Assembly: GCF_000025945.1 (NCBI RefSeq)
Contig: NC_006138.1
Coordinates: 510,001 to 542,000, forward strand
From: Desulfotalea psychrophila LSv54
Lineage (GTDB): Bacteria; Desulfobacterota; Desulfobulbia; Desulfobulbales; Desulfocapsaceae
DNA length: 32,000 bases
Reading direction: 5' to 3'
The notes under the pieces were generated by a model. The model searched no databases. It was not told where the DNA came from and saw only the letters and a list, made by a program, of their open reading frames with translations. How positions within the stretch are numbered: the stretch's first letter is position 1; every line of letters starts with the position of its first letter. Of this stretch, positions 1 to 32,000 are shown in pieces. Made by a program: the position numbers and the translations under genes.

Positions 1-171
1 ATCTTTGCTGTGCACAAAATCCGTACCAAAATGTCCTTTGGAACAGAGAGAGCCATTATTTACCGCCCTCACTCTGTTTGGGCTAACCCCGGTAATAGTA
101 TTATTCTCTACTTCTAAAAAAAATGTGCACCCTGAGCCACAGTAAGGACAGGTTGTCAGTGTTTTTTGCAT
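1..171 (-). CDS. Molybdopterin-dependent oxidoreductase / formate dehydrogenase alpha-like, N-terminal fragment (gene continues past the window start)
   Basis: Reverse-strand ATG at 171-169, with 57 codons open to the window edge. Translation: MQKTLTTCPYCGSGCTFFLEVENNTITGVSPNRVRAVNNGSLCSKGHFGTDFVHSKD. The CxxCxxxC...C spacing is typical of the 4Fe-4S Mo/W bis-MGD N-terminal domain of FdhF-type enzymes. Too short for the ORF track. Confidence 0.7.
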   Translation of the reverse strand, partial: MQKTLTTCPYCGSGCTFFLEVENNTITGVSPNRVRAVNNGSLCSKGHFGTDFVHSKD

Positions 172-242
172 CTCGATTGGCCAGTGGTATATATGAGTAT
201 ATCTAAAACTGTGCACAAAACATGCACAGACACATAAAAGTT

Positions 243-258
243 AGCATATTGCGTGCCA
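243..258 (-). promoter_or_regulatory. Sigma-54 (-24/-12) promoter candidate for the FdhF-like gene
   Basis: The reverse complement reads TGGCACGCAATATGCT. GG and GC sit at the canonical spacing of TGGCACG-N4-TTGCW, about 70 nt upstream of the ATG at 171. Confidence 0.55.
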
Positions 259-498
259 CAACGAAAAACAAAATAAATGATTGTTTTTACGAATATTTAC
301 AACCAAGACAAACCTTAGCCCGGCGACGACTGCAGACTTACCTGCATCGCCACTTGCCAATTGCAGGCAATAAATCAGATGAAGCAGAAAAGGAATTGAA
401 GGCAAAGAATGCATCGCCACTCTTTAAATCAAACTTGCTTAATAGGTGTATCAAAGTTATACATGAAGCAACTATTCACACTATTCCCTAAATGAGCT

Positions 499-2391
499 AT
501 GGCAAATATAATACCCATTGGTAGCATCCCGACAAAAGAGCAGATGCAAAGAGTTATCAGAGCATCGCATAAACGCTCAAGACAATATGGTGTTAATCAA
601 GAAACCCGTAATCTTGAGCAAAAAAGACTCTCTCCGGCAGAACTTGAAAAGAAGCAGGATGAAAACAAGGAACTGTTAGGTGCTATTGCCGCTACCATTA
701 ATGAATTTTATGACCTGATGTCTCCCGAGGAATTTCTGGTGGGTTTTGCCGATAGTGAGGGCTATATCCTCCATCTAGCTGGAGGAGACAGGGCAAGAGA
801 AACGTCAGCTGACCGTCAATTCTCCCTGGGCTACCGTTGGACGGAAAAAGATGTAGGCACCACGGCAACCAGCCTCTGCCTTCGGCTTAAAGTCTCTATT
901 CAGCTCAAGGGCAGGGATCATTACTGTAAACAGGCTCAGGGCCTCCTCAGCTCCGCAGCACCAATTTTCGGCCACCAGGGCGTTCTTCTGGGATCACTCT
1001 GCATTTTTGGCGACAAGAGCCTTATTCATCCCCACACGCTTATTATGATAACCTCGTCAGCACGCTCTATTGAGCGGCATATGAGGTTAATGCGCTGGAA
1101 TACAGAGCTGATAAGCAATGCGGGTTTTCTCGATAATGTCATAGAAGCTGCCGGAACGGGCCTACTGATAATTGACACAGACTTAATCGTTCAGAAGATC
1201 AACTATCAGGCTAAGAAAATCCTTAATGTCGATGATCTTAAGGGAAAGTCAATTTCATCCCTAAGTGGCCTCCAGCTCGATCTGGACAGCATCTTTGAAA
1301 ACCCCAGTGTATGGAAAAACAGAGAGTGCCACATCCAACATAATAAAAAAGATATTCACCTTGTCTACTCTGCCCAACCAGTACTGTCAAAGAACGACAA
1401 ACCCCTCGGGGCAGTCCTTAACATCACTAAATTTAGTAATATCAGAAAATTAATTGATAAGATCTCCGGCATTAAACCCTATTTTACCTTTGATTCCCTA
1501 ATAGGATCATCACCGGCCTTTACCAAGGCTGTTGATTTGGCAAAGCGTGCCTCTCACTCAGAGGCTACTGTACTTCTTCTGGGAGAGACAGGCACAGGCA
1601 AGGAACTATTTGCTCAGGCGATCCATAACGGCGCCAAGGGAGCGGACAAACCATTTGTGCCAATTAACTGCGGGGCTATACCCGGAGAGCTGCTTGAGAG
1701 CGAACTCTTTGGCTATGCCGAGGGTGCTTTTACCGGGGCTAAAAGAGGGGGGCGATCTGGAAAATTTATTTTGGCAAACGACGGAACCATGCTCCTCGAT
1801 GAGATTGGAGACATGCCACATGATATGCAGGTCAAGCTATTGCGCGTCCTGCAATCAAAGGTAGTCCAGCCAGTGGGGGCACGCAAGCCACTGCAAACCA
1901 ATGCAAGAATAATCGCCTCAACCCATGTTGACCTGGCAGAGGCTATGCTCCACAACCGATTCAGACGGGATCTCTACTATCGTTTGAATATACTGCAGAT
2001 TAAGATTCCTCCCCTGCGCGAAAGAGGAGAGGTAGATATCAAGGCTCTGGCCCACTATTTCCTGAGAAAAAATAATCCAGAGTTCCAATTTACTGCAGAT
2101 GCCATTGCCGGCCTGGTTGCATATCACTGGCCGGGTAATGTTCGGGAACTTGAAAACACCATCCAGCGAGCCCTGCATGTCTGCAAAGACCAAACAATAA
2201 CCGTCAAAGACCTTGGCCTTAGCAAACAAGACCTCAGCAAAAAAGCTGGCTTTCAAGGTACTTTGCTCGATATGGAAAAGAAGGTTATCGCTGAGACATT
2301 ACGTGAAACAAAATCTAATATGGCCGAGGCAGCGAGAAGACTGGGTATTTCGCGGGCAACACTTTACCGCAAGGTAAAACAGTTCTCCTAG
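499..2391 (+). CDS. Sigma-54-dependent Fis-family transcriptional activator (bEBP) with an AcoR-like N-terminal sensor region
   Basis: 630 aa. AAA+ sigma-54 interaction motifs are present: GETGTGKE (Walker A), ESELFGY and GAFTGA. The C-terminal Fis-type HTH reads AEAARRLGISRATLYRKVKQF. The N-terminus (QRVIRASHKRSRQYGV...) resembles AcoR-type sensor domains. Confidence 0.9.
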   Translation: MANIIPIGSIPTKEQMQRVIRASHKRSRQYGVNQETRNLEQKRLSPAELEKKQDENKELLGAIAATINEFYDLMSPEEFLVGFADSEGYILHLAGGDRARETSADRQFSLGYRWTEKDVGTTATSLCLRLKVSIQLKGRDHYCKQAQGLLSSAAPIFGHQGVLLGSLCIFGDKSLIHPHTLIMITSSARSIERHMRLMRWNTELISNAGFLDNVIEAAGTGLLIIDTDLIVQKINYQAKKILNVDDLKGKSISSLSGLQLDLDSIFENPSVWKNRECHIQHNKKDIHLVYSAQPVLSKNDKPLGAVLNITKFSNIRKLIDKISGIKPYFTFDSLIGSSPAFTKAVDLAKRASHSEATVLLLGETGTGKELFAQAIHNGAKGADKPFVPINCGAIPGELLESELFGYAEGAFTGAKRGGRSGKFILANDGTMLLDEIGDMPHDMQVKLLRVLQSKVVQPVGARKPLQTNARIIASTHVDLAEAMLHNRFRRDLYYRLNILQIKIPPLRERGEVDIKALAHYFLRKNNPEFQFTADAIAGLVAYHWPGNVRELENTIQRALHVCKDQTITVKDLGLSKQDLSKKAGFQGTLLDMEKKVIAETLRETKSNMAEAARRLGISRATLYRKVKQFS

Positions 2392-2440
2392 GCCCACCCC
2401 TGCAATCCCCCTATCATAGCAGAGAATGCCCAGCCTACTA

Positions 2441-2473
2441 CCCCAGCTACCTCTCATCAAGAAGTAGCCGGGG
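2441..2473. terminator. Hairpin H1 downstream of dctP-A, between convergent genes
   Basis: ccccagctac-N13-gtagccgggg forms a 10-bp stem with one G-U on the reverse-strand RNA. There is no clear U-tract. Homologous hairpins follow the other two dctP copies. Confidence 0.4.
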
Positions 2474-2491
2474 CAAGCGTGGGATTACCGC

Positions 2492-3490
2492 TTACTTGCT
2501 AACCTTATCGAGAACACTCTGTCCCCACTCTTTACCTACATCGTTAAGAATTACAGGCCAAACTGTAGTCTTTGCCTTCTTGGAAATAGCTCCAATCTCA
2601 GCATCGGTGATTGGAAGAATTACTGCACCGTAATCGGCAAGTTTCTTCTCGTTGGCTGCCTGATCTGCCTCAGCAACAGCCCAGCGTCGATCCTCAAATT
2701 TGCTTGCAGCATCCTGCACCTGCGCCTGTTCCTCGGCAGAGAGTTTATCAAAATCCTTCTGACTCATGATCAGGTACCACACCTCAAAATGGGTATTTGC
2801 AGGAAGATAATATTTGGTAACATCTCTAAATGAAGAGTAATAGCCCTCGGCCCCTGAACCAATTACACCATCAACAACACCAGTCTGGACAGCGGTGAAG
2901 GCATCGGAAAATGGAATTGGGGTACCAAGATAACCTGTCTCATCGGCAAGCAATTGGAAGGTCTTCATCGGTGGAACACGAAGCTTGAGCCCCTTAGGCG
3001 CATCTGGATTACCGTAGTTCTTCACCTCTTTATTAAAGGAGATACCACCAAAGTATACAGGCCAGGCAGCAAGCATATGAATGTTCTGCTCAGCATAGAG
3101 GCCTTCAACAACCTTACGCAGAGGTGCGCCTGCACCATAATTAGCCTGTGCCTGCTGCCAGTTCTCTACAATATAAGGGAAATAGATAAGTTGAAATCTC
3201 TTATCCGCTGCAGTAGATGGTGGCTGACAGGCAAAGGAGATCGCGCCAAGGCTGACTCGCTCCTGAACGATGGTGTAATCGCCCAGGGCACTGGCAGGAT
3301 AGATCTTTGTCTTTAACTTGCCACCGGAAGCCTCTTTCAAGGTATCTGAAAACCAATGCAAATCCTTATCAATTGCTGTTCCCTGGGGTCTTACGTGCGA
3401 AATCTTCATGGTTTTCGCCTGCACACTTCCTGCCAGCAGAGAGACACCAGCTAACAGAACGAGAGCACCGGTAATAAAACTTTTCTTCAT
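2492..3490 (-). CDS. TRAP transporter substrate-binding protein, DctP family (copy A)
   Basis: 332 aa with a signal peptide (MKKSFITGALVLLAGVSLLAGSVQA) and AAGGAG 7 nt upstream of the ATG. Paralogous to 6252-7250 and 13012-14010. Lies directly downstream of dctQ and dctM. Confidence 0.9.
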   Translation of the reverse strand: MKKSFITGALVLLAGVSLLAGSVQAKTMKISHVRPQGTAIDKDLHWFSDTLKEASGGKLKTKIYPASALGDYTIVQERVSLGAISFACQPPSTAADKRFQLIYFPYIVENWQQAQANYGAGAPLRKVVEGLYAEQNIHMLAAWPVYFGGISFNKEVKNYGNPDAPKGLKLRVPPMKTFQLLADETGYLGTPIPFSDAFTAVQTGVVDGVIGSGAEGYYSSFRDVTKYYLPANTHFEVWYLIMSQKDFDKLSAEEQAQVQDAASKFEDRRWAVAEADQAANEKKLADYGAVILPITDAEIGAISKKAKTTVWPVILNDVGKEWGQSVLDKVSK

Positions 3491-3517
3491 TTCTTACTCC
3501 TTAGAGAGATTTTTTAA

Positions 3518-4822
3518 TTAATAGCCGAAGAGTCTTGGAAAAAAGAGAGACAAATCTGGCCACAGGGAGGTCAAAAAGACTACCGGCACATAGGCAAAGA
3601 GAAGCAATACCATTGCCGGTCTAATAACTTCAGAAAACTGCCCCTTGCCTATTCGATCCCAAGGTAGAGGATAGATGCATAGGGTGGGGTTACCCCGCCC
3701 CATTCCCGTATTCACGCCCATGATCGCGGCAAACTGAACAGGAGAAACACCAATCGCCTCCATCAGGGGAAGGAGAAGGGGGGCTATAAGAATGATTGCT
3801 GTAATATCATTAACAATCATGCCAACGAAAAAGAGGAGAAAGTTGATGAGGATTAACAGTAAAACCTTATTTTCGGTGATAGAAAAAATTCCCGATACCA
3901 GGGCCTGAGGCACATCTTCCATAACAAAGATCTGACTGAGCATAAGACTGAAGACAATCATGATCATAATGGCACCAACAGCGGTGGCAGAACTCTTGGC
4001 AGCCTTGAGGAATGTCTCGACAGTCAAACCCTTATAAATCAAAAAGCCAACGGGAATAGCATAGATCACCGCAACAGCCGCGGCCTCGGTGGGAGTCATA
4101 ATGCCACCGTAGATACCACCAAGAATAATAAGTGGCATCATCAGGGCGGGAATTGCCCGGGATGTACAGCTGATACCTTCCTTAATAATCTCTTTTTTGG
4201 TAGCGGGAGGCTCAAGCTCCAGGGGAAAACTTCTGGCCATATACAGATTCACTGCTGAGAGAAGAACGGTAATGGCAATGCCTGGTCCCAGGGTTGCCAG
4301 GAAACAGGCAAGAATTGAGGTATCCGTTACCCAACCATAGATGATCATGGTAACACTGGGCGGGATGAGCAGACCAAGAACAGAGGAGTTTGAAACAAGG
4401 GCTGTGGCATATCCACGGGGGTAACCCTTGGCGGCCATGGCTGGAATCAACAGAGGACCCGTTGCCGCAACACCGGTCAGGCCACTTCCGGAAATTGCCC
4501 CAATAATAGCACAACTCACCGAGGCAACCACCCCAAGTCCACCCCGTATTCTACCTACAAATATATTTACAAAATCCAGCAAGCTGGCCGCAATACCACT
4601 CTCACTCATGATGGTACCAGCAAAGACAAAGAGAGGTATGCAGAGAAGAACTGGATTAGAAAGCTGTGAAAAGCCCCAGACCATGGTGCCTTCCATGGGA
4701 ATATCACCCAGGATAACCATGGACATCAGGGCACCACCAAAACAGTATGGTAGCGGAACGCCAAAACTGAGCAGGACCACAAGTGCGGCGAGGGCAATAA
4801 GAGAAATTGCTATGATTTCCAT
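3518..4822 (-). CDS. TRAP transporter large permease, DctM family (copy A), with an internal compensated frameshift
   Basis: 434 aa, polytopic and hydrophobic. Almost identical to copy B, except residues encoded at about 3652-3701 read GRGNPTLCIYPLPWD where copy B reads GGVTPPYASILYLGI. Confidence 0.85.
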   Translation of the reverse strand: MEIIAISLIALAALVVLLSFGVPLPYCFGGALMSMVILGDIPMEGTMVWGFSQLSNPVLLCIPLFVFAGTIMSESGIAASLLDFVNIFVGRIRGGLGVVASVSCAIIGAISGSGLTGVAATGPLLIPAMAAKGYPRGYATALVSNSSVLGLLIPPSVTMIIYGWVTDTSILACFLATLGPGIAITVLLSAVNLYMARSFPLELEPPATKKEIIKEGISCTSRAIPALMMPLIILGGIYGGIMTPTEAAAVAVIYAIPVGFLIYKGLTVETFLKAAKSSATAVGAIMIMIVFSLMLSQIFVMEDVPQALVSGIFSITENKVLLLILINFLLFFVGMIVNDITAIILIAPLLLPLMEAIGVSPVQFAAIMGVNTGMGRGNPTLCIYPLPWDRIGKGQFSEVIRPAMVLLLFAYVPVVFLTSLWPDLSLFFPRLFGY

Positions 4823-4826
4823 AATA

Positions 4827-5309
4827 CTAGGACTCCTTGGTGGGCTGCTGAAGAGCTATTAACTGTTTTGCATGTTTATACAGATAGCCCCCACAGTAGA
4901 CCGTCATAAGGGCAAGACCGATGAAGAGGGCACATTCAGCCCAAAACGTTGGTATGTACAGGGTAGGGCTTGATTTCCATACGCGCTTTGCATATACGAA
5001 ATAATCCCAGGCCCAGTAGGTGAGCCAGGAAGAAACTATGACGGAGGCAAGGTCCGCAATAACCCGAACAATCAATCGTGCTTTATCTGTCTTCAAAAAA
5101 ATATCAAGAACGTTTGCCTTGATCTGGCTATCCTCTCTTGCAGCATTAACAGCTCCCAAGATATAGAGCCACAGAGTGGGATAGACAAGCATCTCATCAA
5201 GTCCCATGCTGGGGAGTTCAAAAACATACCGCATCAGCACCTGATAAAATTCCATTACTGCGATCGTACTGATCAGTAAAGGCAGTGCATATTTAAAGAA
5301 CCTCTCCAT
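4827..5309 (-). CDS. TRAP transporter small permease, DctQ family (copy A)
   Basis: The track ORF starts at 5357. I prefer the ATG at 5309 (MERFFKYALPLL...) because AGGAGG precedes it and it matches the copy B start. Four hydrophobic segments. The stop lies 4 nt before the dctM ATG. Confidence 0.85.
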   Translation of the reverse strand: MERFFKYALPLLISTIAVMEFYQVLMRYVFELPSMGLDEMLVYPTLWLYILGAVNAAREDSQIKANVLDIFLKTDKARLIVRVIADLASVIVSSWLTYWAWDYFVYAKRVWKSSPTLYIPTFWAECALFIGLALMTVYCGGYLYKHAKQLIALQQPTKES

Positions 5310-5385
5310 CCTCTCCTCCTTTAAGCAAAATGATTTCAAGCAAAAGATAAAATCCATCTCTTCATTGAATTTTTTTAGGCAATAC

Positions 5386-5466
5386 CTATCTCACTACTGC
5401 AACTACTGAGATCTCAACAGGCAAATCTAGACAGGCCGTTCTGGCTTCAACACAGGTACGGGCAGG
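5386..5466 (-). pseudogene. Relic of the last 26 codons plus stop of the RidA-family gene (deletion scar in unit A)
   Basis: The reverse strand translates to PARTCVEARTACLDLPVEISVVAVVR*. The intact copy at 9147-9227 reads [26 protein letters not shown]. Nucleotide homology stops abruptly at 5466. Confidence 0.7.
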
Positions 5467-5561
5467 AAGAGGAGGATGATTTCGGTGAGTGATGCTACCT
5501 ACCATATCCGCTACCCTGCCAATCTGGCCATCGAGCTACAGCCTTATTATAAATTATAATA
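5467..5561 (-). pseudogene. Degenerate remnant of the 5' end of the FAD-dependent oxidoreductase gene (unit A)
   Basis: Patchy similarity by eye (ctgccaa..ggcca..tcgagc..tacagcc..ttattata) to 12271-12350 of unit B. From 5562 the sequence ttgctcatcccc... aligns cleanly with the unit B 5' UTR (12359 onward). The left boundary is uncertain. Confidence 0.35.
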
Positions 5562-5637
5562 TTGCTCATCCCCACGAGTCTAAACACCTATTGTCAGGGA
5601 AAAATCAATCTCAGGCAATCTCTATATATACCTAATA

Positions 5638-5653
5638 TGCTAATATCATGCCA
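5638..5653 (-). promoter_or_regulatory. Sigma-54 promoter of unit A
   Basis: The reverse complement is TGGCATGATATTAGCA, with GG/GC at canonical -24/-12 spacing. Positional homologue of the unit B and unit C promoters. Confidence 0.65.
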
Positions 5654-5828
5654 AGACAGATTAGTTTTATTTATTCTTATAATAATAACAATTTATATCT
5701 CACAGCGCAAACAAGTTAACCTATTGATATTTAATCATTATCAATGAATCATAAAAGCATTTTTGAGTTAAAGTACCCAGAACAAATAAAGCAGGAGGGG
5801 GAAAGAACGACGGCAAAACAGCCTCTCT

Positions 5829-5847
5829 ATGTTTCATTATGCAACAT
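5829..5847. promoter_or_regulatory. Upstream activator box 1, unit A (imperfect palindrome)
   Basis: atgtttcat-t-atgcaacat, one mismatch from a perfect palindrome, about 192 bp upstream of the promoter. Conserved box 2 (catgtgccattttgaga, 5914-5930) starts 76 bp beyond the palindrome centre. Confidence 0.5.
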
Positions 5848-6206
5848 GCTCTCTGCAATTCTGCACGTTTCCTTAGAGTGCTTAGTCCTGGAGAGGGGTG
5901 TCACAAAGTAGTACATGTGCCATTTTGAGAAAAAAAGAGTGGCACAGAGGAGAGGGTAGTAAATCTCAAATTTATAAAACCAGATATCCCTAGATCTCAA
6001 AATTCAACAATTTACAAAGACATAATGGTAAAGCCAAAAGCACAAGGAGGCCGAAGACGCTATTTCAACAAGAGGGAGGCAATGATCGTTAAGAATATAT
6101 AAGCCACTCTTCACAATCAAACAAAAAGAGGGGCAAAGCTACAGAGGTAAATTTTCTACGGAGACAGATATTGGAAAGACACATTTCGTGAGGAAGGGGG
6201 GGGGAA

Positions 6207-6238
6207 CCCCGGCCACCTCCTAACAAGAGGCAACCGGG
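6207..6238. terminator. Hairpin H2 downstream of dctP-B
   Basis: In ccccggccacctcctaacaagaggcaaccggg, cccgg pairs with ccggg and cctc with gagg, leaving an interior loop. Homologous to H1, H3 and H4. No U-tract. Confidence 0.35.
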
Positions 6239-6251
6239 AATCTAAACATGA

Positions 6252-7250
6252 TTATTTACGAATACTATCAAGAACGCCTTGTCCCCACGCCTCTCCTACA
6301 TCACCGAGAACTACAGGCCAAACAGCAGCCTTTGCCTTATTGGAAAGCGCCGTAATTTCCGCTTCACTGATTGGGAGAATTGTTGCACCGTAATCGGCAA
6401 GTCGCTTTTCATTGGCTGCCTGATCTGCCTCAGCAACAGCCCAACGTCGTTCCTCAAATTGAGTTGCAACATCCTGCAGTTGTTTTTTCTCCTCAGCAGA
6501 GAATTTATCAAATTGTTTCTGGCTGACAATCAGATACCAAACCTCAAAATGAGTATTTGCGGGAAGATAATATTTGGTAACATCTTTAAATGAAGAGTAG
6601 TAGCCTTCGGCCCCTGAACCAATTACACCATCAACAACACCAGTCTGCACGGCAGTAAAGGCATCGGAAAATGGGATAGGAGTGCCAAGGTAACCGCTGG
6701 TGTCTGCCAAAAGTTGGAGGGTTTTCATTGGTGGCACACGAAGCTTGAGCCCCTTAGCTACATCCGGATTACCGTAATCCTTCACCTCTTTATTAAAGGA
6801 AATGCCACCAAAGTATACAGGCCAGGCGGCGATCATATGAATGTCCTGCTCAGCATAGAGGCCTTCAACAACCTTACGCAGAGGGGCGCCTGGAGAGTAA
6901 TTATCCCGAGCCTGCTTCCAATTTTCTACCAGATAAGGGAAGTAGAGAATCTGGAATCTCTTATCCACGGCAGGAGATGGTGGTTGGCAGGCAAAGGAGA
7001 TCGCGCCAAGACTCACTCGCTCCTGAACGATGGTGTAATCGCCAAGGGCACTGGCAGGATAGATCTTCGACTTCAACTTGCCACCGGAGGCCTCTTTCAG
7101 GCTGTCTGAAAACCAGTGCAGATCCTTATCAATTGCTGTTCCCTGGGGTCTTACATGGGAAATTTTCATGCTTCTGGCCTGGACACTTCCTACCAGCAAA
7201 GAGACACCGGCAAAGAGAACCAATGCTCCAGTAATAAAACGTTTCTTCAT
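6252..7250 (-). CDS. TRAP transporter substrate-binding protein, DctP family (copy B)
   Basis: 332 aa with a signal peptide and AAGGAG upstream of the ATG. Last gene of the complete operon. Confidence 0.92.
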   Translation of the reverse strand: MKKRFITGALVLFAGVSLLVGSVQARSMKISHVRPQGTAIDKDLHWFSDSLKEASGGKLKSKIYPASALGDYTIVQERVSLGAISFACQPPSPAVDKRFQILYFPYLVENWKQARDNYSPGAPLRKVVEGLYAEQDIHMIAAWPVYFGGISFNKEVKDYGNPDVAKGLKLRVPPMKTLQLLADTSGYLGTPIPFSDAFTAVQTGVVDGVIGSGAEGYYSSFKDVTKYYLPANTHFEVWYLIVSQKQFDKFSAEEKKQLQDVATQFEERRWAVAEADQAANEKRLADYGATILPISEAEITALSNKAKAAVWPVVLGDVGEAWGQGVLDSIRK

Positions 7251-7277
7251 ATCTTACTCCTTAGAGTGAATTTTTAA

Positions 7278-8582
7278 TTAATAGCCAAAGAGTCTTGGGA
7301 AAAAGAGAGACAGATCTGGCCATAGAGAGGTTAAAAAGACAACCGGCACATAGGCAAAGAGAAGCAATACCATTGCTGGCCTGATAACCTCAGAAAACTG
7401 CACCTTGCCTATGCGGATACCGAGATAGAGGATAGATGCATAGGGTGGGGTTACACCGCCCATTGCCGTATTCACGCCCATGATCGCTGCAAACTGAACG
7501 GGAGAAACACCAATCGCCTCCATCAGAGGCAGGAGGAGGGGAGCGATAAGAATAATTGCCGTGATATCATTAACAATCATCCCAACAAAGAAGAGGAGGA
7601 AGTTGATCAGAATTAAGAGTAAGACCTTATTTTCGGTGATCGAAAAAATTCCCGATACCAGGGCCTGAGGTACATCTTCCATCACAAAGATCTGACTGAG
7701 CATAAGACTGAAGACAATCATGATCATGATGGCACCGACAGCGGTGGCAGAACTCTTAGCAGCCTTCAAAAATGTATCGACAGTCAGTCCCTTATATATC
7801 AGGAAGCCAACAGGAATCGCATAAATCACCGCAACGGCAGCAGCTTCAGTCGGGGTCATGATACCGCCGTAGATACCGCCAAGGATAATGAGCGGCATCA
7901 TCAGGGCTGGAATTGCCCGGGAGGTGCAGCTAATACCCTCTTTGATGATCTGCTTTTTGGTAGCGGGAGGCTCAAGCTCCAGAGGAAAACTTCTGGCCAT
8001 GTACAGATTCACCGCCGAGAGAAGAATGGTAATGGCAATACCAGGCCCCAGGGTTGCCAAAAAACAGGCAAGGATGGAGGTATCCGTCACCCAACCATAG
8101 ATAATCATGGTTACACTGGGCGGGATGAGTAGACCAAGAACAGAGGAGTTTGAGACAAGGGCGGTGGCATATCCACGGGGATAACCCTTGGCAGCCATGG
8201 CTGGAATCAACAGAGGCCCCGTTGCCGCAACACCGGTCAGTCCACTTCCGGAAATTGCCCCAATAATGGCACAACTCACCGAGGCAACAACCCCAAGTCC
8301 ACCCCGTATTCTACCTACAAATATATTTACAAAATCCAGCAGACTAGCGGCAATACCACTCTCACTCATGATGGTACCGGCAAAGACAAAGAGAGGTATG
8401 CAGAGAAGGACAGGATTAGAAAGCTGTGAAAAGCCCCAGACCATGGTGCCTTCCATGGGAATATCACCCAGGATAACCATGGACATCAGGGCGCCACCAA
8501 AACAGTATGGTAGCGGGACACCAAAACTGAGCAGGACAACAAGTGCCGCGAGGGCAATAAGAGAAATTGCTATGATTTCCAT
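7278..8582 (-). CDS. TRAP transporter large permease, DctM family (copy B, intact)
   Basis: The track ORF begins at a TTG (8618). The ATG at 8582 (MEIIAISL...) matches the copy A start and is preceded by AAGGAG. Contains the GGVTPPY segment expected in DctM permeases. Confidence 0.92.
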   Translation of the reverse strand: MEIIAISLIALAALVVLLSFGVPLPYCFGGALMSMVILGDIPMEGTMVWGFSQLSNPVLLCIPLFVFAGTIMSESGIAASLLDFVNIFVGRIRGGLGVVASVSCAIIGAISGSGLTGVAATGPLLIPAMAAKGYPRGYATALVSNSSVLGLLIPPSVTMIIYGWVTDTSILACFLATLGPGIAITILLSAVNLYMARSFPLELEPPATKKQIIKEGISCTSRAIPALMMPLIILGGIYGGIMTPTEAAAVAVIYAIPVGFLIYKGLTVDTFLKAAKSSATAVGAIMIMIVFSLMLSQIFVMEDVPQALVSGIFSITENKVLLLILINFLLFFVGMIVNDITAIILIAPLLLPLMEAIGVSPVQFAAIMGVNTAMGGVTPPYASILYLGIRIGKVQFSEVIRPAMVLLLFAYVPVVFLTSLWPDLSLFFPRLFGY

Positions 8583-8586
8583 AATA

Positions 8587-9069
8587 CTAGGACTCCTTGG
8601 TGGGCTGCTGAAGAGCAATTAGCTGCTTTGCATGTTTATACAGATAGCCCCCGCAGTAGACCGTCATAAAGGCAAGACCGATAAACAGGGCACATTCAGC
8701 CCAAAACGTTGGTATGTACAGGGTAGGACTTGACTTCCATACGCGCTTTGCATATACGAAATAATCCCAGGCCCAGTAGGTGAGCCAGGAAGAAATTATC
8801 ACGGAAGCAACATCCGCAAAGACACGGACAATCAATCGTGCTTTATCTGTCTTCAAAAAAATATCAAGAACGTTTGCCTTGATTTGGCTATCTTCTCTTG
8901 CGGCATTAACACTGCCCAAGATATAGAGCCATAGGGTGGGATAGACGAGCAGTTCATCAAGTCCCATGCTGGGGAGTTCAAAAACATATCTCATAAGCAC
9001 TTGGTAAAACTCCATTACTGCTATCGTAGTGATAAGTAAGGGCAGTGCATATTTAAAGAATCTCTCCAT
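8587..9069 (-). CDS. TRAP transporter small permease, DctQ family (copy B)
   Basis: The track ORF starts at a TTG (9084). The ATG at 9069 (MERFFKY...) is preceded by AAGGAG. Very similar to copy A. Confidence 0.88.
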   Translation of the reverse strand: MERFFKYALPLLITTIAVMEFYQVLMRYVFELPSMGLDELLVYPTLWLYILGSVNAAREDSQIKANVLDIFLKTDKARLIVRVFADVASVIISSWLTYWAWDYFVYAKRVWKSSPTLYIPTFWAECALFIGLAFMTVYCGGYLYKHAKQLIALQQPTKES

Positions 9070-9080
9070 ACTCTTCTCCT

Positions 9081-9137
9081 TCAATCGATAATAATTTCGA
9101 TTGAGAAATGAGATCCATCTCTCAATCGAATTTTTTA
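9081..9137. promoter_or_regulatory. Intercistronic three-arm repeat able to form mutually exclusive hairpins (between the RidA gene and dctQ)
   Basis: The arms are a1 tcaatcga (9081-9088), a2 ttcgattgaga (9096-9106) and a3 tctcaatcgaa (9120-9130). a2 pairs with a3 over 11 bp or with a1 over 8 bp. On the mRNA the a1 arm abuts the dctQ SD. The + strand reads as hairpin plus TTTTTT (9131-9136). Confidence 0.45.
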
Positions 9138-9146
9138 ATGCTGTAC

Positions 9147-9506
9147 CTATCTCACTGCTGCAATCACAGAAACCTCGACAAGCAAATCTGGACGAGCCAT
9201 TCTAGCCTCAACACAGGCACGGGCAGGTGCCTGTCCTTCTGGCACCCAGCTATCCCAAACGCTGTTCATCCCTGCAAAGTCCTTCATATCCCGCACGTAA
9301 ATGGTCGCAGAAAGGATTAAGTCTCTGCCGCTGCCCGCCTGCTCAAGAAGAGCATCAACCCGGGCAAGCATGGTTTCAGTTTGCTCAGTGATAGTGCTTG
9401 GTACATCTACCACACCACCAACCTGACCACAGAGATATACGGTGTTATTATGAATTACTATCTTGCTCATTCGCTGAGCTGTTTCCATTCGAGTAATCTC
9501 GCTCAT
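9147..9506 (-). CDS. RidA (YjgF/YER057c/UK114) family enamine/imine deaminase-like protein
   Basis: The track ORF starts at a TTG (9512). The ATG at 9506 has GAGAGG upstream. Family-typical sequence: ...VYLCGQVG...[19 protein letters not shown]...ATIYVRDM...PARACVEA... Confidence 0.88.
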
Positions 9507-9523
9507 TTTCAATTCCTCTCTAG

Positions 9524-10954
9524 CTATTTTTTACTTTGATTTTTAAACAGGGCCGACGGATCGACGCCTTCTACCACGATATCCATTGCAGCCACTTCCT
9601 GAAGAGGCAGCGGTTTAAGAGGTGGACGTATTTTCAGCAATCCAGCGTTCGGCACGGATCCATCCAGTTCTGCCGCAACAATTTCACCCAAGGCCTGTCC
9701 GCACATTCTGCCCTGACAGGGTCCCATTCCACATCTGGTGATGGCCTTTACCTCATTGAGATCAGTCACACCCTCAGAGACAAGCTTGCGTACCTTACCC
9801 ACCGTAATATTCTCACAACGACAGAGGACGGTCTCATCCTCAAAGGATATTTTATTCGGATTAGGGGCAAAAAAGGCATCGATCAGAGGACGAGGATAAG
9901 CGTCCTTCTTGATATTCTCCAAAGGCTGCGCGGCCAGGTTATCACGCTCATAAGGAGGAATGATACCAAGACAGCGGGCAACTTCCAGGGCCGACAACTC
10001 ACCCTTGAACTCAGCAGCCAAAGCACCGGAAACGCCTGTACCATCACCGGTTGCAAAGATTCGCTCAAAGTTGGTGCGTCCCCAACTATCCGTTGCCGGA
10101 TACCAGTAACGCTGCTCCTTCTGCCACTCCATATGACAGCCAGTAAGGCGATGAATATGGGTGTCAGGAACAACACCGAAATGAACAAGGAGCATCTCAG
10201 CATCAAATTTCAACTTTTTACGACCATGGTCCGCTGTCACGGTCGTGACGGCATCATCACCGATGGCCTTAAGATTTGTTATGTTCTTATAGTGGGGGAC
10301 ACCTGACTTCTTGATATCCCAGAGCATCTTCACGCCCTTGAGAAGGAAGGGAATGCCGCCCATGGCCTTGGGCAGATGTTGCAAAATTGAGGGAGAGGGA
10401 ATTGCCGCTGTTGTCTCAAGAATTGCCGCAACCTTAACCTTTTTCTGGGTGAGCAGGGCTGCCTCGAGTAAAAGCAAGGGACCACTTCCTGCCAGAACAA
10501 CGCTTCCGGACGGGGTAAGATCAGCATCTTTAGCAAGACCATTTACAGCACCGGCACCCATTACACCGGGCAGGGTCCAGCCAGGAAATGGTACAGGACG
10601 CTCCATGGCACCGGTAGCGATAATGACATAGTTTGCAGTTATACGCTCTGACACACCGGCACGTGAATAGCAGACCCGACCTTCAGATTCCACATTCCAC
10701 ACCAGAGAACTCCCCTCATACTCAGCACCACTCTTTCTAAATCGTTGGGCAAGATCAAGTCCACGGCGATACTCAGGACCCATCTTCTTCAGATTACTAT
10801 CCGATGCATGCTCTATATTGCGATAGATCTGCCCACCAATGTGGTTTTGCTCATCAAGGGTCAATACCTTCAGGCCCATTTCGGCAAGGGTTGAGCTTGC
10901 TGTAAGTCCAGCAGCCCCCGCACCGATCACAATTGTATCATAATGACGACTCAT
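9524..10954 (-). CDS. FAD/NAD(P)-binding oxidoreductase, large subunit of an HcnB/OoxA/opine-dehydrogenase alpha type, with a BFD-like [2Fe-2S] motif
   Basis: 476 aa. N-terminal dinucleotide fold [12 protein letters not shown]. Internal [12 protein letters not shown]...[15 protein letters not shown] matches the BFD-like 2Fe-2S pattern. GGGGAGG SD upstream. Confidence 0.85.
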
Positions 10955-10956
10955 GA

Positions 10957-11244
10957 CTATTTTTCCTCCCCGGCTGCAAGGTTACGATTAACGACCATTC
11001 CCTTACGAACGGTGGTCATACAGGCCTGACGCTGGACACCATCAATTTCCATCAAACACTCAAAACAGACGCCCATTAAACAGTGAGGCGAACAGGGTTT
11101 TTTAGAGGTGGGAGAAACCTTTGAGGTTATCTCGCCAATTGCGAGCAGGGCAGCGGCCAGATTCACCTCTGCGGGAACAGAAGTGGCTTGCCCGTCCAAG
11201 ATTATTTCTACTGAATCCGATACTGATGAGTCGCGTTTAAACAT
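10957..11244 (-). CDS. Small (2Fe-2S)-binding subunit (HcnA / opine-dehydrogenase gamma-like)
   Basis: About 95 aa from the ATG at 11244, which overlaps the upstream stop as ATGTTTAA. An alternative ATG lies at 11256. Cys cluster: KKPCSPHCLMGVCFECLMEIDGVQRQAC. The longer track ORF runs into the upstream gene. Confidence 0.8.
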   Translation of the reverse strand: MFKRDSSVSDSVEIILDGQATSVPAEVNLAAALLAIGEITSKVSPTSKKPCSPHCLMGVCFECLMEIDGVQRQACMTTVRKGMVVNRNLAAGEEK

Positions 11245-12358
11245 TGAATCGTCCATTGCTGAAGTGTGAAATTTGTGGGGCCTCGGCTTTTTCAAGTATC
11301 CAGGGAGCGACATGCGTCGCTGACACAGGAGCAAGGCTTACAGCGGAGTGACCTGCCAACACATAGATGTTTTTATGCTCGGTAAGTCTGTCATATATAG
11401 GGCTTCCATCGGGGGTCATTACTCTGGCTGCCCCCCAACCTCTTACCCAGTTAACCTTGCCAAGTTCAGGGAAGAGCTTTATGGCTCCAGCCGCCTGATT
11501 CTTCATGGCCTCGGTGGTAACCTCAGAGTTATGACCGAAATCCTCGGTGGAGAGACCAATAAGAAAGGTGCCGTCAAGGGTCTGACGAACAGCCAATGTG
11601 GGAAAGTCGAGCTTCTTCTCTATCCGCTCACTGACCATAATCTGTCCGCGGGTAGGATAGACATTGAGATGATAATCAAGATCTTCCAGCAAACGTGAAG
11701 AACCATGACCGGCAGCTATGACCAACTTGCTGCACTGATAGTCACCCTTCGAGGTCTTTACCGTTACTGTACCGTCTCCATTAGGTACAACCCTTGTCAC
11801 AATCATGCCGCCATAATAAACACCACCCTTTTTCTGAAAGGCAGCCCTCATTGCAGCCATAGCACCCATGGGGTTTACGGTGCCCTGATCAGCAGAATAC
11901 ATGGCGCCGACAACCTCATCGCCGAGCTTCATCTTGGGAACCATGGAGGCAAATTCTTCCCGATCCACCATTCTGGCAGGGTAATCCATCCCCGCATCGC
12001 TACAGACCTTTTTCAGATTGGCAACGGCATCGCTGTACATCTGAAACTGCGCACCACTGGTTGCATGCAGGGCACCGCCATTCCACTCAAGCTCAACATC
12101 ATAGCCAGTTTCCTCTTCCAGCTTAGCAGCAAATTCCGGCCATAAAGTGGTCGCCATCCGACACCACTTGGCATAATTCGGGTTATTTGCTCCCTTGCAC
12201 ATAAACCAGGTTAAACCAAAATTACCTCGAGAGAGTCTCTGGGTTGGCAGCTGTTCATCGAACATTAGAACCTTGCCAGCTCCCTCACGGACAAGGCCAA
12301 GTGCTGTCGATGCACCCTGTAGCCCACCACCAATAACGATTATATCAACTTTCTTCAC
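11237..12358 (-). CDS. FAD-dependent oxidoreductase (DAO family; HcnC/OoxB/opine-dehydrogenase beta-like)
   Basis: 373 aa with a GTG start at 12358 and GGAGA upstream. N-terminal Rossmann motif VDIIVIGGGLQGAS. First gene after the sigma-54 promoter. Confidence 0.88.
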   Translation of the reverse strand: MKKVDIIVIGGGLQGASTALGLVREGAGKVLMFDEQLPTQRLSRGNFGLTWFMCKGANNPNYAKWCRMATTLWPEFAAKLEEETGYDVELEWNGGALHATSGAQFQMYSDAVANLKKVCSDAGMDYPARMVDREEFASMVPKMKLGDEVVGAMYSADQGTVNPMGAMAAMRAAFQKKGGVYYGGMIVTRVVPNGDGTVTVKTSKGDYQCSKLVIAAGHGSSRLLEDLDYHLNVYPTRGQIMVSERIEKKLDFPTLAVRQTLDGTFLIGLSTEDFGHNSEVTTEAMKNQAAGAIKLFPELGKVNWVRGWGAARVMTPDGSPIYDRLTEHKNIYVLAGHSAVSLAPVSATHVAPWILEKAEAPQISHFSNGRFNV

Positions 12359-12435
12359 TTGCTCATCTCCATCAGTCTAAGCACCTGTTGTTGGGGAAAA
12401 ATTCAATTACGACTAATCTTACCACGTATACTTAA

Positions 12436-12451
12436 TGCTAATTCTATGCCA
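12436..12451 (-). promoter_or_regulatory. Sigma-54 promoter of unit B
   Basis: The reverse complement is TGGCATAGAATTAGCA, with GG/GC at canonical spacing, about 78 nt upstream of the GTG at 12358. Confidence 0.7.
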
Positions 12452-12626
12452 GATTTAATTAATTTTTATTGATCTTCATAATAACAAGAAGTTAAGCATT
12501 GAGACGAAGACAAGACAATGCACTGAAATCACTCCACTTGTCCAGAAACAAGCAGAAATATGGTAAGATTATAGTCTTTAAGAAATGAGGCCCAGAAATG
12601 CAGGGAAAAAATAAAAAAACAGCCAT

Positions 12627-12651
12627 ATTATGTTTCATAATGAAACATAAT
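12627..12651. promoter_or_regulatory. Upstream activator box 1, unit B: perfect 25-nt palindrome
   Basis: attatgtttcat-a-atgaaacataat has 12-nt arms and a TGT-N11-ACA core, about 195 bp upstream of the -24/-12 element. That is typical bEBP geometry. Confidence 0.6.
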
Positions 12652-12704
12652 TCATGTTATTCGGCGCTTTTCTTTGAAGTGATTGCTCTTAAGAAGAGAT
12701 GGTA

Positions 12705-12730
12705 CAAAATGAAGCATGTGTCATTTTGAG
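12705..12730. promoter_or_regulatory. Upstream box 2, unit B
   Basis: caaaatga-N8-tcattttg is an inverted repeat. The right half (catgtgtcattttgag) is conserved in units A and C, starting exactly 76 bp from the centre of box 1 in all three. Confidence 0.45.
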
Positions 12731-12963
12731 AAATAGACGATTCGTAAAAAAAGAAGCCCATAAGCCACAGAATAGATAAGAAAATGATGACCACAACACC
12801 CATAGGCCATGGACCTTTCAGGAAAAGCAAACAGTCTCTCCCGGCAACGAGAGGACTGACACCCCAAGGCTGTGCCAATTATTCTCCAAAATCAAATTAA
12901 AAAAGAGATAGAGGAAAATTTCAGCCAGGCACAGAGCATTAAGAAAACTCTGCCCAGAGCCCT

Positions 12964-12996
12964 CCCCGGCCACTTCTCATCAAAAAATAGCCGGGG
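12964..12996. terminator. Hairpin H3 downstream of dctP-C
   Basis: ccccggc-N19-gccgggg. Homologous to H1. Confidence 0.4.
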
Positions 12997-13011
12997 AACT
13001 TCTAGTCGTGA

Positions 13012-14010
13012 TTATTTGGTAACCCGATCAAGAACGCCCTGCCCCCACTCCTGGCCCACGTCGCGAAGAATCACAGGCCAAACGGCAGACTTGGCCCTAT
13101 CCGAAAGCGCCGCAATTTCCGCCTTACTAATGGGGAGAATTACTGCACCGTAATCGGCAAGTTTCTTCTCGTTGGCTGCCTGATCTGCCTCAGCAACAGT
13201 CCAACGTCGTTCTTCAAATTGAGTTGCAACATTCTGCACCTGCCCTTGCTCTTCAACAGAGAGTTTATCAAAATCTTTCTGACTCATGATAAGATACCAC
13301 ACCTCAAAATGGGTGTTGGCAGGAAGATAATACTTGGTAACATCTCTAAATGAAGAATAATAGCCCTCGGCTCCTGAGCCAATTACACCATCAACAACAC
13401 CGGTCTGCACAGCGGTGAAGGCATCGGAAAATGGAATTGGCGTGCCAAGATAACCGCTGGTGTCTGCCAGCAATTGAAAGGTTTTCATTGGCTGAACACG
13501 AACCTTGAGCCCCTTGGACACATCCGGATTCCCGTAATCCTTCACCTCTTTGTTAAAAGAGATACCACCAAAGTAGACGGGCCAGGCGGCAATCATATGA
13601 ATGTTCTGCTCAGCATAGAGACCTTCAACAACCTTACGCAGAGGTGCGCCGGGACCATAATTATCCCGTGCCTGCCTCCAATTTTCTACGATATAAGGAA
13701 AATAGATAAGCTGGAATCTTTTATCCGCCGCAGTAGACGGTGGTTGACAGGCAAAGGAAATCGCGCCCAGGCTGACCCGCTCCTGAACAATGGTATAATC
13801 GCCAAGGGCATTGGCAGGATAAATCTTCGTTTTCAACTTGCCAGCCGAAGCCTCCTTCAGGGTATCTGAAAACCAGTGGAGATCCTTATCAATTGCTGTT
13901 CCCTGAGGTCTCACATGTGAAATTTTCATGGCTCTCGCCTGGATGCTTCCTGCCAACATAGAGACACTGGCAAGCAGAACCAGGGCACTGATAACAAAAT
14001 GTTTCTTCAC
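13012..14010 (-). CDS. TRAP transporter substrate-binding protein, DctP family (copy C, orphan)
   Basis: 332 aa. It starts at GTG in the position where A and B have ATG, with the same AAGGAG at the same spacing. Signal peptide present. No adjacent dctQ or dctM. Confidence 0.88.
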   Translation of the reverse strand: MKKHFVISALVLLASVSMLAGSIQARAMKISHVRPQGTAIDKDLHWFSDTLKEASAGKLKTKIYPANALGDYTIVQERVSLGAISFACQPPSTAADKRFQLIYFPYIVENWRQARDNYGPGAPLRKVVEGLYAEQNIHMIAAWPVYFGGISFNKEVKDYGNPDVSKGLKVRVQPMKTFQLLADTSGYLGTPIPFSDAFTAVQTGVVDGVIGSGAEGYYSSFRDVTKYYLPANTHFEVWYLIMSQKDFDKLSVEEQGQVQNVATQFEERRWTVAEADQAANEKKLADYGAVILPISKAEIAALSDRAKSAVWPVILRDVGQEWGQGVLDRVTK

Positions 14011-14037
14011 TTCTTACTCCTTAGATAACGTTCTTAA

Positions 14038-14130
14038 TTAATAGCAAAAAATCTTGCAAAAAGAGAGACAAACCCAACCAAAGGGAGGCAAGTCGTACCC
14101 TCAAAGACGAGCTTGTACCAAAGAGCAAAA
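14038..14130 (-). pseudogene. Relic of the dctM 3' end (about the last 30 codons) in unit C
   Basis: ttaattaatagcaaaaaatcttgcaaaaagagagaca... aligns with ttaattaatagccaaagagtcttgggaaaaagagagaca... at 7274 onward, with many substitutions. Confidence 0.6.
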
Positions 14131-14210
14131 CCTTGCCAGCACCTCACAGACATGAGCGATCGATGCACCCGCAGCCCGCCAGCAACAACGGCTATATCAC
14201 CTCCCCCCAC
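14131..14210 (-). pseudogene. Relic of the FAD-dependent oxidoreductase 5' end in unit C
   Basis: ccttgccagcacctcacaga...cgatgcaccc.cagccc.cc...tatatca...cacctgctcatctcc aligns with 12271-12370 of unit B. The former GTG maps to 14208-14210. Confidence 0.6.
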
Positions 14211-14281
14211 CTGCTCATCTCCGCCAAACAAAATTTTTACTGTTAGGGATAAAACAATTACGGCCCACGCAACCACCTCTA

Positions 14282-14297
14282 TGCCAGTTCCATGCCA
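14282..14297 (-). promoter_or_regulatory. Sigma-54 promoter of unit C
   Basis: The reverse complement is TGGCATGGAACTGGCA, with GG/GC at canonical spacing. Confidence 0.6.
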
Positions 14298-14416
14298 ACC
14301 TGAATTAACTTCACCAATACCTCACAAGAGCAAGAAGTTAGCGCCTTCCGCAGAAAAAGCAAACAGGACAATTTCTTGATATAATTATAAAAAGATCTAA
14401 AGAAATCCCATTCACC

Positions 14417-14433
14417 TGTTTTATTATGAGACA
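14417..14433. promoter_or_regulatory. Upstream activator box 1, unit C (degenerate palindrome)
   Basis: tgttttat-t-atgagaca, about 135 bp upstream of the promoter. Box 2 (catgtctcattttaagaa, 14501-14518) keeps the 76-bp offset. Confidence 0.45.
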
Positions 14434-14595
14434 CAGATTGGCCAATTCACTCTTTTTCTTTAGAGCCAGTACTTACGAAGAGAAACGCTACGAAATGCAA
14501 CATGTCTCATTTTAAGAATTAACTGATTCGTAAAAAGGAGCCTTAAAGTCGCAGGAGCCCGTGATGGACATCGTTTACCAAAGAGCCCTACAGAG

Positions 14596-14622
14596 GCCAG
14601 CCTCCTCAACAAGAGAGCTGGC
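14596..14622. repeat. Hairpin H4, extra copy of the post-dctP hairpin at the distal end of the array
   Basis: gccagcctcctcaacaagagagctggc resembles H2 (ccacctcctaacaagaggcaacc). No dctP homology follows it. Confidence 0.35.
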
Positions 14623-14752
14623 AAAGGGCAGAGAGTGAAATATCCCACTTTCATAAAGGCTGGACGGCAAACAGAGAAAAATGTAGGCTAGCCCATGGTA
14701 ATGGGCTTAAGCTGAGCAAAAAATAACTATAGGCATATAGCAGAAAATCATT

Positions 14753-15850
14753 ATGAAGAACAACAGAGAGAGAACCTGGTGTATTCAACTCATTGAAAAT
14801 TTTGAGACAATAATAAGAGAGAGAGCCCTGTCGCTCGAAACACCCTGCATGGAGATACTGTCCAGCGACAAAAAACTGGGTAATTGGGCCAGCGCAACAA
14901 AGACGATGGGTATCTCAAAGACACTCATTGAAGACTATAGCTGGGATGTAGTTATTGAAATCTTACGCCATGAGATGGCCCATCAATATGTATCTGAAGT
15001 CTTAAAATGTACTCAAGTCATGCCCCATGGAAACGAATACCAACGGGCCTGTTCCATCCTGGGAGTACATCCGGATTACCGGGGCGCAAGCACCGCCTGC
15101 CCACCAGTCACTCCACGACCTGCAGAAGAAAAGGCCCATGCCCAGCTGGCCAAGGTCGAAAAACTTCTGGCCCTGGCAGAATCTGCCGAAGAGCACGAGG
15201 CAAGCGCTGCCATGGCCAAGGCAAACAGACTTATTGCCCGCTACAATCTCCAACTTATTGCCGATAAGACACCACAAAAATATGACTATATTCAGATCAA
15301 AGTCGGCAATAAACAGGTTCCTGCCTGGATCAAAAGCATAACCGTAATTATCAAGGAACACTTCTTCGTAAACACCATTATAATTTCCCAGTACGATGCC
15401 AAGACAGATTCCACCTTCAAAGCAGTAGAACTCATCGGCAACAGAGAAAATATCTCTATAGCCGCACATGTTTTCCACTTTCTCTGCGCCCGCCTGCCTC
15501 TGCTGTGGAATAATTTTCAAAAGGAGAGCGCTGTGCAGGCAAGGGAAAGACGCTCTTACTATCTTGGCGTCATCAGAGGTTTTAAAGAAAAAATGGATGC
15601 TGGAGAGAAAAGCCATCCCTTCCTCGCTGAGACAGGACTTACAACAAGTGCACTGATACTTGCCCAGGACCAAGAATTACAGAAGTTCTTTATCCAGAGG
15701 TATCCACAGACAAAACTATGCCGAACAAAGGCCACAAAAATCTATACGGCTAGCTATAATTCCGGCATAGGCGTAGGCAAAAAACTCACCGTACACAGGC
15801 CTATTACCAACAGCCAGGGTAACCTGGGACACCTGCTCCCCCGCCCATAG
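14753..15850 (+). CDS. SprT-like zinc metalloprotease domain fused to a DUF2786-like region
   Basis: 365 aa. HEMAHQ matches the zincin HExxH motif in an SprT-like context (ILRHEMAHQYV). The central helix AKVEKLLALAESAEEHEASAAMAKANRLIARYNL is typical of DUF2786. Domain assignment is from memory of family signatures. Confidence 0.75.
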   Translation: MKNNRERTWCIQLIENFETIIRERALSLETPCMEILSSDKKLGNWASATKTMGISKTLIEDYSWDVVIEILRHEMAHQYVSEVLKCTQVMPHGNEYQRACSILGVHPDYRGASTACPPVTPRPAEEKAHAQLAKVEKLLALAESAEEHEASAAMAKANRLIARYNLQLIADKTPQKYDYIQIKVGNKQVPAWIKSITVIIKEHFFVNTIIISQYDAKTDSTFKAVELIGNRENISIAAHVFHFLCARLPLLWNNFQKESAVQARERRSYYLGVIRGFKEKMDAGEKSHPFLAETGLTTSALILAQDQELQKFFIQRYPQTKLCRTKATKIYTASYNSGIGVGKKLTVHRPITNSQGNLGHLLPRP

Positions 15851-15996
15851 CGCCTCTCCCCTCAGCCACAAAAAGAATTCCACAAGCAGGAGAGGAGACA
15901 GACTTTACCATTGACACTAAACCCCATCTCAATGTTATATGTCGACCAGACAGCAAGCAACACTCCGGTAAAACTTAATATAATTAGAGGGCGAAG

Positions 15997-18069
15997 ATGT
16001 TTAAAAAGGCCAAATTAAAGGTCAAGATGCTCGTACCCATCTGCGGTACTGTTTTAATAGCATTTGTCATAACCATTGCCAGCATAACCAACTTAGCCTC
16101 AGAACATGCGAAAGAGAGGGCCTTAAACCTGGCCACCGAAACTGCCCATCGCTATGGAGGCGAGGTACAGAACGAAATATCAAAGGCATGGGACGCAACG
16201 ACCACCATGTCAGAAATGATAGGGGGGGCAATGAGTAGCGGCAACACAGCCAAGCGCGCCTCCGTAGTTGCAATGCTCACCAGCGTTATCAGCCAACACC
16301 AAGAGTTTTATGGTGTTTGGACAATCCTCCAACCCAATAGTTACGATGGGCCGGACAGCGAAGCCGACCCCTCCCAGCCAGGCACCGGCGAAAAGGGACA
16401 GTTCCGCCCCAATATTCACCGCTATAGCGGCCCCATCAAAACAACCCTTATCAAATACCGCCCTGAGAGCAGTGCCAAAGGCGCCTGGTACTGGATTCCC
16501 TATCGTAGCGGCAGGCCCTATATTACCCCCCCCACCGTCTACAATATAAACGGCCAGGACGTGACCATGATCTCCATCTGTGTTCCCATAATGAAAAATG
16601 GCACACCAGTGGGCGTAGTTGGCATTGACCTCGGCATGGAACGGATGCAGGAGATCGTCTCCGAGATCAGACCATTTAACACCGGTTTCGGCTACCTGCT
16701 CTATACAGACGGTACCGTTCTTGCTCACCCAGACAGTAAGGCTGTGCAGAGAAAGGTCACCGATCTCGACATCGACCAGGCAGTACTGCCGGCCATCCGT
16801 CAGGGCAGAGACTTCGTCTGGGAGGGAGAAAGTAATCGTTTCCAAGGTGAAGCCCTGTCCGTCTTCGCCCCATTTAAAATCGGTAGCAGTGACTCTCCAT
16901 GGAGTCTGGCCGTTACCATTCCCATGGACACGGTACTTGCCAATGCCCAGCAACTTCTGCGGGTAAGCATCATCATCGGCATCCTCTCCCTCACCATCCT
17001 CCTGGCCCTGGTCTACGCCATTTCGACATTTGTCATCGTCCGCCCCATCGAGATGGTTGTCAACGGCCTTAAAGATATCGCCGGCGGAGAGGGAGACCTG
17101 ACAAAACGACTCGATGCATCCACAAAGGATGAAATTGGCGAACTCTGCAGTTGGTTCAACACCTTTATAGCCGAACTGCAGAGAATTATGACAGAGGTTT
17201 CCGGCAAGTCGGCAATTCTGGGTGCCTCAGCGCAAGCACTGCAAGCTACCTCAAAAGAGATGACAGGCGACGCCAATACGACATCGGCAAAAACCGTCCA
17301 TGTATCGACTGCCATCAGAGACATGAACGGCAATATTTCCACCGTCGCAGCCGCCATGGAGCAGACATCCACCAATATTGGCCTTGTGGCCTCCGCCACA
17401 GAAGAGATGACGGCAACCATCAACGAAATCGCCAAACACTCAGAATCAGCTCGGGCAATTTCCGGCAATGCCGTCTCTAGATCGCAAAAGGCCTCGGATA
17501 AAATGGATCTGCTCGGAGGCGCCGCTCGGGATATCGACAAGGTTACCGAAACAATCACGGAGATTTCCGAACAAACCAACCTCCTGGCGCTCAACGCCAC
17601 CATTGAGGCAGCCAGAGCCGGAGAGGCAGGTAAGGGCTTTGCCGTAGTAGCTGGTGAAATCAAGGTACTCTCCCAGCAGACCGCCAATGCAACCAAGGAG
17701 ATACAAAAACGCATCGAGGGAATCCAAACAGCTACCAACGAATCCATTGAGGAGATCAACGGCGTATCCAAGGCCATCGAAGATGTCAATGACACTATCT
17801 CAACCATCGCCACCGCCGTCGAGGAACAGTCCATTGCCTCACAGGAGATCGCCGACAACATAGGTCAAGCATCTCAGGGAGTGCAGGAGGTAAACACCAA
17901 CGTAACCGAAACTGCAGGACTGGCAGACCAGGTAACCAATGACGTTGAAGAGGTAAGTGCGGCAACAACTGATATAGCGAACCTGAGTACCACGGTAACA
18001 ACCAGCGCCAATGAGTTAAACCAACTCTCCGGCGAGCTAAACGCCCTGGTTGAGCGTTTCAAGGTCTAA
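15997..18069 (+). CDS. Methyl-accepting chemotaxis protein with a periplasmic Cache-type sensor, HAMP and MA domains
   Basis: 690 aa with two transmembrane segments flanking a sensor of about 290 aa. HAMP: [22 protein letters not shown]. Signalling hairpin: [35 protein letters not shown]. Confidence 0.93.
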
Positions 18070-18071
18070 GC

Positions 18072-18110
18072 AAAAAACATCTGCCCGACTTACCTTCTAG
18101 TCGGGCAGAT
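18072..18110 (-). terminator. Rho-independent terminator of the methyltransferase operon; also ends the convergent MCP gene
   Basis: atctgcccgact-N8-agtcgggcagat forms a 12-bp perfect stem (18079-18110). It is followed on the reverse strand by GTTTTTTG, 15 nt after the stop at 18125. Confidence 0.7.
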
Positions 18111-18124
18111 GACAGTTATATCTA

Positions 18125-18751
18125 TCAAGAACAGATTTTCACAGCAATACCGCGGATAGTAGGCCTAACCAAAGGCATTGAGGTGCGCATGCTCTCTCGC
18201 TTAATTTGAGAGATCTTAAACCCTGCCAGACAGAGAGCATTTTCTATCTCTCTGTTAAAATGACAGTTCCCCGCCAACCTTCGCCAAAGAGGAGTCATCC
18301 TGTCCTGCCATCTCCTTCTAGCCGAGCCTCTCTCAGCAGCTACATGCTCCAGAAAAACCAGGCTTCCACCTGGCCTTAAGACCCGATGGATCTGCTCTAG
18401 TACAGTCTCAAGATCTACCACAGAACAACAGACCAGTGTTGTCACCACAAAATCAAAGGAACCATCATCTCCTTCAACCTTCTCAGCTGAAGCGGAGGAG
18501 AAGGTGATATCCCTGAGCACACTCCTCCCAGCCTTAATCCTCAACTGATCACGCATGATTTTTTCAGGCTCTGAGAGGACTAAATGAGTAACCGATTCTG
18601 GATAAAACTCTATATTTGCCCCGGTTCCAGCTCCTATCTCAAGCACATCGCCATGCACCTCCTGCAAAAGATCACGTCGCCACTCACGCAAACAGGATTT
18701 TTCTGTGGAGGCCATCAGTATATCGTATAAACGTTCGACTAGAAAAAACAT
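18125..18751 (-). CDS. Class I SAM-dependent methyltransferase
   Basis: The track ORF starts at a TTG (18796). The ATG at 18751 is preceded by GGGGAG. Motif I reads VLEIGAGTGANIEF and the post-I/II region reads LRPGGSLVFLEH. Confidence 0.8.
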   Translation of the reverse strand: MFFLVERLYDILMASTEKSCLREWRRDLLQEVHGDVLEIGAGTGANIEFYPESVTHLVLSEPEKIMRDQLRIKAGRSVLRDITFSSASAEKVEGDDGSFDFVVTTLVCCSVVDLETVLEQIHRVLRPGGSLVFLEHVAAERGSARRRWQDRMTPLWRRLAGNCHFNREIENALCLAGFKISQIKRESMRTSMPLVRPTIRGIAVKICS

Positions 18752-18844
18752 TGAGCCACCACTCCCCAGCCTGCTGAGTTTAACCAATCTGGGCAAGGTG
18801 CCACCCTATCAGACTGAATACCAAGTTTTCCCTTCAAGGCAGGG

Positions 18845-19876
18845 CTACTGCAAACCAGCAAAAAACAGGTCCCAAAAAGGATCAGAATCCGGTTCCAACA
18901 GAGGTTGGCTCTGGCCATTTTTAAGAACAGTATTCTCCTTAAGGCTAGAGTCAAATTTGCCCAAGATGTAACTATCGATACCGAGATCAGCCCAGACTCT
19001 CTGCACCTCCTGCACCTGTTCGGGTTCAACTGCCGCGAGCAATGTCCCCTCACTAATAGCCTGCCAAGGATCAAAATCCAGTTCCCGGGCAAGGGCCACA
19101 ATATCTGCCGGTATCTCCACCCCATCAAAATCAACCATAACCGGAAGACCAGAAGATGTGGACATCTCCCACAGCCCTCCCTGCACCCCTCCTTCGGTGG
19201 CATCATGCATGGCATGAACTCCACCCACCTTAAAGGCATGCAAAGCATCCTCAACAACGGTGATCTGATCCACTCGGGCACGAAGAGTAGCGAGCATCTC
19301 CTCGGAAATATTTCCCTGAAGTCGCTCATGATGAACAATGGAAAGCAGGGCAGCCGCCTCAATGCACGGCCCCTTAGTCATTAAAATAAGATCACCATCC
19401 TTGGCACCGCCGGGCGAAATCCATGCATCCTGATCCGCCGTACCCCAAACGGTAACCCCACCCACGGTCGGCACCGTCACAGCACCGTACCAGCCGGTAT
19501 GTCCCCCGACAATGGAGATCCCCAAATCTTCAGCGGCACGGGAGATAGAGCTAATAATCGTCCGAGCATCCTCCTCGGGACAACCAAGAGGCAGGAGCAG
19601 GGTATAGGTCATGAATTCTGGTTTAACCCCTGTTACCGCTATATCACTGGCCCCGATATGGACGGTAAACCAACCCATAATATCCAAAGGCAAGCCAGGA
19701 GCGGGAAAAATAGGGTCCTCGGCAATAGCCATGACCCGTCCATCGGCGGTCTGCAAAATTGCTGCATCCAGGCCAGGTCCCGGCCCCACTAACAAACTTT
19801 TACATGGTTTGCCCAATGCCCCCTGAACCAGGGCTTGCAGACGAGAGGGACTTGGTTTACCCACCAGATTACTCAT
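18845..19876 (-). CDS. AIR synthase-related (PurM/ThiL/HypE superfamily) ATP-dependent enzyme, specificity unknown
   Basis: About 343 aa from the ATG at 19876 (the track ORF begins at TTG 19882). N-domain: GPGLDAAIL...IAEDP. C-domain: HAMHDATEGG. The ATG overlaps the upstream stop as ATGAGTAA. Confidence 0.85.
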   Translation of the reverse strand: MSNLVGKPSPSRLQALVQGALGKPCKSLLVGPGPGLDAAILQTADGRVMAIAEDPIFPAPGLPLDIMGWFTVHIGASDIAVTGVKPEFMTYTLLLPLGCPEEDARTIISSISRAAEDLGISIVGGHTGWYGAVTVPTVGGVTVWGTADQDAWISPGGAKDGDLILMTKGPCIEAAALLSIVHHERLQGNISEEMLATLRARVDQITVVEDALHAFKVGGVHAMHDATEGGVQGGLWEMSTSSGLPVMVDFDGVEIPADIVALARELDFDPWQAISEGTLLAAVEPEQVQEVQRVWADLGIDSYILGKFDSSLKENTVLKNGQSQPLLEPDSDPFWDLFFAGLQ

Positions 19877-20177
19877 GCTCAAGCCCCCTTAGCAAAACAT
19901 CTTCCACATCGCTGACCTTACCCCGCAGACGGCCAGTTGCCCCTCGACGATCATCCATAGTGATGGAGGTGAGCACCCGAGGTGCCCGTTCCATCATCAA
20001 CTCATGACAACGCATGATCAAAGCCATGACCTCAGCCTGCTCCCCCTCAATAGTCGTCTGCATGGCGCCAAGCCTATAGTCCATACCAGAATCAGCGACC
20101 AACGCCACCACCGCTGCAACATGCTCCTTCAGCTCCTCACCTACCCCAAAGGGTAGAATTGTAAAACTTGCCAGCAT
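19869..20177 (-). CDS. MTH1187/YkoF-family (DUF77) small thiamine/HMP-binding-type protein
   Basis: 102 aa. MLASFTILPFG...HVAAVVALVADSGMDYRLGAMQTTIEGE fits the ferredoxin-like MTH1187 family. GGAGG SD upstream. Confidence 0.85.
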   Translation of the reverse strand: MLASFTILPFGVGEELKEHVAAVVALVADSGMDYRLGAMQTTIEGEQAEVMALIMRCHELMMERAPRVLTSITMDDRRGATGRLRGKVSDVEDVLLRGLEHE

Positions 20178-20471
20178 AGTACACCTCCATCTGAATTATC
20201 TGTTTTACAGGTTCCCCATCTACCTTCCGCCCAATCACCTCACGACTTTCCACCTAAGACCAGAGAAAACTATTCGTGAACAGCAAGGGCGTCATCCTCA
20301 ATACATCTCTAAAATTTTCCTTTCAATGTAAAAAGCAGACACCTAACCACATAACAGATTTAATATCATAACAAATAGACAGAAGACAAGCACCTCGACA
20401 TTTTACCTGTATTTAACAGGAGAGGCATGGCATTCAACTTTTCAGGGCCGTGGCACTGAGAACAATAATTC

Positions 20472-20500
20472 TTGACTTTGGTTTTACGGTCTCCTATAGG
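20472..20500 (+). promoter_or_regulatory. Candidate sigma-70 promoter of the thiM operon
   Basis: TTGACT, 17 nt, TATAGG, about 20 nt upstream of the riboswitch. Confidence 0.4.
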
Positions 20501-20518
20501 TTGAGGTGTATTATTTTT

Positions 20519-20596
20519 TTTGCAGGGGTGGCTTTAGGGCCTGAGAAGATACCCATTGAACCTGACCTGGCTAAAACCAGGGTAGGGAATTGCAGA
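20519..20596 (+). promoter_or_regulatory. TPP (THI-box) riboswitch aptamer
   Basis: GCAGGGGTGGCTTTAGGGCCTGAGAAGATACCCATTGAACCTGACCTGGCTAAAACCAGGGTAGGGAATTGCA carries the conserved GGGGUG, CUGAGA, AUACCC and ACCUGA..CUGG...CCAG.GUAGGGAA blocks, as in the E. coli thiM leader. Confidence 0.85.
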
Positions 20597-20687
20597 AATG
20601 TCCTCATTTTCATTTCTTCGCTCTATCTGCTCGCCCTCCCCCTGTTATTCTAGCGAAAGCTTTAACATTTATCCGCTGAGTAATGTT

Positions 20688-21509
20688 ATGTCGAATATTT
20701 CCCTTACGGCTGCAGAAAATCTGCAGCAAATCCGCGAAAATAAACCACTTATTCATAACATCACAAATTTTGTGGTCATGAACTACACGGCAAATGTCCT
20801 GCTGGCAACGGGTGCCTCTCCAGTTATGGCCCATGCCCAGAATGAGGTGGAGGAGATGGTCGCATTTGCCGGATCTCTGGTTCTCAACATTGGTACCCTG
20901 AGCGAAAGTTGGGTGAGCTCCATGCTTATGGCCAGCCAAAGGGCAAATACATTAAAAACACCAATCATACTCGACCCTGTTGGCTCGGGGGCAACAGCCT
21001 TTAGAACCGCCTCGGCTAAGCGCATCATCGCCGAGGCAAAGGTCAGTGTTATCCGAGGCAATGCCTCGGAAATTCTCTCCCTCGGCAGTGAGCAAAGCAA
21101 CACCCGAGGAGTTGACACAAGCCAGTCCGTCAGTGATGCAGCCCAAACCGCCTCTCTTCTGGCCCGAGAGCTGGATACTATCCTGGCAATCACAGGACCC
21201 ACCGACCTGGTTACCGATGGCAGACGAGTATTCAATGTTGATAATGGCCATCCACTCATGCCCTATGTCACAGGAACCGGTTGCTCTGCCACCGCCGTAG
21301 TCGGTGCCTTTGCCGCAGTGGACAGAGATTATCTGAGGGCAGCAACAACTGCCCTGGCATTTTTTGGCCTGGCGGGAGAAATGGCTGGCAAGGCAGCAAC
21401 TGGGCCCGGCTCCTTTATGATCCACCTGCTGGATGCTCTCTACAACATGAGCCCGGAACAGCTGGAGAAGGGCTGCCGAATTAAGGAAAGCTCAGCAACA
21501 AGATCCTGA
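20688..21509 (+). CDS. thiM: Hydroxyethylthiazole kinase
   Basis: 273 aa from the ATG at 20688 (MSNISLTAAENLQQIRENKPLIHNITNFVVMNYTANVLLA...). Typical ThiM N-terminus and length. The track ORF extends in frame to an ATG at 20598. Confidence 0.9.
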   Translation: MSNISLTAAENLQQIRENKPLIHNITNFVVMNYTANVLLATGASPVMAHAQNEVEEMVAFAGSLVLNIGTLSESWVSSMLMASQRANTLKTPIILDPVGSGATAFRTASAKRIIAEAKVSVIRGNASEILSLGSEQSNTRGVDTSQSVSDAAQTASLLARELDTILAITGPTDLVTDGRRVFNVDNGHPLMPYVTGTGCSATAVVGAFAAVDRDYLRAATTALAFFGLAGEMAGKAATGPGSFMIHLLDALYNMSPEQLEKGCRIKESSATRS

Positions 21510-21531
21510 GACTCATCAGAAAGAGAAAAGA

Positions 21532-22302
21532 ATGCAAGACCAGCACCTGACAAAGACGACAGGGCCTGAAGAGGCCCCATCAATTATTTTCGACAAGGTC
21601 TCGCTGAACATGGGGGACAGGCCTCTGTTTGACAAGCTGTCCATGACCATTGAAGGCGGGCTGTGTACCTGCATCTTAGGCCCCAGTGGTTGTGGAAAAT
21701 CAACCCTGCTCCATATGATCTCGGGGGCAACATCTCTTCCCTATGAGGGGAGCATCCAAATTGAATCCAAAAAGGCAAAAAATGACAAAATTGCCTGGAT
21801 GAGCCAAAACGATCTACTCCTCCCCTGGCTCTCCCTCTTGGAGAACATTATCCTCGGGGCAAAACTACGCAATGAAGAATCTGCCTCCCTTCGGGCCAGA
21901 GCAGGTGAACTTATGGAGGAGGCTGGTCTGGCCGGATACGAGAACGCCTTACCGGCAACTCTTTCCGGCGGCATGAGACAACGAGGCGCACTCCTGCGCA
22001 CCCTCATGGAGGAACGCCCCATACTACTCATGGACGAGCCCTTTTCAGCGCTCGACGCCCTGGCCAGAATGAAGCTGCAGAATCTGGCGACCAAGCTCAC
22101 CAGGCGGGCAACAGTTCTCCTGGTAACCCATGACCCCATGGAGGCACTGCGGATGGGTGATAGAATTCTGGTCCTCTCCAAAAGGCCATGCCGGGTCCAG
22201 AGCCTTTTCTCTCTGACAGGAATACCACCTCGAAATGTTGACGATCCGGAAATTCAGGCCCATCTCAGCACCTTGCTCAGTCAACTGATGGATCAGCGAT
22301 GA
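21532..22302 (+). CDS. ABC transporter ATP-binding protein (NitT/TauT-type; ThiZ-like)
   Basis: Walker A GPSGCGKST, signature LSGGMRQR, Walker B LLMDEPFSALD. Sits in the riboswitch-controlled operon. Confidence 0.9.
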   Translation: MQDQHLTKTTGPEEAPSIIFDKVSLNMGDRPLFDKLSMTIEGGLCTCILGPSGCGKSTLLHMISGATSLPYEGSIQIESKKAKNDKIAWMSQNDLLLPWLSLLENIILGAKLRNEESASLRARAGELMEEAGLAGYENALPATLSGGMRQRGALLRTLMEERPILLMDEPFSALDALARMKLQNLATKLTRRATVLLVTHDPMEALRMGDRILVLSKRPCRVQSLFSLTGIPPRNVDDPEIQAHLSTLLSQLMDQR

Positions 22303-23045
22303 AGACATTCAGACTCATAGTGCTTGGCACCGGCCTCTTACTGCTCTGGCAACTGGTGGTTATTATCACCGATGCTCCCCACTATATCCTGCCCGGGCCA
22401 CTACCCGTATTCCATGCCATCATCGACCATTGGTCCACCCTGATGGGACATCTGCAAACCACCTTAACGGAAATAATCTTCGGCATTTTACTGGGTACCG
22501 CCCTCGGGATAAGCGCTGCCCTGACCATGACCTTCTCCCCACTGCTCAAGCGTTGGCTCTTGCCAGTGCTGGTGATCAGTCAAGCCATTCCTGTTTTTGC
22601 CCTGGCCCCAATTCTCGTTCTTTGGTTTGGCTATGGCATGGCCTCTAAAATTGCCATGGCGGTACTCATTATCTTTTTCCCTGTAACTTCGTCATTTTAC
22701 TACGGAATGCAGCGGACAGAGCCACAACTTCTGGAACTGGCAAGAATCATGAATGGAAGCCCCATGCGGATAATGCGCTATATCGTCATTCCAGCGGCAA
22801 TGCCGGCATTCGCCTCGGGTCTTCGACTTGCTGCTGCTGTAGCCCCAATCGGGGCAGTAATTGGAGAATGGGTTGGTTCAAGTTCCGGACTCGGATTTTA
22901 TATGATCCACGCCAACGCCCGCATGCAAATCGATGTCATGTTTGCTGCCCTAACAATTTTATCTGTTGTTTCATTACTTCTCTATTTCTTAGTTGATTTT
23001 GCAATGGAGAGGCTTATTTACTGGGAACCTTATCAAGGATGTTAA
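22299..23045 (+). CDS. ABC transporter permease (ThiX-like)
   Basis: 248 aa with about 6 transmembrane segments. ATGA start/stop overlap with the ATPase gene. Confidence 0.9.
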   Translation: MKTFRLIVLGTGLLLLWQLVVIITDAPHYILPGPLPVFHAIIDHWSTLMGHLQTTLTEIIFGILLGTALGISAALTMTFSPLLKRWLLPVLVISQAIPVFALAPILVLWFGYGMASKIAMAVLIIFFPVTSSFYYGMQRTEPQLLELARIMNGSPMRIMRYIVIPAAMPAFASGLRLAAAVAPIGAVIGEWVGSSSGLGFYMIHANARMQIDVMFAALTILSVVSLLLYFLVDFAMERLIYWEPYQGC

Positions 23046-23047
23046 AA

Positions 23048-24001
23048 ATGAAAAAAGTACGTATGTTAATAATGGCCGCTTTAGTAATAGCCATATGTGG
23101 AACGAGCACATCGGCTATGGCCCGGGAGAAGGTAACACTCCTCCTCGATTGGTTTGTTAATCCCGATCACGCCCCCATATTTATAGCTCTGGAAAAGGGC
23201 TATTTTGCCGACCATGGCCTGGATGTGGAGATAATCGCCCCCTCCAACCCCAATGACCCACCCAAGTTAGTTGCCGCTGGCAAAGCCGATATCGCAGTCT
23301 CCTACCAAAATCAGCATCAGATGCAAATTGATCAGGGACTGCCCCTAGTGAGGATTGCCACCCTGATTGCCACCCCTCTTAACTCACTGGTGGTACTTGC
23401 CGATAGCCCGATTAAGACTATTGCTGACCTTAAGGGGAAAACCATTGGTTACTCCGTTGGTGGCTTTGAAACCATGCTCCTGGATGTAATGCTTAAGAAG
23501 TCAGGACTCAGCCTCTCCGACGTTACGCTCGTCAATGTAAATTTCTCCCTCTCCCCAGCCCTCTTTACCGGACAGGTCGATGCTGTAATTGGAGCCTTCA
23601 GAAACTTTGAGCTCAACCAGATGGATATCGAAAAACGTCCCGGCAGGGCATTCTATGTAGAAGAACATGGGGTACCGGCCTATGATGAGTTAATCTTAAT
23701 AGCCAATAGGGATAAGATCGGCGAGGCAAAACTTCGCAGCTTTGTCGATGCCCTTGAAGAGGGAGTGCAGTATCTGATCAACCATCCTGATGAGAGTTGG
23801 AAGCTCTTTATCAAGGGAGAACGAAAAACCCTCGATGACGAGTTAAACCGACGCGCTTGGAGAGATACCCTGCCACGTTTCGCCCTGCGCCCCGGGGCCC
23901 TGGATCAGGAACGCTATCGCCGGGTTGCAGCGTTTTTGCAAAAGCAGGGTACGGTGAAGAGTGTGCCACCGCTTGAGACATGGGCCGTGGAGCTACCATA
24001 G
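23048..24001 (+). CDS. ABC transporter substrate-binding protein, NMT1/THI5-like (ThiY-like pyrimidine-precursor binding)
   Basis: Start chosen at 23048 (MKKVRMLIMAAL..., signal peptide, AAGGA 9 nt upstream); an alternative lies at 23039. LLLDWFVNPDHAPIFIALEKGYF is typical of the NMT1/ThiY family. Confidence 0.88.
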   Translation: MKKVRMLIMAALVIAICGTSTSAMAREKVTLLLDWFVNPDHAPIFIALEKGYFADHGLDVEIIAPSNPNDPPKLVAAGKADIAVSYQNQHQMQIDQGLPLVRIATLIATPLNSLVVLADSPIKTIADLKGKTIGYSVGGFETMLLDVMLKKSGLSLSDVTLVNVNFSLSPALFTGQVDAVIGAFRNFELNQMDIEKRPGRAFYVEEHGVPAYDELILIANRDKIGEAKLRSFVDALEEGVQYLINHPDESWKLFIKGERKTLDDELNRRAWRDTLPRFALRPGALDQERYRRVAAFLQKQGTVKSVPPLETWAVELP

Positions 24002-24032
24002 TCCTACCGGCCTCACCTCCCTACAGCTAGAG

Positions 24033-24056
24033 GCCCCCTCCTATTCGGGAGGGGGC
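24033..24056. terminator. Bidirectional terminator hairpin between convergent operons
   Basis: gccccctcc-tattcg-ggagggggc forms a 9-bp GC-rich stem. Flanking U-tracts are weak. Confidence 0.6.
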
Positions 24057-24092
24057 TTAGAGAACAGCACAAGGGAGAGCAAGACTTGGAAT

Positions 24093-24902
24093 TTAATCTT
24101 CGGAAGAATCTGAATCAACCCCATTCAGCTTCCAATCATAGTCTAAAAAGTCTATCTCAATCCTATCGGCCAGCAGCTCATGGCGCTCGGCCTCACTGAG
24201 CCCCAGAGATTTGCTGTAAAGGGCTAAAAACTGGGACAGAGTTCTTGCCCCACGCCAGCCAGCCCCAAAATCCTGACCATACCACTTAAAGATACTGGAA
24301 ACCTGTAGCTTTCCCCCACTGAGCCTGTTTCTCCTCCTGTCCGCAAGAAACATGGTGGTTGCCTCCTGCAACTGCCCCTCCAGTCTATCCTTCTGATATG
24401 CATGATCTTTCAGGGCTGGGCAACCAATGCTAGCGCAGTTTAGGGCAAAATGTATCCTGGGATCCCCGTATCGCCCGGAACCGCGGATGAGACCGTGCTC
24501 AAGATCATCCAGGGAGCGTTTTTGTCCCAACAGGGAAAAGAACTTCTTTTTCCACGGCGATTGAAAAAATGAGCCCAGCTCTTTGATTGATTGCAGATTG
24601 GAATACCTGCTAAGAATCAACTCAACCGTCCAGGCGTTATAGGCGTTAATGAGAAAGGCAAGTTGTCCAGCCTTTGTCCAGCTATCAAACTGGCCACGGC
24701 TGACCTGTGACAGCTGATCGAGATAGGCAGAGAGTAGGGGCCTCTCCCTGGCCATAGCCGCATAATCCACTTTGGTTTCCTGTCCACCCTGATAGACCCG
24801 AACATGCTCCTGCAAGAGAGAATCCCAGGGGCCATGATCAAAGGCTACGGCCTCAACAACGGGGCAAACAAGGATAAACAGGACAAACAAAAGAGAGCGC
24901 AT
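24093..24902 (-). CDS. Secreted DUF547 domain protein
   Basis: ATG at 24902 with GGAGG upstream (the track ORF starts at TTG 24917). Signal peptide MRSLLFVLFILVCPVVEA. DUF547 signature: AFLINAYNAWTV...SLDDLEHGLIRG...DPRIHFALNCASIGCPAL. Confidence 0.85.
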   Translation of the reverse strand: MRSLLFVLFILVCPVVEAVAFDHGPWDSLLQEHVRVYQGGQETKVDYAAMARERPLLSAYLDQLSQVSRGQFDSWTKAGQLAFLINAYNAWTVELILSRYSNLQSIKELGSFFQSPWKKKFFSLLGQKRSLDDLEHGLIRGSGRYGDPRIHFALNCASIGCPALKDHAYQKDRLEGQLQEATTMFLADRRRNRLSGGKLQVSSIFKWYGQDFGAGWRGARTLSQFLALYSKSLGLSEAERHELLADRIEIDFLDYDWKLNGVDSDSSED

Positions 24903-27052
24903 CACAACCTCCTCCAACTGTGGTACCTTTCTGCCCAGGCTAGCAATCTCCTAGGCAAATGTTTTCGCTTCCATCCTCCTGCCGCATATTTATTAGCCTC
25001 GGCAAGGGTCGGATAGGTATGAATAGTGGACAGGATCTTATTGAGTCCCAGACCGTGTTTCATGGCCAGGACAAATTCTGCCAGAAGATCGCCCGCATGC
25101 TCACCGACAATGGTTACCCCCAGGATACGATCCTTATTGGGCACGGTGAGTATCTTGATAAAGCCCTCTCTTACCCCGTCGGTGATGGCCCGATCAAGAT
25201 CATCCAGATCGTAACGAGTAACCTCCACGTCAACACCACGCTCAGCCGCCTCCTGTTCATTGAGACCGACCCGAGCAACTTCAGGATCAACGAAGGTCGT
25301 CCAAGGAATGACAGAGTAATCTACCTTAAATTTCTTAATCCCACCAAAGAGGGCATTGACCACCGCATACCAGGCCTGATGGGCGGCGGTATGGGTAAAC
25401 TGGTAGGGACCGGCCACATCACCTGCGGCAAAAATATTAGGATAGAGGGTCTGTAAATATTCGTTAGTCAGCACCGTTCGCTTCACAGGAATACCAAGCT
25501 CCTCCAGACCGTAACCCTTGAGCCTGGCAACCCGACCGACTGCACAGATAAGGGCATCAAATGCCAGGCGTAGCTCCTGCCCCTCATGCTCAACGACAAT
25601 GTATTTTTCCTCACCAGCCCTTTCGCAGCGCAGGGCTGTATGCCCAGTGAGAACATGGACACCATCTGCCCCAAGAGATGCCTCAACAATGGCTGCGGCA
25701 TCTGCATCTTCGCGGGGCAACAACCGAGCCCCCCTCTGTATCTGCCAAACCTCAGAGCCCAAGCGGGCAAGGGCCTGAGACAACTCACAACCAATTGGCC
25801 CGCCCCCCAGTACCAGCAAACGCCGCGGTGCTTCATCCAAATTGGCAAAGGCATTCCAGAGGGTCTCATTGGTGAGATAATCAACCGCATCAAGCCCAGG
25901 CAGGGGTGGAATAAATGGCCCTGCCCCTGTGGCAATAATAACGGCACGTGATGTCAGTCGCCGGGTTTCGCCACTCTTGAGTTTCACCTCCACGGTCCAG
26001 GGATCCAACAGCCTGGCGTAACCACAGAGGACCTCTACCCCGAGATCCGTATAGCGTTCAACGCTATCATGGGGCTCAATCGTAGCAATAATCCGATGAA
26101 CCCTCGCCATCACCCGGCGAAAAGAGAAGCTCAGTTCAACGGCATCAAGTCCATACTTATCTCCATTGCGAATATGATGGGCAACTTTCGCACTTTTTAT
26201 CAAGGCCTTGCTTGGCACACAACCATAGTTGAGACAGTCTCCCCCCATCTCTGCCGCTTCAACAAGAGTCACCTTTGCCTTAAGGGTAGTGGCAATATAG
26301 GCGCTTACCAAGCCGGCAGCCCCGGCACCAATGACAATAAGATTACGATCAAAGCGAGCAGGTCTCAACCATTTTGCATAGAGCCGCCGCCCCTTAAACC
26401 AGGCTATGCCCCTTTTACAGATCAATGGAAAGATGCCTAAAAGAGCAAAGGAGAACAACAGCCTCGTCGACAGTATCCCCCCAAGGCTCTCTACTTGAGC
26501 CAGTTGGGTGCCTGCATTAACATAAACAATAGTCCCCACCAACATACCAAGCTGACTTACCCAGGCAAATGTCCGCAGCCGAATCGAGGTGAGACCCATG
26601 AGCAGGTTAATGACAAAAAAGGGAAAAATGGGGACCAGGCGCAGGGTGAAGAGATAGAAGGCACCCTCCTCCTCCATCCCCCTGTTTACGGCATGAAGGC
26701 GATCCTGGAAACGGCTTTGCACGATTTCACGAAGAAGAAAACGAGAGAGAAGAAAGGCCAGGCTGGCACCGAGAGTTGAGGCAAAGGAGACAATCAGCAC
26801 CCCCCAGATAAGACCGAATATGGCTCCTGCCGCCACCGTTAGCACCCCCGCTCCCGGCAGGGAGAGCGAGGCAACCACTGCATAGAGACCAAAAAAACTC
26901 AGCCCGGCCAGAATGGGCTCAGCGTTCCGCCAACTCTCCAGCTGAACCTGCCTGGTCTTAATAGCCTGCAAAGAGAGATAGCTATCAAGGCCGAAAAAAT
27001 AATAGGCCGAGACCAGAGCAATGACAGTGCCAACAATCAGATATTTTTTCAT
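24902..27052 (-). CDS. Fusion of a DedA/TVP38 (VTT) membrane domain with a class I pyridine nucleotide-disulfide oxidoreductase (lipoamide dehydrogenase / mercuric reductase-like)
   Basis: 716 aa. The N-terminal ~230 aa are polytopic and carry LRLVPIFPFFVINLLMG. The remainder has [10 protein letters not shown], the redox-active GGDCLNYGCVPSK motif and a C-terminal interface HTYPTLAE. Its stop overlaps the DUF547 ATG as TGATG. Confidence 0.9.
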   Translation of the reverse strand: MKKYLIVGTVIALVSAYYFFGLDSYLSLQAIKTRQVQLESWRNAEPILAGLSFFGLYAVVASLSLPGAGVLTVAAGAIFGLIWGVLIVSFASTLGASLAFLLSRFLLREIVQSRFQDRLHAVNRGMEEEGAFYLFTLRLVPIFPFFVINLLMGLTSIRLRTFAWVSQLGMLVGTIVYVNAGTQLAQVESLGGILSTRLLFSFALLGIFPLICKRGIAWFKGRRLYAKWLRPARFDRNLIVIGAGAAGLVSAYIATTLKAKVTLVEAAEMGGDCLNYGCVPSKALIKSAKVAHHIRNGDKYGLDAVELSFSFRRVMARVHRIIATIEPHDSVERYTDLGVEVLCGYARLLDPWTVEVKLKSGETRRLTSRAVIIATGAGPFIPPLPGLDAVDYLTNETLWNAFANLDEAPRRLLVLGGGPIGCELSQALARLGSEVWQIQRGARLLPREDADAAAIVEASLGADGVHVLTGHTALRCERAGEEKYIVVEHEGQELRLAFDALICAVGRVARLKGYGLEELGIPVKRTVLTNEYLQTLYPNIFAAGDVAGPYQFTHTAAHQAWYAVVNALFGGIKKFKVDYSVIPWTTFVDPEVARVGLNEQEAAERGVDVEVTRYDLDDLDRAITDGVREGFIKILTVPNKDRILGVTIVGEHAGDLLAEFVLAMKHGLGLNKILSTIHTYPTLAEANKYAAGGWKRKHLPRRLLAWAERYHSWRRL

Positions 27053-27087
27053 AAGCTTTTCCGCCTGATACAGGTGAGAGAGGACGA

Positions 27088-28386
27088 CTATGCCATAGAG
27101 ACGCCGGTGATTCTCGAAAGTTCGGAATCAAGTGAAACAAGGTCGTCCCTGTTGAGATCATGAATTGACCGTTTACCACAGAGACGGGCAATGGCCTTTA
27201 CCTCCTCGGTGGCTGCACTAATAAAATTAGCCACCCGCATACCCCCATCATGAATGTCAAGGCCCTCTGATAGCGACTGCCCGCCCTGAGCTACCGACAG
27301 AGAGGAAGGGCCAAGCGCTATCTTCAAAGCTCCACTCATATAGACACCATCGGCCCCGAGGGCAATCGCCTTGGCAATATCACCCGAATGGCGAATGCCA
27401 CCGGCGGCAATGAGAGTGACCCGCTCGCGCAGACCTGTTAGATCCAGAAAATCACCGACACGAGGCAGAGAGTAGATGAGGGGCAGACCGACATGCTCCC
27501 CCACCGTCACTGAAACAGTATCGAGACAGCCCTCGCCACCATCAATAACCAGCACATCCGGGATACAATCCTGACTAAAAATAGCCTCAAGATCATTCTG
27601 CAAATGCCCACCGGCAAGCTTTAAAGAGATCGGTTTACCATCCAGCAAGCGCCGTAACTCCAGAATTTTTTTCGAGAGATCTTTGGCGCTTTTAATATCC
27701 TGGCGCATTGCCGGTGACTGAGGCATCTTTCCCTGACCAAGTCGACTCACAGCAGCAATTTCTGCAATAACCTTTCCCCTTCGGACCTTACCGCCAATGC
27801 CGAATTTTACTCCCTGAGAAATTTTTATCTCAACCATATCTGCCCCCCGCAGACTCTCCTCACTGACCCCAAACCGATCGGTGGGAAACTGTACGGTGAC
27901 CCGGTTTGTCAGGGCCATCTCCTCATCCCCCATCCCCCCATCACCTGTATGCACAATGGTTCCCGCCAAAAATGAGCCAAGGGCAAGAGCCATGCTCGCC
28001 TCCTTACTGAGGGGACCACAGGACATGGCTGCATTCAAAATCGGAGTCTGGAGGAAAACAGGCTGCCTAGCCCTTTTGCCAAGAACAACTCTTGAGTCAA
28101 TCTCCACCTCATGACCTAGGGGAAAGTTATTTACCTGAGCAGGTAGGAAGATCAGGTCATCCATCCCCAAAAATGTCCTTGCCGTTACCCTACCCTCTTG
28201 GTGGTAGGACCCCATTTCTGCCATGGACCTGATTATCGGCCTGCTGTTCAGATCCCATCTGCCAAAATTATCCGCGTTAGTATCGTGAATAAAGATCCGG
28301 GCAGATGCCATACAGACTGGGCAAAAGCAAAAATCAATATCCCCCGCATGTAGATAGCCACAAACCGGGCAGAGATAGTTAGTCAT
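27088..28386 (-). CDS. Glutamate synthase (GltS) FMN-domain-like protein with an N-terminal CxxC...CxxC zinc ribbon; degenerate paralogue lacking the [3Fe-4S] and GGTGA motifs
   Basis: 432 aa and collinear with 29803-31131. It reads GGEGCLDTVS where the paralogue has GSEGGTGAAP. It reads LGPSSLSVAQGGQSLSEGLD where the paralogue has IGCTYLRQCHLDNCPYGIATQ. Confidence 0.88.
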   Translation of the reverse strand: MTNYLCPVCGYLHAGDIDFCFCPVCMASARIFIHDTNADNFGRWDLNSRPIIRSMAEMGSYHQEGRVTARTFLGMDDLIFLPAQVNNFPLGHEVEIDSRVVLGKRARQPVFLQTPILNAAMSCGPLSKEASMALALGSFLAGTIVHTGDGGMGDEEMALTNRVTVQFPTDRFGVSEESLRGADMVEIKISQGVKFGIGGKVRRGKVIAEIAAVSRLGQGKMPQSPAMRQDIKSAKDLSKKILELRRLLDGKPISLKLAGGHLQNDLEAIFSQDCIPDVLVIDGGEGCLDTVSVTVGEHVGLPLIYSLPRVGDFLDLTGLRERVTLIAAGGIRHSGDIAKAIALGADGVYMSGALKIALGPSSLSVAQGGQSLSEGLDIHDGGMRVANFISAATEEVKAIARLCGKRSIHDLNRDDLVSLDSELSRITGVSMA

Positions 28387-28430
28387 ACATGACCCCTCTA
28401 AAGAAAAATGAAGATTAATAAAGGTTGTCT

Positions 28431-28497
28431 CTACAGTATCTCTATTTTAGGACTCAGTTACAAGCGGGGTACAGGATGGATGGGAATTTAAGGTGAG
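28431..28497 (-). promoter_or_regulatory. Conserved leader element upstream of GltS-like B
   Basis: 67-nt block matching 31180-31246. The distal 43 nt (28455-28497) are identical in both copies. The block ends 45 nt upstream of the ATG. Confidence 0.5.
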
Positions 28498-28914
28498 GAA
28501 GCGAGATAGAGGCAAGGCCACGGATTATGTAGCGGTGAAGTAAGTAGCAATAGGAGGTGACAGCGGGATTGCCTTCATATATACCTATTATATTAAAAAT
28601 TTAAGCTACAGGGTAGCTGAAGCAAGGATGAATGAGAGACCACATAAGTGTGTATTTAATGGAAACCGCCGTGACAAGCGGGAAAAGATTATATGGAACA
28701 ATGCCCTTTGGACCTGTGGAGAATATTATGCAAACGGTCGCTGCAAGTCTGTAAAAAAGATAAAAGAGATGACTGAATGCAGACCTAGGAAAGAAGGGGC
28801 CTAACAGGTTAGTCCCTAACCTGTGGCTGCAGGGCAGGCTGGAACGATCAAAAGGGCAAGCCCTGCAAGGCCCTGCTGACAATCCACTCAATTCTCTCTC
28901 TTAAAAGCCTCAGC

Positions 28915-29793
28915 CTACTCCACATTTTCTCTTTCGCTTAAAAAGCTGATGATATCTGCTTGCTCCTCCTCATCAAGGAAGTCGGGCTCATCCATAATGA
29001 CAATCATCCGCTCGACGGTGACCGTCCACTCCTTTGCACTTTTTTTTGCCTCGAAAACCCTATCCAGATTATGGCAGAGAGTGCATTTACGGGAGACTAG
29101 GCTCCTGCCCATCTCATTTTCCGGATCGACCTGCCTCCTGCCCTGCCTCTCCTCCTGCTGTTTAAGCAGATAGTTAAGCACCTGCTTCAAATCAAAGCCT
29201 GTTATATTTGGTGAGTCCAGTTGAGCCATCCTATTCACAGTCACAACCCAATCATCCTCGCTCTTATAGGCCCGATATACCCGTTCAAGGCTGTGGCATT
29301 TATTACACTTGCCGGTCATAAGCGCCTTGCCGAGTTCAATATCCAGCACATCACTGTCCTGAACCGAGAGAGTGGTATAGACAAAATCTGAGCGATGCAG
29401 AATATAATACCCAGCTGTAATTCCGCTAAGAACAAAGGAGAAGGTAAAAATAGTAATCCCCAGCAGGGGCAGCTTTTCACTGCAATGAGGAAGTCGCCTC
29501 ACCACCAAGACCTTGACTAATAAGAGGGGGATAAGAGCAAGAGCAAGGGCTATATGAAAGACGGCTCGGGCACTCAACTCTTGCTGCAAACCTGCCGCCT
29601 TCTCGATCATAAAGAAGAGAATAAGGGCAAAGAGGGCAATAAACAGATAGCCGAGAATCCTATGGGCAGATATCAATCCGGATTTTCCACCATTATCTCT
29701 TATCCTACCGGTTATCTCCAGCATGAGAAAAAGAGTTATACCAGCGACAAGGACAAAGAGCAGGGCCAGAACAGATGCAATGAGAGGATGCAT
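28915..29793 (-). CDS. Membrane protein: four transmembrane helices fused to a periplasmic dihaem cytochrome c domain
   Basis: 292 aa. Two CxxCH motifs (CNKCH, CTLCH) sit in a duplicated module C..CH..-RV-x7-9-W.VTV.RM. This resembles the haem-binding domain of the quinohemoprotein amine dehydrogenase alpha subunit. AAGGAG SD; the ATG lies 10 nt after the upstream stop. Confidence 0.85.
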   Translation of the reverse strand: MHPLIASVLALLFVLVAGITLFLMLEITGRIRDNGGKSGLISAHRILGYLFIALFALILFFMIEKAAGLQQELSARAVFHIALALALIPLLLVKVLVVRRLPHCSEKLPLLGITIFTFSFVLSGITAGYYILHRSDFVYTTLSVQDSDVLDIELGKALMTGKCNKCHSLERVYRAYKSEDDWVVTVNRMAQLDSPNITGFDLKQVLNYLLKQQEERQGRRQVDPENEMGRSLVSRKCTLCHNLDRVFEAKKSAKEWTVTVERMIVIMDEPDFLDEEEQADIISFLSERENVE

Positions 29794-29802
29794 GGAGTCT
29801 CC

Positions 29803-31131
29803 TTATAGCATGGGTATACCGGTGATTCTTGACAGTTCAGGATCAAGCGAGCCAAGGTCATCCCTATTGAGGGCATGGATTGATGATTTGCCACAGATAC
29901 GGGCAATGGACTTCACCTCCTCGGTGGCAGCGCCGATAAAATTGGCCACCCGCTGCCCCGCAGCCTGCACATCAAGCCGTTTCCGCAGACTGCCATCCTG
30001 AGTTGCTATACCGTAGGGGCAGTTGTCCAGATGACACTGGCGCAGGTAGGTACAGCCAATCGCTATCTTCAGGGCCCCACCCATATAAACCCCATCGGCA
30101 CCAAGGGCAATCGCCTTGGCTATATCTCCCGGATGACGAATGCCGCCGGCTGCAATCAGGGTGACCCGATCGCGTAGACCATTCCGATCCAAAAACTCAG
30201 CTATGCGGGGCAGGGAGTAAATAAGTGGCATGCCGACATGATCCTTGACCGTGACCGGGGCAGCACCTGTGCCCCCCTCACTCCCATCAATAACCAACAC
30301 ATCGGGAATATTTTCCTGGCTGAAGATAGCGGCAAGATCATTCTGCAGATGGCCACCGACAAACTTCAGAGAGATCGGTTTTCCACCTATCAGGCTACGT
30401 AGCTCCAGGATCTTGGCAGAGAGGTCTTTTACGTCTCTGATATCCTCATGTACAGCCGGCGACTGAGCCATCTTGCCCGGCGCTATCTGACGAACGGCGG
30501 CAATTTCTGCTGTGACCTTTGCCCCCGGCAATTTACCGCCCATGCCGGGTTTTGCTCCCTGAGAGATCTTAATTTCGATCATATCTGCGAGCTGCAACCT
30601 CTCCTCGCTGACACCGAAGCGACCGGTGGCATACTGCAGAGTAATACGGTCTGCCAACGCTCTCTCCTCATCCAGCATGCCGCCCTCACCGCTATTGGCA
30701 ATGGTACCGGCCAGAGATGAACCAAGGGCAAGCGCCATCTTGGCCTCTTTACTGAGGGCACCATAGGACATTGCTGCATTTAAAATCGGGGTCTGGAGGA
30801 GAACAGGCTGCCCGGCTACCTTGCCGAGGACAAGTGTCGAGTCCACCTCCACCTCATCACCCAGGGGCAGGGTCTCTAACTGAGCAGGGAGAAAGATCAG
30901 GTCGTCCATCCCCAGAAATTTTCTGGTCGTGCCCTTTCCCTCCAGATAATAGGTGCCCGTTTCTGCCATGGATCTGATCATCAGCCTGGTGTTTAGATCC
31001 CATCTGCCAAAATTTTCCGCGCCACTGTCGTGAATAAAGATAGTGGCAGGTGAATTACAGACTGGACAGAGATGAAAATCAATGGGCCCCGAATGCAGAT
31101 AGCCGCAGACCGGACAACGCTGGCTTGTCAT
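29803..31131 (-). CDS. Glutamate synthase FMN-domain-like flavoprotein with an N-terminal zinc ribbon and an intact C-x5-C-x4-C [3Fe-4S] motif
   Basis: The track ORF starts at GTG 31167. The ATG at 31131 (MTSQRCPVCGY...) matches the paralogue's start. Motifs present: QGAKPGMGGKLPG, SPAVHEDI, GGTGAAP, AAGGIRHPGD and GCTYLRQCHLDNCPYGIATQ. Confidence 0.9.
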   Translation of the reverse strand: MTSQRCPVCGYLHSGPIDFHLCPVCNSPATIFIHDSGAENFGRWDLNTRLMIRSMAETGTYYLEGKGTTRKFLGMDDLIFLPAQLETLPLGDEVEVDSTLVLGKVAGQPVLLQTPILNAAMSYGALSKEAKMALALGSSLAGTIANSGEGGMLDEERALADRITLQYATGRFGVSEERLQLADMIEIKISQGAKPGMGGKLPGAKVTAEIAAVRQIAPGKMAQSPAVHEDIRDVKDLSAKILELRSLIGGKPISLKFVGGHLQNDLAAIFSQENIPDVLVIDGSEGGTGAAPVTVKDHVGMPLIYSLPRIAEFLDRNGLRDRVTLIAAGGIRHPGDIAKAIALGADGVYMGGALKIAIGCTYLRQCHLDNCPYGIATQDGSLRKRLDVQAAGQRVANFIGAATEEVKSIARICGKSSIHALNRDDLGSLDPELSRITGIPML

Positions 31132-31179
31132 AGATGCCCCCCTGGAATAGATGTCAATTTTTAACACTTACCTCAACAT

Positions 31180-31246
31180 CTACAGTATCGCTATTTTGAG
31201 GCGCAGTTACAAGCGGGGTACAGGATGGATGGGAATTTAAGGTGAG
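31180..31246 (-). promoter_or_regulatory. Conserved leader element upstream of GltS-like A
   Basis: Partner of 28431-28497. The identical 43-mer spans 31204-31246. The block ends 49 nt upstream of the ATG at 31131. Confidence 0.5.
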
Positions 31247-31408
31247 AGAATGAATTAAACGCTGAAACCATGCCCTGAGGAGGGAGACTGGGGCTAGTGA
31301 GCAAGCTCCACTGATTCTATTTATCAAAAGACAATAGCAGGAAAGAAGCAAACCATCCTCCAACTCACTCACTTTTTAGTCCGTTGCACTTATTGTACAA
31401 ACCCAGCT

Positions 31409-32000
31409 CTATCTATCTGTAAGAGCTACATAGGCACCTAGAGCAATTAAACCCGTACCAGTGAAACAACGCTGGCCCATTTGTAACCTAGGCTTTTCCT
31501 GTAGATGTTGGCCAATAGGGCCGGCAAGCATCACAACGATAAAATCAGCGCTTGTATTAAGTATAACGGATAGTGTTCCAAGCAAGAAAAATTGAAGAAA
31601 AACAATGCCATCTGGATTGACAAATTGTGGGATAAAGGCTAGGAAAAACAGTGCTGTCTTAGGATTGAGGGCTTCAACAATAATGCCTTGCCGAAAAGCA
31701 TATTTTGGGCCCATCTTTTTAGGATTTTCAGTATTAGGTAAAGCTGTTGAACTCAATAATGTTTTGAGTCCTAAATAAACTAAATATGCGGCACCTAAAT
31801 ATTTGACAATATTAAATGCCAGTGCTGAAGCAGCTAAAATAACGGATAAGCCCAGAGCCGCAGCTAAAACATGAAACATGCCACCAAAAGCTGTTCCCAA
31901 ACTAGAATAAATTCCTTCCGTTTGACCACCTTTAAGACTCCGAGTCATAACATAAAAGATACCAGGACCAGGAGTAACAGCTAAAACCGTTGCAGCTATG
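31409..32000 (-). CDS. LysE/RhtB-family amino-acid exporter (5' end runs off the window)
   Basis: The track ORF starts at an internal Met (31948). The frame stays open to 32000 and reads ...AATVLAVTPGPGIFYVMTRSLKGG..., the conserved N-terminal LysE motif. Confidence 0.85.
   Translation of the reverse strand, partial: IAATVLAVTPGPGIFYVMTRSLKGGQTEGIYSSLGTAFGGMFHVLAAALGLSVILAASALAFNIVKYLGAAYLVYLGLKTLLSSTALPNTENPKKMGPKYAFRQGIIVEALNPKTALFFLAFIPQFVNPDGIVFLQFFLLGTLSVILNTSADFIVVMLAGPIGQHLQEKPRLQMGQRCFTGTGLIALGAYVALTDR

Follow-up and report, generated by a model that had tools for sequence, protein, structure and literature searches.

Three tandem units of a sigma-54-type dehydrogenase and TRAP transporter operon in Desulfotalea psychrophila, two of them reduced

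Layout and gene content of the array

The window analysed here (the whole stretch of DNA, 32 kb) contains three collinear units on the minus strand: unit A at 2441-6206 (3766 bp), unit B at 6207-12963 (6757 bp) and unit C at 12964 to ~14595 (~1632 bp). Each of them has two upstream palindromes, a predicted -24/-12 promoter, dctP and a hairpin at its 3' end. The following genes were assigned:

499-2391, plus: sigma-54 enhancer-binding protein, 630 aa (Pfam Sigma54_activat 2e-64, AAA_lid_14, HTH_8)
2492-3490, minus: dctP_A, intact TRAP substrate-binding protein, 332 aa (Pfam DctP 1e-40)
3518-4822, minus: dctM_A, large permease subunit (Pfam DctM 6e-78)
4827-5309, minus: dctQ_A, small permease subunit, start MERFFKY (Pfam DctQ 8e-21)
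6252-7250, minus: dctP_B (Pfam), part of the intact TRAP set
7278-8582, minus: dctM_B (Pfam), part of the intact TRAP set
8587-9069, minus: dctQ_B (Pfam), part of the intact TRAP set
9147-9512, minus: ridA of unit B (Pfam/NCBIfam)
9524-10954, minus: alpha subunit (oxA), Pyr_redox_2 and BFD (Pfam/NCBIfam)
10957 to ~11256, minus: gamma subunit, Fer2_4 (Pfam/NCBIfam)
11237-12358, minus: beta subunit, DAO (Pfam/NCBIfam)
13012-14010, minus: dctP_C, intact orphan TRAP substrate-binding protein, 332 aa (Pfam DctP 5e-36)

Self-BLASTN aligned A 2506-5466 with B 6266-9227 (88%), A 2441-3570 with C 12964-14088 (84%) and B 6207-7330 with C 12964-14088 (83%). These blocks agree with the three collinear reverse-strand units described in an earlier note, as do the measured lengths with its sizes of 3.8, 6.75 and 1.65 kb and the Pfam assignments with its gene contents. 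The full set DAO-Fer2_4-Pyr_redox_2/BFD-RidA-DctQ-DctM-DctP occurs in unit B only, which Pfam confirmed to be complete for the enzyme, RidA and dctQMP; dctP is the only gene intact in all three units. GxGxxG motifs are found in the beta and alpha subunits of unit B and a C-x4-C-x2-C-x11-C motif in its gamma subunit. Its beta-gamma-alpha gene order is the same as in OpnDH and D-HypDH (PMC4575208).

Promoters, upstream sites and hairpins

The regulatory features and hairpins are as follows:

5637-5653, minus: predicted -24/-12 promoter (sigma-54 type) of unit A, TGGCATGATATTAGCAT
12435-12451, minus: predicted -24/-12 promoter (sigma-54 type) of unit B, TGGCATAGAATTAGCAT, lying 77-93 nt before the start of DAO
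14281-14297, minus: predicted -24/-12 promoter (sigma-54 type) of unit C, TGGCATGGAACTGGCAT
5830-5846 and 5916-5932, minus: predicted upstream activator sites of unit A, boxes 1 and 2 (palindrome scan)
12631-12647 and 12717-12733, minus: predicted upstream activator sites of unit B, boxes 1 and 2 (palindrome scan)
14417-14433 and near 14503-14519, minus: predicted upstream activator sites of unit C, boxes 1 and 2 (palindrome scan)
2441-2473, minus: hairpin H1, 3' end of unit A (repeat family D10; -29.6 kcal/mol, z -6.6)
6207-6239, minus: hairpin H2, 3' end of unit B (-25.8 kcal/mol, z -4.6)
12964-12996, minus: hairpin H3, 3' end of unit C (-25.6 kcal/mol, z -6.1)
14596-14622, minus: H4, weak hairpin upstream of unit C (-17.7 vs -15.2 kcal/mol on the two strands)

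The motif TGGCAT-N5-TnGCAT has exactly three matches in the window, all on the minus strand. The palindrome TGTnTCA-N3-TGAnACA is matched six times (1.08 expected), five of these inside the three units, and the spacing between box 1 and box 2 is conserved at 86 bp. The -24/-12 elements of all units are nearly perfect, as is box 1, which in unit B forms a perfect palindrome. A degenerate site is box 2 of unit C (3 mismatches, judged by eye). Homology extends beyond the motifs: the leader and promoter of unit A correspond to B 12359-12494 (71%), its activator-site stretch to B 12616-12733, and in the upstream-site region B 12688-12750 matches C 14472-14536 (78%). The enhancer-binding protein gene is convergent with unit A and has a matching palindrome just upstream of its start (447-463). 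Its product is likely the common activator of all three promoters.

H1-H3 are mutually homologous (family D10) and, as sense-strand RNA, 10-12 kcal/mol more stable than as antisense (opposite-strand folds of -17.3, -16.0 and -15.7 kcal/mol, respectively). No U tracts follow the hairpins and they were not called as intrinsic terminators; read-through from C into B and A is therefore possible. H4 is without the strand asymmetry of H1-H3. Within the region it matches H2 best, agreeing at 19 of 21 positions (targeted test 0/2000; region-wide 7/200), and it is also collinear with the internal spacer of unit A (6152-6034; 28/1000 shuffles). It may represent a spacer element or else a degraded copy of the hairpin found at the unit borders. 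Thus, of the homologous hairpins proposed at every border, H1-H3 hold up and the homology of H4 is marginal, for which reason the suggested role of the hairpin as an unequal-recombination element is not established. The spacers of A and B are too diverged to align (112/1000 shuffles as good).

Deletion scars and damage in units A and C

Remnants of the missing genes are preserved at the unit A junction and in a composite scar of unit C, and are listed here after a tract of the unit A permease genes:

4373-5009, minus: stretch over which A and B show little synonymous divergence (dctQ 3' half and dctM codons 1-150)
5386-5466, minus: ridA 3' relic, last 26 codons and stop (5466, equivalent to B 9227, is the limit of the A-B BLASTN block)
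5500-5569, minus: unit A deletion junction, ATGAGCAA microhomology at 5569-5562, then decayed ridA 5' relic
14034-14210, minus: unit C composite scar (dctM tail, oxA relic and DAO 5' end)
14034-14088, minus: dctM tail, ~18 codons (score 50, 0/300)
14091-14119, minus: oxA relic, 29 nt, 25 of 29 positions matching B 9794-9764 (1/1000 in each of two controls)
14129-14210, minus: DAO codons 1 to ~30 with a 1-nt deletion (score 60, 0/300; BLASTN E = 1.6e-10)

The 9-nt sequence ATGAGCAAG occurs in unit B both in the DAO leader (12366) and at ridA codons 13-15 (9470). A 5569-5500 is collinear with B 9470-9417 in ridA (score 35, 0/300 shuffles vs whole unit B), and the ridA 5' relic of unit A covers codons 13 to ~30, its frame reaching a stop after 24 codons. 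Unit A had been described as lacking everything between the first codons of the oxidoreductase and the last 26 of RidA. The RidA tail is real, but no oxidoreductase codons were detectable in unit A, 950 of 1000 shuffles scoring at least as well. Set against shuffled sequence, the proposed scars divide: the DAO codons of unit A match no better, whereas the ridA and unit C relics do.

In unit C, the DAO 5' end, the dctM tail and dctP as sole survivor were found as proposed, but the direct join of DAO to dctM was not, as the oxA relic lies between them, and the dctM tail comprises ~18 rather than ~30 codons. Because the scar is composite, at least two deletions are required. Its pieces together form an open 58-codon chimeric ORF. 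In all, the description of each copy as differently decayed applies to A and C; unit B shows none.

These scars bear on whether the truncated units could instead have been made directly, by segmental duplication or template switching. A single template switch at ATGAGCAAG could give the main junction of unit A in one step, and the order of events is not independently datable. However, the three collinear relics of unit C call for a longer intermediate, the ridA relic of unit A carries further internal deletions, and every unit has a complete spacer, boxes, promoter, leader and hairpin, as whole-unit copies would. We consider a direct origin improbable.

The permease genes of unit A show two kinds of later change. 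Over 4373-5009, dS between A and B falls to 0.15-0.25 (0.5-1.2 elsewhere) with 93-98% nucleotide identity, pointing to probable A-B gene conversion; dctQ_A and dctQ_B differ by dN 0.022 and dS 0.38. In addition, the reading frame of dctM_A is shifted by one inserted G (+1) near 3701 and restored by a -1 deletion near 3655. This compensated double frameshift rewrites and destroys the conserved Thr-Pro-Pro motif of the Na2 site. The corresponding AMGGVTPPYASILYLGI motif is invariant in dctM_B and all seven aligned orthologues and maps onto G366/T369/P370-P371/M372 of PpSiaM, in which T369A abolishes transport (PMC9971032). Since dN outside the frameshifted tract is ~0-0.02 and the four substitutions within it are all synonymous in the original frame, the damage is either very recent or a sequencing artefact. 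The double frameshift makes the second of the two permease sets counted in the earlier note doubtful; the one enzyme set and three binding proteins stand.

Ancestral state, selection and proposed history

All 14 related Desulfobulbales/Desulfocapsaceae loci, compared with one Desulfotalea genome, hold a single copy of DAO-fer-oxA-ridA-dctQMP in the same gene order, confirming a single-copy ancestral state. A convergent orthologue of the enhancer-binding protein gene lies downstream of the operon in 10 of the 14; in L007 it is upstream instead, and three loci (L001, L004, L009) end before its position. A sigma-54 promoter precedes DAO in 13 of 14 relatives (at -92/-93 in L001-L003, in agreement with unit B), the palindromes recur ahead of DAO in L002, L003, L005, L006, L010 and L014, and the hairpin after dctP is also kept.

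The three DctP copies are monophyletic in 300 of 300 bootstraps, their internal order being an unresolved trichotomy. They are 85-87% identical to one another, compared with 78% for the best outside match among 5.8 billion proteins, and have in common eight derived substitutions at positions at least 95% conserved in 116 orthologues. The dctP genes are equidistant (dS 0.58-0.62 for all three pairs), a pattern to which gene conversion, as opposed to a burst, could have contributed. Purifying selection acts on them (dN/dS 0.12-0.16; 0.12-0.14 for dctP_C).

Misassembly is a well-known hazard of tandem repeats, and the neighbouring SprT-like/DUF2786/DUF7168 gene is of a type common on mobile elements, as would suit an artefact of assembly or the horizontal gain of additional TRAP genes beside the operon. 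Assembly error is excluded by the 12-17% nucleotide divergence between the copies, as an assembler would not collapse or expand repeats so different. Against acquisition, the DctP copies are most closely related to one another, the scars hold relics of the operon's own genes, and the window contains no transposase or integrase, in line with the earlier note. Both variants are effectively refuted already, and we assign them hardly any probability.

A further alternative is that units A and C are decaying, non-functional leftovers and only B works. The frameshifts through an essential motif of dctM_A, the persistence of ridA, DAO and oxA only as relics and the degenerate box 2 of unit C would fit. 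However, dctP_A and dctP_C have kept low dN/dS over a dS of ~0.6, with full-length open frames and good ribosome-binding sites (dctP_C has a GTG start and an AAGGAG Shine-Dalgarno sequence), while the relics and spacers beside them retain about 74% identity or no longer align. The nearly perfect -24/-12 elements and box 1 in all units, and the recent or artefactual nature of the dctM_A damage, also speak against it, and we regard it as unlikely.

Given the single-copy relatives, the single DctP clade, the equidistance and the purifying selection, amplification in situ of one sigma-54 operon, pairing an amino-acid-type dehydrogenase with a TRAP uptake system, to three tandem copies, followed by different reductions, is supported, and we judge this history, with co-regulated present working, to be likely. 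The Desulfotalea lineage would have inherited a single sigma-54-dependent operon adjoining a convergent activator gene, in the order spacer, two palindromes, -24/-12 promoter, leader, DAO (beta), 2Fe-2S (gamma), FAD/BFD (alpha), ridA, dctQ, dctM, dctP and RNA hairpin. A short burst may have amplified the whole unit to three copies, after which non-homologous deletions would have stripped co-amplified genes from the outer copies. The three dehydrogenase genes of unit A would have been lost in a 2.9-kb deletion between the two ATGAGCAAG copies, with smaller deletions later within the ridA relic. In unit C, a deletion from DAO codon ~30 to oxA codon ~387 may have been followed by one from oxA codon ~397 to the last ~18 dctM codons, leaving dctP only. 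Gene conversion between A and B over ~0.6 kb of dctQ-dctM would be later, and dctM_A presumably gained its +1/-1 frameshift pair across the Na2-site motif, unless these are sequencing errors. It is an established idea that remodelling rids amplicons of co-amplified genes that are not needed (PMC12107188), and the array is a new instance of this known process, a clean but ordinary one.

At present, a single activator may bind the palindromes at all three promoters and induce their transcripts at once. One transcript would carry dctP_C alone, another the full catabolic and transport operon B and the third dctQMP_A, and each may be ended or stabilised by its sense-strand hairpin. The net effect would be extra periplasmic binding protein from three genes, a dosage benefit, feeding one or two DctQM permeases, with DctP_C sharing DctQM_B, and one dehydrogenase/RidA set.

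The 13-16% amino-acid divergence of the DctP copies could, however, reflect diverged specificity rather than dosage: three proteins binding different related ligands, each retained for its own specificity, would widen the substrate range of one permease/enzyme set. The copies have long been held under purifying selection and carry paralogue-specific changes at otherwise conserved sites, among them P173Q in DctP_C, beside the conserved carboxylate-binding Arg, and S93P/A95V in DctP_B. Most relatives already pair one permease with dctP and a very different dctP2 (~40% identical), and OdhB1/B2 is a beta-subunit duplicate with common partners (PMC4575208). Nevertheless, each copy has only 0-5 changes at conserved sites, most of them conservative, the three have evolved at symmetric rates (mean identity to orthologues 72%, 72% and 70%), and the same promoter and activator sites in all units mean no regulatory divergence. 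Functional divergence is a possible but somewhat doubtful reading. The nearest solved relatives are remote; the substrate of the operon would be a carboxylate, probably an amino or imino acid.

Array layout and shared regulatory elements

Self-BLASTN of the window resolved 2441-14622 into three collinear units on the minus strand. Unit A matched unit B at 88% identity (2506-5466 and 6266-9227) and unit C at 84% (2441-3570 and 12964-14088), and units B and C matched at 83% (6207-7330 and 12964-14088). Weaker blocks across the units covered promoters, leaders and the beginning (5' end) of the first gene. Gene content was as follows:

2441-6206, minus strand: unit A, with genes for DctQ, DctM and DctP
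6207-12963, minus strand: unit B, with genes for a DAO-family flavoprotein, a Fer2_4 2Fe-2S protein, a Pyr_redox_2/BFD/SO_alpha_A3 flavoprotein (oxA), RidA, DctQ, DctM and DctP
12964 to ~14595, minus strand: unit C, with a gene for DctP only

The TRAP components (PF03480, PF04290 and PF06808) scored above the curated cut-offs in units A and B, and in unit C only DctP did so. By this measure A and B each have a complete DctPQM-type TRAP set, in which a binding protein of the DctP family works with two membrane subunits, the small DctQ and the large DctM. No transposase or integrase was found in the window, the remainder of which is ordinary chromosome. An earlier note had described one sigma-54 operon triplicated in tandem, with each copy decayed differently. 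This finding is real and its interpretation essentially right: the three collinear units were recovered at 83-88% identity, unit B is complete (all seven genes by domain content), and mobile genes of the two types named are absent, as had been claimed. Four corrections are needed, and these are described where they arise. Note that a gene for a SprT-like/DUF2786/DUF7168 protein (14753-15850, plus strand) diverges from unit C. This domain combination is common on plasmids and integrative elements; no other mobile-element genes lie nearby.

The regulatory features comprise:

5637-5653, minus strand: -24/-12 element of unit A
12435-12451, minus strand: -24/-12 element of unit B
14281-14297, minus strand: -24/-12 element of unit C
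499-2391, plus strand: gene for a sigma-54 activator of 630 aa (Sigma54_activat 2e-64, HTH_8 4e-12), converging on unit A

A motif scan for TGGCAT-N5-TnGCAT gave exactly three matches in the 32 kb, one per unit and all on the minus strand, bearing out the shared promoter type that had been proposed. These elements, TGGCAT-N5-T(A/G)GCAT, carry GG at -24 and GC at -12 with 10-nt spacing (TGGCAC-N5-TTGC type) and are predicted sigma-54 promoters. The palindrome TGTnTCA-N3-TGAnACA (up to 2 mismatches) had six hits in the window, with 1.08 expected. Units A and B account for two pairs of hits, box 1 and box 2 being 86 bp apart, and a fifth hit is box 1 of unit C. They are candidate activator sites, with box 1 ~135-190 bp and box 2 ~220-280 bp upstream of the promoter. 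In unit C, box 2 (14503-14519) is less well conserved, and 3 mismatches were counted in it by eye. The sixth hit, TGTATCAAAGTTATACA (447-463, plus strand), is found 36 bp upstream of the activator start at 499, and its position suggests that the activator may be autoregulated through this site. It sits within an 89-aa ORF (222-491) without a Pfam family. In one related genome (locus L011), the counterpart site (19398-19414) lies ~150 bp upstream of the activator gene.

The hairpins H1 (2441), H2 (6207) and H3 (12964) each lie 3' of a dctP gene. Folding energies of the sense-strand RNA are -25.6 to -29.6 kcal/mol (z -4.6 to -6.6), whereas the opposite strand is weaker (-15.7 to -17.3 kcal/mol) because several pairs are G-U. 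This asymmetry makes H1-H3 look like RNA-level 3' elements. They are not canonical intrinsic terminators: for want of a U tract, neither H1-H3 nor the fourth hairpin, H4 (14596), was called in a scan for such terminators. Promoter-like and terminator-like sites were as numerous as in shuffled sequence. An Rfam scan of 2300-14800 (E <= 0.1) found no RNA family, and thus no known riboswitch or leader. A search with the hairpin consensus found no extra copies within the window, giving no sign, at this scale, of a dispersed REP-like family. A separate, strong 16-bp hairpin with an A/T-rich tail occupies the ridA-dctQ spacer of unit B (9096-9130, minus strand), between the enzyme and transporter genes, and a part of it survives in unit A around 5345-5385. 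The enzyme and transporter halves could differ in mRNA level because of it.

Scars of units A and C and the dctM_A frameshift

Remnants of lost genes were recognized at four positions:

5386-5466, minus strand: unit A, well-preserved ridA tail (last 26 codons)
14210-14129, minus strand: unit C, DAO codons 1 to ~30 with a 1-nt deletion (BLASTN E 1.6e-10; 0/300 shuffles as good)
40-nt gap following the DAO relic, minus strand: unit C, 29-nt oxA relic equivalent to 9794-9764 (25/29 identical, codons ~387-397)
14088-14034, minus strand: unit C, dctM tail of ~18 codons (0/300 shuffles as good)

The sequence ATGAGCAAG occurs twice in unit B, at 12366 (between the RBS and the GTG start of DAO) and at 9470 (ridA codons 13-15). 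It occurs once in unit A, at 5569, with flanks that align to the leader and to ridA. Past this motif, unit A is collinear with ridA 9470-9417 (score 35; 0/300 shuffles as good against the whole of unit B). Each parental breakpoint thus has the motif and the junction has a single copy, the pattern of a microhomology deletion. The shared motif and the collinear ridA flank indicate that the main event in unit A was probably a ~2.9-kb microhomology-mediated deletion, which would have taken out the three dehydrogenase genes and the first 12 codons of ridA. The ridA relic, which has an in-frame stop after 24 codons, would later have shed ~140 nt more through internal deletions. The scar had been read as the first codons of the oxidoreductase followed by the last 26 codons of RidA. 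The RidA part stands for the well-preserved tail. The oxidoreductase codons were rejected, since the stretch of 95 nt that separates the leader homology from the ridA tail has no similarity to the first codons of DAO, with 950/1000 shuffles scoring at least as high.

In unit C, the 5' end of DAO had been thought to be joined directly to the last ~30 codons of dctM. Both parts withstood the shuffle control, but the dctM tail is ~18 codons long and the oxA relic lies in between. A match to unit B as good as that of the oxA relic was found for 1/1000 Markov sequences and 1/1000 random genomic 40-mers (both strands). Since all three relics share one strand and are collinear, unit C would have shrunk by at least two deletions, with junctions located only approximately, not to a single base. 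Note that the relics form one open frame of 58 codons (14034-14210, minus strand) that starts at the old DAO GTG with its RBS. It passes through the oxA and dctM relics, each in its native frame, and ends at the dctM stop, 24 nt short of dctP_C. The open frame may sustain translation as far as dctP_C, or may have arisen by chance.

The dctM gene of unit A (dctM_A, minus strand) has an extra G near 3701 (+1) and lacks one base near 3655 (-1). Together these rewrite 16-17 residues, including the Na2-site Thr and the twin-proline motif: AMGGVTPPYASILYLGI, invariant in dctM_B and the orthologues compared, becomes GMGRGNPTLCIYPLPWD. The rewritten segment aligns to G366, T369, P370-P371 and M372 of Photobacterium SiaM. 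The corresponding residues are kept in dctM_B (G375, T378 and P379-P380), whereas dctM_A as deposited reads GMGRGNPTL at the Na2-site motif. Within the Na2 site and twin-proline motif of SiaM, the mutation T369A cuts transport to about 3% (PMC9971032). The four substitutions between the two indels are all synonymous in the original frame, and therefore either the damage is very recent or the sequence contains two errors; sequencing error is possible. The array had been summarized as one enzyme set, two permeases and three binding proteins. The three binding proteins hold, dctP being the only gene intact in all three units as deposited, but the permease of unit A is doubtful, given the frameshifted dctM_A.

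Divergence, ancestry and recombination

Pairwise dS between the dctP genes was 0.58, 0.61 and 0.62, with dN/dS of 0.12-0.16. The unit copies diverge by 12-17% in nucleotides, so that assembly collapse or expansion is not a concern. In a neighbour-joining bootstrap with 12 orthologues, the three DctP proteins were monophyletic in 300/300 replicates, with the internal branching unsettled (BC in 145, AC in 150 and AB in 5 of 300). At positions conserved in at least 95% of 116 orthologues, all three share eight derived residues (G80S, D85S, M86F, S93x, V102x, M107x, L139M and A303S); single copies show few further changes there, most of them conservative. A search of 5.8 billion proteins with DctP_C returned an identical D. 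psychrophila protein, then the other two copies (87% and 85%), and the best match from any other source at 78%. None of the proteins searched fell between 78 and 85% identity, indicating that no closer relative has been sampled. The data fit a burst-like, lineage-specific triplication, which would have been followed by long retention of all three dctP genes. The shared DctP substitutions cluster at residues 80-107, where contacts with the ligand or a partner may have changed throughout the lineage before the triplication.

A scan of species-representative genomes identified 14 related loci in Desulfocapsaceae and other Desulfobulbales. All 14 have a single copy of DAO-fer-oxA-ridA-dctQ-dctM-dctP in the same order. 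A sigma-54 promoter precedes DAO in 13 of them, at a distance equal to that of unit B in the three closest relatives, and the palindromes, the GC-rich hairpin after dctP and the place of the activator beside the operon are also kept. Desulfosediminicola flagellatus and Desulfopila sp. IMCC35008, for example, share the gene order, convergent activator, promoter position, palindromes and post-dctP hairpin. The single-copy ancestral state predicted in the earlier note thus exists, and promoter, boxes and hairpin are ancestral to the unit. The Desulfocapsaceae locus differs from the array not only in having one unit. Most of the 14 loci continue after dctP with a second, distant binding-protein gene, dctP2 (~40% identity), before the convergent activator orthologue (L002, at 16262-17161, L003, L005, L006, L008-L011 and L014), and no dctP2 orthologue was found in the window. 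The locus has thus come repeatedly, and in different ways, to pair a permease with more than one binding protein.

Units A and B differ by a dS of 0.15-0.25 in the 3' half of dctQ and in dctM codons 1-150, and of 0.5-1.2 elsewhere. Synonymous divergence between 4373-5009 and 8133-8769 is ~threefold below that of the rest of dctQMP. A gene-conversion tract of ~0.6 kb between the A and B copies of dctQ-dctM is suggested.

We also considered the border hairpins, which had been taken as homologous at every unit border. If n units arose by unequal recombination between flanking repeats, n+1 border repeats are expected. H1-H3 are clear. H4 has only marginal similarity: its best match in an 18-kb region is H2 (19/21 positions), with 0/2000 as good in the targeted comparison and 7/200 region-wide. 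It shares the flank AGGGCTCT with H3 and is without the strand asymmetry of H1-H3. In an alternative alignment, the spacer of unit C including H4 is collinear with an internal part of the unit A spacer (28/1000 shuffles as good); the A and B spacers were not alignable (112/1000). The hairpin is a possible recombination substrate.

Relation to known systems and protein function

The array resembles the amplicon remodelling of the innovation-amplification-divergence model in E. coli and Salmonella, with tandem amplification of several genes followed by deletions and diverging paralogues. The deletion of unneeded co-amplified genes is an established concept (PMC12107188, PMC6941894), known from laboratory evolution. 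Unlike laboratory amplicons, the array, whose selected function is a presumed one, is old (dS ~0.6), fixed and natural, has three copies only, and its trimmed copies each keep the sigma-54 promoter and activator sites. As these cis-regulatory modules travel along, each trimmed copy would remain within the original regulon. Unit C has already been cut back to dctP with promoter, activator sites and 3' hairpin, and unit A, with its ridA relic and putatively disabled dctM_A, appears to be on the same path. Tentatively, and with considerable doubt, the array could be a natural fossil of selection for extra binding protein in the periplasm, in which three co-regulated DctP proteins feed one DctQM. 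If true, this would be a multi-receptor TRAP system, possibly adapting substrate capture to permanently cold, nutrient-poor sediment. Whether several TRAP binding proteins can share a single permease is testable in this array.

ABC systems such as HisJ/ArgT with HisQMP likewise use several binding proteins with few membrane components. In the TTT family (Bug/TctC), binding-protein genes also outnumber permease sets, as in the array, where one has no adjacent membrane genes; orphan TTT binding proteins have been reviewed (PMC5812351). In contrast to these systems, the origin of dctP_C can be seen directly, as the gene lies in a pared-down operon copy that still holds relics. It stands in tandem with the permease that it probably uses, under the same promoter type. 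This is no new kind of system, as the genes, type of regulation and evolutionary process are all known. No description of the array was found in the searchable literature, which did not include the original genome paper. The array documents with unusual clarity how an amplified operon has been pared in nature, with a base-resolved microhomology junction, collinear relics of stepwise deletion and a putative gene-conversion tract within 12 kb.

The enzyme genes of unit B have the beta-gamma-alpha order (DAO-Fer2_4-Pyr_redox_2) of the flavin-containing heterooligomeric dehydrogenases, namely opine dehydrogenase OdhABC, D-hydroxyproline dehydrogenase and HCN synthase HcnABC. They share with this class the N-terminal GxGxxG ADP-binding (FAD) motifs (GGGLQG at beta 10, GAGAAG at alpha 11) and the gamma [2Fe-2S] motif C-x4-C-x2-C-x11-C at residue 85, the published forms being C-x4-C-x2-C-x11~12-C for gamma and C-x-C-x15~20-C-x4-C for alpha (PMC4575208). 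They differ in their low sequence similarity, in the attached RidA gene and in the alpha subunit (C378-x-C380-x27-C408-x4-C413), where x27 is beyond the published x15-20. Alpha had no hit to characterized members of the dehydrogenase class. Searches of solved structures gave only remote relatives for DctP (closest 4n8g, 1e-19), beta and alpha, the nearest to the dehydrogenase being glycine oxidase (1e-21), and thus no substrate was assigned. Judging by the presence of RidA, the product may be an imine and the substrate an amino or imino acid. DctP_A and DctP_B have GLKLRVP at residue 170, the Arg of which we take to be the carboxylate-binding Arg equivalent to SiaP R147; DctP_C differs solely by P173Q after this Arg.

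Follow-up and report, generated by a model that had tools for sequence, protein, structure and literature searches.

Two gene pairs behind copies of one putative promoter element at the DP0503–DP0508 locus of Desulfotalea psychrophila LSv54

The locus comprises genes DP0503 to DP0508 of Desulfotalea psychrophila LSv54 and lies in a stretch of 32,000 nucleotides that was analysed as a whole (the window). Five open reading frames of interest, all on the minus strand, encode a GltS-like protein (GltS-A), a membrane dihaem cytochrome, a second GltS-like protein (GltS-B), a fusion of a DedA (VTT) domain with a pyridine-nucleotide disulfide oxidoreductase (DedA-PNDR) and a DUF547 protein (Table 1). 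From gltS-A to the DUF547 gene, the junctions are 9 nt, 528 nt, 35 nt and an overlap of 1 nt, the last on the assumption that DUF547 starts with the ATG at 24902. The genes, their domains and all coordinates are as given in a preliminary description of this DNA, and so are the junction lengths except for the first, previously put at 10 nt. That description also reported that the cluster holds no transporter, regulator or classical substrate-defining enzyme and that its families are annotated generically. Both statements hold, and none of the five proteins reaches the cut-off of any NCBIfam model. A literature search found no paper mentioning the loci DP0503 to DP0508. The window further includes recently duplicated TRAP DctPQM genes, with 84–96% amino acid identity.

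Table 1. Features of the DP0503–DP0508 locus, with positions numbered from the first nucleotide of the window.
Feature	Position	Strand	Remarks
gltS-A (DP0508)	29803-31131	(-)	RefSeq start, 442 aa; longest ORF to 31167
cytochrome (DP0507)	28915-29793	(-)	Pfam PF09098, PF10643; DUF6529 for TM part
spacer	28387-28914	(-)	528 nt, between the two units; holds promoter copy B
gltS-B (DP0505)	27088-28386	(-)	432-codon ORF; duplicate of gltS-A
DedA(VTT)-PNDR fusion (DP0504)	24902-27052	(-)	Pfam VTT_dom, Pyr_redox_2, Pyr_redox_dim
DUF547 protein (DP0503)	24093-24902	(-)	PF04784, E 2e-26
duplicated segments	31246-29819 and 28497-27104		
promoter/operator element, copy A (putative)	31181-31246	(-)	~50 nt upstream of gltS-A start codon
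parts of copy A	TTGTAA 31212-31207; 17-nt spacer; GATACT 31189-31184	(-)	35-nt invariant block upstream of TTGTAA
promoter/operator element, copy B (putative)	28432-28497	(-)	TTGTAA 28463-28458, GATACT 28440-28435; ~50 nt upstream of gltS-B start codon
terminator-like hairpins in spacer	28681-28666, 28618-28604	(-)	weak consensus scan; sites no more numerous than in shuffles
DP0506	28601-28891		96-aa annotated ORF in spacer

GltS-A matches the FMN domain PF01645 (E 5e-113) and aligns with residues 866–1165 of the large chain of GltS (PDB 7mfm), the cluster loop lying within the alignment. The [3Fe-4S] motif CX5CX4C is formed by C372, C378 and C383, and the N-terminus carries a rubredoxin-like Cys4 ribbon (CxxC...CxxC; RUBY_RBDX, 26.1 bits). 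GltS-A deviates at 2 of the 135 columns that are invariant among the other orthologues. The protein consists of the FMN domain and the ribbon only, the glutaminase, central and C-terminal beta-helix domains being absent. It is not a glutamate synthase, because its score with the equivalog model NF008730 (221 bits) is far below the cut-off of 1047. GltS-A is classed from its sequence as a cytoplasmic GltS-like protein with an FMN TIM-barrel, a Cys4 ribbon and a [3Fe-4S] motif.

GltS-B is 68% identical to GltS-A, and the duplicated segments share 74% nucleotide identity. In a neighbour-joining tree GltS-B is the sister of GltS-A on a branch more than three times longer, and it is classed as a lineage-specific duplicate. 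It also matches PF01645 (E 2e-65). However, all three cluster cysteines are gone (C372 is replaced by proline and the other two are deleted), GGTGA has become GCLDT, and several catalytic-loop residues are lost; GltS-B is probably a non-catalytic paralogue. Counting the cysteines, GltS-B deviates at 27 of the 133 columns that do not vary among 21 orthologues. Together with the other recent duplications in the window and a five-gene order seen in a single genome, such losses could indicate that gltS-B is a decaying pseudogene and that the DedA-PNDR and DUF547 genes just happen to lie downstream, with no functional or regulatory link. This is quite unlikely, since the ORF is intact at a dS of ~0.9 between the two copies, and the barrel, the Cys4 ribbon and 106 of the 133 invariant columns are retained. 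The branch dN of gltS-B is 0.15, compared with 0.04–0.05 for gltS-A, and its omega of ~0.25 is far below 1, as expected for a gene still under purifying selection.

The upstream element, which the preliminary description had reported as duplicated, occurs twice in the window compared with 0.00 matches expected from shuffled sequences. The two copies match at 60 of 66 nucleotides; the core is identical (43/43), and five of the six substitutions are in the spacer between the TTGTAA and GATACT hexamers. The core is the best-conserved part of the entire duplication; only 11 of the adjoining 30 nt match and four-fold sites of gltS-A and gltS-B are 53% identical. Full identity of the core, compared with ~53% at neutral sites, requires that copy B was under selection too, a further argument against an accidental neighbourhood. 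No RNA fold signal (z = 0.0) and no Rfam match were obtained for the element, and it was not found at the orthologous loci. A promoter scan gave 8 of 12 consensus positions, which is under the scan threshold. As the element has TGTAA in common with a motif found in relatives (see below), it could instead be an ECF-type promoter.

Given that this second copy lies inside the 528-nt spacer, previously regarded as a leader, the cluster most likely comprises two transcription units rather than one. DP0506, annotated in the same spacer, is probably spurious, with homologues in none of 166 loci. The spacer showed no remnant of an ECF sigma gene, which relatives have at the corresponding position. The identical promoter copies suggest probable co-regulation of the two units in D. 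psychrophila, and not a single pathway.

DP0507 has four predicted transmembrane (TM) helices and two CXXCH motifs. In the AF2 model (pLDDT 83.5) the helices span residues 3–29, 38–68, 75–100 and 102–136; the positive-inside rule applied to them predicts that the N- and C-termini are both outside and that both haem domains are periplasmic. The predicted class-I c-haem domains combine C163xxC166H167 with M189 and C237xxC240H241 with M263, and both methionines are invariant among 55 homologues. A profile search of the PDB matched the dihaem domain of quinohaemoprotein amine dehydrogenase (QH-AmDH), PscC and SorB, in each case with the haem domains only. For the TM part, Foldseek found no solved fold, and no relative among known haem-b TM families was found in Pfam, the PDB or Foldseek. 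Residues H44, M62, H80, K94 and R99 of the TM part are invariant or nearly so and appear to lie at matching depths on adjacent helices, and M24 is conserved within Desulfobacterota only. The TM domain probably holds a cofactor of its own, the candidate haem ligands being M62/H80 and H44.

Within the family, the TM domain is found with 0–4 CXXCH motifs. A fifth TM helix joins it, in Acidobacteria, to cytoplasmic FNR-like FAD/NAD and [2Fe-2S] ferredoxin domains, in some proteins with c-haem domains and in others without. The TM domain appears to behave as a modular electron-transfer part, and its fusion to FNR/ferredoxin domains even where c-haem is absent indicates that it would take electrons from the cytoplasmic side.

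The pair of gltS and cytochrome genes was found at ~26 other loci, in Desulfobulbales (including cable bacteria of the Electrothrix type), Desulfobacterales, SEEP-SRB2 and Aminicenantes. By tblastn, gltS is directly upstream of the cytochrome gene on the same strand at 23 of 79 genome loci of the cytochrome family; a stricter count of ORFs gave the pair in 19 of the 72 loci whose upstream sequence was long enough. The gap in these 19 loci is 9–37 nt in 14, 122–200 nt in three and 654–780 nt in two from Electrothrix. In the reverse look-up, the cytochrome gene was downstream of the gltS orthologue in 3/3 cases. The pairing is clade-specific, as gltS is missing from about two thirds of the cytochrome-family loci. 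The Electronema family member has a periplasmic multihaem protein as its partner instead, and in Electrothrix the cytochrome of the pair has four haems and a RACo-like neighbour is present.

The many members that have other partners and no gltS neighbour, a haem-b motif that is a candidate only and a TM domain for which Foldseek found no solved relative would also agree with a quinol:cytochrome c type of function (NapC/CymA-like). DP0507 would then exchange electrons with the quinone pool, and GltS-A would be a cytoplasmic enzyme that is simply co-expressed. We regard this as unlikely in view of the 9–37 nt gaps, which recur in distant lineages, and of proteins, some of them lacking any c-haem, in which the TM domain is covalently joined to cytoplasmic FNR and ferredoxin domains.

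In close relatives, the operon runs in the order cytochrome P460, gltS, membrane cytochrome, ECF sigma factor (TIGR02943 family) and zf-HC2 anti-sigma factor, and the motif TGTAAG-N16-CGAC is present upstream of the P460 gene in seven loci. The association with P460, ECF sigma and anti-sigma genes points to a role of the gltS–cytochrome pair in envelope, oxidant or nitrogen-oxide stress.

DP0504 combines a COG0398-type DedA/VTT membrane domain (PF09335, 89 bits compared with a cut-off of 33.9) with a class-I pyridine-nucleotide disulfide oxidoreductase that has FAD and NAD(P)H domains (matches to Pyr_redox_2, Pyr_redox and Pyr_redox_dim). In RefSeq it is annotated as a bifunctional TVP38/TMEM64 family protein. 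The redox-active motif GGDCLNYGC provides C273xxxxC278, and the C-terminal HxxPTLxE is present as HTYPTLAE. Among 69 homologues, C273 and C278 are the only invariant cysteines, and no cysteine of the DedA domain is conserved. Homologues with 68–76% identity occur in Desulfobulbales, Burkholderiales and Gallionella. Assignment as MerA was rejected (TIGR02053, 365 bits compared with a cut-off of 454; no cysteine among the last 60 residues; no HMA domain), as was assignment as lipoamide dehydrogenase or glutathione reductase, the scores being under the cut-offs of those models.

DP0503 has a signal-peptide-like N-terminus and the motif H151-x-A-x-N-C156-A-S-x-x-C161-P. The NCASxxCP part is invariant in 14–19 homologues, and signal-like N-termini are also present in 19 homologues; DP0503 is predicted to be exported. 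No solved relative of this DUF547 protein was found. In 16 of the 77 loci that extend far enough downstream, the gene immediately after DedA-PNDR encodes DUF547, and elsewhere this pair recurs beside arsenosugar, lipid-head-group and ABC-transporter genes.

The two pairs are separate in other genomes. The cytochrome gene is present in none of 84 DedA-PNDR loci, DedA-PNDR in none of the ~26 other gltS–cytochrome loci, and DUF547 in one of the latter. In Desulfomarina profundi, which has both, one pair lies at 2.95 Mb and the other at 4.04 Mb, more than 1 Mb apart. The five families co-occur in none of the 79 cytochrome, 84 DedA-PNDR and 3 gltS loci, and the five-gene arrangement was found in the D. 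psychrophila genome only. Hence, the earlier proposal that the five components form one pathway was not supported. In such a pathway, GltS-A, GltS-B and DedA-PNDR would feed the cytochrome, and possibly the DedA domain, and through them the exported DUF547 protein. The single strand, the tight junctions and the promoter element common to both halves are consistent with it, and so are two loci from elsewhere. In Desulfotignum (L026), the operon with gltS and the cytochrome gene at its end starts with a DUF547 gene (full-length identity 44%) and has an ECF-type motif upstream; in another locus (L097), DedA-PNDR is behind the same ECF sigma/anti-sigma family and motif as the gltS–cytochrome operon of the relatives. 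Given these two loci, there may be a closer functional tie between the pairs. Nevertheless, their separation at the remaining loci and in D. profundi makes a single pathway decidedly improbable. The DedA domain offers no conserved cysteine for a thiol relay to the exported DUF547 protein, and GltS-B is without the cluster required for electron transfer. His/Met c-haems are normally far too oxidising for disulfide reduction, and those of DP0507 would presumably be no exception.

The locus is best read as a variant transmembrane electron-transfer unit together with an unrelated pair that was brought under the same promoter. We consider it fairly probable that two units, each independent in other genomes, were combined here, a local duplication having put both behind copies of one promoter. 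GltS-A and the cytochrome are the only pair that looks, from sequence comparisons, like an undescribed transmembrane electron-moving device; the redox shuttle across the membrane suggested in the preliminary description is plausible for these two proteins but not for all five. In this first unit GltS-A, with FMN, the [3Fe-4S] cluster and a Cys4 ribbon that is probably iron-binding, would oxidise a small substrate in the cytoplasm, an amino or 2-oxo acid being most likely. We infer that the electrons would pass to the four-helix TM domain of DP0507, then to its two high-potential His/Met periplasmic c-haems and on to a periplasmic acceptor. DedA-PNDR and DUF547 are the second, separate pair. 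In D. psychrophila, gltS and its putative promoter were copied in an old segmental duplication, and the copy came to stand before the DedA-PNDR and DUF547 genes. The gltS-B copy has lost the cluster and catalytic loops and is kept by selection, and the promoter/operator copies have stayed identical, so that one regulator may act on both units.

A more far-reaching proposal is offered tentatively, and as a whole it is rather doubtful. The GltS-like protein and the cytochrome with four TM helices and two haems would constitute an ECF-controlled, undescribed transmembrane conduit with a new haem-binding four-helix family (DUF6529-like). In sulfate reducers and cable bacteria, the conduit would link cytoplasmic amino- or 2-oxo-acid redox reactions to high-potential c-haems in the periplasm and to P460-type proteins, and the promoter duplication in D. 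psychrophila would have recruited the DedA-reductase and DUF547 to the same stress regulon.

GltS-like FMN/FeS proteins that stand alone abound and have yet to be assigned a function; the conserved cytochrome partner, which is translationally coupled, suggests electron exchange with the periplasm. The presence of the pair in Electrothrix bears on the routes of electrons between cytoplasm and periplasm, an open question in cable bacteria. If the proposed function is true, the TM domain, occurring with 0–4 c-haems or in FNR and ferredoxin fusions, would represent a new family of transmembrane redox domain. The link of DedA-PNDR to DUF547 and to arsenosugar and lipid genes is a first functional lead for that widespread fusion. 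More generally, a neat same-strand cluster can be a recent mosaic joined by a duplicated promoter and not an ancestral operon.

Compared with known systems, GltS-A resembles the glutamate synthase alpha subunit (PF01645; PDB 7mfm, 1ea0 and 1ofd) over the entire FMN barrel, with the CX5CX4C loop of the cluster and the QGAKPG..GG..LPG motif both covered, whereas GltS-B keeps the barrel alone. Besides the three missing domains, GltS-A differs from glutamate synthase in lacking both a beta subunit and an NAD(P)H domain, in the additional N-terminal Cys4 ribbon and in its obligate neighbour, a membrane cytochrome. DP0504 has the same architecture as the DedA (COG0398, TVP38/TMEM64-type)–PNDR fusion reported as the commonest of its subfamily (Todor et al. 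2023, PMC10127716); the DUF547 partner and the arsenosugar, CDP-alcohol transferase and ABC-transporter neighbourhoods found here are not part of that report. A cytoplasmic NAD(P)H disulfide reductase (DP0504) with an exported Cys-motif protein (DP0503) is reminiscent of the DsbD/CcdA relay. However, the TM cysteine pair that defines DsbD/CcdA is missing, as the DedA domain has no conserved cysteine.

Both periplasmic domains of DP0507 are similar, with His/Met ligation, to the dihaem c domain of the QH-AmDH alpha subunit, PscC cytochrome c-551 and SorB. Unlike in these proteins, the haem domains are carried on a conserved 4-TM bundle and partnered by a cytoplasmic enzyme, and there are no amine dehydrogenase, sulfite dehydrogenase or reaction-centre genes near DP0507. 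With NOX/FRE ferric reductases, MsrQ-Fre and Hmc/Tmc/Qrc-type complexes, the proposed unit would share the logic of a flavo-FeS donor in the cytoplasm, a membrane-spanning domain and a haem acceptor in the periplasm. It would differ from them in the 4-TM domain (DUF6529-like), which has no sequence or fold relative there, in candidate ligands that are His/Met and not bis-His, and in a donor that would be a GltS-type FMN protein. In the acidobacterial homologues of DP0507, the likeness goes as far as actual fusions to FNR-like and [2Fe-2S] domains.

Five minus-strand ORFs had been recognised at this locus in the preliminary description, and all five are present, with Pfam supporting the domain call for each protein. 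gltS-A is DP0508, while the cytochrome, gltS-B, DedA fusion and DUF547 products match DP0507, DP0505, DP0504 and DP0503 exactly. The products of gltS-A and gltS-B are both PF01645 GltS-type FMN proteins, each with a rubredoxin-like CxxC...CxxC ribbon. The cytochrome (292 aa) has four hydrophobic helices followed by two CXXCH motifs, DP0504 joins a VTT/DedA domain to a complete pyridine-nucleotide disulfide oxidoreductase (DedA-PNDR), and DP0503 is a DUF547 protein with a signal-like N-terminus. Junctions of 528 nt, 35 nt and a 1-nt overlap were found as described, the last counted with the RefSeq start of DUF547, but the first gap measures 9 nt rather than 10 nt. One gltS copy is indeed intact and the other degenerate: the proteins are 68% identical, but the CX5CX4C cluster motif is missing from copy B, which also carries GCLDT where gltS-A has GGTGA. 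An annotated 96-aa ORF between the cytochrome gene and promoter copy B, DP0506, has no homologue in any of the 166 loci compared and is unlikely to be a gene.

The five genes had been proposed to form one membrane redox module that shuttles reducing equivalents to a periplasmic target. A scan of GTDB (one genome per species) with the cytochrome alignment gave 79 loci, which were searched with the five window proteins and their neighbouring ORFs clustered; for the DedA fusion, 84 loci were examined. The DedA fusion was found in none of the gltS-cytochrome loci and a DUF547 gene in only one, L026, whereas no cytochrome gene lies near DedA-PNDR in any of the 84 loci. A gltS-like match near DedA-PNDR in one locus (L139) was dismissed: its identity is 36%, and it lies 4 kb away on the other strand. 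The Desulfomarina profundi chromosome carries P460-gltS-cytochrome-ECF sigma-anti-sigma at 2.95 Mb and, separately, DedA-PNDR-DUF547 at 4.04 Mb. As the pairs are unlinked in this species and separate in both scans, the cluster consists of two independently conserved pairs that are adjacent in one lineage. The arrangement behind the single-pathway proposal stands, but the proposal itself finds only partial support, and the cluster is a lineage-specific mosaic kept together by a duplicated promoter. We regard this composite, co-regulated reading of the locus as somewhat favoured. The previously undescribed part is the conserved two-gene unit for the GltS-like protein and the 4TM-dihaem cytochrome.

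By tblastn, 23 of the 79 cytochrome loci have a single gltS orthologue just before the cytochrome gene and on the same strand; a strict ORF count finds this arrangement in 19 of the 72 with enough upstream sequence. The gap in these 19 is 9–37 nt in 14 loci, 122–200 nt in three and 654–780 nt in two from Electrothrix. Paired loci come from Desulfobulbaceae MAGs, Desulfocapsa, Electrothrix, Desulfobacula, Desulfotignum, SEEP-SRB2 and other Desulfobacterales. Starting from gltS, a cytochrome of 288–292 aa was found immediately downstream of all three orthologues checked (Desulfomarina profundi, an Aminicenantes genome and a JGI contig).

Relatives have a gene for a P460-family cytochrome before the pair and, after it, genes for a TIGR02943-type ECF sigma factor and then a zf-HC2 anti-sigma factor. 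Seven loci have an exact TGTAAG-N16-CGAC motif upstream of the P460 gene. Over 2.03 Mb, the motif was found 11 times, mostly at this position, as compared with 3.9 expected occurrences. These neighbours and the motif suggest that the pair has a role in envelope, oxidant or nitrogen-oxide stress. The D. psychrophila locus has no P460 gene, sigma factor, anti-sigma factor or such motif, and the 528-nt spacer holds no remnants of P460, DUF4079, ECF sigma or anti-sigma genes. The exact motif is absent from the window, where one match with a single mismatch, inside an MCP gene, is at chance level. In L166, a gene for an LTXXQ (Spy/CpxP-type periplasmic stress) protein just downstream of the pair is a hint of an envelope stress link; an ECF sigma factor gene lies a few kb upstream.

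Genes for a PLP decarboxylase, an ATP-grasp enzyme and aminotransferases recur near the pair, which hints that an amino or 2-oxo acid is the substrate of the GltS-like protein. In two loci (L026 and L024), gltS and the cytochrome gene close a longer operon, with a PLP-dependent decarboxylase, two unknown proteins, an ATP-grasp enzyme and an MFS transporter, that looks like a small-molecule (amino-acid-derived) pathway. In the cable bacteria Electrothrix and relatives (L006-L012, L066, L069), gltS is paired with a longer cytochrome of about 450–520 aa; the members that were aligned, P0013 and P0029, carry four CXXCH motifs. A gene for a RACo-like [2Fe-2S]/ASKHA ATPase directly precedes gltS in most of these loci, and L011 and L069 carry a second cytochrome paralogue in tandem.

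Coordinates of features at the D. psychrophila locus and in comparison loci (L-numbers; P-numbers are homologous proteins)
Feature	Location	Coordinates	Remarks
Promoter element, copy A	window	31181..31246	before gltS-A
Promoter element, copy B	window	28432..28497	before gltS-B
Duplicated segment	window	31246 to 29819; 28497 to 27104
DP0506	window	28601-28891 (-)
TRAP transporter genes	window	2492-5357; 6252-9084; 13012-14010
Apparently unrelated genes	window	499-2391; 9524-12358; 15997-18069; 18845-24001	sigma-54 activator at 499-2391
TGTAAG-N16-CGAC, exact	L003	84-109
TGTAAG-N16-CGAC, exact	L004	7547-7572
TGTAAG-N16-CGAC, exact	L005	84-109
TGTAAG-N16-CGAC, exact	L021	6444-6469
TGTAAG-N16-CGAC, exact	L024	11515-11540 (-)
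TGTAAG-N16-CGAC, exact	L053	90-115
TGTAAG-N16-CGAC, exact	L164	5430-5455
TGTAAG-N16-CGAC, exact	L026	2560-2585	heads DUF547...gltS-cytochrome operon
TGTAAG-N16-CGAC, exact	L097	3303-3328; 7192-7217	head ECF sigma-ZAS-ArsS-DedA/PNDR and bufferin-like operons
Operon closed by gltS and cytochrome	L026 (Desulfotignum)	2641-10861
Operon closed by gltS and cytochrome	L024 (related deltaproteobacterium)	3677-10867
LTXXQ protein	L166	8539-9093
FNR-like/[2Fe-2S] fusions	L036	9911-12097	Bryobacterales and relatives
FNR-like/[2Fe-2S] fusions	P0391 (523 aa); P0402, P0407, P0413, P0467, P0470, P0507		Bryobacterales and relatives
DedA-PNDR, often with DUF547, in or beside arsenosugar genes	L081 (Eoetvoesiella caeni)	5012-10269	ArsS is TIGR04167, 461 bits
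DedA-PNDR with arsenosugar genes	L097, L103, L121, L126, L128, L132, L143, L146, L161

The two copies of the duplicated segment share 74% nucleotide identity. An NJ tree places gltS-B as sister to gltS-A within the D. psychrophila lineage, with a branch that exceeds that of gltS-A more than threefold. Of 133 columns invariant across 21 orthologues, gltS-B breaks 27 (true orthologues break 0–7); among the residues lost are all three cluster cysteines, G299/T300, K143 and K308. The ORF is nevertheless intact despite a dS of ~0.9, with a branch dN of 0.15 as compared with 0.04–0.05 for gltS-A and an omega of ~0.25. We read gltS-B as a maintained, probably non-catalytic paralogue and not a neutral pseudogene. 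TRAP transporter genes elsewhere in the window were also duplicated recently (three DctP copies with 84–86% amino acid identity, two DctM with 96% and two DctQ with 95%), indicating a region prone to segmental duplication, consistent with the duplication of gltS.

Both start codons are preceded by the first 66 nt of the duplication, which are identical at 60 of 66 positions, with a core of 43/43, as compared with 53% identity at four-fold degenerate sites. Five of the six substitutions fall within the 17-nt spacer between TTGTAA and GATACT. The window holds only these two copies, and the element was not found in the upstream regions of orthologous loci. Gene conversion as the source of this identity is ruled out by the adjacent 30 nt, which match at 11/30, and by the coding region, which is 70–80% identical. 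An RNA leader or riboswitch is likewise ruled out, as the element has no Rfam match and gives no RNA-structure signal (fold z-scores of 0.00 and 0.02). Although the window encodes a sigma-54 activator, the element does not contain GG-N10-GC and was therefore not read as a sigma-54 promoter. We read it as a putative promoter of the sigma-70-like type, preceded by a 35-nt operator or activator site, both copies apparently being under selection; an ECF-type promoter is a possible alternative, because TGTAA is common to the element and the motif of the relatives. With this element before each gltS copy, we infer two transcription units, gltS-A-cytochrome and gltS-B-DedA-PNDR-DUF547, that would share a regulatory input.

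The DedA fusion is widespread, with 68–76% identity in Desulfobulbales, Burkholderiales, Gallionella and Pseudomonadales, and DUF547 directly follows it in 16 of the 77 loci with enough downstream sequence. The reductase has an invariant C273xxxxC278 and an HxxPTLxE motif, lacks the C-terminal cysteines of MerA and scores below the cut-off of every named equivalog. In DUF547, the NCASxxCP motif is invariant and N-termini are signal-like; a search of PDB sequences with its profile gave no match, and it has no solved relative. The DedA part has no conserved cysteine, and a DsbD-like thiol relay to the exported DUF547 protein is for this reason unsupported. Neighbours of DedA-PNDR include genes for an ABC transporter (about 20 loci), a CDP-alcohol phosphatidyltransferase (22 loci), ArsS (10 loci), an ArsM-like methyltransferase (9 loci) and the TIGR04282 and TIGR04283 arsenosugar glycosyltransferases. 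The gene order in Eoetvoesiella caeni is ArsS, DedA-PNDR, DUF547, TIGR04283, TIGR04282. This context is a hint that the fusion may function in the metabolism of organoarsenicals or head-group lipids. In marine contigs, DedA-PNDR adjoins the CDP-alcohol phosphatidyltransferase and ABC transporter genes. The DedA-reductase fusion is listed as the commonest fusion of COG0398 DedA proteins, with no function given (PMC10127716), and our literature search found no further paper on it.

Residual links between the two pairs were seen in two loci. In Desulfotignum L026, one strand carries the ECF motif, a small ORF, DUF547, the PLP decarboxylase gene, two unknown genes, the ATP-grasp and MFS genes, gltS and the cytochrome gene. 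In L097, the motif is followed by genes for an ECF sigma factor of the family seen in gltS loci, a ZAS anti-sigma factor, ArsS and DedA-PNDR, and it recurs before a bufferin-like operon. As a lead only, from one locus each, the two modules may be part of one type of ECF stress regulon across different bacteria, which would account for the retention of a shared promoter by selection in D. psychrophila.

The rest of the window, apparently unrelated to the gltS/DedA locus, includes genes for a sigma-54 activator, a dCache chemoreceptor, ThiL-like and ThiM proteins, opine/sarcosine-oxidase-like flavoproteins (Pyr_redox_2 with BFD and SO_alpha_A3, plus DAO) and an ABC transporter with an NMT1/THI5-type binding protein.

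The AF2 model of the cytochrome (pLDDT 83.5) has helices at 3–29, 38–68, 75–100 and 102–136. Judged by the basic loops at 30–37 and 99–101, the N-terminus and both haem domains of this model lie on the non-cytoplasmic side. Each haem domain contains an invariant Met (M189 and M263), and both match the QH-AmDH dihaem domain, PscC and SorB. Invariant or near-invariant residues of the TM bundle are H44, M62, H80, K94 and R99; M62 in helix 2 and H80 in helix 3 are each some five to six residues short of the periplasmic helix end, and H44 is six residues from the cytoplasmic start of helix 2. A Foldseek search of the model against the PDB gave nothing below E = 0.1, leaving the TM domain with no solved relative. 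Among 1.8 billion representative proteins, architectures of the TM domain include 0, 1, 2, 3 or 4 CXXCH motifs. In Acidobacteria, a fifth TM helix joins it to FAD_binding_6, NAD_binding_1 and Fer2 domains, in proteins that carry c-haems (about 720 aa) as well as in one type that lacks them (523 aa). The tethering of a cytoplasmic NAD(P)H-flavin-[2Fe-2S] reductase implies that the bundle accepts electrons from inside, and the fusion is a candidate single-polypeptide carrier of electrons from NAD(P)H to the periplasm.

FMN and [3Fe-4S] are low-potential centres, and His/Met c-haems normally serve as electron carriers of high potential. From these potentials, and by analogy with the fused reductases, we propose that electrons flow outward, with lower confidence than we place in the composite reading. 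A cytoplasmic substrate would give electrons to FMN, from which they would pass to [3Fe-4S], possibly with the Cys4 centre, to a cofactor in the TM domain of the cytochrome, to the two c-haems and finally to a periplasmic acceptor. The Cys4 ribbon is kept in nearly all gltS orthologues shown. The literature search returned no bacterial function for DP0503-DP0508, DUF6529, DUF547 with DedA or a cable-bacterial glutamate synthase. The GltS-like protein aligns to the FMN/[3Fe-4S] domain of solved glutamate synthases but has none of the remaining GltS domains and no NAD(P)H domain. The GltS-like/4TM-dihaem cytochrome unit belongs, as a variant, to the known class of transmembrane electron-transfer modules.
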